Source: Nemertoderma westbladi
Taxonomy: Eukaryota; Animalia; Xenacoelomorpha
Assembly: GCA_032718475.1 (NCBI GenBank)
Contig: JAUCBJ010001865.1
Span: 1-64,000 of the forward strand
Direction: 5' to 3'
Length of the DNA: 64,000 nt
Part shown: positions 1 through 64,000 of the stretch, one piece after another
How the letters are laid out: the number at the start of each line of letters is the position of its first letter
Position numbering within the stretch: the stretch's first letter is position 1
Made by a program: the position numbers and the translations under genes
Notes under the pieces: model-generated
What the model saw: only the letters and a program-made list of their open reading frames with translations
The model's database searches: none
What the model was told of the DNA's origin: nothing

Positions 1-14
1 TGCATGTTTGGTCA

Positions 15-457
15 GTTGTAATCAGGATGAAATTTAAATGTCATTTTTCTCGCATTGGCTTTTTTTTGGGACACTTTCTCTATCTACTTTTTAACTACTC
101 CAGCGGATTTTCGTTCTGTTTGCAGAAATATGCAGAGGAATATTCCCCGCAAAATTTCTATAGACAGAATTTTGAGATTTTGTTTCAAAAAAAGTTATAG
201 CATTTTTCGTTTTAAAAATACCGAAAAATCGAAAAAATCAAAAATTTAGCGATTTTTTACACAAAAAAATGCTATAACTTTTTTTTGAAAAAAAATTTCA
301 AAATTCTGTCTGTACAATTTTTGCGGGGAATATTCCTCTACATAATTCTGCAAAAACGGAACGAAAATCCGTTGAGTAGTTAAAAAGTAGATAGAGAAAG
401 TGTCCCAAAAAAAGCCAATGCTAGAAAATGACATTTAAATTTCATCCTTATTACAAC
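15..457. repeat. Long imperfect inverted repeat (foldback/MITE-like)
   Basis: gttgtaatcaggatgaaatttaaatgtcatttt at 15 is the near reverse complement of aaaatgacatttaaatttcatccttattacaac ending at 457. The opposite-strand ORFs 55..249 and 246..434 translate almost identically (FFWDTFSIYFLTT). Confidence 0.8.
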
Positions 458-853
458 AAAAAATTTTCAAATATATTCTACTTTTGTGGTTTTCATACCT
501 ATAGGCTAATTTTCGGCGCTGAATCCGAAAATGGCAAAATATTTGCACATTTATGGGTGTTTGATGGTCTTTTTTGGTGTCAAATATGGTGCTGCACCAA
601 AATTAAAAAATTTGAAATTTTGAGTGAAAATTACAAAAGTTACCATAACTCGAGAACAAAAGACCTTATCGAAAAACTGATTTCAGATTCGGAATCACCA
701 TATAATTTCACATCGGAAAACACATTAAAAAAAATTATGATGAATAAAAAGACTGGGGGTGAACTCCCCCCCCCCCCCCCTTAACCCTATCTAACCTTTG
801 GGGGGGGGGGGGGGGGGATTCCGGGTACGCAGAAAACCGCGAGAGAGCTTCAC

Positions 854-1160
854 CCGGAGCGATATTCGCCCTCAACATGAGCAACTATAGCCCGGCGGAA
901 ACCTTCGCCCGCAGGCAATCTTCGCCCGTGAGCAACCTTCGCCCAATAAACAATTATTGTTATGGTTAGAAAATGCCGTCTCTGTAACCTGCTCCTTTCC
1001 CTCAATTGGTAACTAAAATAGTTACTAACACAAATCTTATTGGGCGAAGGTTGCTCATGGGCGAAGATTATCGTGCGAGCGAAGGTTGCCCCCGGGCGAA
1101 GGTTGGACACCGGCGAAGGTTGTAAGCGGGCGAAGGTTGCACACAACCGGATTCCGCCCA
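854..1160. mobile_element. Small non-autonomous element with subterminal inverted repeats
   Basis: Repeated aaccttcgccc in the left half and gggcgaaggtt in the right half. Confidence 0.5.
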
Positions 1161-2050
1161 GACCATTATAAAAGCCGGTCTAATGGGGTTAGAGGTATGA
1201 CGTTGAAACTTCTTGACTTTACCCCAAATGTATTCCTCTTACAAATTAAAAAAACCATGGCTCTAACCTCGCACGTTTTTTATTCATACAGGACCTTTCT
1301 CGCACCCATGTCAGTATTTTTGAAAAAAAAATACAAATTATAGAGTAAATTATAAAGTTGCCCAAAACCATACAAATCCTATTCTATATCGCTTTTTTGG
1401 ATGTGGAGTTGAGTACAATTTATCTAATGTTTAATTCAGAGGCCTAACAGGTATTTTTCGTGCGGGCACCAAAATTGGGTGCTACACGAAATTTTCAAAA
1501 TTGAGTTGTTTCGAAATTATCATTATTTGACCTATATTCCCGCGATTTATAGGTTTTCTGTGATTGCGAATTCAATGGATTTGAAATGAAGTTCATAGGA
1601 GTAACGCATTAACATTTTTCGTGCGTGCACCAAAAGTGGGTGCATCCGCTGATCGAAATTTTCAATCTTTTTTTTAAATATTCATTGTATGATTCTATAT
1701 TCCTGTGATTTATAGGTTTTCTGTGATTGTGAATGCAATGGTAATAAAATGGAGTTCATCCGAGTAACGCAAATGCCTTTTATATAAATAATTTCAAAGA
1801 TAGGGTCGTAGTAAGTCTACTACAGTCTCCGCAGACAAATACTGGGTATATCAATGTATACATAATGTGACAGGTAACAAATCAATTTAGAAGTTGTAGT
1901 TTGCAGCTTGCATCCATAAATCTATCCTGCAGACAAGAATATCTATACCAAATTATCAACAACACTATTTATATTAGTCAGCACCAGCAATTATTTCATT
2001 GGCATTCATTCAACCCTAACCCTTCCTTTCCTTCTCTTTACTATCGACTC

Positions 2051-4591
2051 GAGCTCGTTCGACCTAATTGGTTCGGACCACAGAATTGTGACTGCAGAGA
2101 TCAGACTCAGTTTGAGAGCCAGCAAACCCAGGACAAGCAAGCAAATCAACTATGACTGGGAGAAACTCAGAACTGACAATGCTGTAAAGGATGCTTACAC
2201 GGTAGAAGTTCAAAACCGCTTTGAAGCACTTCAGTCAATGGATGAAGACCAGTCCACCGATTCAATATACCAGAATATAATAACAGCCCACACGGAATCA
2301 GCTAAGAGGCATATTCCCCAGAAACCCAAACGAAAACAGTATGTGCCATGGCAAAACTCTGAGGTTACTTGTAAGAGAGAAGATCTTAAGATAGCCTACA
2401 AAGTTAAAACCGAACACCCAACAACCGAAAACAATAACAAGGTTGAGAAAGCTAAGGACGATCTTAAATTGGCCTACAACATCAGCCAGGAAAAGTACAT
2501 ACAGGGTAAAATTGAAGCAATTACAACTGCTCACATACAGCAACAATCAAGACTTACCTGGCAAACTGTAAATTATGTATCTGGTCGAAAAAGTTGTGCA
2601 AAGGGGCGCCTAAAAGCCGATAACCCCGAAGAACGTGTTGGGAAGTGGAAAAATCACTTCAGCAACTTGCTTGGGCAGCCACCAAACATCGAGGTCAACC
2701 CTACAAGGAAAATATATGACAAGACACTACCTATAGATAGAAACAGGGGACTTCACACCTGCCGAACTCCAAAGAAGCATTAAAAGCATGTCCAATAATA
2801 AAGCGAGTGGATTATTAGATGAAATCCCAGCGGAGGTATGGAAAACCGGAGTGCTAAACAGACCATTACTGAATGTTTGTAACCGGATGTTAGAAGGGGA
2901 AAAGCCACCACCAATTTGGACTAAAGGTGAACTAAAGCCTCTCCCCAAGAAAGGAGACCTCGGCATACCAACAAACTATCGTGGGATCTGTCTGCTTGTG
3001 GTAGCTGCCAAAATATACAATAAAATGATTATATATAGGATTAGGCCTCACATAGAGAAACTACTGCGTAAGAGCCAAAACGGATTTCGACCAAGTAGAT
3101 CAACAATAGCTCAGATACTTGCACTACGGAGACTGATTGAAGGAATTAAGTCAAAGAATCTCCCCGCAGTCATGACTTTTGTGGACTTCAAGAAGGCATT
3201 CGACTCCATCAATAGATGTAAAATGCTTGAAATCCTAAGAGCTTATGGAATACCAGAAGTAAATGTTGCTGGCATTGGATTGTTATATTATGACACAGAA
3301 GCGCAGGTACTCTCACCAGATGGTGAAACTGAGTTTTTCTCAATCCTGGCTGGCGTACTGCAAGGGGACACATTAGCACCATTACTATTTGTAATTGTGC
3401 TGGATTACGCAACGAGGACGGCCACAAAGTGATCTGGGATTCACACTTCAAGAACGCAGAAGTAGTAGATATCCGGCAACTACAGTCACAGACACCGACT
3501 TTGCGGATGACATCGCAATGCTCTCTAAACCGCTAGCAGATGCACAGCTCCTACTAAATAAAGTGGAGAGGGCTGCAAAGGAGGTTGGATTGCATATAAA
3601 TGCTACCAAGACCGAATTCATGACCTTTAATATTGATGGAAACTTGACAACCATTGATAATAATCAACTAAGGAAGGTCGACGACTTCCAGTACCTTGGA
3701 TCATGGATAGAGAGTAGCAAGAAGGACATGAAGTTAGGAAAGCAAAGGCTTGGGCAGCTCTATCAAAAATGGATACCATCTGGAAATCAGATCTCTCCAG
3801 GCACCTGAAGACTAAGTTCTTTCGAGCCACAGTGGAAAGTGTATTTTTATACGGGGGTGAGACCTGGACACTGACTAAATCACTTGAACAACGAATTGAT
3901 GGTTGCTACATAAGACTACTAAGGGAAGCCCTAAACATCAGCTGGAGACAACATATGACAAACGCCGAGCTTTATGGTACAATACCACCTGTATCAACCA
4001 CCCTTCGTGAACGCAGATTAAGATTCAGTGGGCACTGCTGGCGAAGTAAAGACGAGGTCATACCTGATCTACTTCTCTGGCAACCAACTCATGGAAAGCG
4101 TAGTCGTGGACGATCGGCTATAACATATATCGATCAACTTGAAAGGGATACTGAACTTGGGAGAAACGAAATTGTGATAACTATGGAGAATCGGGAAGGC
4201 TGGAAGGATCTCATTTCCACTGTCCGAACAACGAATTGATGGTTGCTACATAAGACTACTAAGGGAAGCCCTAAACATCAGCTGGAGACAACATATGACA
4301 AACGCCGAGCTTTATGGTACAATACCACCTGTATCAACCACCCTCCGTGAACGCAGATTAAGATTCAGTGGGCACTGCTGGCGAAGTAAAGACGAGGTCA
4401 TACCTGATCTACTTCTCTGGCAACCAACTCATGGAAAGCGTAGTCGTGGACGACCGGCTATAACATATATAGATCAATTTGAAAGGGATACAGAACTTGG
4501 GAGAAACGAAATTGTGACAACTATGGAGAATCGGGAAGCCTGGAAGGATCTCATTTCCACTGTCCGAGTTTGCTCGACCTAGTAGTAGTAG
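2051..4591 (+). mobile_element. 5'-truncated, frameshifted RTE-clade non-LTR retrotransposon
   Basis: Starts at the C-terminus of the APE endonuclease (GSDHRIVTA). RT motifs NYRGICLL, FVDFKKAFDS, GVLQGDTLAP and FADD are spread over frameshifted ORFs 2088-4239. (TAG)n tail; 12-bp TSD tactatcgactc at 2039-2050 and 4592-4603. The 3' ~340 bp is tandemly duplicated. Confidence 0.9.
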
Positions 4592-4956
4592 TACTATCGA
4601 CTCTGCAAGATGGGATATGCGTTCAGTCCCCCCCCCCCCTTTCTTTAATAATTACTATATTATAATTTACATAATTTTGAAAATTTCGTGCTGCACCCAC
4701 TTTTGGTGCCCGCACGAAAAATCGTAGTTGCATTACTTGTATCAACTCAATTTCACATTTCAATTTTAATTGAATTCGCAACCACCAATAGGCCTATACA
4801 CGTTAAGACTTGAAAATCAAGTACATTATGTCACATTACCCGCAATTATATTTTTCCATGCACAAAAACCACTATTTTTCATATTTGAGGCACTTCCAAG
4901 AAATTTTCTATTTTATTTCAAAAATGTGATAATAATAATAATAATAATAATAATAA

Positions 4957-5400
4957 TGTTCCACTAGACAAGGGTTGGATGGAAGTTAGGAACGCCCCAT
5001 AATGCTCATGGGTTTATTTTGTTCCACTAGACAAGGGTTGGATGGATGTGAGGAACGCCCCATACTCGTCATGGGTTTATTTTGTTCCACTAGACAAGGG
5101 TTGGATGGATGTGAGGAATGCCCCATACTCCTAATGGGTTTATTTTGTTCCACTAGACAAGGGTTGGATGGATGTGAGGAACGCCCCATACTCCTCATGG
5201 GTTTATTTTGTTCCACTAGACAAGGGTTGGATGGAAGTGAGGTACGCCCCATACTCCTCATGGGTTTATTTTGTTCCACTAGACAAGGGTTGGATGAATA
5301 TGAGGAACGCCCCATACTCCTCATTGGTTTATTTTGTTCCACTAGACAAGGGTTGGATGGATGTGAGGAAAGCCCCATACTCCTCATGGGTCTATTTTGT
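4957..5400. repeat. 60-bp minisatellite, about 7 copies
   Basis: Unit gttccactagacaagggttggatggatgtgaggaacgccccatactcctcatgggtttattt recurs every 60 bp. Confidence 0.95.
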
Positions 5401-6973
5401 AATGTTCTTTTATTCAAAGAACTAATCAGTTTTAAAAAAAACTGTTATTTTAACATCCCTGACGACTGCTGCTGTGCTGTATAATACTATAACGGCAGAC
5501 TGGTACCTGGGTACCGGCACTACCGGTACTGTAAAATCCTAAACAATCGCATTGCTGCATTGTACAGTTGTGCCGGTATAGGTTACTGGCTTACTGCAGT
5601 ACTGCTGCAGTTGGTAGGCCTACTGCCGACTGCGCGGTACAGTCAGTACCTACAGCTACAGCCTGACAGCAACAGGACAGCAGGAGGTTACAGGGTTATG
5701 ATGTAGTGTCAAGTTACAGTTAAGCTGTAAGCCCTGTCTGCCTGTCATGTACAGAAGTATCAAGCAGTCAAGTCTGCAAGTGGCAATTTCAGTCTGTCTG
5801 TCTGTGACTCTGTCAGTCTGTCTGTCTGTGACTCTGTCAGTCTGTCAGAGTCAGTCAGTGCAATACTTGAATAGGTACCGGTACTCTGGTACTGAGGTAT
5901 CCTACGTTACGTTACCAGTTACAGCCAGGTCATCTGGTACTGTGCCAACTGCGGTATATTTACAGCCAGAAAGTGTCAGTGCAGCCACTATTTGTCCTTC
6001 ACACAGTCACAGGCTGTGCAGCTGTGCTGTGATTATATTTTCGGACATATTTTGGCTGTAACTTCACTAGTCCTCAAAGCAGAAGCTGGGCACAAAACTA
6101 CAAAAGGTGACAATTTTTACTTTTAATATTAATGATAGATATCCCAACGACAGAACGATGAGATTCTAATTCTCAAATCAATTTATACAGAATTTTATGG
6201 CGGTTCTAATGGCTGAATGGCATAATTCTTAGAATGCCAATGTTAAAACATTAAAATTTCACTGCCGGTTTTCAAATGAAATTTAGAATTGTTTTCTATG
6301 GAGAAATTTCACTCTGAGAGCATTTTCCGCAGACACATTCTAACTGTAAATTGCTGAATTGGACAAATTGTGACCAGTGTTCCTGACTGTACTTATTCAA
6401 GTAGGCCTACCGGTACCGGTATTGCACTGACCGACAATAATTCTGTAATTATTATGCCTAGCTGCCTAGGCCTAAGTCAGTAAGTTACGACTACCGGCAG
6501 AACCCTACAAACAACTGAACAACCCAACAACAGAACAGAACAGCAACCACCAGACCACTGAGCACTAAACCACCACAAGCAGACAAGCACAGTGAGTGCA
6601 GGAGTGACTGAGTGAGTCCAGACTCCAGAGTCCACAATTAGGCTGTTAGGTACTGAGGTATCGATCGGTACGGCTGTACGCCTGTACAGCTGTACGGTAC
6701 ATGCAGGCAGACGTGCCTCACCACCGCACACCATTCTGCCATTCAGCTATTTTAGTCCTGTAGTCAGACTACCATCTGCAGATCTGTCAATGCAATACCT
6801 TCATTCTTCTGTTCTTTGATTCTGTCACTCACTGTGCACTGATATACAGTCATACTGTCATAGGCCAATTCTATTTTTTATTACTGTATTAGCCCTATAT
6901 GCTATAGATTTTTGGATAATTCTGAATTCTAACTTCTGACTGCCTGGTACTGAACTCAGCATTCCCGACCAAA

Positions 6974-9661
6974 ATGACTGATACGTCATGGCAACCTGAT
7001 CCTTCTGGGTTGAAGCAGATCATAGAACTTTTAAAAGAGTCACAAAATCCAGATACAAATGTACAACAACAGGTGCAGCATAAGTTAGAACAGCTCAACC
7101 ATTACCCCGATTTTAACAACTACCTCATATATGTTTTGACGAAACTCGGAAATGAGGCAGATGAACCTACTCGATCGTTAAGTGGATTGATATTGAAGAA
7201 TAACGTAAAGGCACACTTTCATTTATTCCCACCAAATGTTAAACTTTTCATAAAGCGTGAATGTTTAGGCTGTATTGGTGATGCATCGGCATTAATTAGA
7301 GCCACCATTGGAATTTTGATAACAACAATAAGTAGCAAAGATGGTCTGGCATCCTGGCCTGAGATTCTTCCACAACTTTGTCAACTATTAGATTCACAAA
7401 GTTTCACTGTTTGTGAAGGGGCATTTGGTGCGCTGCAAAAGATTTGTGAAGATTCTGGAGATGTATTAGATAGCGAAGAACTTGACAGGCCTCTCAATTA
7501 TCTTATTCCCAAATTCATCAAGTTTTTTAAACATGACCATGCTAAGATACGATCGCATGCATTAGCATGTGTGAATCAATTTATTGTTTCAAGAAACCAA
7601 TCTGTAATGATAAACATTGATTCGTTTCTGGAGGGACTTTTTTCTTTAGCCAATGATGAGGATACAGAGGTGAGGCGACACATATGTAGAGCTCTTGTAA
7701 TGCTGCTGGAAGTTCGTGCTGATCGATTGATGCCAAATATGGGTAATATAATTGAATACATGATGGTGCGAACACAGGATACTGATGAATTAGTTTCACT
7801 TGAAGCTTGCGAGTTCTGGCTTACACTTTCTGAGCAATCCATTTGTAAGGAAGTATTAGCTCCGTATTTAAATCGTCTAATACCTATATTGGTCAATGGA
7901 ATGAAATACTCTGAGCTTGATATAATTCTTCTTAAGGGTGACATTGAGGATGATGAGGACCGTCCAGACAATGAGCAGGACATAAAGCCAAGGTTCCACA
8001 AGGCAAGAACTCATGGTGGGTCTCATGTTAGTGGTGCATCTGGAGATGTTGATAGTGATGAAGATGGTGTTGAAGATACTGATGATGATGATGCAATATC
8101 TGACTGGAATCTTCGTAAATGCTCTGCTGCCAGTTTGGATGTCATATCCAATGTATTTTGTGATGAATTCCTTCCAGTATTGCTACCTCTTGTCAATGAG
8201 AAGCTATTCCACCCGGAGTGGGAAGAAAAGGAAAGTGGCATACTTGTTCTTGGTGCAATTGCAGAAGGTTGCATGACTGGAATGATTCCACATTTGCCGC
8301 AGTTGCTTCCTTTTTTAATTGAATGTCTCAGTGATAAGAAAACATTGGTGCGGAGCATAACTTGTTGGACTCTGAGCAGGTATGCTCATTGGGTTGTCCA
8401 ACAACCGCATGACAAGTATCTGCAAGTGCTGATGACAGAGTTGCTAAAGCGAGTGTTGGACCCCAACAAGAGGGTACAAGAAGCAGCTTGCTCGGCATTC
8501 GCCACACTCGAGGAAGAGGCATGCACAGAACTGGTCCCCTATTTAGGGTTTATTCTGCAGTCGCTGGTGTTCGCATTCTCTAAGTATCAGCACAAAAACC
8601 TGCTTATTCTTTATGATGCTATCGGCACACTTGCAGACAGTGTAGGTCACCACCTCAATAAACCGGAGTTTATTGAATTAATAATGCCACCTCTCATTTC
8701 TAAATGGAATGCTCTACGCAATGAGGACCGAGACCTTTTCCCTTTACTGGAATGCCTATCTTCTATAGCAACAGCTCTCCAGGGTGGATTTGTCCCATAC
8801 ACTGAGCCAGTTTATCAACGGTGTCTGACATTAGTCAAGGATACACTACAGGCAACAATCCTTCATGATCAAAATCCGGATGATCAAGAGCCACCTGATA
8901 ATGATTTCATGATTGTCGCTTTAGATTTGCTAAGCGGATTAGCTGAAGGTATAGAGGAGAAAATAGAACCCTTGGTTGCAAACAGCAACATTTTGGATTT
9001 ATTGTACCAGTGTATGCAGGACAAAATGCCTGAAGTTCGACAATCGTCATTTGCATTATTGGGTGATCTCACCAAGGCTTGTTTCGAACACTGCCGGGCT
9101 CATATAAGTCACTTTATGCCTATCTTGGGGCAAAACCTAAATCCAGAGCACATTTCTGTGTGCAACAATGCAACATGGGCCATAGGAGAAATCTCGATAA
9201 AGATGGGCCAAGAAATGCAACTGTATATCCCACTACTGTTGCCACAATTGATTTCCATTGTAAACCGCAGTAATACCCCAAAGACACTGCTGGAGAACAC
9301 AGCGATCACAGTAGGTCGACTCGGTTTGGTATGCCCTGTAGAAATTGCTCCATATCTCAACCAGTTTATTCGTCCGTGGTGCACCGCCTTGAGGAACATA
9401 CGTGACAACGAAGAGAAGGAATCAGCCTTCCGGGGAATCTGTGCCATGATTTCCGCCAATCCGGCTGGCGTTATCAATGATTTCATCTTCTTCTGCGATG
9501 CAGTGGCTTCATGGGTAACACCTCCGACTGATCTCAAGGATATGTTCTCGAAGATTCTTCACGGCTTCAAAGAACAGGTGGGCAAGGATAATTGGTCTCG
9601 TTTCGCTGAACAATTTCCGGTACCACTGCGAGATCGCCTTTCCTCCCAGTATGGACTGTAG
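6974..9661 (+). CDS. TNPO1: Transportin-1 (karyopherin beta-2), complete 895-aa single-exon CDS
   Basis: N-terminal [33 protein letters not shown], acidic H8 loop followed by [25 protein letters not shown], and C-terminal [16 protein letters not shown] all match transportin-1/2. Confidence 0.96.
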
Positions 9662-12600
9662 GTTGCCTATACTCATTTGGCTAACCTTACCTGTAATTCA
9701 TAGACTGTAGATATATGCTGACACCATTATATATACACTTGACAGAGACACTCCTATTAATACCATTTTGTTGTTAACTGCTGCGATTGTAATGTTTGGT
9801 ATCTCTCTTATATATCAGTTCAATGTTTTTTTTCCCATTTCTTAGTTGCCGGTATCTCACAATCGATAATTTATCAGAATATTTAGAGTATATATATATA
9901 CTAAATTACTGGATATATTTCTATAGTTTATGTATAGCGTATACCTACTATCCTTCCTTGATATTACACATTATATTGCTTTACTGTTATTGCTGACTGA
10001 TTACATATTTGGAGTGGTGTTATAAATGTGTTTCTTCCACGTATTTACCAGGAATGGTGTGATTGAATGCGATACCTGATTGTAGGTTACGTCTATTTTA
10101 ACTAAATAAGAACGTTTGCATTTGATTTGAATAGTTTTAGGAGTACAAAGTAAACCATAGGAGTAATGGTATTTAAATAGGCCCGCGTGTTTTAACTTTA
10201 ATTACTTGCCTATTTTAATGTTGTACAACTACAAGTACAGTACATAAGATAAGGTAGGATGAATTGAAATTAAACTGTATTTCAGAATCAACCAATTATA
10301 GGTAGGCGCGTAAGGCGGGCGTTATTGGACGTAAAAGGGCAATTTTAAGTTCAAGCCATTTGTAGTAGCTAGTAGGCTAGGACATACAAAACCAATGTCA
10401 TCAAAGGTTTGGCGGTTCATTTAGTAGGGTTGGTCCGTGGGACTAAGTGGGTGGTTTAGGTATATTAAAGATTCTTTTTCTTGGTGCTATAAATATTTAT
10501 ATTGCGTAATAGTAATAATCGATTAATTGAGTGCTGTCATCATATGAACAAGGTAATGCAATCCTTAATATATTAATTAATTCATATTTATATATACATT
10601 GTTGCAGTAGACGACCTGGCAATTTATGCTGTGTGAAACTGCTTGCCATTGATATATAATATTTTCCCAGATATGCAATTTTGGTTACATTAATATTAAA
10701 TGCGTTAGAAGTAGACGTACCGGTAGGTATTTAATGGATTTTATTTAGGTTAGGAAATTTATCATTATGAACCAACATGTACTGTACATTAAGGATGCAA
10801 ATTTATTTACTTAGATTCTTAATTAATTAATTGTAGTTTTAATTAGGTGTGATCTATAATGAATTTCATTTTATGATTTATGATATACATCTAGCTAGCA
10901 ACGTTGTGTATATTATATTATAGTGCATATTGCATAATAAACCAGATTTGGTAGGTTTGGTTTGAATTTGTACTTCAGTATCAGTATGATACTAATAGTT
11001 CAAACTCAAATCCTTATTGTATGTATACATACATACACATAAACACATACAGATGGAAAACATCCTTATTTCTGTATAGTATGTATATTTTTATATATTC
11101 CATGTCATGGTTTATCTTTCTAGCTTTATTTTATAGTGTTACGGTGTCTAGAGCCAATACATGTAAATACGTGAAAATAATTGTCATAGCACTACAGTAG
11201 GTGTTGTGTTGCCCAAAGTGATGTAACATTGTGTTAATGTCGGTAGTTGGAGTAGCTACTGTAGCGTTTAGATTGTACATTTACAACAGTGCCAGCGGTA
11301 TCAATACCTTACATTACATGTACTTAAAAGTTTATTAAATAGATTATATTTTACTTTATTCGTACAAGTTGTACTTTTATTACCGTATTGTACATAATTA
11401 TTTGATACTGTAGGTAGGTAGGTATATACTGTAGGTACAAATTATGTAAAAAGGGCCTGTAGGTTTATTTTTCGTTCTATAAGTAGCTAGATTTTGTGCA
11501 GATTGTGTTGTTTAATGTCACTCGTGTACTTTCAAATTCATTTATTAATACATTATTGGTTGTGTAGGAGTACAACCGACCACGTAGGCCATTCGTTATA
11601 CGTAAGGTGCTTAAATCCCATTTAGAGTTGCAATAGATAGGAGTGGTTATTTTTTTTTTTTGTAGGTCAAGTAAGTACTAAGTATTATGTAACTGTAATG
11701 CGTTATGTAGCGTTTATAATACACTATTAATTAATAATTATTCATCATCATATCTGGTTGAAATTTTCATTTTCTGCTTTAGTCTGTTAGCTGGCTTAAT
11801 ACACCGGTACCAAAATATATTGTTTATGTGCAGGACAGTGCGTTCATAATTCCGACATATAAATATATACCGGTATATATTTCAATATAAATGATAAATA
11901 TTAATTGTATCGTATTATTTATATATAGAATGGAAGTCGAGTGGGTATATTATTCTAAGAGAGTTTTATTGAAAACAATTTGACTGAATTTGTTATTTTT
12001 GAATTATTATCCATTCACTAGCTAAATATATACCGGTACATTAGAAATGTTTTTACATTGTGATTTCAATATTGTATTCAAGCATAACAAATCAGTGTAT
12101 TTTAGTTATATATTTCAGGAACCAATCAGTTGTTCATTGCGTTGAAGGTAACCTAGTAAACATTAAAACTTGAATACAAAACGCATAAAATTTTTTATTA
12201 GTTATTTTGTCAAAATACATTTCAGAAAACATGGATAAATGTATGAAACATGGCGATATCAAAATAGCTATTTGGTCCCTGGAATATGTATACACAATAA
12301 TGGTATGCTATGCATGTCACAGAGTAAGTTTTATTATTAGATTTAGACTTCAATTGAATCAACACACTGGTGGGCTCGAATGTAAACGTTATAACTAAAC
12401 TAGGGGAGGTTATTATCTAGAATTCTAGAAGGTAAAATATTGAAAAAAGTCGCACCGGTACAAAAAGACTCGTATATGGCGATAAGATTACGTTACCACG
12501 TTTACATACTAGGCCATCCATTAAATAATTAACTATCCATTTCGTATTACTTTTTGTGTATTTTTGCTTGTTGTGTAAAAGTTTTATCTGTCGATGTAAA

Positions 12601-12897
12601 TTTGAAATTAATTGGTACAAACCTGATAAATATATCTGGATATGCTTAACGGTAATCAGTATGTTTTATTTAAGTGGCTTTTAAATGAGTTAATGGTACC
12701 AGAGTTGGATTGAACCATAAATGAGCCCCAGTCCTTCAACAACCGTTGCTATTGCCAACGTAGCAAATATCTGGCACAATTTTCTCCTCAAAACTCGATT
12801 TTTTGTAGACGGACCGATTTTATATTTATATATATTCGGAATATTATTTAACGAACTTTTATATCTTGCCTGAAATGTTAAATTATCTAAAAATATA

Positions 12898-13252
12898 GCT
12901 TCCCGATTCTCCATAGTTGTCGCAATTTCGTTTCTCCCAAGTTCAGTATCCCTTTCAAGTTGATCTATATATGTTATGGCCGGTCGTCCACGACTACGCT
13001 TTCCATGAGTTGGTTGTCAGAAAAGTAGATCTGGTATGACCTCGTCTTTACTTCGCCAGCAGTGCCCACTGAATCTTAATCTGCGTTTACGGAGGGTGGT
13101 TGATACAGGTGGTATTGTACCATAAAGCTCGGCGTTTGTCATGTGTTGTCTCCAGCTGTTGTTTAGGGCTGCCCTTAGTAGTCTTGTGTAGCAACCATCA
13201 ATTCGTTGTTCAAGTGATTTCAGATTTAGTCAGTGTCCAGGTCTCACCCCCG
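12898..13252 (-). mobile_element. RTE LINE 3' fragment, same family
   Basis: Reverse complement of the GETWTLTK...MENREA region of the other copies. Confidence 0.85.
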
Positions 13253-13702
13253 AATACAGTTTTAATTTTGAGGTAATAAATCAGCTGTTATTTGTTTCGA
13301 GTTTCCCCTGGGGACGGATGAATTTTGATTACGCCGAAGTCCCCCCCCCCCCCCCCCCCCCCCAATCTGGACCCGATTGTGCTTAATAAAAAGGGTTCAT
13401 GTCCCCCCAAAAAAGTGGTGTTTGTAGTGTGAGAGAGCTAATATTTAAGACATAAAATATTATTTCTGAACAAAACCATAATATTATAAAATATTATTAA
13501 CTGAGATACGCTAGTGTCATTCATTTGAACTCAACGCTAACGTGCCATATTCTCAAAAGTAGGTTCGTAATTTTATCTACAGTTTAACCCATTTGTTCTT
13601 CTTTTAGTTTAAATTCGGGTCAGGGTAGCAAGAAGTTTAAATTACTGAACAATTTTTCTAGAACAGAAAATGTTTATATTATAATAATAATAATATACGA
13701 AC

Positions 13703-13850
13703 CTTTTTTCTGACAGCATTGTAAGCATTGCAGCTTCTGTGGTTTCAACTCCTTGTCTTTAATATTTGGATTTCCTGTGATGTCCTTGGAATCTACTGTG
13801 CACTCACAATCATCCTGATCTAACAGTGTGCATAACGATAACAAGCATTG
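13703..13850 (-). CDS. ADAM10: ADAM10-like exon, cysteine-rich domain
   Basis: ttccctgcag|CAA...AAAG|gttcgt; 148 bp encoding QCLLSLCTLLDQDDCECTVDSKD...LQCLQCCQKK. Its phase-0 start matches the upstream exon ending VCKDG. Resembles ADAM10 QCAGSIC...CTC...LCHVCCMKK. Confidence 0.8.
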
Positions 13851-15734
13851 CTGCAGGGAAACAAAGTAAAAATTATAATAATAGCAACAAATTAGATCAA
13901 ATTAGCTTTCGTGTTCTTGAATGAGTGCAAGAATATTTGTAAGAATAGTGTGAAAGTCTTAGTTGAATATGAAAAAATGTTAATAAGGATATTAACTGAA
14001 AGTTTGGTTCTATTTCATCAATGATTGACTGACTTATTAGCGTACAAACATTTTCAATGGCGACGACATACGGTCCACTAATTATACCGCGACGCAAAGG
14101 TTTACCTAGACCTCGAGGCTCGCCCCACTTATTAACTATATACGACATTGTTCATAAAATAGTACTTTATAGCGTTACGGCACGAGTGATGTTGTTTGTA
14201 CGAAGGCCATAAAAACTTTAAAGTGCTAATTATGAACAATGGCGTATCTAATTTTATTTATTTGTGAGGAATTATTTGTTATGTATATTTAAATATTATA
14301 TAACAACCTTGTAACAGGAAAGCATAACATAATTACAAACAATTTTATCTCGCATCAAAGTTGCATAGTTGATTAACACGTTGGGTTGTTAATTTAACAA
14401 AAGTTTGAATCCCACAAAAAAGTTGGGAACGATTCGATGTGTGATATTCGAAATATTTGCATATTATCAACATTATGGAACGCGAAATTAAATACTCATA
14501 ACTACACTTTGAATAGAATCAGAACAGCTGAACAACATTTCACTAATTGTCTATTGGAGTTACGTGCATTATTTATATCGTTAATTATTAATTGTTCTAT
14601 CTATTTTCAGTCAGTTAGTGTAATATCAAGCAGTACATAATTTATATATTCTGTTTCCTTTACTGGAACTGCAGTAGGCCTACTACAGTTCAAATTACGC
14701 ATCAATCGAAATCAGTAAATCGTTATTTTTTTCAGATAAAATAGTGTCTCCGATAAAAAAAAAACGTGTCGCAATGAACTTGTCACTCGATGGCATTTAT
14801 GAATTAAAAACCTGCCAACTCGTGCAAAACTCAACACATACGGACATAATACGAACATCAACGGACATAATATTTAAATTTCGGCAATTAAAATTAGTGA
14901 CAAAAAATGCTTCTTTCCGATACTTATTTCTTATCGAAGAACATTACTTTCATTAAAAAATAAAAAAAAATAACAAAAAAAAACAAGAAAAGGAAAAAAA
15001 CATTTCTTCTTAAGCTTAAAAGGTGGAAAAATAATAAATAAAAACATGGAAATGAAAATTGAACATTTCTCAGCCAAAAAGAAAAAAAGAAATACTTTCA
15101 ACCCATAAAAGGGAAAACACCACCGTGTTTATTATTATTTTTTCCATTGGAAAGAAGTAATCATTTTTCCCCCGATTTTGGTGTATATTCGAGCGAAAAA
15201 GTAATATAAGAACAAAAATTATTTCGCTTTTTTCCATTCCACACAAATAAATAAAGCTACGAATCATGATAAAATTAGCTCTATGTAGCGCTGTCAAAGT
15301 ATGAGTGGCATGGTGATGATTCGTACATATTAAGACTGTTCTGTCAAGACTAAATTATAAATATTTAATAAGATTATTGGTAGGAAGAAGAATCCATTTC
15401 AAAAGGAACTTCTTCTACAGGGAGTTGGTTGGCTTGAGAGGCCAATCGATGTGGTTGCAATGTGGCACACGCTGAGGACAAGTAAGAATATTGATCGAAA
15501 GGTCTCAGATAATAATGGATTCAAACAATAAGTGCCTGGTTAATGTGAGTATGTTAAATACAGTAGGATGGTCAGATATTAAGAATTGTATTAAGAGACA
15601 CTACAGTTTAGTTACAAGAAACTTACTAAGTAGTCACGTATTAATAACATTTGAAAGATTGTATTTCATCCCACTGCTGAAACATTTATTCATCACTGCA
15701 TTCCAATAGTGTAGGTGTGCGAAAAATAGGTTTT

Positions 15735-16928
15735 AACTACTGTAGGTGTCCTGAATTGAGTGGAACTACTGTAGGTGTCCTGAATTGAGTGGAACTACTG
15801 TAGGTGTCCTGAATTGAGTGGAACTACTGTAGGTGTCCTGAATTGAGTGGAACTACTGTAGGTGTCCTGAATTGAGTGGAACTACTGTAGGTTTCCTGAA
15901 TTGAGTGGAACTACTGTAGGTGTCCTGAATTGAGTGGAACTACTGTAGGTGTCCTGAATTGAGTGGAACTACTGTAGGTGTCCTGAATTGAGTGGAACTA
16001 CTGTAGGTGTCCTGAATTGAGTGGAACTACTGTAGGTTTCCTGAATTGAGTGGAACTACTGTAGGTGTCCTGAATTGAGTGGAACTACTGTAGGTTTCCT
16101 GAATTGAGTGGAACTACTGTAGGTGTCCTGAATTGAGTGGAACTACTGTAGGTTTCCTGAATTGAGTGGAACTACTGTAGGTGTCCTGAATTGAGTGGAA
16201 CTACTGTAGGTGTCCTGAATTGAGTGGAACTACTGTAGGTGTCCTGAATTGAGTGGAACTACTGTAGGTTTCCTGAATTGAGTGGAACTACTGTAGGTGT
16301 CCTGAATTGAGTGTAACTACTGTAGGTGTCCTGAATTGAGTGGAACTACTGTAGGTGTCCTGAATTGAGTGGAACTACTGTAGGTTTCCTGAATTGAGTG
16401 GAACTACTGTAGGTGTCCTGAATTGAGTGTAACTACTGTAGGTGTCCTGAATTGAGTGGAACTACTGTAGGTGTCCTGAATTGAGTGGAACTACTGTAGG
16501 TTTCCTGAATTGAGTGGAACTACTGTAGGTGCCCTGAATTGAGTGGAACTACTGTAGGTGTCCTGAATTGAGTGGAACTACTGTAGGTGTCCTGAATTGA
16601 GTGGAACTACTGTAGGTGTCCTGAATTGAGTGGAACTACTGTAGGTGTCCTGAATTGATTGGAACTACTGTAGGTGTCCTAAATTGAGTGGAACTACTGT
16701 AGGTGTCCTGAATTGAGTGGAACTACTGTAGGTGTCCTGAATTGAGTGGAACAACTGTAGGTGTCCTGAATTGAGTGGAACTACTGTAGGTGTCCTGAAT
16801 TGAGTGGAACTACTGTAGGTGTCCTCAATTGAGTGGAACTACTGTACATTAGGTGTCCTGAATTGAGTGGAACTACTGTAGGTGTCCTGAATTGAGTGGA
16901 ACTACTGTAGGTGTCCTGAATTGAGTGG
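15735..16928. repeat. 29-bp minisatellite, about 41 copies
   Basis: Contiguous unit aactactgtaggtgtcctgaattgagtgg with no spacers. Confidence 0.97.
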
Positions 16929-17846
16929 CGGGTGTGTTTTTTGTGAAAATATAAGGAAACCGCGGGTTTAAGTAAGCGCGCGAAGCCAATTTAAAAAATC
17001 GCCTGTGATTGGCAATTGCAGAATTGATTAATGTCACTTGGAATGCAGAACTGACGTCACAATTCGGTGCTGCCATTAAATTTAACGTTGCATCCTATGG
17101 ATTTTGATCCATTTCAACACATATTAAATCTAAATTATTTCAAACCTCATTTATATAATTGGAAAGCGGAGAGTCTTGTGCATCTTTTGGCACCTAAATT
17201 AATTATATTCAAGAAGAGGAACGTTGATAATATGCCGTTTGTAATTATTGTAAACTCATCGAATCATAAACACTTTTCGCTAAACTAGATTGAGATTCAT
17301 TTAGGTTTCATTTATTTTCAAAGTTTTATCTTTAAATAGGCCTACATTTATTTTGTGCCAGAATATTTTCTATTATTAGCCACAGGCAATTTGGTCTGGT
17401 GCTGGTGGTGACTTTCGCACCATACAATGCTTAGGTTAAGGTTCTATGGAAGCTTGGATAGAGAAGCACTGTCATTGTCCACAGTACTTTAATAGCAACC
17501 GTTAATGTACAATCCTTCAACCTTCAAAAAGTCGATTTAATGAGAACCAATGGAAACTTGGCAAACGGATGATGGTGGGAGAACAGACATTCGGCTTAAA
17601 GCTTAAAACAAAATCGTTAATTTTACATTACTGTACACAACGATTCAATGTATTAAGTTAAGCTTTTGCAGATGTCATCAGTGATGTAATCAATATACAT
17701 GGGTGTGAATAAATGTTTCAAATTTGTTATATCTTTATATCCATAGAGCCAGAACAAAACAAATGAAAAATTATCATTACGAGAAAAACTGAATAAAACC
17801 TTCTCATTTGTTTTACCTCTGATATTTTACAACTGTAATGTTGTAT

Positions 17847-19343
17847 ACCTGCCGAACTCCAAAGAAGCATTAAAAGCATGTCCAATAATAAAGCGAGTGG
17901 ATTAGATGAAATCCCAGCGGAGGTATGGAAAACCGGAGTGCTAAATAGACCATTATTGAATGTTTGCAACCGGATGTTAAAAGGGGAAAAGCCACCACCA
18001 ATTTGGACTAAAGGTCAACTAAAGCCCCTCCCCAAGAAAGGAGACCTCGGCATACCAACAAACTATCGTGGGATCTGTCTGCTTGTGGTAGCTGCCAAAA
18101 TATACAATAAAATGATTCTATATAGGATTAGGCCTCACATAGAGAAACTACTGCGTAAGAGCCAAAACGGATTTCGACCAAGTAGATCAACAATAGCTCA
18201 GATACTTGCACTACGGAGACTGATTGAAGGAATTAAGTCAAAGAATCTCCCCGCAGTCATGACTTTTGTGGACTTCAAGAAGGCATTCGACTCCATCCAT
18301 AGAGGTAAAATGCTTGAAATCCTAAAAGCTTATGGAATACCAGAAGTAATTGTTGCTGGCATTGGATTGTTATATTGTGACACAGAAGCGCAGGTACTCT
18401 CACCAGATGGTGAAACTGAGTTTTTCTCAATCCTGGCTGGCGTACTGCAAGGTGACACATTAGCACCATTACTATTTGTAATTGTGATGGATTACGCAAT
18501 GAGGACGGCCACAAAGGGTGAAGATCTGGGATTCACACTTCAAGAACGCAGAAGTAGTAGATATCCGGCAACTACAGTCACAGACACCGACTTTACGGAT
18601 GACATCGCCCTGCTCTCTAATACGCTAGCAGATGCACAGCTTCTACTAAATAAAGTGGAGAGGGCTGCTAAGGAGGTTGGATTGCATATAAATGCTACCA
18701 AGACCGAATTCATGACCTTTAATGTTGATGGAAACTTGACAACCATTGATAATAATCAACTAAGGGAGGTAGATGACTTCCAGTACCTTGGATCGCGGAT
18801 AGAGAGTAGCAAAAAGGACATAGAAGTTAGGAAAGCAAAGGCTTGGGTAGCTCTATCAAAAATGGATACCATCTGGAAATCAGATCTCTCCAGGCACCTG
18901 AAGACCAAGTTCTTTCGAGCCACAGTGGAAAGTGTATTTTTATACGGGGGTGAGACCTGGACACTGACTAAATCACTTGAACAACGAATTGATGGTTGCT
19001 ACACAAGACTACTAAGGGCAGCCCTAAACATCAGCTGGAGACAACACATGACAAACGCCGCGCTTTATGGTACAATACCACCTGTATCAACCACCCTCCG
19101 TGAACGCAGATTAAGATTCAGTGGGCACTGCTGGCGAAGTAAAGACGAGGTCATACCAGATCTACTTTTCTGGCAACCAACTCATGGAAAGCGTAGTCGT
19201 GGACGACCTGCCATAACATATATAGATCAACTTGAAAGGGATACTGAACTTGGAAGAAACGAAATTGCGACAACTATGGAGAATCGGGAAGCCTGGAAGG
19301 ATCTCATTTCCACTGTCCGAGTTCGCTCGACCTAGTAGTAGTA
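17847..19343 (+). mobile_element. 5'-truncated RTE LINE with open RT frame (485-aa ORF 17878-19335)
   Basis: RT motifs as in the first copy, with FTDD. The stop codon runs into a (TAG)n tail. TSD gtaatgttgtat at 17835-17846 and 19344-19355. Confidence 0.92.
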
Positions 19344-19415
19344 GTAATGTTGTATGGATCGTTCTGATTCTCCTATTACCTCAATATCTTATATCTTTCA
19401 ATATAAGAAGACTAA

Positions 19416-19807
19416 GGGGCCGTGCACAAATGATGTCACTGTAGAATGGGGGGGGGGGGGGTAGCTATACTTGTGACGTCACAATAGCACTTTTTTTTGA
19501 ACAACCAACAAATAAAATACATTTTACAAAATACAAAATTTATTACAATAAAATAAATCATTCCCATGGGAGTGAATATGTGGGGTGTCTCTTCCTTGTT
19601 TAAGTCATTGTGTACAGCTGAATTAATGAAGTATTAACATTTAGTATTAATAAGATAATAATTTCAAATTTAGCATTTTTTATTAAATATACTGGGTATT
19701 TTTTGTGACGTGACGTTCAAGGGGGGAATCGTGACAGATTGTGACAGAGGGTAGAGGGAGGGTGGAAAATCGTAAAAAAAAGCGTGACATCATTTGTTCA
19801 CGGCCTC
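19416..19807. mobile_element. MITE, PIF/Harbinger-like termini
   Basis: TIR ggggccgtgcacaaatgatgtcac ... gtgacatcatttgttcacggcctc, flanked by taa/tat. Confidence 0.7.
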
Positions 19808-20830
19808 TATAAGGTTTTAACATAAGATGCATAACGCCATCTTGCGTCATTTTGGTAAAAGAATCAATTTAAATTCTAGTTATTAAAATTATATTGTGTT
19901 GTTATGACTCTATGGTCACACGATATGAACTAAGTACAAACAAACAGAGAGATAAGTGGATTACGTGGTTGGTATAGTTTACGGTTATGGGTTGCGTAAC
20001 TAGGTATATATTAGTCATTATAGTCTTATGCAATGTGACGTCAACACCAGGTGAGTCATTGTAAATGCATCCTGCATTAATATTTAACCATCGCATCACC
20101 CATTCAAATAATCTGCTATCCTATTTAATTACCTACCCTGCAATGTGTTTTCATTTATTCTTGTGGCGTTGGACAAAAATTGTGTAAATAGTGGTTCAAC
20201 ATTTACACTTGGTACAGAACTACATAGCACAAGCTAAGACAGCAATAATCGCAAATTGGTAAAAACAAGACCCCAGCTTCAATTACCGTTGCTATGAAAC
20301 TGTCTGACTCCAGTCCAGAGTAGACGCGTTTGAAGAAAAGGATCAATTGAATTGTATCATCATGAGTATTAAGCAGTATAATTCGGACTGCGCCGACAAT
20401 ATTACAATAAAACGCAAATAAAATCAACTCACATTATATTACATTAAAACATAAAGTAAAATGACAACTACCCCAAAGAAGTCATCAATTTTCTCTAGCA
20501 TTTAGGGCTTAAATTAGTGAGTGCATTCCAGGTCGAAATAGTTATTAAATAAGTTAGAATTGGCAAGCTTGTACTGATTGAGAATGATTAGTCAACAGTA
20601 GCGGTGTATTACCATGGAGTCCTGGTTTGGTATTTAATAATGTCAGTGGATCACTTTGGACTTGGATATTTTTTAGGGCCGCGTAGCGAGACCTCTAGTA
20701 TTCACTACGTTGTTGTTGATAATTTCCAGTTAGCTTTTAGTTTTATAAGGCTTCGGCTTGCACGGCATAGCTTTCTTAAAAATGCAGCTGCAATGCAGCA
20801 TGCCGATCCTACAAGGCTTCGGCTTCATAC

Positions 20831-20901
20831 GGCGCAGTGGCGAAGTTGGTATAGCGTTGGACTTGAATCTCTAGGTACCGAGTTCAATCCTCACGTTCTG
20901 G
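20831..20901 (+). mobile_element. Degenerate tRNA-derived SINE head / tRNA pseudogene
   Basis: Box A-like tggcgaagttggtatagcg and box B-like gagttcaatcc; no clean acceptor stem. Confidence 0.4.
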
Positions 20902-21320
20902 TGAATTTTTGTTGGTAGTAATACTAATAGTAAGCCATTCAAGGAGGAGACAGTTAATGCGTTAGTAGTTAGACGTGGACATTTACACATTTGTCGCTCG
21001 GCTCCCTTTGAAACATTATTAGTTTGCAGTAATGTCCTGTAAAGTATTTCTGTACCAAATTTCAGTAAAGTATCATATTGCAGAATTCGAAGTATTTCCT
21101 ATTCTGAGCTCAAAAGCGACCGGAATAGACAATTGGGGTTACAAAAGTACCACAAATTAACCACATAACTTATTTTTAGCTTTAATTGACGCATGGGTAG
21201 ATGATTGGACAGGCCACATGGTCAGTGTCAACATTAGAAAGTTACGAGAAGCCGCTATTGTGAAAAATAATCACAGATATAAAAGAGACTATTGGCTGAG
21301 TAAGTTTGAAGTTTAATACT

Positions 21321-21529
21321 ATATAACACGAGGTACCTCTATGGGGCCTCAGCACAGCACGTATCAACTCGAATATAACACGAGGTACCTCAATGGGGCC
21401 TCTGCACAGAACGTATCAACTCGAATATAACACGAGGTACCTCAATGGGGCCTCAGCACAGAACGTATCAACTCGAATATAACACGAGGTACGTCAATGG
21501 GGGCTCAGCACACCACCTATCAACTCGAA
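21321..21529. repeat. 52-bp tandem repeat, 4 copies
   Basis: Unit atataacacgaggtacctcaatggggcctcagcacagaacgtatcaactcga. Confidence 0.9.
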
Positions 21530-23952
21530 AGGATTATATAAAACATATATATTATATAAAACAAATGAGCTTATTTTAGGTTATCAACATAATATTTTAC
21601 CTCCATTTATTTTAATAATTAGCTATAGACATACAGTCTGTCGGCTGCAATGACACAAAAAATTATTTAATTAAGGCCACTATATGACGATGGCGTCGAC
21701 TTTTTTAATGGTATTAACACAATGCAACGTTGTTGTTTGCCCTAATATCTCAAGTTACTGGTTTTATCTTGTAGGTTTGAAGACAATGAAACACCGCAAA
21801 GGACTCTGTTTGTTTACAATAGAACGAATCAATAGTTGGGAAGGAAGATACTGCTGTTCCATGTTTGGTTGCGACCACAGACTCAAACAGCTCTGTCTGC
21901 ACCCTTCATGGGTCGTATGTCAATACGATAATCTGGACTAGCGTCAGCCACATTGTCCTGCCTATTTGATGGCTGTGCTAACAACTTCTTATCTCTTCAT
22001 AATCTGATTTTAACTAATAATTCGCCATTAAATAAAAATTATGTCCGTGTAATCATATTATTATTATTATTTATTTCGTACACTGGCATGCAGTCAGGAA
22101 CAGAGTAAGTAAAGAGAAGAGACAAAAACCACAAAATAATACACAGAGAAGGCAAAGACACTATATAACAAAATAATACACGATAAAGAGATATAGTGTC
22201 ATGATAATCTACATAAAAAAATATGGAAATACAAAGTAATTAATTAGTACGTAGTGACATACACAAATAAATCGGACATTTCTGATTTTGATAAACCCGG
22301 AAGTTCAAAAGTGTCGAACTTCAAACAATTAACGAGTTCCCTAGCACAATCAACCCGCCAATTTTCTGATTCTTCTACATAAACATATCGTAAAGAATTA
22401 ATCTCCTCATTGCTTAAGTTGTTTAAATTCGGTTGCTTTAATCCATTAAAAATAAGTCTCAAATTGAGACCAATACGGCTTCTGCAGTCAAAAAGTGTTA
22501 TACGATAGAAATCTAATCGGATACTTGGAAGAGCTATACACAGATTTAATGAAATTCAGCAACCGTTTACAAATCATTATTACTCGTGGATGAGAAAATT
22601 GTACAAGGCGTTCTACAATAAATCTATGACTGTTAAAAGGTAACCCCCATATAATACGAATATTGTTGTTCCAAGCTGTAAAATTCTAGAACAATCATGA
22701 GAAAGTAAGTCCCAAACTACACTCCCATAAAAACTAGTGGCGTAAATTCTTTAAATATTTGAAATACACGAAGGTGATCGAATGAAAATTCCTGTCTTAA
22801 AATTACTAATCTTACCAATAAAAGCTCCCCGTTTAAGAATTAAGTCCCTATCTAATTTGCACCTATAGTCTAGTGTGATACCTAAATGCTGTGCTTGTTG
22901 AACCCACGAAATACTAATGTTATCTACTACTATGTTATTCAGTGGTTTACACTATTGAAGTTTTATATACCCGAAAGGTGGTTAATATATTTCAAAATAA
23001 GCCAATATTAACGTAAATGAACACTGGAAGTGAACGCAAGCAAACGTGGCATTGCTCTGACCGGAAACCAACTATTTGACCACGATAATGGCTATTATAT
23101 TTTTTTTTGTTCTAGAATATAAACTTCACCTTCTGATAGACGGTAGATAATATTTTTTAGATTAACGTGCGTGTATGTATGTGTGTGTGTGTACTGTATG
23201 TGTATGTCTGGATAATAATATTGCTAACGACTAATTATTGACTTTAAAGAAAATGACCAAAGAAAATGGCGACAGTGTTCAGTAAAACTGAACGGACACA
23301 GATGGTGGCCCTCAGTTTGCTTCTGTCGACGATGGATCAAAGATTGGCCCATGTAAACTTTCTGCCGCTATATTTCACTTTGCAGTTACCCCCAAGTGAA
23401 GAATACCAGGTTTTCACCAAAAACACAGGTTACAGAAGGGCTGAATCTAACCAAAACAATAAACGAATTAGTATATGTACAGGTTATAAGACAGAAATAA
23501 GCGCTATAAAACACTTAATAAAGATAAACAAAAAAGAATAAAAAATCTTCATATATAAAATTCCAATAAAAAATCGACCGAAAAGTGAAATCCTGGTATT
23601 CTTCACATGGGCGCAAAGATTTATCACATCCAGAGCAGGAGATACCTTCCAATAAACTTTAATTATAGATTTAAATGTATAATTAATAATGTGTACCTGT
23701 TTATAAATTTAACTTATATTCGAAATAGTACATGATAAAATGTTCAAATGAGCATCCATAAAATCATTTCCTCACATACCGAACGCGATAAGTTCACATA
23801 ATGTAACAAAATTACATACATAATTGCTTGCAATGGTCACTTTTCAGCGTTAAAGACCCTTGTTTATTTATGTAAACCTCCCTCGCTGCGCTCGCTCGGT
23901 ACATAAATAAACTCAGGTCGTAACGCTGCAAAATGCTACTTTGCACACAATG

Positions 23953-24320
23953 ATGTAAATAATTATGAATTTGGATGGGAAATAGCTGAGTTAGGGCATT
24001 CGAATGTTGCATGTATTTACTACCCCTACCCTATACAGGCCAATTATTATATTTAATAAATACACAACGTTCTAGAACATTTTGTTTATGTACTAATATC
24101 CATGTAATACCACGGCCTACGTAACGTACTAGTATTATAATTATAGGCGCATTGCATTGTTGCCAAGCTACTTATTAGTAAAACAAAATGTTCTAGAACT
24201 TTGTGTATGTATTAAATAGAATAAATGGCCCGCATTGGAAGCTAATACATGCAAAATTCGAATGCCCATATCTGCATATCTCGGCTATTTCCCAACCAAA
24301 TTCAATTATTTTTACATATT
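23953..24320. repeat. Imperfect inverted repeat (MITE-like)
   Basis: gggaaatagctgag...ggcattcgaatgttgcatgtatt...gttctagaacattttgttt is mirrored by aaacaaaatgttctagaac...aatacatgcaaaattcgaatgccc...ctcggctatttccc. Confidence 0.7.
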
Positions 24321-24777
24321 TGGAATCCTTGCACGGTTAGCTTTTTAATAGTGCCAACAAATCACTAAATGTTTGAAGAATAACTGCGGTGTAACTGGTG
24401 CAATATCGACGGAGACACTTTTTTTAAACACTTGTAGCTAAAGAATGAAAGCGAAAATAAAAATTCTGGCTCACCAAGCAAGGAGAAGGGAGGTGAAACT
24501 ATCTGTTTCAAATTCCATGCAATCTCAATAAGATTTGTAGAAAAATTTGGGGGGGGGGGGGGGGGTCCAGGTACCTGAATAACGACATTATATTCCAGGA
24601 CATGGTGTATAGTAGTGCCATTATTGCAAAGCCGACAACAATTAGATATGTGCGAGTTTTTATGTTTTTTATCAATTGATTGATGGGGCAGGTTAGTTAG
24701 TTTGATTTTAAACAGAGTAACAGAGTTTAAACAGAGTAGATATTAAACTCCTTAACTACATTAATTTTATATCTATC

Positions 24778-25278
24778 TAGTGGGGTCGCTTAAGGCAAAA
24801 ATATAGCAAAATCGTTACCGGACAAAAGCATGAAAATGTCACTATATATGTAAAAAAATGTTTAGATTAATCTGAGCCTGTGTACCAAAAATATTGACTA
24901 CTTCCCTAGCAACAGGGTGACTTTTTCCTAGCAACCGGATACTTTTGGTCGTATCTGTTATTGCAACTCGCCATAAACAAAAATTACGATTATATAACTT
25001 GGTTGGTTAAAAATAGAAATCGTGTACACGTTTCCATAGCAACCATAGTTGACCTTTCCCTAGCAACTGCCTGCAATTCTGATTGAAATGTGGTATAATC
25101 AACCTGTATAGCAATATAAGATTGTTAGTAGTTATATTAGAGCTGATACACGTTTCAATAAAAATATTTCACTTTAAGCTTATGGGGATAATGTGTGTTT
25201 ATAAAACTACAGTTGTAAAAGTATAAAAGTACAGTTAAAAATCCAAAAATGTAGCCACGGGCGGAACTGACCCCCTAA
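24778..25278 (+). mobile_element. Non-autonomous DNA element, copy 1 (inverted copy 2 ends at 29949)
   Basis: Begins tagtggggtcgcttaagg and ends near gacccccta. The first ~250 bp recur as a reverse complement at about 29690-29949. Confidence 0.6.
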
Positions 25279-26569
25279 TAATAATAATATAATAATACAA
25301 TGTTGATAGATTTCTCTAAAAAAATCTGTAAGAACTACTTCCAACTTCAATAATTTATAGCAACTGCTTGTTAGACATACTGTATATCAATCACATGATT
25401 CGTACTAGAAAGCCAGCAAGCTGGCTGGAAGGAGCCCGGGGGAAGAATCCTAGCCAAGACTATTACAAATAAACCTTGTCAGTCAGCAGTAAGTAAACTA
25501 AACAATTGTCTAAACTATAAGGCGTGGGGCTAGCTGACTTTGTGGCTCGTCCCACATAATAAAAAATGAAACATTGCTATGACAATGGTTATATGTATTT
25601 TTCAACCAATCGATTAATGTAAGTTTTAAACCACCGGTTACTTTGTATCAAATAATATGAACCGCCGTTTATTCCTAAGTCAAACACTGTTTCTGTTTTA
25701 TGATAGCAATTACAATCCGGAAAACCACCGTTTCAATGTAACACTGCAGTTTGGGAAAATTTTAACCACCGTTTCAATGTAACACTGCACTTTGGGAAAA
25801 TTTAAACCACCGTTCTAGCATATGCCAATTTGTAACCAGCGGTTTTAAAAGAGCAACCATCGGTTGAAAATTTTATACCAGAGGTTAAAAAAAGAACCGC
25901 CGAACAATTTTTTCAGTGAACACACCCGGTTATTTTAAATTTGCGTGATTTGAGTTTTATGCTCACACCACTATTTGTAAGAAATGTTAAAACTTATCTT
26001 ATGCCAATGTAGTAATAGTATTAAAATATAATTAAATTAATTTACACTATTAATGCTTCAGCTAAAAAATGATGCTAATCCTATGTAATAATAAAAATAA
26101 GAATATTATTTTTAAGAACATTCTACATATATCCTATACAAAATAATCAGCCCAATGATTCGTGGAATAATAATATAATCCTACTGCAGTGGTATAATTT
26201 ATTTTGTTTATTGACATCTCAACTATTTTCTGTCTATCCCTGAGAGCTGATAAAGGATGTGTAGACTCATCCAGCAGCCAGCAGTAGGAGGGATGTAGTC
26301 AAGAATTTCTGCATTGATGAATTCTATCTCAGGCAGCCCTGCACTCAACCATTACTACACAGCTAGCTGCTGCAGCAGCTCAGGGAGGAGTTGTTACTTT
26401 ACCATTGCTTTTAACTTCGCGACAAAATAATTTCAAAAAACGATATATATCGAATACCACACATAGAATCGATCTGATATTTTGTAACGCGATTATGAAC
26501 CACCAAAGCAATTTACTTTTAAAATTTCAACAAAATCGCCAGGCAGGAAGTGCCTGAACCTTGATAATT

Positions 26570-27720
26570 ATCAGTCAGTCAGTCAGTCAGTCAGTCAGTC
26601 AGTCAGTCAGTCAGTCAGTCAGTCAGTCAGTCAGTCAGTCAGTCAGTCAGTCAGTCAGTCAGTCAGTCAGTCAGTCAGTCAGTCAGTCAGTCAGTCAGTC
26701 AGTCAGTCAGTCAGTCAGTCAGTCAGTCAGTCAGTCAGTCAGTCAGTCAGTCAGTCAGTCAGTCAGTCAGTCAGTCAGTCAGTCAGTCAGTCAGTCAGTC
26801 AGTCAGTCAGTCAGTCAGTCAGTCAGTCAGTCAGTCAGTCAGTCAGTCAGTCAGTCAGTCAGTCAGTCAGTCAGTCAGTCAGTCAGTCAGTCAGTCAGTC
26901 AGTCAGTCAGTCAGTCAGTCAGTCAGTCAGTCAGTCAGTCAGTCAGTCAGTCAGTCAGTCAGTCAGTCAGTCAGTCAGTCAGTCAGTCAGTCAGTCAGTC
27001 AGTCAGTCAGTCAGTCAGTCAGTCAGTCAGTCAGTCAGTCAGTCAGTCAGTCAGTCAGTCAGTCAGTCAGTCAGTCAGTCAGTCAGTCAGTCAGTCAGTC
27101 AGTCAGTCAGTCAGTCAGTCAGTCAGTCAGTCAGTCAGTCAGTCAGTCAGTCAGTCAGTCAGTCAGTCAGTCAGTCAGTCAGTCAGTCAGTCAGTCAGTC
27201 AGTCAGTCAGTCAGTCAGTCAGTCAGTCAGTCAGTCAGTCAGTCAGTCAGTCAGTCAGTCAGTCAGTCAGTCAGTCAGTCAGTCAGTCAGTCAGTCAGTC
27301 AGTCAGTCAGTCAGTCAGTCAGTCAGTCAGTCAGTCAGCAAGTCAGTCAGTCAGTCAGTCAGTCAGTCAGTCACGTCAGTCAGTCAGTCAGTCAGTCAGT
27401 CAGTCAGTCAGTCAGTCAGTCAGTCAGTCAGTCAGTCAGTCAGTCAGTCAGTCAGTCAGTCAGTCAGTCAGTCAGTCAGTCAGTCAGTCAGTCAGTCAGT
27501 CAGTCAGTCAGTCAGTCAGTCAGTCAGTCAGTCAGTCAGTCAGTCAGTCAGTCAGTCAGTCAGTCAGTCAGTCAGTCAGTCAGTCAGTCAGTCAGTCAGT
27601 CAGTCAGTCAGTCAGTCAGTCAGTCAGTCAGTCAGTCAGTCAGTCAGTCAGTCAGTCAGTCAGTCAGTCAGTCAGTCAGTCAGTCAGTCAGTCAGTCAGT
27701 CAGTCAGTCAGTCAGTCAGT
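26570..27720. repeat. (CAGT)n microsatellite, about 1.15 kb
   Basis: Nearly pure tetranucleotide run with two interruptions near 27340-27375. Confidence 0.99.
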
Positions 27721-27798
27721 GTTATATATCCTGAGATTTTTACAGTAAGTATCCCGCCTGTCGAGCGGGCTCCTAATAATTAAAAGAATTGGTATAAG

Positions 27799-29322
27799 TA
27801 TAGTCATTGGGGGTAAAAAAAGAACAGACCGATTCGATTTGTGGGGTATAAAAAAAACACTGCATAACTCAAGTTCACTTATACGTGAGAAAGTGATATT
27901 ACTACCATTTGAAAGAGCGTTTTTTATTGGCTTAGCCAGTATCCAATCAAATCACCTCAGCCTACAATATGACGTTGTTAACCAGCTGATTTCAAGTTGT
28001 TATTATTTTGGCTGGTGGAGGGTTCCAACCACAGTATTTCCCAACCATGAATTATATTTTTAATTTATTATTGGTGTTATGGGTGAATGAGTGGCTTCAT
28101 ATTATTATAACTTTAACTTATGAAGCCACTCATTCCACCCATAATACCAATAATAAATTATAAATATACCGGTCGCATTTCTCTATGGGTGTAAATATCC
28201 TGCCTAAATTAATAGTTAGAGTGTTTAATTAATCATTGTGGCCGTGATGGTTCATGGTTAATATACCTACCATTTCATTGTAGCGAGTTGTTAAAGACGG
28301 CCAAGTACGGTAGGGTTGAGCACAGTGGCAGCATATGACAGATGGGAGGCCATGAGGAGGTAAATTGCGGACATACAAGGTATCAGATAGTATTTCCAGG
28401 TCTATCTTTTACCTGAGCCGCTAGCTGAATGGTTAGAGCGTCAGACTTCCAACTCGGAGGTCACCAGTTCGATCCCACCTGGACGTGTCAATGCTCTTTC
28501 CAACACAAATGGTCTAATTGTATCATTCCAACCAGATCGCTCTGTACAGCGTGGTTTTTTTACCCACCTAAAATGTATGTGTGGGGTAAAAAAAAACAGG
28601 GTGATTCCAGCCGTTTCACACAGTTGAACAATAGACTGAACTCAGCATATGCGTGAGGTGGCTAAAAGTAATAATCTGTGAATGACAGCCCATGACTTTC
28701 TTGAGACGCCTCTTAAAGGACACTGGCCTTTAAGATGCGGATGATCTAGCAAATATCATGGGTGATAGGGATTTGTGGCGGCGCAATTTTGTCGATAAGC
28801 CGACACAGCATTCTTAATGCACGCTGCAATGGCAATAATATTTTTGTTAAGCCAGCATACATCTCAATGTGCTGCGTCAATGCAGCAAGCCGATTATAGT
28901 AGTAGATCGAATTTTCATTCAACCGATTCAACACAGAGTAGTTTCTATCCGCCTCAATCACCGAAATACATGTCAGAAATGCGGCCTGATCCTTCGGTTG
29001 TTGTGTGATTTATAACAGAGCCATCAGATTAGGCAGTTAGGCAGGACTACTACACTACTGAGCTGTGATGATTCCACACTTGAAACTATGTTTTTTATTT
29101 ACCCACACTTGTTTTTTTTTACCCCATTTTGGGGTAAATAAAAAACATCACTTTTTTGACCATAATTTATTTAAATATATGTCAGGTGATATTGTTTGAT
29201 GATCATTAAATCACATTTTTGATTAGCTTACAGACAATACCAAATTTACTTAAATCCATGGAATTTTAACAATTTCATTGACAAAAAATGGATAATTGTT
29301 TTTTTTTACCCCAATGACTATA
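27799..29322. mobile_element. Non-autonomous TIR element (TA-flanked) containing a tRNA-derived SINE-like head at about 28415-28490
   Basis: TIR tatagtcattgggggtaaaaaaa ... ttttttaccccaatgactata. Internal tagctgaatggttagagcg (box A) and agttcgatccc (box B). Confidence 0.65.
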
Positions 29323-29966
29323 TAATACTAAATAATTTTAACTTACAGTCTTTTGGCTGTGTATTTGATGTATAAACACATTATTCTCATAAAGCCAAAA
29401 GTGCAATATTTCTTAAATTTCTTTTATTTCTATGGAAACGTGTTTCACAGCTCCAATACAACTACTAACCATCTTATATTGCTATAAATGCTGTTAATCT
29501 CCAGTTTTCGATCTTAATTACACTAAATTTCAGGCAGTTCCTAAGGAAAGGTCACCTTGTTGCTATGGACACGTGTATCAGCGCCATTGTTATTACTAAC
29601 AATTTTCTATTGCTAGACATGTTGATCATCCAAAGTTTCAATCATAATTTCATTAATTATAGAGCGGTTGCTAGGTAAAGGTATCCTTGTTGCTATGGAA
29701 ACGTGTACAGACTTATATTATAAACTAACCCAGTTATATAAATCGTAATTTTTGTATATGGAGAGTTTCAATAACAGAAACGACCAATTTTACCCGGTTG
29801 CTATGAAAAAGTCACCCAGTTGCTAGGGATGTAGTCAATTTTTTTGGTACACAGGCTCAGATTAATCTACACTTTTTTTTACATATATAGTGACATTTTC
29901 ATGCTTTTGTCCGGTAATTAACGATTTTCACCTTAAGCGACCCCACTATATTGGAATTATACTTAC

Positions 29967-30150
29967 CCCGTCTTTGCACACCATGGAACCATCTCGGCAT
30001 ACAGTCTTATAAGCTTTGTTCTCATTTATCGGACATAGCCCATCGTGGCAGTAGGCCAGCTCCGTGCACTCGGTCCCAGGCGAACACTCCACAGTAGAAC
30101 CTTCGACGGGCTCACACTCTTTCGTACAACAGTTGCCTCCGGCCGAGGGA
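29967..30150 (-). CDS. ADAM10: ADAM10-like exon, disintegrin domain C-terminal part
   Basis: ttgtag|T CCC...GAC GGG|gtaagt; 184 bp encoding (S)PSAGGNCCTKECEPVEGSTVECSPGTECTELAYCHDGLCP...VCRDGSMVCKDG. Phases are consistent with neighbours. Confidence 0.88.
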
Positions 30151-30246
30151 CTACAACGAAAACATATCGCATGTAATTCCTTAAAACCAACTTGATAGAA
30201 ACGATATGTGTACGAATATGTTATATTTAGGGCACAACTATCCTAC

Positions 30247-30403
30247 CTGCATGAACCATTCTGTATCGTGCAACCACCAGAACCCGTATCTGAAGGGGGT
30301 TTACAACACTTGTCTCCGCTCGCTTCACACATCTCTTTCGTGCCACAATCACATTCTTCTCCTTGCTCCACAATTTCGTTACCACAAATTGGTTTTCCAG
30401 ATT
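30247..30403 (-). CDS. ADAM10: ADAM10-like exon, disintegrin domain start
   Basis: tttag|AA...AG|gtagga; 157 bp encoding (E)[20 protein letters not shown]...DKCC...GCTIQNGSC, the classic CGN..VE.GEECDCG motif. Confidence 0.92.
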
Positions 30404-30513
30404 CTAAATAATAGTTTAAAATTATAAGAGAACAAGACCGGGGAAGAAAATATAACTAATTTAAGGAAATCATTAACTAGTAGGTAGCACCAGGTGACAC
30501 ATTGCCGCCACAA

Positions 30514-31149
30514 CATACAGCTTGGAAACAGGAACCTTTGCCGCTATCCAGTACAGCAGTGATGTTGCTTATGCTGCACTCTGAGAAAACATATCTTGGA
30601 AACAGGAGCCTTTGCCGCTAACAGCAGTAATGTTGCTTATGCTGCACTCTGAGACAACATACCTTGGAAACAGGAACCTTTGCCGCTCTCCAGTACAGCA
30701 GTGATGTTGCTTATGCTGCACTCTGAAAAAACATACCTTGGAAACAGGAGCCTTTGCCGCTAACAGCAGTAATGTTGCTTATGCTGCACTCTGAGACAAC
30801 ATATCTTGGAAACAGGAGCCTTTGCCGCTAACAGCAGTAATGTTGCTTATGCTGCACTCTGAGACAACATACCTTGGAAACAGGAACCTTTGCCGCTCTC
30901 CAGTACAGCAGTGATGTTGCTTATGCTGCACTCTGAAAAAACATACCTTGGAAACAGGAGCCTTTGCCGCTAACAGCAGTAATGTTGCTTATGCTGCACT
31001 CTGAGACAACATACCTTGGAAACAGGAGCCTTTGCCGCTATCCAGGAGCTTATGCTGCACTCTGAGAACACATACCTTGGAAACAGGAGCCTTTGCCGCT
31101 ATCCAGTACAGCAGTGATGTTGCTTATGCTGCACTCTGAGACAACATAC
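30514..31149. repeat. Tandem repeat (about 52-74-bp units) of the ADAM10 exon 3' end plus its splice donor
   Basis: Units are the reverse complement of cagagtgcagcataagcaacat...ggcaaaggttcctgtttccaag|gtatg; about 9 copies. Confidence 0.9.
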
Positions 31150-31312
31150 CTTGGAAACAGGAACCTTTGCCGCTATCCAGTACAGCAGTGATGTTGCTTA
31201 TGCTGCACTCTGAGAACACATTGTTATTTGGTTTCACGCCGCTCGTCGATTGGGGAAACATTATGAAATTGCCGTCCGGGCCACCAGGTTGGCATTTAGA
31301 TGGGAAATCGTG
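31150..31312 (-). CDS. ADAM10: ADAM10-like exon, third zinc ligand and Met-turn
   Basis: atcgcag|CAC...CAAG|gtatgt; 163 bp encoding HDFPSKCQPGGPDGNFIMFPQSTSGVKPNNNVFSECSISNITAVLDSGKGSCFQ (compare ADAM10 [24 protein letters not shown]). Confidence 0.92.
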
Positions 31313-32511
31313 CTGCGATAGCAAAAAAATAAAATTTAATAAAACACTACATAATTTCCAATTCGCTGCCGATTATTTTACAGGTGGATAAATTTAATGG
31401 GAGTATGGGCTACCTACGCTAGTAATAAGATAGTACTACTAGTAGTACTTAATACTACATATATTTAAGGTAACTCACTAGACCCTTTTATACTGCGCAT
31501 TGGGCGTAGTAAATTCTAAACTAAATTGTCAATTCAGGGAAAGTGGCAGGTTACTGTGGCACGTTATTCTAACAAAAACAATAAACTGAAGGCAATAGAA
31601 CAGGTTAGAGTTTTATTTTTGAGAGTAATCGGTTCTAATTTGTGTCGCTTTTCCCCTAGAGGGAGATTAATTTTGATTGCGTCGAAAGGCCCCCCCTGTC
31701 TTATTTTGTACCAAAATTAATAGGTAATAAATTTTTTGATAGTATAATACCTGAGCACATCAATACCCATTACTCAGTTTTAAAGAATCTTCACCCATAC
31801 AACTAATTTTTAATTAGAAAGATATACATAAGGCAGATTCCCGAAACAGAGATAAAGTGACAGTTACAAGCTGTCTGCATCGAATAGTAGAGGACTTCTT
31901 CAGGTACGTATATATATATTACAGTATTTACCGAAACGACAGTAGCATGACAGGCAGACTAATTAGATCCAAAAAAATTAATAAAAAGCTCAAAGTAAGG
32001 TGTAGGACAAAAATTAAACCATTAAATATAATTACAGGCCCTCAACACACCACCCTTGAGTGGACTGTGGACATCTTGGTGAAGAAAAATTAACGCGAGT
32101 TCTGTTTGCATATTTGAGTAAGGTTTGGGGCCCATTGTCATAAAAATAAAAAACGAAAATATTTTGTGGACCCCTTTTAAAATAATTAAATAAAAAAAAT
32201 AAAATAATTAAATTATTAACTAATATTAATCAAATATTAATTCCATTAATGATAAATGAAAGTACTTATTACTTATTCTGTTACGTTTGTAATGTTCCCT
32301 AGAGTGGAAAAAATGTTTGACAAGAATAATTGGAGGCGCCCATTTGTAATTAATTAATAACTAAATAATTAAATAATATTAATAATATTACTTCCATTTA
32401 AACTTAATTAACATTGAAAATACATAAAGCCCAATGTGTCAATGTTGCTGCATTTGCTGCATCTTAAACATTGAATGAAAAACACGTTTTTGTCAACCTG
32501 TAATAATATGC

Positions 32512-33793
32512 AAACCCAAACAACGCCCTGGCTCCTAAACCAAACAACGCCCTGGCTCCTAAACCAAACAACGCCCTGGCTCCTAAACCAAACAACGCCC
32601 TGGCTCCTAAACCAAACCACGCCCTGGCTCCTAAACCAAACCACGCCCTGGCTCCTAAACCAAACAACACCCTGGCTCCTAAATCAAACAACGCCCTGGC
32701 TCCTAAACCAAACAACGCCCTGGCTCCTAAACCAAACAACACCCTGGCTCCTAAACCAAACAACGCCCTGGCTCCTAAACCAAACAACGCCCTGGCTCCT
32801 AAACCAAACAACGCCCTGGCTCCTAAACCAAACAACGCCCTGGCTCCTAAACCAAACAACGCCCTGGCTCCTAAACCAAACAACGCCCTGGCTCCTAAAC
32901 CAAACAACGCCCTGGCTCCTAAACCAAACAACGCCCTGGCTCCTAAACCAAACAACACCCTGGCTCCTAAACCAAACAACGCCCTGGCTCCTAAACCAAA
33001 CAACGCCCTGGCTCCTAAACCAAACAACGCCCTGGCTCCTAAACCAAACAACGCCCTGGCTCCTAAACCAAACAACGCCCTGGCTCCTAAACCAAACAAC
33101 GCCCTGGCTCCTAAACCAAACAACGCCCTGGCTCATAAACCAAACAACGCCCTGGCTCCTAAACCAAACAACGCCCTGGCTCCTAAACCAAACAACACCC
33201 TGGCTCCTAAATCAAACAACGCCCTGGCTCCTAAACCAAACAACGCCCTGGCTTCTAAACCAAACAACACCCTGGCTCCTAAACCAAACAACGCCCTGGC
33301 TCCTAAACCAAACAACACCCTGGCTCCTAAACCAAACAACGCCCTGGCTCCTAAACCAAACAACGCCATGGCTCCTAAACCAAACAACACCCTGGCTCCT
33401 AAACCAAACAACGCCCTGGCTCCTAAACCAAACAACGCCCTGGCTCCTAAACCAAACAACGCCCTGGCTCCTAAACCAAACAACACCCTGGCTCCTAAAC
33501 CAAACAACGCCCTGGCTCCTAAACCAAACAACGCCCTGGCTCCTAAACCAAACAACGCCCTGGCTCCTAAACCAAACAACGCCCTGGCTCCTAAACCAAA
33601 CAACGCCCTGGCTCCTAAACCAAACAACGCCCTGGCTCCTAAACCAAACAACGCCCTGGCTCCTAAACCAAACAACGCCCTGGCTCCTAAACCAAACAAC
33701 GCCCTGGCTCCTAAACCAAACAACACCCTGGCTCCTAAACCAAACAACGCCTTGGCTCCTAAACCAAACAACACCCAACCTTCTAACCAAAAC
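32512..33793. repeat. 24-bp minisatellite, about 53 copies
   Basis: Unit aaaccaaacaacgccctggctcct. Confidence 0.97.
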
Positions 33794-34105
33794 AATTCAA
33801 TTCAATTCAATTATGATATTATTTATTATATATATTTATTATTTATAATTTGTATTATTTATTATAATACTACAGACTCAGTCAGTCAGTATCAGTATAC
33901 TCGTTATTAATATATATTTCAAAAATTGTAATTATACTTTAAATTCATTAATAATAATTCGTTTTAAAAAAATGACAGAAAGGTTTTAAAATCATTTACA
34001 AATATTGTTGACCCTGACCCACCCCCAAATAGTGGCAATACGCAAAGGTTTCGCCTACTACCTGGCTAGCCCCACGTTTGAAACATCGGATCTAATTTTG
34101 CTTGC

Positions 34106-34606
34106 ATTGGAACTAAATTCGTATCCATTGGAACTAAATTCGCATCCATTGGAACTAAGTTCGCATCCATTGGAACTAAGTTCGCATCCATTGGAACTAA
34201 GTTCGCATCCATTGGAACTAAGTTCGCATCCATTGGAACTAAATTCGCATTCATTGGAACTAAGTTCGTTTTGATATTCTGGGATTGGAACTAAGTTCGT
34301 TTTGATATTCTGGGATTGGAACTAAGTTCGTTTTGATATTCTGGGATTGGAACTAAGTTCGTTTTGATATTCTGGGATTGGAACTAAGTTCGTTTTGATA
34401 TTCTGGGATTGGAACTAAGTTCGCCCCGATTGGAACTAAGTTCGCTTTATAAAATTTATTTTGGAACTAAATTCTTTTCAATTGGAATTAAGTTCGCATT
34501 TGAAAATGTGCGATTGGAACTAAGTTCGTGCTACCCATTGGAACTAAGTTCGTTTTGATATTCTGGGATTGGAACTAAGTTCGCCTCGATTGGAACTAAA
34601 TTCGTG
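34106..34606. repeat. Compound minisatellite (21-bp and 31-bp units sharing attggaactaagttcg)
   Basis: attggaactaagttcgcatcc about 7 times, then attggaactaagttcgttttgatattctggg about 5 times, then degenerate copies. Confidence 0.9.
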
Positions 34607-34795
34607 CTACCTATATCAATTTGGTGTTATGGCCAGCTCTAGTTTAACCAGGGCAAGTCTATATACAAGCATAATAATATTATATAAAGCAAAAAAGTTG
34701 GCCAGAATGTAATTATGCTAAGTAATATAATTCAATATTATATATACATTATTATTATTACTATTACGTTTTTCATTAATTTAATTAAATTTTTC

Positions 34796-36715
34796 TATAG
34801 AATTATATTCCCTAAATGCCGTGGATTTTCAAAATTTTATTTTATTCGAATTAACTTGTTAAAAGATTACTTTGAGTCCTCATTTGTATTGCTATTTCTA
34901 TTTGTACGCCTATTATTCAAGTGGTTCAGTAGCTCAGTCGGTAGAGCGTTGGAAATTATATATGTAGTAGGTATTGAGTTCGAATCCTAGTAAGTGCGAA
35001 TTATTTTTTGTGCAGAATTTCAACTCATTTAAATTGACCGCTACAAATTAAATTGCATTTGTCTGTACCTAGATTAGCCAATGAGACTGTAGTTATTAGA
35101 TTGTAACCAATGTCGTGCAAATTATATATTAGCTGGACCAATAGCTATCTTTAAAAACCTGTTAGAACCTATAGAACAATCGAGAATTTTCTCGATTGAT
35201 TGCGGCACAAATTTGGTATATGAAGGTGCGATTTGTTCATTAGTTATCTAATCAATCACTCACTTATCTTCACTCTCTCTTAACTACTTCTATTCAGAAT
35301 ACATTGTTTATTGTATTATAGTTATTGTTTGATTTTGTAATAAAAGTTAGAAATACTTGTCACATCAGCCTTTTCTATCTGTTTTACCATGATTCACTAC
35401 GGTGAACACTCTTAGGAACAGGATGGCCGGATAGAGATCGGGCCGCAGCAATGAACGGGAACATCAAGGGAATGTAGACAGGAGACAACCCGCAATACCA
35501 CCTTAGTTATTCGCCCATCGCCTGAAAGGTTAGACAGCGTTCGACGCCTTGCTACCTAAGCGTAAGACCAAAGATCAAAGGTAGAAGTAGTGACACGCTG
35601 TAAGCCTAAAATTACATCTTAGGGACTGTACTGTCTTAATTCAGGAAAAAACCACAGTAGACCTTCACATTCCTACGGGGGGGGGGGGGGGGAGAGCGCA
35701 GGCAGAGATACTAGTACGCAGATAGGACGTAGGCACACCGGTACGAAGCATACACATTGGTAGGGTGCAGCAAACTGTACGCCTAACTCTTGCTAAGTGC
35801 AGGTGCGTCTGTGACTATTTGTAGTACAACGGTGTCCATTGCATTAGAACTTGTAGGCTAGGAGGGTTGCTGTGTTTCACCTGAATTAGGATTGTACCGT
35901 TCAGGCGGTAGGGCAGTTTACGACTAGGCGCAAATAAATCGAGGCTATTAGGGATATACTAACATCTACCGTGTCCCCGCCAACGTCCTGATAGGAAGTT
36001 ACCCAGCCTACCTAGGTGACTAAAATTCTAGATAGGACGCCAGGATAGCTATTAGTAACAGTACGCCTACTGTAGTAAACTAACACATTTCTTCTTAGTA
36101 TTAGGGACCTGGTAAATTAAAAATTGCCGAATTCTGGGCGTAGCATTAACCTTATGCCTGAATTTGAGTCCTGGAAATACGCAAGAGGGGAAGGAACCTT
36201 ATTATTCGTGAGTATTGGACCTACAAGTTGCAAAATTAGAATATTCGTAAAATGCACACCGTACCCAGTAATTATATATGTGAAGGAGCAAAACTGCTTT
36301 GACTGTTCAGAATTAACACACGCGCGTTAGAAATTATTTACACCTCAAAATATATAAAAATTAACTTTCGTCCTTACTGTGCTTTGCCCGCTAGTTAGAC
36401 ATCTCCAAATCTCTGCCTCTGTACCTAGCTAGCGTCCCTTTTGCCCAACCATATAAATCACACCGCGGCAAAGTATACGAGCCCTTTAGTCCGTCAGTGA
36501 GTCAGCCTGATTTTAGGATTCGCTGCGCGGGATTTTGTTTTATCGAAGTTTGTCTGCTCATAGACTGTTTTCTGCCTCACCGGTTATAAGAGATCGATAC
36601 TGCAATATATTCGCTTACTTAGAGTTTACTGTTTTGGTGAGAAGGTCGGATTTATGATTTGATTCACAAACTTTACAGTAGGATATTGCAGGTATTGTTA
36701 CCGTCTCTTCGAATA
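34796..36715 (+). repeat. 5' LTR (1920 bp)
   Basis: Runs tatagaattat...ctcttcgaata; matches the 3' LTR except for about 5 substitutions seen by eye and the G-run length (16 vs 22). Confidence 0.95.
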
Positions 36716-37526
36716 GTAGGAATGTGTTTTACTGAACTACGGTTCGGTAGGACTAAAGTTATTTGAAAATTTTGTATTTTGAGGTAAAAGTTTATATTTG
36801 ATTAGCTAAGTGCTAATTTTTTGAAATAAAATTTGATTTGAACCGCGTGTAAAATATTTTTGGAATTGAATACCGGTGTTTAAAAGGGTTTAAATACCAT
36901 ATTGTACCGGTACAAAATTTTCGTAAAAGTAAAACCTAACTCTTTTGTTTTTCAGGATTCAGAACTCATTTCTAGACTGTAACGGGAGCAAGACCGTGTT
37001 TAGCAAGTTTGGGAGATAGATAACCCAACAACTTTGGTTGGGAAAATCGCGCTTCGTCCGCAACGCTGAAAACGGAAAGGTTCACGTCCGGTTTGTATCT
37101 GGGAATCTGTTTTTCTGGAGAATTATTGGAGTGGGTGAGTTTGAAAAGTTGCATAAATAAGTTAGGCATTACCGTATTAGTTAAAATTATTGTGGGTTCC
37201 ACTGTCTCAAGTATTTATGCATTCCGTACGATTTCTTTGTTCATTGCTGAATTAGTCCGTATTATTGTATTTAATTTACCTTTTGATAACGCATATCGTT
37301 ATCCGATTTATTTGTTATAAAATTGGCCGCTAGGCTAATTTTATTATATACTTATTCCGTGACATTTATTTGCTGTAAAATTGGCCGCATAGGCTAATTT
37401 TATCCATCTGCTATAAAATCGGCCGGTAGGCTAATTTTATATGACTGTAATTAGTACCGTTTAGATATAAATACGGTAAACTTGATACTTTGACACTCAC
37501 ATTTTACTTGACTTACAACTACCGAA

Positions 37527-39616
37527 ATGAGTGACAAACAAGACTATACGAAAAATACACAAACCGACTATGACTCATGTGACAGAGATAAGTCAGCAGC
37601 GGAAGAACAACAGGGGAAGACTCGCGAGCCTACCGAACCTACACCGTGTGCGTCACCAGTACATCCAACGGGAGTACCGGATGCCGTAGTACGAGGCAAC
37701 GGCAGGACCGAGGACTTTCTAACTGTTCCGCAACCTAGATACAGGGAAACGGAGATGGTAAGTTCAGTAGGAAGCCAGGAGAGTGTGGTTAGAAGCGTCG
37801 GCGGATACATGGCGCATATTACCAGGAGTATTGGAGAAGGCCAACGCATATTAGACGAGTTGACCGCTCCGATGTCTCGGTTTGAGTTCTACACCCTCCA
37901 GGTTAGAGTACAAAGTAGAGTACATAAGTCCGTAGATAACCTAATTGGTCTACAAGATCTAGCTAGACAGAGACAGGACATGGATACTCAACTTAGAATC
38001 CTCGAGAAACTAATGATCGCTAGAGAGAAACTGATTCAGTTTAAGTCGACGATTAGGCAGATACAACAGGAACAAGCGGACCAGTTGTTAGGTGAGTCAG
38101 TTTCGGACGAATTATTGCAGCCCGAGGAAGAACAGGAACTGTACCGACTAGATGGACAATTAAAACACCTGACGGACCACTTACGTATGTGCGGCGAGGA
38201 TGTCGGAGATTGGGAAACCGTGCCGGAGGCTACGAGGGAAACTTCACTCGCACAAATCGAATCGGCACCGGGAATACTAAATCAACCATTGGTAAGTATT
38301 CGTAGCGAAATCTGCGAGGGAAGTATGGTCACGTCAGAAGTTGCTCGACAACAACAAGAATTCTACCGACAACGACGAGAAATGGAGGAACAAGCTCAAC
38401 TTCTAGTGATGCAGGCAGCAGTAGAGGAAGAGAAGCTACGCGTTGCGAATGTAGCGAGAATCTCTCATCTACAGGAACAAGCTGAATTAGAAGCAGCTGA
38501 AGTAGAAAGGTTAGAGGTAGACATTGCCCAACAAACGGCAGCGGTTGATTTAGCGCGACGAAACGCAGCGGCCGAGTTAGAGCGACAAACGGCAGCGGCG
38601 GAATTAGAGCGACAAACGGCAGCGGCGGAATTAGAGCGAGAAAGGTTAGTTTCGGAAGCACGGGCCGAAATGAAAACACGGCAAATAAAAGCTCAATCCG
38701 CTATACGACAAGTGGAGTTTGAGGCGCAACGACAACAAACGGAACAACGAGAGAAGACAGCTAAACTTCATTTCGAACTCGAGAAGAAGGCGAGAGAATT
38801 AGCCGAAGCCAAGGAAAATCTGGATCTTCTAGCCCGCGATAGATCGATGAGATCTCGTGACGGACATGATTTGGACCAGTTAGAGGTAAGACATCGCCAA
38901 ATTCAGGAACGGAAGAAGGAAGGAAGCGTAGGAGCACCCGGACGGGAACGACAATTAGTAAAAGACTTGTGTCAATGATTCCACAAGTAACTCCTATGTT
39001 TGCACCAATTATGACTAAGAAACCTGTTTCGATTGCGGGTAGTAGTGATATTTCTCCTATCCATGGTGCGACGGAACACAGGTTGGTTATTCCGGACAAA
39101 TTCATACCGTCAAGAGCAACGTCGTCGCCTATTTTGAAAGTCAAGGTAAGTAACCCACCGATTACAGATCGTAGTAGTTTGTTGACTGGACCTGCACTAC
39201 TGACGACAAAACAGGTGAGTCCACCTTTGACACCTAAACCGGTTACGCACTACGAATACCCAATGACGTTTCGACCTACAAGGCCAGTTCAGTTTACATC
39301 GCAATCTACGACTTCGAGGAAGACTTGTGAGCCTACCGAACAACGGAGACCAGTGGATACGCGACCGTTCAACCAGTTTACATCGCAATCTACGACTTCG
39401 AGGAAGACTTGTGAGCCTACCGAACAACGGAGACCAGTGGACGATGTTCCGAAACAAACATTAGAATTCATACGACGCAACGGACGCGAGCACTTCGACC
39501 ACCATATCCAGATGATAGTAGTACTTCGAGCGAATCGGATTACCCGAAACGCGAGGTATTTAGAACAGGGGCGGCCGATGAATATAAACGCGAGCGTTCA
39601 GACAACTCCTTTGTAG
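37527..39616 (+). CDS. N-terminal Gag region (coiled-coil, then Ser/Thr/Pro-rich), split by frameshifts
   Basis: ORF 37527-38978 is Glu/Gln/Ala/Arg-rich with AAAELERQT repeats. It overlaps 38969-39616 in another frame, and the third (gag-pol) frame is open from 39415. Confidence 0.65.
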
Positions 39617-42600
39617 ACAATCCTCCACAGAATACACCAACACAGAAGGCGTTACAACCAACGGACGCAATCAGTACACAACAGTTCGCCGACATCCTGC
39701 GACCAGTTGTTAACAAGTTGGCTCAGATCGAGGAGCGTCTGGAGGAAGTTCAAACCGATAGTTCGAGGAACACTGAATTCGAACACAATAGACACCCGAA
39801 GGAACCACAAAGACCGGTACCTTCAAAACACACATCGTATCAGGGAAAAGCGCCAAGAAGGGAGAACATCAACCAGATTACCAACCAAGGACGCGAAACT
39901 CTGAACGTTGCCGAGGAGATAGCGAAATTCGCAGCTAGACAAGGACTACCGGTGCAACAACCACCTAAGTTTTCCGGTAGCTCAAAACACTGGCACACTT
40001 TCGTAGACTATATCGAATCTCAGATCGCCGTGTGCGCTTTTACATCACGGGAGAAGTTTAATTACCTGCTTCAAACATTGTCGGGAGAACCTAAACGTTT
40101 GGCGGAGACCTTCGTTGGTGTACCGGACGCCTTCGAACTAGCGTACGATCGTTTAACTTCGATCTACGGAGGTACAGTCAGCATGGCCAGGTCAGTGATA
40201 GAGGAACTCTGTAAGGGAGGGGCTATTACTAAACCCGTCGACTTATTGAAACTGGCTGACGAAATAAAGAACGCTATCACTACTTTGAGATCCATTGGAC
40301 AACTTGACTACGGGAATACCCCTACAGTCCTATTAAAGATCATAGGACGACTCCACCATCGACTTCGTCGGGAGTGGAGGAAGATTGAATACCAGCGGGA
40401 AGAGCGGGGTGGATTCTTAAAACTGGAAGATGTGTACCTTTTGATATCCAGGGAAGCAGTGGTAGAAACTCGATCCAACTACACTGACCAGCACATCGTA
40501 GCAGAAGGAATCACCTTGCCATCCTCAAACCGACAAAAACCCCAGACAACATCCACCAAGACGGCCACTTACGCCACATCGACGGAATCACGACAATTCT
40601 CGGACGGTAGTAGGGTATCTGCGCCCATTGGGATAAAACAGACTAGACAGCAACTCAGTGCAGACTTCAGCGGCTGCCAATACTGCGAGCATTTAGGCAA
40701 GCGGTATATCGGTCACAAGTTGAGAGGTTGTCGACAGTTTCGCGAGTTAAACTCGGAAGAACGACGGCTGCAGATACGGCCATTGGACTCTTGTTGGCGG
40801 TGTACGCGACACGGACACGTCCGCAAAGATTGCCCAAATACCGACACTTGTCCATCCTGTGGACGCAACCATGACGGTCTGCTCCACACAGACAGCCACA
40901 CGCCGACAAAACGCTTCGCCAGGGAACACCCGGAAGCAGCAGCGAAATGTAATACGGCCTACAAGAATCAAGAATCGAAAACGACTCCAACTTTCGTGAC
41001 ACATATTAAGGATTGCTTCTCAGAACAATCCGGATCGTCGGACGAAGAGTCAGAAGACGACGACGTATATTCCGATGGAGACGAACAACCATCGATCGCG
41101 CTTCTGACGACTGACCAACTAAAGGGATTCAGCGTAATTCCGATTAAGATTACTGGCACAAAAGGGAGCAAGAGAATCTACGCTATCCTGGATTCAGCCT
41201 CATCTCACAGCTACGTGGATGAGCAGATAGCTGATGTAGTGACGGATCTCAGACAAGGTAAGCGCGTCAGTTACACCGTAAGTAGTATGCACGGACAACG
41301 TGCAATACCAGTGACACGAGTTAAGTTGGACTTAGACACTCTTCTTCCAAAATCGCAACACAGCGAAAAGGAGAGGTCTTTGTTACCCTTTAAGGATTTG
41401 ACTTTTGCGGCCACCAAGGACTTTAGTAACCTACTAGGTCCTGTCCCAGAACAATCCTTGGAGGACCGTAAGTATTTCAGACACCTTGGTGTACCTGAAT
41501 GTCCTGTCAATTATAGATCGGTAGCCATGCTGATCGGGACAGACCAATTCAACCTACATCAAGTGTGGGAAACCAGACCATCGGCAGTCGTAGCGGGAAA
41601 CGCATACGCCTGTAGAACGCCGATAGGGTGGTATACTCGAGCGCCTGTGCGCACACTGGACATAAGTGACGAGGAAGACGATGTACAAAGTACATGTAGT
41701 TTATTAACTACAAATTCAATTCATTCCTTTTCACACGACGTGGACCATACTACCTTACATACAAAACATGACAGACGTGTAACTAGTATGATAAGTCACA
41801 AGGAGCAGCTAATCCACCAGGTGAGTTTAGAACTTGGGGAGAAGACGAGTCAGCCAGAGATTCCATCGACGACAGATGATAACGCCGGAAGGCTTGCGAG
41901 TCTACCTACACCAATAACCTCAACAATGCCCGTCGATATCGATGATGACGCGTTGAGAAATCATCAAGTGGAACAAGCTGTATTGGACAAAGAATTAACG
42001 GAGAAGACTATCAGGTGGTTAGAACAAGATACAGCTGAACCTGGTAGCTACGAACCATGTATGTCGGAACAGGAGAAACAATCTTTGAAGATCATGGAAG
42101 ATACTATCCGCCAGACGAAAGACGGACATTATGAGGTAGGGATGTTATGGCGTAGCCAAAGTCCTAAACTCATAAATAACTATCCACTAGCTTTAAGACG
42201 TTTACACTCGATACGACAACGTCTATTAAAGGACGAGAAAGCCCATCTGCAGTATAACACTCAGATGGAGACGTATTTGTCCAAGGGATACGCTATCCGA
42301 ATGACTAACCCAGAGATAGTAACTGACCAGACATACTACTTGCCACATCATTTCGTGAGACACCCCGACAAACCAGACAAAGTACGTGTAGTCAATGACT
42401 ATGCGGCTCTGTTTGAGGGAATGTCCCTCAATAGCGAGTTGATGGATGGACCAAACATGAATAATTATCTTATGGGGGTGATTATGCGCTTCCGTCAGCG
42501 TCAAGTAGCCTTTACTTGCGACGTCGAAGCTATGTTTCACCAAGTGAGAGCGTTAGAGCAAGACAGAGACAGTTTGAGGTTCCTCTGGTATCCGGAAGGA

Positions 42601-45600
42601 GACTTAAGTCTACCACCGGCGACTTACCAAATGCAAGTTCGCGTTTTCGGTGCCAGAGACAGCCCAAACTGTACAATGTATGCCCTAAAGCAAGCCGCTA
42701 GGGATCAGAAACACCTGTATGACCCAGAGATAATTAAGATTGTGGAACGTGACTTTTACGTCGACGACGGTTTACAGAGTTGCGACACAGTAGAACGTGC
42801 TACAACAGTAGCACATCAATTACGGGACTGCTTAGCGGGCGGAGGTTTTAACCTCACCAAATTCGCCTCAAACAGTGCCGAATTAGTAGACTCATTCGGA
42901 ACGACTGAGCGTGGAGGTGGTGACATAGACCTAGAGTTCGAACCACTACCGACGACCAAGGTGTTGGGGCTCTTTTGGGACCCAAACACGGACAACTTTC
43001 GAGTGAAGGTAAGACTGGACAGTCAAGAAAACACACTGACAAAGAGATCATGCTTGTCAAAATTGAGCCGATTGTTCGATCCATTAGGATTCATCAGTCC
43101 AATAATACTGCAAGCCCGCATTTATATGCGCAGTATTTGGAAGGATGGACTGACATGGGACGAGCCGATCTCATCAGACCAAGTGGACTTATGGAAGACC
43201 TGGGAGGCAGAATTATCTTCGCTAGAGGATTATTCCATACCCAGAGTCTACTTTCCATTACAAACAACATTTCCTGACAGCTTGGAATTACACTGTTTTT
43301 CCGACGCCAGTGACAACGGTTTTGGTGTGGCAGCGTACTTGCGCAGACAAGTAGACTCAGAAGAATTCGATGTTTCGCTCATTACTTCTAAGGCAAAAAC
43401 AATGCCTACTAAGTATATGACGACACCACGAGCTGAGCTACAAGCCGCAACCCTGTCAACCACCATCGTGAACCTTATACAGACGGAACTACAGTCAAGT
43501 TTACAGATATTTTATTGGACTGACGCGATGTTGGTTTTATTTTACATAAACAACGACACACTTGAATTCAAGACATTCGTAGCTAACCGTCGCGCAGAAA
43601 TTCTAGACCGTTCAATAAAGGAAGATTGGCGACATTGTCCCGGACCACAAAACCCAGCCGATATTGCGTCGCGAGGAATGATGCCTGAGGAATTCTGTAA
43701 ACCGGAGAACAAAGAATTTTGGCAACACGGACCCCAATTCTTGCAGAAATCGACACAAGATTGGCCACCGTTATACGACAGCAAGTCTAACACCATCCCT
43801 AAAGACGCGGAAATTAAAAAACCAAAAAAGGGGAAGGCAAAGAAAAAGACGACGGCGGCTAAACTCAAGAAAAAACCGAAGGCGAAATGGAAAGATATAA
43901 CTTCAAAGGTCAAGAACGGAAGACTTGCGAGCCTTTCTACACCAGACATATCGCCAGACATATCGCCAGACGGTCAAACAGACACGTTACTAGACGGTCA
44001 ACCAGACGTTTTGCCAGACATGTCACAAAATGTTCTACCAGACACTAGTGACATATTGACAAATAGTAAAGCCGCAGTTTCCCTATTGGAGCGGCCTTGT
44101 ATTGACAAACTACCAATTTTGACACACTTGAGCAACCATAAGCACGGTGAAACCTCATGTATTACAGATGTGGGTAGTACCTACGCTAATGTAAATACAG
44201 GTGTTACTCTGCGCTCAAGAGACATACCAAACTTGCAACCTATGGTGAGACCCGGGATTAATATCGGCAGAAAATTAAGTTTACCGAAACCCACTGACCC
44301 CATAGAGTTCAAACCACCATTAACGATCGACTTACAAAGTACTGACAATCAAGGTATGAAGACGAAGAAGGACAAATTACTTGTAGACCCGGACGGATCA
44401 ACAGTCAACAAGGGAATACTTACCGGCGGACCCGTGGGCCCTTCTAGTAAATCAAAACCTTCCAAATTCTTTGACTTACCTGATGACGTCACAAATACTC
44501 ACGTCGACCGTATTGTAAACTTAACAGACTCTTGGACAAACGCTTGCCGAAAATTAGCGTGGATTGTACGTTTTGTACAATACGTTAAAGGCAAACGAGA
44601 CTTTACACGTCGACTTACATTGACTGAGATTGACAGGTGTGAGATTAAATTAATTCGCCATTACCAACTGCGATATTTCGCGCGCGAATTCACATCTATA
44701 AATCAAGGTCAACCAATCAAGTCGTCACCAATATTGAGTTGGAGTCCGATAATTTATAATGGCTTAATTTGTCATAAATCTCGGCTTCAGAACATTGACT
44801 TTAACACAAACTTTAGATACCCAATAATAATACCACAGCATCACGAACTACAATGTGCAATGATACTGGACGCACATTTACATCTAAAACACGCTGGAAG
44901 ACACCACTGTCTTTCCTACTTACGTACAAGATTTGTATTAATTAGACCCAGTAAAGCGTTAAGTTCAGTGACACGTACGTGTATTATTTGTAAAAAGGTA
45001 CATTCTAGAATAGGTACCCAAGAAATGAGTGAACTTCCACAAGCACGACTTCAAGCATTCAGACCACCTTTTACAGAGACTGGAATTGATTGCTTTGGTC
45101 CCATACATACGAAACGTGGACGTATACTAGTAAAACGCTGGGGACTGATTTTCACATGTATGTCCAGTAGGGCAGTTCATATTGAACGTGTGATGGATCT
45201 TTCCACCAACGCGTTTATACTAGCATTGCGGCGATTTATCGCTAGACGCGGACTAGTGAAATGCTTGTACTCAGACCAAGGGATAAACTTTGTTGGTGCT
45301 CGAAATGAGATTGCTAGAGCCTTTAAGAAATTAGATCATGATCAAATCTCAAACGAACTACGTCCTCACAAGATTGTTTGGAAGTTTAATCCTCCAGATA
45401 GTCCATGGAGAGGCGGAGTCTGGGAGAGATTGATTAGATCTATAAAGACAGCCATGGCAAAGGTCATTCCAGTAAACCACATATTGACAGACGACCAACT
45501 GACAACACTGTTTGTTGAAATCGAGGCAATACTAAATACTAGACCAATAGTATTAGTACCCGATGACAAACAATCTCAGTTTGCTTTGACACCGGCACAC

Positions 45601-46011
45601 CTGCTTATGCAGGCACCGACCACATTGACGCCTATTTCTATTCCAATAGAAGGCGATAGCTACGGTAGAAAAGCGTGGAAAATCACGCAACTACTAGCTA
45701 ACAAATTCTGGGAAATATGGCAAAACCATTATTTGCCCTCTATTTCTGCCAGAACAAACTGGTAAAATAACACCCGCGCATTAAAGCCGGGAGATCACGT
45801 GCTGTTAGCGGAAGTGAATCTAAAAAGACGCTTCTGGATAACAGGTGTAATTTTAGCCACACATCCATCTATGGATGGAGTGACAAGAACTGTAACGGTA
45901 CGGACAATTGACGGTCGTACAGTAGACAGACCGACTCAACGTCTCGTACTTCTTGAAGAGACTCGTAACGAGTCTGGAGACTACAAATCTCCAACTAATA
46001 TTAGTAAATAA
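39415..46011 (+). CDS. BEL/Pao Gag-Pol polyprotein with a premature stop at 45763-45765
   Basis: Gag PKFSG..W..F region; CCHC knuckles CWRCTRHGHVRKDC and CPSCGRNHDGLLH; protease ILDSAS; RT YYLPHH, DVEAMFHQV, FYVDD; RNase H LHCFSDAS, PRAELQAA, NPADIASRG; integrase HLHLKH...CIIC, GIDCFGP, SDQG, GGVWERLI. The C-terminal LKPGDHVLL...DGVTRTVTVRT continues in frame after TAA. Confidence 0.93.
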
Positions 46012-46672
46012 TTAGGAGTTTACAAATAGATTTCCACGTACCTGTACACTGTAGTAAGGACAGCGGTAGAATTCCATTGTCTTTATATGTGAACATTGAG
46101 GGTAGTACCCTTATGTGTCACATAGGAGCGGGATTTGTAGGTATAAGAAATGGAATTCTACTTGGAACTCACAATATTGAGACATTTTCGAAATTTTAGA
46201 CAATCCATTTGGATTTGAAAAATTTTTAAAATTTTCTCCAGTGAATAGATTTCAGGGTACAGTCGGGTGGAATTTAAAATTAGAGAAACAAGAGAGGAAG
46301 ACTTGCGAGCCTTTCTTAAAATTTTAATTAAATTTTACACGGTCTTGTTTCAATAAGTTACGTCAATAAATAGACTCCCCTATATTTATTACTAATTCTT
46401 GATTGCTTATTTTCTGATAATAGTTTGGGATCAAAAAGTGAGTATTTTAGACTCACAGCCAGTTTAGCCCAAATTCGTTTTTATTTCGGCAAAAAATTTT
46501 AGATAAGAAGCAGCGTGTCATTAAAGAAACCCTAGATCTTAGGCTATGGGTAGGAGGTTAGAGCGTTGTCGAGCCCAAAGGGCAGACGAAACTCTCACGT
46601 CTTCTCACAACTAACTACAAACTCTGTTGTATTCCCTCTAGTAGTAATGATTATGTAACTACACCCCTAATT

Positions 46673-49600
46673 ATGGAGAAAGGGATACAAGGAGAGCCGA
46701 GATGGGGATATGATATCCAAGAGGAGGCAGCAGCGCCATTCGAAAGATTTGGAGCCAAGGACTACACTATATTTGGTATAAAAGAATTATCAGAAAGTAC
46801 TGCGAAACTCGCGAGAACTAAATATGACTCAAATGTATTAAAGAGAAGACAAAATGCATTAAACGAAAGAATCGAAAGTTTGCGCAAAACCTTCAACGAA
46901 CTTTACCCGTACGACGCTTTGTGTGATACGGGAGACATTAGCAAAGACCCCGATACTGAAATTAGTCGTTTGTATCATACCATGCAATACCTGAAGGCGC
47001 ACGAACCTATGCCCGCGGTAAGAGATGAATTTGATGGAATGCATCTTTACAGACGAACTCGAGGGGACGATAGAGAAACCAAGGAAGCATTTTCAGTTTA
47101 TAAACTTTATTATCAATGCGGTTCTTGTATGCGTGAACAACGAAATGCGATTCCGATGCGTTATTCCGATACGATCGCATTTCGTTGTTCACGCATACAA
47201 GAACCGCATTGATAATAAAGTTTATAAACTGAAAATGCTTCCTTGGTTTCTCTATCGTCCCCTCGAGTTCGTCTGTAAAGATGCATTCCATCAAATTCAT
47301 CTCTTACCGCGGGCATAGGTTCGTGCGCCTTCAGGTATTGCATGGTATGATACAAACGACTAATTTCAGTATCGGGGTCTTTGCTAATGTCTCCCGTATC
47401 ACACAAAGCGTCGTACGGGTAATAAGGAAAATCCCGAACCGATATTGGCGAGGTGTTCGAACCATCAACAACTACGCTACCAGGAAGGAGGGTATCCTTT
47501 ATCGAATCCATATCATTCGTTTGCTATGACCGGACCAAAGGCGGGAGAAACTGTCGTTTACCCACCTAAGGTTGTTGAACCCGATGTATTTGAACTTACG
47601 CTGGAAGAGGCGAATCAGTCAACCCGCGAAAAGAAAGAAGCTCTTAGCCTATACAGAGCCTACAAGGCTTTCGAGAAAGGTGAGATGGAAGAATGGGGCG
47701 GAAGACTCGCGAGCCTACCTTACCATTGGACGTCACACGATCAAACTCCAGCTAAGGAGATGACACCGGAAGTTTTCGAGAGCATAAACTTTGCTCAAAA
47801 CGTTATTCAGAGACTACAGATTGCATCCCCGGAGAGGACAAGAGAAATGCAACCATATAGTACTTCAACTACGAAACCATTGAGTACGACACTCAATTTT
47901 CCTATTAGTATACCAGTCCGACAGGATACGACGTACGAAATACCCATCGTGGATCATCCAGAAATCATTTCAAACTTGGAGTTTCTTCCTGCAGTTGTTT
48001 TCAGCGATATGAGTAAGATATATGATTTACGTAGACATATTACTCAAAAGGTCGTGTACAACGTTCCACCTCATATTCAAGACTTTAAGGAACTGGATAG
48101 AGCTGGTGCCGATATAGCTCCGAGTAATTTGAAAGGATATTTAACCAAGACGATTCGTTTATGGATTGGAACCGGAACCTTCGAGTCGGATACAGATATT
48201 GCCGCGGATTGGCGAGGTAAGGTTATTCGTTTCGAAGATGATAAGGACATAGAGAAGATTTGGCAACCTTCGGAAGAATTGTTGGATGAATGGAATAGGA
48301 CGTTTAGATCGTTTCAGGAAAATGGTTACATGTTTTACGATAACGAGGGCGGCAGTCATCAACAGAGTTTGACTTCTAAGACTATACAAATTAGAGCGGC
48401 GGACGGAGTCCTGCACGTTTTCAGTAGACAGAGGAGCGACAAACGAATGCCGATACCTCCAGCGAATACAAAGCGACACCATCTTATCACTGACATAGTA
48501 AAGAAGATGGACCAAGCTTGTAATATCGACGCTAGAATGCTACCGAAGATGGTAAGAAACATGATTTTAGATAAAACTGTTGTAAAGATTGGATCAGGAG
48601 TAAGGGAGGACTTAATTAGCGACTTCGCCGGCATGACGGACAGCGATGACCGACTACCGACACCTTACGTCGACACTCGACCTCTTATTTTGTGGTCTAT
48701 AGAACAGGGATATTTTCGTGAGTATAATACTCAGAAGACTGGAACTGGATACATTTCCTACCTGTTATTCAATTGGGATTATAAGGAAAGTAAGAGAACC
48801 AAGTATATTGAGACTTATGGAGAAGGTGATACTCCAGATATGAGTGAGTTTGAATCACAGCTTAAATGGAGAGGATGCGTGTATTGGGCTATTACGTCAC
48901 CTCCAAGAGCGGTCTTACAATATTATTTAGCAATAGAGTCGTCAGTGAATGTTTGCCTAATCGCCGACATTGTGTCTCGGACTCTCAAAAGACATCCACT
49001 TTGTCTCGGAGAAGATCATACGTTCTACATGGAAGGGAGAATTCATACCGACGTGTTTAGACGATTCCTTGAACCCTTCTACAACTCCGACGCTCAGTGT
49101 AATGCCTTTACTCGAGCAGGATTTAGTATATTTCGAGACGTGTATCTTCGCTGTGCGGGATCTCTTATCGAAAGACCATCTATGTTTACATTGTTACCCT
49201 ATGAAGGAGAACGTATCGTGGAGATTACGGATGAATCACGGCAGACGCGCGCGCCTATCGGTCACCTTGGTGATGATTTCGAAGTAACTACTACGATCAC
49301 TGACGATCCTTTAGAGGAACTTCTTGAGATAGAAAGGAACCTCCCGAAGAAATCTCAGACGGAGATTCGACAACTTGAAGCAACAGATGCTATAGTTTGT
49401 ATACAACCTTCAGAAACCTACCAACCCATAGATCCAGATGATTACGATTATAGTGTGGGAGGAAGCGCTCGACCGATTGGAGATCTTATATACGAACGAG
49501 TGTGGTACCCTGCCAATACGATGTGTGGTAAATGTGGCGTCGCTGGACATCATATGACCAAGTGCAGTGGAAAGCACATTACTACGACTCAGCTAATCTG

Positions 49601-50459
49601 TGGATGGTGTGGAGATCAAGGGTCTCATACCTTTTATACTTGCTGGAGATTTATGGCTCAATGTACTTATTGCAATATAAAGGGACATCGAGCATCTGAA
49701 TGCCAACTAAGAGACATACCTTATGAACACGAATCTGTAAAACTCGTGAGAAAATTATTCGATGAGTGGGAAGATTTAGCCGACGAACATGTATCGGCAC
49801 AAAGAAGACGGTTTCCGATGAGGGCGCATCTTGGATTTTGGGCGGTAAATCCCCAAACGATGATGTCGGAAGGATACATCTCCGCTATGCCCCAATATGA
49901 CGAACTTATCGAGGTAGTCGATATTTTGCCCCACGACAGTGGATTCCGAGTAGTGCGCGAGTATCTGTTACAGATTCACCCGGATAACAAAAACACGTGG
50001 AATTTTCAGAAAGTCGTTAATCGCATCACGTATGGTGAATTCGATCGTTTCCGAACTGAAAAGCGGAATAAAGGAGCTTGGTTAACCGTCGCATGGGCGT
50101 ACCGAGCCGCGTTTTACCACAAACGTATACGAGCGAGCGTATTCGAGGAAGAGGAGGTCCTAGAGGCGACAAATATACCAGCCACTCCGGTTGCGCCGTC
50201 TGCACGTCACCCTCGGGAGGACGGACAGGGTAGGATCATACGGGTCCAGAAAGTGGGCCAACAGTTAAAGAAGTCTATTAATATAGAAGAACGCAAGGGA
50301 GCTGAGCCGACCATTCGAATTACTCGGGATACGGTATCGCTTCCTAGAGAACCAATAGGAGGATCGGGACATACACCAGCTGATCAAAGGGGGCGCAAGC
50401 TACTCTTGGGTCTGCGTCGTCCGCTTCCCGCGCGTTCCCAGACGTTCTACCAACTGTAG
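46673..50459 (+). CDS. Accessory ORF: WRN/EXD-like DEDD 3'-5' exonuclease fold plus three CCHC zinc knuckles; interrupted by a 259-bp insertion
   Basis: ExoI-like FYDNEG (about 48333-48350), LPKMVRNMILDKTVVKIGSGVREDL (ExoII-like), YVDT, QYYLAIE. Knuckles CGKCGVAGHHMTKC, CGWCGDQGSHTFYTC and CTYCNIKGHRASEC (49524-49703). Deleting 47164-47422 joins ORF 46673 in frame to ORF 47445-50459. Confidence 0.75.
46903..47422. repeat. Perfect inverted duplication, 249-bp arms, 22-nt loop
   Basis: 46903-47151 is the reverse complement of 47174-47422; the same peptides appear on both strands in the ORF track. Confidence 0.95.
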
Positions 50460-51548
50460 TGACAACTGATCGGTCACGAGGAATCGGTCGAGGTTTTGGG
50501 ATGCCAAATAGACGAATTTGCGAGGAAATAGTCGCACCGTCTCTCAACGTCCAAACGAAACCAGTGACTCGCCCCACGAGTCCCATATCGCGAGCAAAGT
50601 CACCTGTGCGCAGTTTTCGAGGACGCGGCAGGGCTCGATCAACTAAGCGATAAAAGGGAGGGCAAGGGTGGACGGAAGACTCGTGAGCCTTTCTTATGAT
50701 TTTGTGATTTATTTGAATTTATATTTATATTTGTGTTTATTCCGAACTTAAGCAATTTGTATTGTTCCGAATTTATGAAATTTAGAAAGTTTATATTTAG
50801 AAGGGACTTATATTTGAAAGATTTATGTTTCATATTTGAGATGCAAAGGAGTTTATATTATTCTAAACTTATGCAGTTTATATTTATATTTAGTAAAGAT
50901 TTATATTTGTAAGAATTTATATTTTATATTTGTAATTATTCCGAACTTATGCAATTTATATTGTTCCGAATACTATGCAATTTATATCTTATAAGCAGTA
51001 TTTGTATTTACAGTGAAATAGAAAGTAAGAGTAGATGGAAGACTCGTGTGCCTTTCTTATAGTTTCATTTGTAAAGTGTTATATTTTGTATTTAGAAAGT
51101 TTTATAGTTAGAAAGTTTTGTACTTAGAAAGACTCATATTTGTAATTATTCCGAACTTATGCAATCTACATTTAGGCACGAAAGTATTTGTAATTATTTG
51201 AATTTATGCAATATTTGAGATGCAATAGTAGATGGAAGACTCGCGAGCCTTTCTTATGATTTTCATTTATTTGTATTTGTAATTGTTTGAATTTATGCAA
51301 TATTGAGATGCAATAGATTTATATTGGTGAATTTAATTTAGATTTATATTGTACTTACTCAGTAAAGCCTTAACTACGTAAAGTTTGAATTTGTAATTAT
51401 TTTGTATCGAATCATTATGTAGAAAGGAAGTATTGTTTGAAATTTAATTGTAAATATGTAAGTACGCCCTAAGTATTCTATAGTTTGATTGATTATTGGT
51501 GAAAACCGTATATTTTATGCACGATAATATCCTGTATTCATGGAGCGG

Positions 51549-53474
51549 TATAGAATTATATTCCCTAAATGCCGTGGATTTTCAAAATTTTATTTTATTC
51601 GAATTAACTTGTTAAAAGATTACTTTGAGTCCTCATTTGTATTGCTATTTCTATTTGTACGCCTATTATTCAAGTGGTTCAGTAGCTCAGTCGGTAGAGC
51701 GTTGGAAATTATATATGTAGTAGGTATTGAGTTCGAATCCTAGTAAGTGCGAATTATTTTTTGTGCAGAATTTCAACTCATTTAAATTGACCGCTACAAA
51801 TTAAATTGCATTTGTCTGTACCTAGATTAGCCAATGAGACTGTAGTTATTAGATTGTAACCAATGTCGTGCAAATTATATATTAGCTGGACCAATAGCTA
51901 TCTTTAAAAACCTGTTAGAACCTATAGAACAATCGAGAATTTTCTCGATTGATTGCGGCACAAATTTGGTATATAAAGGTGCGATTTGTTCATTAGTTAT
52001 CTAATCAATCACTCACTTATCTTCACTCTCTCTTAACTACTTCTATTCAGAATACATTGTTTATTGTATTATAGTTATTGTTTGATTTTGTAATAAAAGT
52101 TAGAAATACTTGTCACATCAGCCTTTTCTATCTGTTTTACCATGATTCACTACGGTGAACACTCTTAGGAACAGGATGGCCGGCTAGAGATCGGGCCGCA
52201 GCAATGAACGGGAACATCAAGGGAATGTAGACAGGAGACAACCCGCAATACCACCTTAGTTATTCGCCCATCGCCTGAAAGGTTAGACAGCGTTTGACGC
52301 CTTGCTACCTAAGCGTAAGACCAAAGATCAAAGGTAGAAGTAGTGACACGCTGTAAGCCTAAAATTACATCTTAGGGACTGTACTGTCTTAATTCAGGAA
52401 AAAACCACAGTAGACCTTCACATTCCTACGGGGGGGGGGGGGGGGGGGGGGAGAGCGCAGGCAGAGATACTAGTACGCAGATAGGACGTAGGCACACCGG
52501 TACGAAGCATACACATTGGTAGGGTGCAGCAAACTGTACGCCTAACTCTTGCTAAGTGCAGGTGCGTCTGTGACTATTTGTAGTACAACGGTGTCCATTG
52601 CATTAGAACTTGTAGGCTAGGAGGGTTGCTGTGTTTCACCTGAATTAGGATTGTACCGTTCAGGCGGTAGGGCAGTTTACTACTAGGCGCAAATAAATCG
52701 AGGCTATTAGGGATATACTAACATCTACCGTGTCCCCGCCAACGTCCTGATAGGAAGTTACCCAGCCTACCTAGGTGACTAAAATTCTAGATAGGACGCC
52801 AGGATAGCTATTAGTAACAGTACGCCTACTGTAGTAAACTAACACATTTCTTCTTAGTATTAGGGACCTGGTAAATTAAAAATTGCCGAATTCTGGGCGT
52901 AGCATTAACCTTATGCCTGAATTTGAGTCCTGGAAATACGCAAGAGGGGAAGGAACCTTATTATTCGTGAGTATTGGACCTACAAGTTGCAAAATTAGAA
53001 TATTCGTAAAATGCACACCGTACCCAGTAATTATATATGTGAAGGAGCAAAACTGCTTTGACTGTTCAGAATTAACACACGCGCGTTAGAAATTATTTAC
53101 ACCTCAAAATATATAAAAATTAACTTTCGTCCTTACTGTGCTTTGCCCGCTAGTTAGACATCTCCAAATCTCTGCCTCTGTACCTAGCTAGCGTCCCTTT
53201 TGCCCAACCATATAAATCACACCGCGGCAAAGTATACGAGCCCTTTAGTCCGTCAGTGAGTCAGCCTGATTTTAGGATTCGCTGCGCGGGATTTTGTTTT
53301 ATCGAAGTTTGTCTGCTCGTAGACTGTTTTCTGCCTCACCGGTTATAAGAGATCGATACTGCAATATATTCGCTTACTTAGAGTTTACTGTTTTGGTGAG
53401 AAGGTCGGATTTATGATTTGATTCACAAACTTTACAGTAGGATATTGCAGGTATTGTTACCGTCTCTTCGAATA
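51549..53474 (+). repeat. 3' LTR (1926 bp)
   Basis: Preceded by a short purine-rich ggagcgg (PPT position) and followed by TSD ttttc. Confidence 0.95.
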
Positions 53475-54146
53475 TTTTCATAATTTAGTCGTACTTAATG
53501 TATGTTTCTTAATTACTAACAACTGATATAAAACAAATAATAATTACTGGCAAAATTACAAAAATAAAAGAAAACATGATGATTCCTGCCGGGCATTTTG
53601 CTTTCTTTCCTTAGGTAAAACAAAAAAGAGGCAGATAGGGGGCTGGGGTTGGGGGGTTGGTTGACTGTGGATGGAAACAAAATTCCTTCCGTTCCGGGGT
53701 AAAATTGACTAAAATAACAAGTGATTACTCCAAAAATGTAACAGTAACATGTTACAACGTGCCATGCAACTGTAACCTGCTCCTTTCCCTTAATTTATAA
53801 ATTAGTAACATTTAGACGATATATTAATTCGCCAAGATAGGATTTGTGCCTCTCCTGTCTCAAAATAAGACTCCCTATTATGATGAATAATTACTTTAAA
53901 ACATCAGACAGTATAATATTTTGATGGTGACATTGTGATATTAATGGTTAATATTATATAACAAATTGATGATTGAAATTGATTGATTGAAATTGATTGA
54001 TTGATAGATCTACAATAAAGTTTATAGCACTTTCTATAATTCTGGTTTTTGATATCAGATGATCGAATATTTCAATAATTTCATACAATATAAGTAACAA
54101 TTGATTTTTAGATCTTATGTAGTATTATCATTTCAATAATAATCAA

Positions 54147-54801
54147 TACTACTACTACTAAGTCGAGCGAACTCGGACAGCGGAAATGAGATCCTTCCAG
54201 GCTTCCCGATTCTCCAACTACTACTACTAGGTCGAGCGAATTCGGACAGCGGAAATGAGATCCTTCCAGGATTCCCGATTCTCCAACTACTACTACTAGG
54301 TCGAGCGAATTCGGACAGCGGAAATGAGATCCTTCCAGGATTCCCGATTCTCCAACTACTACTACTAAGTCGAGCGAACTCGGACAGCGGAAATGAGATC
54401 CTTCCAGGCTTCCCGATTCTCCAACTACTACTACTAGGTCGAGCGAACTCGGACAGTGGAAATGAGATCCTTCCAGGCTTCCCGATTCTCCATAGTTGTC
54501 GCAATTTCGTTTCTCCCAAGTTCAGTATCCCTTTCAAGTTGATCTATATATGTTATAGCCGGTCGTCCACGACTACGCTTTCCATGAGTTGGTTGCCAGA
54601 AAAGTAGATCTGGTATGACCTCGTCTTTACTTCGCCAGCAGTGCCCACTGAATCTTAATCTGCGTTCACGGAGGGTGGTTGATACAGGTGGTATTGTACC
54701 ATAAAGCTCGGCGTTTGTAATGTGTTGTCCCCAGTTGATGTTTATGGCTGCCCTTAGTAGTCTTGTGTAGCAGCCATCAATTAATTCGTAGTTCAAGTGA
54801 T
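54147..54801 (-). mobile_element. RTE LINE 3' fragment with its terminal 69 bp tandemly repeated
   Basis: Encodes IDGCYTRLLRAA...STVRVRST. Five successive copies of the terminal 69 nt each end in (TAG)n. Confidence 0.9.
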
Positions 54802-55134
54802 TGTATCCTTGTATCCTATCTTTGGTTTTTGTGTCTATTGTTATGATTTTACTCTACAGTAGCGTTGTTAATATTTCGCATTAACAATAAAATTCAAGCA
54901 TTAACACGTTGCTACGGAAACTGGTGCCGTTTCCAGGTAGTTTTTTTGGTAATATCAGAGGCGTTGTCGAATGAAAGTTCTCTTGTTTGTACTTAACATG
55001 TGTACAAATTAATGAACTTGACACCTTAACAATGAACCTTGACAACTTAACAAATGTACGATTATACAATTGTACGATTGTCAAATGTACGTATGATCAG
55101 ATTACCTGATTACCCAATGGGTGCATTGACACTA

Positions 55135-58100
55135 GCTCCACTCATACTTACCGTAACTACCCAAGGAGTGGCCCAGCTCCCACTCAAACTTACCGTAACT
55201 ACCCAAGGAGTGTCCCAGGCCAGCTCCCACTCATACTTACCGAACTACCCAAGGAGTGGTCCAGCTCCCACTCATACTTACCGGACTACCCAAGGAGTGG
55301 CCCAGCTCCCACTCATACTTACCTGACTACCCAAGGAGTGGTCCAGCTCCCACTCATACTTACCGGACTACCCAAGGAGTGGTCCAGCTCCCACTCATAC
55401 TTACCGGACTACCCAAGGAGTGGCCCAGCGCCCACTCATACTTACCGGACTACCCAAGGAGTGGCCCAGCGCCCACTCATACTTACCGTAACTACCCAAG
55501 GAGTGGCCCAGCTCCCACTCATACTTACCGGACTACCCAAGGAGTAGTCCAGCTCCCACTCATACTTACCGGACTACCCAAGGAGTGGCCCAGCGCCCAC
55601 TCATACTTACCGGACTACCCAAGGAGTGGCCCAGCGCCCACTCATACTTAACTGGACTACCCAAGGAGTGGTCCCGCTCCCACTCATACTTACCGTAACT
55701 ACCCAAGGAGTGGCCCAGCTCCCACTCATACTTACCGGACTACCCAAGGAGTGGTCCAGCTCCCACTCATACTTACCGGACTACCCAAGGAGTGGTCCAG
55801 CTCCCACTCATACTTAACTGGACTACCCAAGGAGTGGTCCCGCTCCCACTCACTCATACTTACCGGACTACCCAAGGAGTGGTCCAGCTCCCACTCATAC
55901 TTACCGGACTACCCAAGGAGTGGTCCAGCGCCCCCTCATACTTAACTGGACTACCCAAGGAGTGGTCCCGCTCCCACTCATACTTACCGGACTACCCAAG
56001 GAGTGGTCCAGCTCCCACTCATACTTACCGGACTACCCAAGGAGTGGCCCAGCGCCCACTCATACTTACCGGACTACCCAAGGAGTGGCCCAGCGCCCAC
56101 TCATACTTACCGTAACTACCCAAGGAGTGGCCCAGCTCCCACTCATACTTACCGGACTACCCAAGGAGTGGCCCAGCGCCCACTCATACTTACCGGACTA
56201 CCCAAGGAGTGGCCCAGCGCCCACTCATACTTAACTGGACTACCCAAGGAGTGGTCCAGCTCCCACTCATACTTACCGGACTACCCAAGGAGTGGTCCAG
56301 CTCCCACTCATACTTACCGGACTACCCAAGGAGTGGCCCAGCTCCCACTCATACTTACCGGACTACCCAAGGAGTGGTCCAGCTCCCACTCATACTTACC
56401 GTAACTACCCAAGGAGTGGCCCAGCTCCCACTCAAACTTAACTGGACTACCCAAGGAGTGGCCCAGCTCCCACTCATAGTTACCGAACTACCCAAGGAGT
56501 GGCCCAGCGCCCACTCATACTTACCGGACTACCCAAGGAGTGGCCCAGCGCCCACTCATACTTACCGTAACTACCCAAGGAGTGGCCCAGCTCCCACTCA
56601 AACTTAACTGGACTACCCAAGGAGTGGCCCAGCTCCCACTCATAGTTACCGAACTACCCAAGGAGTGGCCCAGCGCCCACTCATACTTACCGGACTACCC
56701 AAGGAGTGGTCCAGCTCCCACTCATACTTACCGTAACTACCCAAGGAGTGGCCCAGCTCCCACTCAAACTTAACTGGACTACCCAAGGAGTGGCCCAGCT
56801 CCCACTCATAGTTACCGAACTACCCAAGGAGTGGCCCAGCGCCCACTCATACTTACTGTAACTACCCAAGGAGTGGCCCAGCTCCCACTCATACTTACCG
56901 GACTACCCAAGGAGTGGCCCAGCGCCCACTCATACTTACCGGACTACCCAAGGAGTGGCCCAGCGCCCACTCATACTTACCGTAACTACCCAAGGAGTGG
57001 CCCAGCTCCCACTCATACTTACCGGACTACCCAAGGAGTGGTCCCGCTCCCACTCATACTTACCGGACTACCCAAGGAGTGGTCCAGCTCCCACTCATAC
57101 TTACCGGACTACCCAAGGAGTGGTCCAGCGCCCCCTCATACTTAACTGGACTACCCAAGGAGTGGTCCCGCTCCCACTCATACTTACCGGACTACCCAAG
57201 GAGTGGTCCAGCTCCCACTCATACTTACCGGACTACCCAAGGAGTGGCCCAGCGCCCACTCATACTTACCGGACTACCCAAGGAGTGGCCCAGCGCCCAC
57301 TCATACTTACCGTAACTACCCAAGGAGTGGCCCAGCTCCCACTCATACTTACCGGACTACCCAAGGAGTGGTCCAGCTCCCACTCATACTTACCGGACTA
57401 CCCAAGGAGTGGCCCAGCTCCCACTCATACTTACCGGACTACCCAAGGAGTGGTCCAGCTCCCACTCATACTTACCGTAACTACCCAAGGAGTGGCCCAG
57501 CTCCCACTCAAACTTAACTGGACTACCCAAGGAGTGGCCCAGCTCCCACTCATAGTTACCGAACTACCCAAGGAGTGGCCCAGCGCCCACTCATACTTAC
57601 CTGACTACCCAAGGAGTGGCCCAGCGCCCACTCATACTTACCGTAACTACCCAAGGAGTGGCCCAGCTCCCACTCAAACTTAACTGGACTACCCAAGGAG
57701 TGGCCCAGCTCCCACTCATAGTTACCGAACTACCCAAGGAGTGGCCCAGCGCCCACTCATACTTACCGGACTACCCAAGGAGTGGTCCAGCTCCCACTCA
57801 TACTTACCGTAACTACCCAAGGAGTGGCCCAGCTCCCACTCAAACTTAACTGGACTACCCAAGGAGTGGCCCAGCTCCCACTCATAGTTACCGAACTACC
57901 CAAGGAGTGGCCCAGCGCCCACTCATACTTACTGTAACTACCCAAGGAGTGGCCCAGCTCCCACTCATACTTACCGGACTACCCAAGGAGTGGCCCAGCG
58001 CCCACTCATACTTACCGGACTACCCAAGGAGTGGCCCAGCGCCCACTCATACTTACCGTAACTACCCAAGGAGTGGCCCAGCTCCCACTCATACTTACCG

Positions 58101-59862
58101 GACTACCCAAGGAGTGGTCCAGCTCCCACTCATACTTACCGGACTACCCAAGGAGTGGCCCAGCGCCCACTCATACTTACCGGACTACCCAAGGAGTGGC
58201 CCAGCGCCCACTCATACTTAACTGGACTACCCAAGGAGTGGTCCCGCTCCCACTCATACTTACCGTAACTACCCAAGGAGTGGCCCAGCTCCCACTCATA
58301 CTTACCGGACTACCCAAGGAGTGGTCCAGCTCCCACTCATACTTACCGGACTACCCAAGGAGTGGTCCAGCTCCCACTCATACTTAACTGGACTACCCAA
58401 GGAGTGGTCCCGCTCCCACTCATACTTACCGGACTACCCAAGGAGTGGTCCAGCTCCCACTCATACTTACCGGACTACCCAAGGAGTGGTCCAGCGCCCC
58501 CTCATACTTAACTGGAGTACCCAAGGAGTGGTCCCGCTCCCACTCATACTTACCGGACTACCCAAGGAGTGGTCCAGCTCCCACTCATACTTACCGGACT
58601 ACCCAAGGAGTGGCCCAGCGCCCACTCATACTTACCGGACTACCCAAGGAGTGGCCCAGCGCCCACTCATACTTACCGTAACTACCCAAGGAGTGGCCCA
58701 GCTCCCACTCATACTTACCGGACTACCCAAGGAGTGGTCCAGCTCCCACTCATACTTACCGGACTACCCAAGGAGTGGCCCAGCTCCCACTCATACTTAC
58801 CGGACTACCCAAGGAGTGGTCCAGCTCCCACTCATACTTACCGTAACTACCCAAGGAGTGGCCCAGCTCCCACTCATACTTAACTGGACTACCCAAGGAG
58901 TGGCCCAGCTCCCACTCATAGTTACCGAACTACCCAAGGAGTGGCCCAGCGCCCACTCATACTTACCGGACTACCCAAGGAGTGGCCCAGCGCCCACTCA
59001 AACTTAACTGGACTACCCAAGGAGTGGCCCAGCTCCCACTCATAGTTACCGAACTACCCAAGGAGTGGCCCAGCGCCCACTCATACTTACCGGACTACCC
59101 AAGGAGTGGCCCAGCTCCCACTCATAGTTACCGAACTACCCAAGGAGTGGCCCAGCGCCCACTCATACTTACCGGACTACCCAAGGAGTGGCCCAGCGCC
59201 CACTCAAACTTAACTGGACTACCCAAGGAGTGGCCCAGCTCCCACTCATAGTTACCGAACTACCCAAGGAGTGGCCCAGCGCCCACTCATACTTACCGGA
59301 CTACCCAAGGAGTGGCCCAGCGCCCACTCATACTTACCGTAACTACCCAAGGAGTGGCCCAGCTCCCACTCAAACTTAACTGGACTACCCAAGGAGTGGC
59401 CCAGCTCCCACTCATAGTTACCGAACTACCCAAGGAGTGGCCCAGCGCCCACTCATACTTACCGGACTACCCAAGGAGTGGACCAGCTCCCACTCATACT
59501 TACCGTAACTACCCAAGGAGTGGCCCAGCTCCCACTCAAACTTAACTGGACTACCCAAGGAGTGGCCCAGCTCCCACTCATAGTTACCGAACTACCCAAG
59601 GAGTGGCCCAGCGCCCACTCATACTTACTGTAACTACCCAAGGAGTGGCCCAGCTCCCACTCATACTTACCGGACTACCCAAGGAGTGGCCCAGCGCCCA
59701 CTCATACTTACCGGACTACCCAAGGAGTGGCCCAGCGCCCACTCATACTTACCGTAACTACCCAAGGAGTGGCCCAGCTCCCACTCATACTTACCGGACT
59801 ACCCAAGGAGTGGCACAGCACCCACTCATACTTACCGGACTACCCAAGGAGTGGCCCAGCTC
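55135..59862. repeat. 41/42-bp minisatellite (about 110 copies) made of the ADAM10 catalytic-exon 3' end plus donor
   Basis: Reverse-complement unit gagctgggccactccttgggtagtccg|gtaagtatgagtgg, i.e. ELGHSLGSP followed by GTAAGT. Confidence 0.95.
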
Positions 59863-59999
59863 GTGAGCAAATGTGATGTGCGATATAGTGGTTGGAACTC
59901 GTGAGCCGAAGTTATTGATAGAAACAACTCCGACGTTAATAGTTCTGTATCCCCGTGATCCGAAGTTGATCTTCTTCTGGCAAATACCTCCAACTGGAC
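59836..59999 (-). CDS. ADAM10: ADAM10-like exon carrying the zinc-binding HExxH motif
   Basis: ttgttcag|GT CCA...AGT CCG|gtaagt; 164 bp encoding GPVGGICQKK...INNFGSRVPTTISHITFAHELGHSLGSP. Splicing to the 31312 exon gives HELGHSLGSPHD (ADAM10: SHITFAHEVGHNFGSPHD). Confidence 0.93.
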
Positions 60000-62900
60000 C
60001 TGAACAAAGTAAAAATATAGAAACATAACCAACTGGACCTGTACAAGGTAAAAATATAGAAACATAACCAACTGGACCTGTACAAAGTAAAAATATAGAA
60101 ACATAACCAACTGGACCTGTACAAAGTAAAAATATAGAAACATAACCAACTGGACCTGTACAAAGTAAAAATATAGAAACATAACCAACTGGACCTGTAC
60201 AAAGTAAAAATATAGAAACATAACCAACTGGACCTGTACAAAGTAAAAATATAGAAACATAACCAACTGGACCTGTACAAAGTAAAAATATAGAAACATA
60301 ACCAACTGGACCTGAACAAAGTAAAAATATAGAAACATAACCAACTGGACCTGTACAAAGTAAAAATATAGAAACATAACCAACTGGACCTGTACAAAGT
60401 AAAAATATAGAAACATAACCAACTGGACCTGTACAAAGTAAAAATATAGAAACATAACCAACTGGACCTGTACAAAGTAAAAATATAGAAACATAACCAA
60501 CTGGACCTGTACAAAGTAAAAATATAGAAACATAACCAACTGGACCTGTATAAAGTAAAAATATAGAAACATAACCAACTGGACCTGTACAAAGTAAAAA
60601 TATAGAAACATAACCAACTGGACCTGTACAAAGTAAAAATATAGAAACATAACCAACTGGACCTGTACAAAGTAAAAATATAGAAATATAACCAACTGGA
60701 CCTGTACAAGGTAAAAATATAGAAACATAACCAACTGGACCTGTACAAGGTAAAAATATAGAAACATAACCAACTGGACCTGTACAAAGTAAAAATATAG
60801 AAACATAACCAACTGGACCTGTACAAAGTAAAAATATAGAAACATAACCAACTGGACCTGTGTACAAAGTAAAAATATAGAAACATAACCAACTGGACCT
60901 GTACAAAGTAAAAATATAGAAATATAACCAACTGGACCTGTACAAAGTAAAAATATAGAAACATAACCAACTGGACCTGAACAAAGTAAAAATATAGAAA
61001 CATAACCAACTGGACCTGTACAAAGTAAAAATATAGAAATATAACCAACTGGACCTGTACAAGGTAAAAATATAGAAACATAACCAACTGGACCTGTACA
61101 AAGTAAAAATATAGAAACATAACCAACTGGACCTGTACAAAGTAAAAATATAGAAACATAACCAACTGGACCTGTACAAAGTAAAAATATAGAAACATAA
61201 CCAACTGGACCTGTACAAAGTAAAAATATAGAAACATAACCAACTGGACCTGTATAAAGTAAAAATATAGAAACATAACCAACTGGACCTGTACAAAGTA
61301 AAAATATAGAAACATAACCAACTGGACCTGAACAAAGTAAAAATATAGAAACATAACCAACTGGACCTGTACAAAGTAAAAATATAGAAATATAACCAAC
61401 TGGACCTGTACAAGGTAAAAATATAGAAACATAACCAACTGGACCTGTACAAGGTAAAAATATAGAAACATAACCAACTGGACCTGTACAACGTAAAAAT
61501 ATAGAAACATAACCAACTGGACCTGTACAAAGTAAAAATATAGAAACATAACCAACTGGACCTGAACAAAGTAAAAATATAGAAACATAACCAACTGGAC
61601 CTGTACAAAGTAAAAATATAGAAATATAACCAACTGGACCTGTACAAGGTAAAAATATAGAAACATAACCAACTGGACCTGTACAAAGTAAAAATATAGA
61701 AACATAACCAACTGGACCTGTACAAAGTAAAAATATAGAAACATAACCAACTGGACCTGTACAAAGTAAAAATATAGAAACATAACCAAATGGACCTGTA
61801 CAAAGTAAAAATATAGAAACATAACCAACTGGACCTGTATAAAGTAAAAATATAGAAACATAACCAACTGGACCTGTACAAAGTAAAAATATAGAAACAT
61901 AACCAACTGGACCTGAACAAAGTAAAAATATAGAAACATAACCAACTGGACCTGTACAAAGTAAAAATATAGAAATATAACCAACTGGACCTGTACAAGG
62001 TAAAAATATAGAAACATAACCAACTGGACCTGTACAAGGTAAAAATATAGAAACATAACCAACTGGACCTGTACAAAGTAAAAATATAGAAACATAACCA
62101 ACTGGACCTGTACAAAGTAAAAATATAGAAACATAACCAACTGGACCTGAACAAAGTAAAAATATAGAAACATAACCAACTGGACCTGTACAAAGTAAAA
62201 ATATAGAAACATAACCAACTGGACCTGTACAAGGTAAAAATATAGAAACATAACCAACTGGACCTGTACAACGTAAAAATATAGAAACATAACCAACTGG
62301 ACCTGTACAAAGTAAAAATATAGAAACATAACCAACTGGACCTGTGTACAAAGTAAAAATATAGAAACATAACCAACTGGACCTGTACAAAGTAAAAATA
62401 TAGAAATATAACCAACTGGACCTGTACAAAGTAAAAATATAGAAACATAACCAACTGGACCTGTACAAAGTAAAAATATAGAAACATAACCAACTGGACC
62501 TGAACAAAGTAAAAATATAGAAACATAACCAACTGGACCTGTACAAAGTAAAAATATAGAAACATAACCAACTGGACCTGTACAAGGTAAAAATATAGAA
62601 ACATAACCAACTGGACCTGTACAAAGTAAAAATATAGAAACATAACCAACTGGACCTGTACAAAGTAAAAATATAGAAACATAACCAACTGGACCTGTAC
62701 AAAGTAAAAATATAGAAACATAACCAACTGGACCTGTACAAGGTAAAAATATAGAAACATAACCAACTGGACCTGTACAAAGTAAAAATATAGAAACATA
62801 ACCAACTGGACCTGTACAAAGTAAAAATATAGAAATATAACCAACTGGACCTGTACAAGGTAAAAATATAGAAACATAACCAACTGGACCTGTACAAGGT

Positions 62901-64000
62901 AAAAATATAGAAACATAACCAACTGGACCTGTACAAAGTAAAAATATAGAAACATAACCAACTGGACCTGTACAAAGTAAAAATATAGAAACATAACCAA
63001 CTGGACCTGAACAAAGTAAAAATATAGAAACATAACCAACTGGACCTGTACAAAGTAAAAATATAGAAACATAACCAACTGGACCTGTACAAGGTAAAAA
63101 TATAGAAACATAACCAACTGGACCTGTACAACGTAAAAATATAGAAACATAACCAACTGGACCTGTACAAAGTAAAAATATAGAAACATAACCAACTGGA
63201 CCTGTGTACAAAGTAAAAATATAGAAACATAACCAACTGGACCTGTACAAAGTAAAAATATAGAAATATAACCAACTGGACCTGTACAAAGTAAAAATAT
63301 AGAAACATAACCAACTGGACCTGTACAAAGTAAAAATATAGAAACATAACCAACTGGACCTGAACAAAGTAAAAATATAGAAACATAACCAACTGGACCT
63401 GAACAAAGTAAAAATATAGAAACATAACCAACTGGACCTGTACAAAGTAAAAATATAGAAATATAACCAACTGGACCTGTACAAGGTAAAAATATAGAAA
63501 CATAACCAACTGGACCTGTACAAAGTAAAAATATAGAAACATAACCAACTGGACCTGTACAAAGTAAAAATATAGAAACATAACCAACTGGACCTGTACA
63601 AAGTAAAAATATAGAAACATAACCAAATGGACCTGTACAAAGTAAAAATATAGAAACATAACCAACTGGACCTGTATAAAGTAAAAATATAGAAACATAA
63701 CCAACTGGACCTGTACAAAGTAAAAATATAGAAACATAACCAACTGGACCTGAACAAAGTAAAAATATAGAAACATAACCAACTGGACCTGTACATGGTA
63801 AAAATATAGAAACATAACCAACTGGACCTGTACAAAGTAAAAATATAGAAACATAACCAACTGGACCTGTACAAGGTAAAAATATAGAAACATAACCAAC
63901 TGGACCTGTACAAAGTAAAAATATAGAAACATAACCAAATGGACCTGTACAAAGTAAAAATATAGAAACATAACCAACTGGACCTGTACAAAGTAAAAAT
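59991..64000. repeat. 39-bp minisatellite (more than 100 copies, runs off the window) made of the ADAM10 catalytic-exon splice acceptor
   Basis: Reverse-complement unit gttatgtttctatatttttactttgtacag|gtccagttg: pyrimidine tract, AG, and the first 9 exon nt. Confidence 0.95.

Follow-up and report, generated by a model that had tools for sequence, protein, structure and literature searches.

Minus-strand priming of LTR elements must start next to the LTR end. What primes it in an element that has no recognizable tRNA site there? The question is raised by an 18.7-kb LTR retrotransposon in a 64-kb stretch of DNA (the window, that is, the whole stretch analyzed), in which the 11 nt directly after the 5′ LTR are complementary to a segment inside the LTR. 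A sequence-only reading had proposed Tf1-like self-priming by this BEL/Pao element, with the 3′ end of the primer made at a C/poly-G boundary by RNase H or possibly by an accessory exonuclease. From comparison of sequences, we consider it probable (roughly 0.78) that the element primes reverse transcription with RNA of its own LTR and not with a tRNA. Self-priming independent of tRNA is well supported, mainly by relatives of the element; the proposed details of the primer end fared less well.

A BEL/Pao element in the window

Two features by which BEL/Pao elements are recognized were found: paired LTRs with a target site duplication, and Pol and Gag domains of BEL/Pao type in the order PR-RT-RH-IN (Table 1). 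The Gag-Pol frame matched the Pfam families Peptidase_A17 (E = 1.7e-42) and DUF1759 (E = 5.8e-11), which bears out the BEL/Pao assignment, and more weakly Integrase_H2C2 (E = 0.0013) and DUF5641 (E = 0.009). It had 3,094 homologues, with PF05380 in all 120 among the matches listed; the closest full-region relatives among these were marine-invertebrate BEL/Pao proteins with 39-44% identity. A profile search up to E = 5 found no chromodomain in the element. The copy in the window is young, and its two LTRs are 99.4% identical, differing by five substitutions and by 6 nt in the G tract. Its family is abundant, with 5,434 contigs from a single run matching 3 kb of the element.

Table 1. Coordinates of the features discussed, in positions of the window.
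Feature	Position	Strand	Remarks
Target site duplication, 5′ copy (TTTTC)	34791..34795	+	5 bp
5′ LTR	34796..36715	+	1920 nt; ends TA..TA
Candidate TATA box	35217..35224	+	perfect match in the 3′ LTR allele (51970) but not in the 5′ LTR, which has G at 35222
Candidate GT..AG intron	35529..36955	+	one contig, run X4; removes 11-mer and primer site
Predicted second helix strand	35655..35661	+	pairs with 36728-36734 past a 4x1 internal loop
Predicted self-primer segment	35666..35676	+	11 nt; exact reverse complement of 36716-36726; family allele C>T at 35668
G tract	35677..35692	+	16 nt; beyond four leading G, length and G/A content vary in the family
First AATAAA after the primer segment	35933..35938	+	+256
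Second TATA-like box	36452..36457	+	downstream of primer segment
Predicted primer binding site, GTAGGAATGTG	36716..36726	+	offset 0 from 5′ LTR end; no TGG
Two overlapping ORFs ahead of the polyprotein	37512..39616	+	488 and 248 aa; no Pfam family
BEL/Pao Gag-Pol frame	39415..45765	+	2116 aa; stops at position 31/94 of the DUF5641 profile match
Exact 249-bp inverted repeat	46903..47422	.	22-nt spacer; between two accessory ORFs
Accessory ORF	47388..50459	+	1023 aa; likely DEDDy-type 3′-5′ exonuclease with CCHC knuckles, a lead only, through homologue P0126
Candidate PPT	51540..51548	+	short purine-rich tract ahead of 3′ LTR
3′ LTR	51549..53474	+	second copy of the 11-mer at 52419-52429
Target site duplication, 3′ copy	53475..53479	+	5 bp

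Several further features of the element and its surroundings were noted. The LTRs end in TA..TA (34796, 53474) instead of the TG..CA found in the relatives L002, L003 and L008. In the relatives, the polyprotein begins at most 60 nt from the LTR, whereas two extra ORFs (37512-39616) come first here. The inverted repeat at 46903-47422 is either a genuine inverted duplication, and as such a source of hairpin RNA, or an assembly artefact. Tandem arrays lie directly to the left of the element (32464-34600), and a 39-bp satellite array occupies the right end of the window (59834-64000). An intronless transportin-1 ORF (6926-9661, 911 aa), unusual in an animal, points to a retrogene or an intron-poor host; this host gene has 68-74% identity to proteins of many animal phyla. 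An RVT_1 ORF (17839-19335, 498 aa), separate from the BEL/Pao element, is probably a fragment of a non-LTR element.

The 11-nt match

The 5-bp target duplication fixes the LTR ends, so the primer site is flush with the LTR. In the window, GTAGGAATGTG occurs only at 36716-36726 and its reverse complement only at 35666-35676 and in the 3′ LTR copy, so that the exact 11-nt complement at the LTR edge stands as described. The same holds for the adjoining poly-G of 16-22 nt, the longer tract being that of the 3′ LTR, and for the absence of TGG, none of which was found within 60 nt downstream of the 5′ LTR. An exact 11-mer complement in the LTR was found for 7 of 14,709 internal positions (4.8e-4), in agreement with the earlier estimate of about 5e-4, and in 6 of 2,451 six-offset blocks. 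With eleven offsets allowed, 3 of 100 dinucleotide shuffles reached 11 nt. The match alone is improbable (0.2-3% with several offsets) but a single element is not proof, and it is the relatives that carry the case. The element passes a published screen for self-primers as given in the accessible part of its source (at least 10 bp, 0-5 bp from the LTR; PMC6317226).

The tRNA panel available for comparison held 47 distinct sequences from another assembly, part of them bacterial and with several isotypes missing; they are not the host's. Against these non-host sequences, the comparison with tRNA 3′ ends suggested by the sequence-only reading gave a match of 2 nt at best, and the best internal match was 6 nt. 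As a positive control, the site of the BEL element L020 equalled tRNA-Lys(CTT) over 18 nt. Among nine relatives with LTR pairs, eight had no 3′-end match of more than 4 nt to the same 47 sequences. In L008, a self-matching site (6170-6190) retains 9 nt of tRNA-Lys(CTT), and by eye L006 and L011 resemble L008 in this; the likeness is possibly a relic of a tRNA-Lys site.

We rejected an element-encoded tRNA as primer: a tRNA-like stretch at 34930-34990 reached only E = 6.9 with Rfam, gave no call with ARAGORN and does not contain the 11-mer. The tRNA-like A and B boxes of this stretch within the LTR are possibly a captured SINE head or a Pol III promoter.

Relatives with contiguous and predicted splice-built matches

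The relatives comprised 13 BEL/Pao loci from a scan of prokaryote assemblies and 18 stretches from three of those assemblies. They are evidently host DNA binned into these assemblies; the bins G001-G005 (L002-L032) contain animal LTR elements and tRNA arrays, with 67 BEL/Pao matches in G004, which suggests heavy contamination by host DNA. LTR pairs were found in 7 of the 13 loci and 2 of the 18 stretches, nine in all, and the remaining loci were without a readable primer site except where a blind scan gave one. Pol identity to the window element was 34-39%.

Twelve relatives had a readable site: the outgroup L020 with its tRNA-Lys site, one with a contiguous match, nine with an exact match of 11-15 nt that spans a predicted canonical splice junction within the LTR, and one with a match of 10 of 11 nt. 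Three of the twelve (L021, L029 and L031) were selected by the pattern scan itself and do not count towards a denominator. In L002, the 320-nt LTR contains the 11-nt complement as one uninterrupted stretch (0 of 200 shuffles). In L003, L006, L009, L011, L013 and L032, exact matches of 11-12 nt run across GTAAGT/GTGAGT..YAG junctions, with controls at 0-1 of 300 each. Unspliced, the same six match over 6-8 nt only, directly after the pyrimidine-AG acceptor, and the donors sit 76-1022 nt upstream of the acceptor. L008 matches at 10 of 11 nt, with one mismatch. The blind scan covered 22 other upstream regions, six of them with less than 1.1 kb of upstream sequence; L021, L029 and L031 matched over 11-15 nt and the other 19 gave no junction match, among them L019 and L026, which belong to the clade. 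Six contiguous matches in L019 were dropped, as they arise from a long inverted repeat.

The same arrangement, with sequences specific to each family, was seen in 11 of the 12 readable relatives (one at 10/11). L011 and L032 are one family and L006 and L009 are sisters, so these 11 represent about nine independent families. Their sites lie 0-4 nt from the LTR end (8 in L013). The duplexes formed across the junction are predicted to be 2-17 kcal/mol stronger than the unspliced ones in all seven relatives compared. The predicted primer 3′ end is AC in the window element and eight relatives, ACT in two and AT in one, and it lies 1039 nt from the LTR end in the window element versus 44-232 nt in the relatives. 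Among viral contigs there were no relatives, and a metagenome scan gave one uninformative 1.3-kb locus.

A chance match in the window element is very unlikely in this light. When nine offsets are allowed, 4 of 300 control stretches do reach 11 nt against the long LTR, and a common allele of the family alters one position of the match; against this, the site is flush with the LTR, no other primer site is present, and the same pattern recurs in the 11 relatives.

Co-variation between site and LTR

In a cross matrix of the window element and the 12 relatives, 11 of the 13 elements scored 11-15 against their own LTR. Among the 156 mismatched pairs of site and LTR, two reached 11 (L011 and L032, which have the same site) and three reached 10. 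Compensatory changes, which the sequence-only reading had proposed to look for, were found twice, between the sister families L006 and L009. The last three bases of exon 1 are CAC in one and TAA in the other, the sites read GTG and TTA, and the donor context and the acceptor are common to both. On sequence grounds, these are two compensatory changes across a junction.

In the trees, a branch with 97% SH-aLRT support separated L020 from the window element and eight self-matching relatives. Both are quick trees, with three long branches removed and the protein rows halved for the second, and the window element forms a long branch whose placement is unsure.

The duplex might instead be structural, serving packaging, dimer formation or a splicing switch, with priming left to a host RNA, for instance a tRNA fragment, outside the tested set. 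We regard this as quite improbable. It draws on the origin of the tested tRNAs, which are not the host's, on the 9 nt that the L008 site has in common with tRNA-Lys(CTT), and on the one contig that suggests splicing across both sites and hence RNA-processing roles of the region (see below). But each family's distinct site tracks its own LTR and no shared host RNA, the sites lie at the very place where minus-strand priming must start, and 6 nt was the best internal tRNA match of the window element.

Variation within the family

In contigs of four runs (region 35590-35740), the sole substitution within 35655-35680 at a frequency of at least 1% was 35668 C>T. It made up 39-45% of the summed contig depth in three runs (two samples) and was absent from the fourth. 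With the base that the window has at 36724, the T allele would form a G-U pair, and the predicted duplex changes from -15.6 to -13.7 kcal/mol. The 11-mer was no quieter than its flanks, with one variable site in 11 nt versus four in 35630-35665 and none in 35590-35634. The first four G of the adjoining tract were invariant. Two runs each had a contig in which a different LTR end is joined at 36715, which hints at turnover of the LTR end next to a primer-site side that is retained.

Transcript signals and folding of the leader

From the candidate TATA box, transcription is predicted to start near 35245. For priming within one RNA, transcription would have to begin before 35666 and the poly(A) tail to be added after 35677, and the AATAAA at 35933 permits this; another AATAAA lies at 35339, upstream of the primer segment. 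One contig of run X4, a run guessed to be DNA, joins 35528 to 36956 with a good donor and acceptor and 22 nt on its short side. A primer built by splicing was rejected for the window element itself, where the best candidate was 10 nt, reached by 33 of 100 shuffles, and no joint was seen in 35590-35740.

In all nine elements for which the duplex was folded, the 11-bp helix was predicted to have a second, short helix on its upstream side, with a small bulge or loop in between. A stable stem-loop predicted at 36725-36752, directly 3′ of the primer site, competes with this second helix, and both the G tract and the 3′ stem-loop are predicted to compete with the primer helix. When the whole leader was folded, the helix had a probability of 0.47 (1161 nt) or 0.00 (1546 nt) and was never in the best structure. 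This counts against the helix, although long-range predictions of such a kind are weak. Pretzel-type pairing was marginal in the window element: for one of the two extra duplexes, 11 of 300 shuffles did as well, as did 4 of 200 control windows. In eight of eight relatives such pairing was not above the controls. The G tract may, marginally, pair with the LTR end.

What remains, then, of the label 'Tf1-like'? The principle and the 11-nt length stand. The match built by a predicted splice and the pairing that extends upstream in the relatives suggest that the primer probably does not coincide with the initial 11 nt of the transcript. A strict Tf1 mode, a sub-case of self-priming in which 35666 is the transcription start site and the RNA begins with the 11-mer, would fit the 11-nt length and the pyrimidine-A context at 35665-35671, which we take to be an initiator-like motif. 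It is nevertheless unlikely. Neither LTR allele has TATA[AT]A in the 400 nt that precede 35666, the second helix predicted for the window element and for relatives is located 5′ of the 11-mer, and the joint in the X4 contig is a weak hint, from one contig, that the RNA begins upstream of about 35507.

How the primer could be made

We propose that the LTR RNA segment would anneal to the 11 nt that follow the 5′ LTR, with both strands on one RNA molecule or on two. A cut after the final AC of the segment would free a 3′ end for the reverse transcriptase, which would copy U5 and the rest of R and then jump to the 3′ end; the sequence upstream of the cut would be restored from the 3′ LTR, as in Tf1. 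The RNA would start upstream of 35666, the primer being a longer 5′ piece and not the terminal 11-mer of Tf1. In the intron-bearing relatives, spliced RNA alone would prime and an unspliced copy would serve as template for the LTR. The roles of primer and template would thereby be split by splicing, in one RNA or across two.

If the element primes itself, we lean slightly, by analogy with Tf1, towards its own RNase H as the maker of the cut. The C/poly-G boundary did not hold up as a conserved signal: the 16 nt that follow the primer end contain 1-7 G in relatives versus 16 of 16 in the window element, and the tract is variable in the family. Being private to the window element, the poly-G and the accessory ORF cannot be a general processing signal.

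The accessory exonuclease had been put forward as a possible maker of the primer 3′ end. The ORF matched the homologue P0126 (E = 1.8e-5), which has DNA_pol_A_exo1 look-alikes at an Atlas score of 0.87, and its D-x-E, D and Y-x3-E, which we take to be DEDDy exonuclease motifs, align with motifs of P0126. The ORF itself had no exonuclease match in Pfam or PDB, its structure model had a pLDDT of 33, and a protein homologue search with it found none. As a lead only, we class the ORF as a likely DEDDy exonuclease that also carries zinc knuckles. By tblastn, it was found in none of the relatives with the shared type of primer site, whose internal regions are 4.4-6.6 kb, and so is not required for self-priming.

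A further sub-case of self-priming is possible, if doubtful: a short polyadenylated LTR transcript would anneal in trans and be trimmed by a 3′-5′ exonuclease, either of the host or the DEDDy-like ORF. In seven intron-bearing relatives, AATAAA lies 0-23 nt past the primer end, which would leave a short tail to remove; the tail in the window element is long (+256), and this element carries the exonuclease-like ORF. The TATA box at 36452 could also start genomic RNA without the 11-mer. Against trimming, no relative has the ORF, and its assignment as an exonuclease is a lead only. A 3′-5′ exonuclease would also tend to stall at the G tract that directly follows the primer. The nearness of AATAAA to the primer end in most relatives could likewise suggest that the element's RNA is cleaved for polyadenylation at the primer end. 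Unless a non-canonical signal is used, this is extremely improbable, since AATAAA is downstream or absent and lies within 45 nt upstream in none of the 13 elements, which puts it on the wrong side for cleavage.

To return to priming by the element's own LTR RNA, the proposed primer is contiguous, or 'ready-made', in the window element, and most relatives appear to assemble theirs by splicing an LTR intron. The contiguous form would most likely have arisen through loss of the LTR intron by copying of spliced RNA at its 3′ end, and L002 could have arisen likewise. We cautiously favor a wider picture. In a large animal BEL/Pao clade, an element-made primer would have replaced the tRNA, its 11-nt end normally assembled by splicing of an LTR intron, so that the spliceosome would license reverse transcription and the primer and genome RNAs would be separated. 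The window element would be a derived intron-free form with a purine tract and an exonuclease that processes a long precursor.

Comparison with known systems

BEL/Pao replication has been described as tRNA-primed and poorly understood (PMC8742986), and self-priming has been placed in Tf1/sushi, Tcn1 and TAR in the accessible parts of PMC6317226 and PMC7175516. The literature searched, with subscription papers, Repbase reports and supplements outside its scope, contained no report of BEL/Pao self-priming or of splice-built primers; this includes the accessible parts of PMC4600332, PMC5341516, PMC2774666, PMC3601003 and PMC13524379. Term look-ups in the accessible parts of PMC3118150, PMC6238403 and PMC554778 gave no mention of a primer site.

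If our reading is true, a third superfamily self-primes, and most of its sampled members do so by a splice-built primer that contiguous-match screens miss. Such elements would be freed from tRNA supply and from silencing by tRNA fragments, and their mobility would be tied to host splicing. It would also explain BEL/Pao elements annotated without a primer site. The window element would be the simpler, contiguous case.

Tf1, Tf2, Tj1 and the Tf1/sushi chromoviruses likewise lack a tRNA site, and the site next to their 5′ LTR is complementary to LTR RNA over 11 nt. They are Ty3/gypsy elements; the Pol of the window element is BEL/Pao, so it is not a member of Tf1/sushi despite the same principle. 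The RNase H of Tf1 cuts between bases 11 and 12 (PMC7175516, accessible part). The Tf1 primer is the 5′ end of the RNA, whereas the primer segment here is apparently internal. Tf1 has downstream 'pretzel' duplexes (PMC10085805, accessible part), while the extra helix of the window element is upstream of the primer. In most of its relatives, unlike Tf1, a predicted splice has to join two pieces before the primer sequence is complete.

Self-priming of plant Tcn1 (Ty3/gypsy) and TAR/Houba/Osr-1 (Ty1/copia) was inferred from contiguous LTR complements of at least 10 bp (PMC6317226, accessible part). These belong to other superfamilies, and the blastn screen described there is blind to primers that span a junction. 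The bdelloid LTR retrotransposons Juno and Vesta carry an ORF3 after pol that is likely a DEDDy 3′-5′ exonuclease (PMC5408684, accessible part). It resembles the accessory ORF of the window element as an extra ORF after pol, but is without a shown link to priming.

The Belpaoviridae, as defined by ICTV, have genomes of 4.2-10 kb, LTRs that measure 0.2-1.2 kb and a primer site of 18 nt for tRNA-Arg or tRNA-Gly of the host (PMC8742986). The window element shares with them its Pol domains, its LTRs and an animal host. It differs in the lack of such a tRNA site (no TGG and a 3′-end match of at most 2 nt to the non-host panel), in its 1.9-kb LTRs with TA..TA ends and in its length of 18.7 kb. By its Pol, it is a variant BEL/Pao lineage and not a typical member.

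Follow-up and report, generated by a model that had tools for sequence, protein, structure and literature searches.

A 20-nt near-palindrome occurs in 11 copies, all on the plus strand and all within the internal region of a single BEL/Pao retrotransposon, in the stretch of Nemertoderma westbladi DNA analyzed here (64,000 nt, hereafter the window). We propose that the motif is a cis signal acting at the nucleotide level, most likely in RNA. We further hold, tentatively, that the copies are dispersed RNA tags, likely bound and annealed by the zinc knuckles of Gag so as to condense and dimerise an oversized genome. The element, of 18,679 bp (18.7 kb), displays the following features:

34791..34795, no strand: left target-site duplication, TTTTC
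34796..36715, plus strand: 5' LTR of 1920 nt, differing from the 3' LTR by 5 substitutions and in the length of a G run
35666..35676, plus strand: possible self-primer 11-mer in the LTR, the exact complement of the 11 nt after the LTR, with a G run directly following it
36716..36726, plus strand: primer-binding-site position, whose start is not the TGG that a tRNA-primed site would have
37310..37445, plus strand: in the 5' leader, three related hairpins arranged in tandem (-11 to -15 kcal/mol)
37527..38978, plus strand: ORF1, N-terminal gag region without a Pfam match, ending in a stop that overlaps the ATG of the next ORF
38870..39616, plus strand: ORF2, low-complexity, lying between ORF1 and gag-pol
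39415..45765, plus strand: gag-pol ORF with DUF1759, Cys/His knuckles, RT/RNase H (Peptidase_A17), integrase zinc domain and DUF5641
46673..50459, plus strand: accessory gene, interrupted in the window copy by an inverted duplication
46903..47422, no strand: that duplication, a perfect one of 249 nt, absent from family contigs covering the place
51549..53474, plus strand: 3' LTR of 1926 nt
53475..53479, no strand: right target-site duplication, TTTTC

Judged from its sequence, the element belongs to Belpaoviridae (BEL/Pao) by its Gag and Pol domains and its PR-RT-RH-IN order. Pfam recovers Peptidase_A17 (E=2e-42) and DUF1759 (E=6e-11), with the integrase zinc domain and DUF5641 below cut-offs, and identity to BEL/Pao polyproteins is 40-44%. 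It shares with this family the content and order of the gag-pol domains, the LTRs and a 5-bp target duplication (PMC8742986). The typical ranges of 4.2-10 kb for elements and 0.2-1.2 kb for LTRs (PMC8742986) are exceeded by its 18.7 kb and 1.9-kb LTRs; these ranges are descriptive, and the enzyme domains still assign the group. Unlike typical BEL/Pao elements, it has an exonuclease-knuckle gene in place of env and lacks a tRNA-type primer site (18 nt, for tRNA-Arg or tRNA-Gly in BEL/Pao), as judged from the post-LTR sequence only. The 11-nt complementarity between that sequence and the LTR is reached by 3 of 5000 random internal 18-mers. The LTR termini are TAT...ATA rather than TG...CA.

The motif copies are distributed as follows:

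37615..37634, plus strand: copy 1, in ORF1, reads KTREPT
39318..39337, plus strand: copy 2, in ORF2, reads KTCEPT
39402..39421, plus strand: copy 3, repeating copy 2 within an 84-nt duplication
41887..41906, plus strand: copy 4, in a pol linker 5' of RT, with G6.U15
43918..43937, plus strand: copy 5, in a lineage-specific insertion in the gap between RNase H and integrase
46296..46315, plus strand: copy 6, intergenic
47700..47719, plus strand: copy 7, in the accessory ORF, reads GRLASLP
49240..49259, plus strand: copy 8, in a linker of the accessory ORF, with G8-C13 instead of U8-A13
50674..50693, plus strand: copy 9, in the 3' UTR
51037..51056, plus strand: copy 10, in the 3' UTR, with T at position 13 in the window
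51234..51253, plus strand: copy 11, in the 3' UTR

The initial annotation had recorded ten of these at their correct starts and had missed the one at 49240. A weight matrix made from the ten copies was used to scan the whole window at an 8-bit cut-off. Scores are 29.6-36.8 for the 11 copies and 8.8 for the best site independent of them; no site of at least 8 bits lies outside the internal region, the LTRs and the remainder of the window included, and the same scan places no copy in the 5' leader. Minus-strand matches are these very sites read in reverse. The earlier observation that all copies are in sense orientation and spare the LTRs and flanks is upheld. Eight of the ten original copies match the core exactly, for which the chance expectation in the 14.8-kb internal region is ~1e-7; the copy at 51037 has one change and that at 41887 two, a double change that could be a single micro-inversion. 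As copies 39318 and 39402 belong to one 84-nt tandem duplication and the three 3' UTR copies have similar flanks, the independent placements number only ~8-10. The copies span 13.6 kb and are mostly 1.4-2.5 kb apart; over all 11, regularity of spacing gives p=0.12 by the coefficient of variation (not significant) and p=0.046 by the largest gap, and p=0.002 only once clusters are merged post hoc.

Beyond the window, an exact motif scan of viral contigs gave 0 matches, and the same scan of metagenome contigs gave 26 loci, single-copy at high score and mostly GC-rich, none with BEL or accessory homology, which we treat as chance or bacterial palindromes. The motif is absent from seven distant BEL loci on genome contigs (partial, 36-42% identical). 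No pol relatives with DNA context were found in the viral contigs, and none with DNA context were found for the accessory protein. On sequence, the motif was rejected both as a Helitron-type end hairpin and as a duplicate of the 3' polypurine tract.

Conservation per position is 60-100% across positions 1-20, save for an A/T split at 18, and 30-70% outside; it begins and ends sharply at positions 1 and 20, which are invariant. Seven of the 11 copies lie within ORFs and four are non-coding. The frame independence claimed earlier holds to the extent of two reading frames plus the four non-coding copies, but only two of the three possible frames are used. Both pol copies fall in linkers missing from most of 120 homologues, of which <=12% and 1% align there. 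The alternative of a motif in the protein sequence (GRLASL) was rejected, given that four coding copies are in another frame and four are non-coding. Within the 651 nt of 3' UTR, the 60 motif bases hold 1 of the 12 listed substitutions and 0 of the 12 shown indels (16 in total), against an expectation of ~2 by hand count, a deficit that is not significant; likewise, 0 of the 40 displayed among 998 variable sites fall in a motif, a sample too small to weigh. Copy 51234 is unchanged in contig set X5 (organism B), which is uninformative as the stretch is 98% identical at depth 6. The conservation edges, the frames, the pol linkers and the strand-specific pairing described below together bear out the cis signal at the nucleotide level proposed in the initial annotation.

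Each copy can be drawn as a hairpin with a wobble or mismatch at pair 6.15 and a Y-G-Y-G loop, whose two guanines are invariant. The hairpin originally put forward is indeed the minimum-free-energy fold of nine of the ten original copies taken alone, but it is weak: lone copies are predicted at a marginal -0.4 to -4.9 kcal/mol, and pair probabilities are <=0.08 within a 220-nt context. The copy at 41887 carries G.U (G6.U15) at the A.C site, as had been noted; the ACC-ending copies keep both closing G-C pairs, as claimed, but with an A.A mismatch at 3.18. No Rfam family matches any copy; elsewhere Rfam picks up the long inverted duplication and gives a single weak snoRNA match, and nothing else. 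A stable stand-alone hairpin is not predicted, but copy-to-copy pairing is: duplexes between different copies are predicted at -8 to -32 kcal/mol, for most pairs far stabler than the hairpins, and copy 41887 is the strongest predicted partner for the remaining copies. Ranked by self-duplex energy against internal 20-mers, seven of the 11 copies fall within the top 1.2% and an eighth within the top 3.1%; 39318, 39402 and the window version of 51037 are ordinary self-duplexers (38th percentile). The Y-G-Y-G loop is predicted to self-pair via G.U in 11/11 copies. In a 720-nt fold prediction 50674 pairs with 51234 at a probability of ~0.97, and no 39318-39402 pairing appears in their predicted local fold.

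The strand on which this pairing is retained bears on the nature of the signal. At pairs 2.19, 9.12 and 10.11 all changes retain G-C or G.U on the sense strand and break the pair on the antisense. Pair 8.13 is U-A in 9/11 copies and G-C at 49240; at 51037, position 13 is G in most family contigs, giving U.G (depths of 18325/18528 in X1, 3994/4019 in X3 and 390/390 in X4). As the C/U changes at the three pairs and this G13 retain G.U only in the sense, an RNA signal is favoured. The overall difference in paired cells is slight (85% sense, 80% antisense), and the near-invariant A6.C15 would be an ordinary G.U if the antisense strand were read, the majority of hairpins being stabler on that strand. 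Covariation is not significant, with 123/500 shuffles reaching the score. Loop changes among the ten copies comprise seven C-to-T and zero G-to-A, the copies not being independent. A GNRA loop reading (Y-GYGA-G) was dropped, since 49240 and 51037 break it yet keep pair 8.13.

We suggest that the CCHC knuckles of Gag may read the two invariant loop guanines, in keeping with the preference of nucleocapsid for unpaired guanines (PMC7601788), and that the weak hairpin would be a metastable state, turned by nucleocapsid into an extended duplex that may lie in a single RNA or link two. An element of about twice the upper family length would require sites at intervals of 1.4-2.5 kb. The copies may have spread via template switches of the reverse transcriptase and persisted where the protein tolerates them. 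C-to-T-only changes would also be expected for any protein requiring the two Gs. Two precedents, drawn from portions of the cited accounts, bear on this proposal. RNA viruses have dispersed packaging signals, and in ssRNA viruses and HBV these are, as here, many stem-loops sharing a motif genome-wide, coding regions included (PMC6281560). By comparison, the present sites belong to an LTR retrotransposon and are 20-mers almost identical to one another whose loops are self-complementary; their hairpins are marginal by prediction and capsid or nucleocapsid binding is hypothetical. The retroviral DIS and the Ty1 palindromes PAL1-3, the latter candidate dimerisation sites, are self-complementary sequences that can switch from an intramolecular hairpin to an intermolecular duplex (PMC3592414), as is predicted for the sites here; however, the former number one to three, are 6 nt long and lie close to the 5' end, as opposed to eleven 20-nt sites over 13.6 kb located outside the leader.

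The main alternative, though rather unlikely, is that the accessory protein reads the motif as a self-RNA tag and, as a spliced-RNA product like the retroviral Rev-type proteins, would be tethered every 2 kb to shield, export or de-silence transcripts, e.g. by trimming small RNAs or 3' tails. This gene would be reached by splicing:

37135..46641, plus strand: GT-AG intron joining the leader to the accessory ORF, read from one X4 contig (depth 211, side 29) and the site sequences

The evidence for this joint, which leads to the accessory ATG, is a single contig whose run is labelled "DNA?". Six of the 11 copies lie in the intron and five would remain in the spliced accessory RNA. The retention of these five would weaken the idea of a tag that by itself picks out the full-length genome; presence of the motif in spliced as well as unspliced RNA agrees with the accessory protein as reader. 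The protein, of about 1000 aa, has a DEDDy-like exonuclease region (~48200-49000) and three Cys/His knuckles (~49520-49710), a layout common to its homologues P0002, P0004 and P0125. Profile matches of the homologues to EXD2 (E=0.004), WRN (0.03) and Lin28 knuckles (0.006), and a placement of P0002 near DNA_pol_A_exo1 plus zf-CCHC in the Atlas (0.87; a lead only), constitute weak but concordant evidence for a DEDDy-type exonuclease with zinc knuckles, in line with the knuckle-nuclease identity given earlier. DEDDy exonucleases have ExoI D-x-E, ExoII D and ExoIII Y-x3-D motifs in a DnaQ-like fold. Here a D-x-E motif and a KxGS...D block align with the homologues, and the third motif is Y-x3-E. 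Pfam detects a weak zinc knuckle only, a single-sequence homologue search found no match, and an AlphaFold model from a four-sequence alignment has a pLDDT of 32. An RNase D-like exonuclease is also the third gene (DEDDy ORF3) of the bdelloid Juno and Vesta elements (PMC5408684), and knuckle-aided RNase D action is known from trypanosome TbRND, an exonuclease joined to zinc fingers (PMC7797062). The present protein differs in its BEL/Pao host, the three knuckles after the nuclease and its ~1000 aa; the examined portions of these two accounts mention no cognate repeated motif, and the word 'hairpin' occurs 0 times. The seven distant BEL loci lack both protein and motif, a double absence that says little as these controls are partial and 36-42% identical. 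Recognition by the accessory protein leaves the self-complementarity across the loop unexplained.

The initial annotation had allowed for an RNA or a DNA tag; RNA has emerged as most likely and the VANC-like DNA reading does not stand as the main model. It is improbable that a dimeric host or element protein recognises the motif as double-stranded DNA and would keep the provirus active along its length, much as VANC acts for VANDAL. The 20 bp are near-palindromic with similar half-sites, and the element is not CpG-depleted (CpG o/e 1.17) whereas a flank is (0.68), although a young element would look alike. VANC motifs of VANDAL transposons are similarly family-specific repeats in one orientation in an element with an accessory gene, but, in the cited portions, they are dsDNA sites of 8-9 nt, packed densely in tandem within non-coding DNA (PMC5735166). 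The motif here is sparse, palindromic, often coding and varies like RNA pairs, with 20-nt copies mostly kb apart, 7/11 in ORFs and none in the LTRs, and the accessory ORF has no Pfam match to the VANC type of protein, which binds dsDNA and strips methylation. Moreover, the loop changes and the U.G at 8.13 are strand-asymmetric, a T8/A13 to G8/C13 change would harm both half-sites, and CCHC knuckles bind single strands (PMC7601788).

All the RNA-level evidence, including copies in both RNA forms, would fit equally well a stem-loop that serves nuclear export or germ-line transport through recognition by a host RNA-binding protein. Transposon localisation signals provide the analogy. The 15 nt 5' of the copies are purine-rich (105/150 against 78.5 expected, p=5e-5, in an interval picked after viewing the data), as at an exposed site. 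Nevertheless, with no Rfam match to any copy and two knuckle arrays in the element itself, such a host reader appears quite improbable. Finally, it is highly improbable that reverse transcription left the copies as a by-product or uses them as an aid, either as an RT-pause palindrome pasted near-neutrally at template switches or as a mark of internal plus-strand priming behind purine-rich tracts: the local duplications in the element (84, 27 and 12 nt, plus 3' UTR repeats), the upstream purine tracts, the placement in unconstrained linkers and one X4 contig that joins the end of copy 37615 to what follows copy 47700 (a jump between copies or a mapping artefact) are outweighed by unrelated flanks with both ends exact, changes that preserve pairs, a tract before the 3' LTR unlike the motif, and the absence of a second such family dispersed over the internal region, with seven control spans giving <=3 clusters, at chance level.

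Taking the element as a whole, we consider it an evenly balanced proposition that it represents a giant BEL/Pao lineage with a genome-wide RNA address code, in which a self-complementary 20-nt tag about every 2 kb, placed even within the genes of the element, is read by an element-encoded knuckle protein to stitch or protect the RNA from end to end, possibly with self-priming from the LTR in place of tRNA. In the portions of the open-access literature covered, we found no LTR retrotransposon described as carrying a motif dispersed in this way, and the published retroelement packaging and dimerisation signals compared here sit, in the parts of those sources cited, near the 5' end. Replication and packaging in BEL/Pao have been called poorly understood (PMC8742986). 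The eleven near-identical sites with their natural variants offer a small, ready ligand for studying genome recognition and condensation, and the same ligand could probe the targets of exonuclease-knuckle third genes.

The 18.7-kb element at 34796-53474, whose gag-pol ORF is BEL/Pao by Pfam and whose RT/RNase H is 40-44% identical to the best homologues, is roughly double the upper size limit that the ICTV Belpaoviridae profile gives (PMC8742986). Its LTRs, which differ by 5 substitutions and the length of a G run, enclose the accessory (third) gene as follows:

34796-36715, forward strand: 5' LTR
46673-50459, forward strand: accessory gene
51549-53474, forward strand: 3' LTR

The LTR termini are TAT...ATA (34796-34798, 53472-53474), unlike the TG...CA of L028, one of the distant BEL control loci, and the element is flanked by TTTTC, a 5-bp target duplication. 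Organism A carries the element family in abundant and polymorphic form: 14,439 contigs match it in sequencing run X1, 6,644 in X3 and 299 in X4. A further 42 come from X5 (organism B). The ORF1 stop overlaps the ORF2 start (ATGA, 38975-38978), the arrangement of termination-reinitiation, and ORF2 in turn overlaps gag-pol in a different frame (39415-39616); this arrangement may be programmed or broken. The U3 region carries a tRNA-like A-box and B-box at 51670-51750, repeated at the equivalent place in the 5' LTR, at which ARAGORN called no tRNA.

At the primer site no tRNA-type sequence follows the 5' LTR. The 11 nt after it (36716-36726) are exactly complementary to an LTR 11-mer (35666-35676) followed by a variable-length G run; a further 6 pairs are predicted beyond this complementarity, which was matched by 3 of 5000 random controls. 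This arrangement has the geometry that self-priming would require, a mechanism reported for Tf1/Sushi, Tcn1 and TAR elements (PMC6317226); in the present element the 11-mer seemingly lies inside the transcript and not at its 5' end. One X4 contig contains a GT-AG joint connecting the leader with a point immediately upstream of the accessory-gene ATG. The loose end of one X4 contig suggests a first GT-AG intron (35529-36955) that starts within the LTR and ends in the leader, and whose removal would strip the G run and primer-site region from spliced RNA.

All ten same-strand copies of the 20-nt near-palindrome reported by the initial annotation were recovered at their positions on the plus strand (starting at 37615, 39318, 39402, 41887, 43918, 46296, 47700, 50674, 51037 and 51234), and an eleventh lies at 49240, midway in the largest gap between copies. 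A weight matrix built from the ten scores the eleven at 29.6-36.8 bits and the next independent site at 8.8; it finds no site of at least 8 bits in either LTR or across the remaining 49 kb of the window, in agreement with none having been noticed earlier in the LTRs or flanks. Only about 1e-7 exact matches are expected by chance in the internal region. As two copies derive from a single 84-nt duplication and three share one repetitive 3' UTR, the independent placements number about 8-10. Spacing is mostly 1.4-2.5 kb, its evenness being non-significant for all 11 copies (p=0.12) and reaching p=0.002 only once clusters are merged.

Elsewhere in the window lie one continuous 911-aa open frame, intronless over its span (6926-9661), for a HEAT protein of the importin-beta family; a trio of long open frames between 26.5 and 27.8 kb (26488-27783), which suggest another tandem array; and tandem arrays at 33000-33800 and 59990-64000, comprising a satellite with a 39-nt unit, present in about 100 copies, and an array with a 24-nt unit. 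Motif copies are absent from the reverse-transcriptase (RVT_1) ORF of another retroelement (17839-19335) and its fragments near 3.9-4.6, 12.9-13.2 and 54.1-54.8 kb.

Positions 1, 2, 4, 5, 7, 10, 12, 14, 16, 17 and 20 are invariant in ten copies, and conservation stops where the palindrome stops. That it is independent of reading frame, as proposed, is borne out by two frames among the coding copies and by four non-coding copies. The two pol copies fall in linkers to which no more than 12% and 1% of 120 homologues align; by sequence identity these places rank within the bottom 20% and 12% of windows. The 15 nt 5' of the copies, a window chosen post hoc, are purine-rich (105/150 against a local null of 78.5). 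In a contig of about 80% identity (X1, X3) the alignment ends at 43733 and resumes at the start of copy 43918, a lead that the motif may be kept in diverged subfamilies. No close relatives with DNA context were found among viral and metagenome contigs. Among seven distant BEL loci, one of which is complete and has both LTRs, none contains a motif of at least 10 bits or an accessory-protein homologue; hence, BEL/Pao elements do not all share the motif. Clusters in the element spans of these controls number at most 2-3, the chance level, larger clusters of L028 and L031 lying outside their gag-pol spans and being left out by this restriction; the window element has 4 in its gag-pol span and 9 in its internal region.

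Pairs 2.19, 9.12 and 10.11 (numbered by motif position) alternate solely between G-C and G.U when the sense strand is read, and the same changes disrupt pairing on the antisense strand. Pair 8.13 is generally U-A and is G-C in copy 49240; copy 51037 of the window has a mismatch there, and almost the whole depth of the family contigs from three runs has G, giving U.G. The described A.C mismatch holds at pair 6.15 in ten copies, with G.U in 41887, so that Watson-Crick pairing occurs there in none of the eleven. Against an RNA signal, a covariation check gave a pairing score no better than shuffles (123/500), overall pairing differs little between strands (85% sense, 80% antisense), the 41887 change may be a single inversion, and variation across the family at 60 motif bases is not significantly below that of the flanks; non-independence of the copies also weakens the substitution argument. 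Judging from these patterns, we nevertheless consider it likely that the motif acts at the RNA level. A double-stranded DNA site is improbable.

The proposed hairpin stands for isolated copies (-0.4 to -4.9 kcal/mol, computed without protonated A.C pairs) but is absent from predictions in 220-nt context. As the Y-G-Y-G loop self-pairs, copies can also form duplexes with each other, predicted at -8 to -32 kcal/mol with 41887 as the best partner. In local folds 50674 and 51234 pair with a probability of about 0.97, and 39318 and 39402 show no mutual pairing. Such duplexing indicates capacity rather than use, since any near-palindrome does likewise.

We tentatively favor, as a possibility short of an even chance, a model in which Gag knuckles would contact the loop guanines and anneal the copies to one another, thereby condensing and pairing the oversized genome. 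It combines two known principles, dispersed packaging signals (PMC6281560) and dimerization palindromes (PMC3592414), with the tendency of nucleocapsid to favor unpaired G (PMC7601788). Because five copies would persist in spliced RNA, the model must assign selection of the genome to another signal. This may be a set of three related hairpins that stand in tandem within the 5' leader (37310-37445), candidates for a genome-selective packaging signal.

That the motif is instead a tag read by the accessory protein, with Rev-type export as the comparison system, is unlikely. The accessory gene encodes three Cys/His knuckles. A region of the protein aligns with three unnamed singletons of the same layout (P0002, P0004, P0125), a profile of which matches EXD2 (E=0.004) and the Lin28 knuckles (E=0.006), with an Atlas lead for P0002 to exonuclease-plus-knuckle; all four probably combine an exonuclease-like region with a triple knuckle. 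Exonuclease third genes are known from rotifer elements (PMC5408684). In the window copy the gene is broken by a 249-nt inverted duplication whose arms match perfectly across a 22-nt spacer (46903-47422). This duplication, missing from the covering family contigs (X1, X3), would yield a long hairpin RNA if real and is otherwise an assembly fold-back. Reading by a host RNA-binding protein, for which RNA localization signals are the comparison system, is quite improbable, and a by-product or aid of reverse transcription very much so.

Listings from open-access literature searches include no dispersed internal palindrome for an LTR retrotransposon. The motif is a real, sharply bounded and unexplained cis element, through which, on the Gag-based mechanism that we infer, an oversized genome would be condensed and paired.
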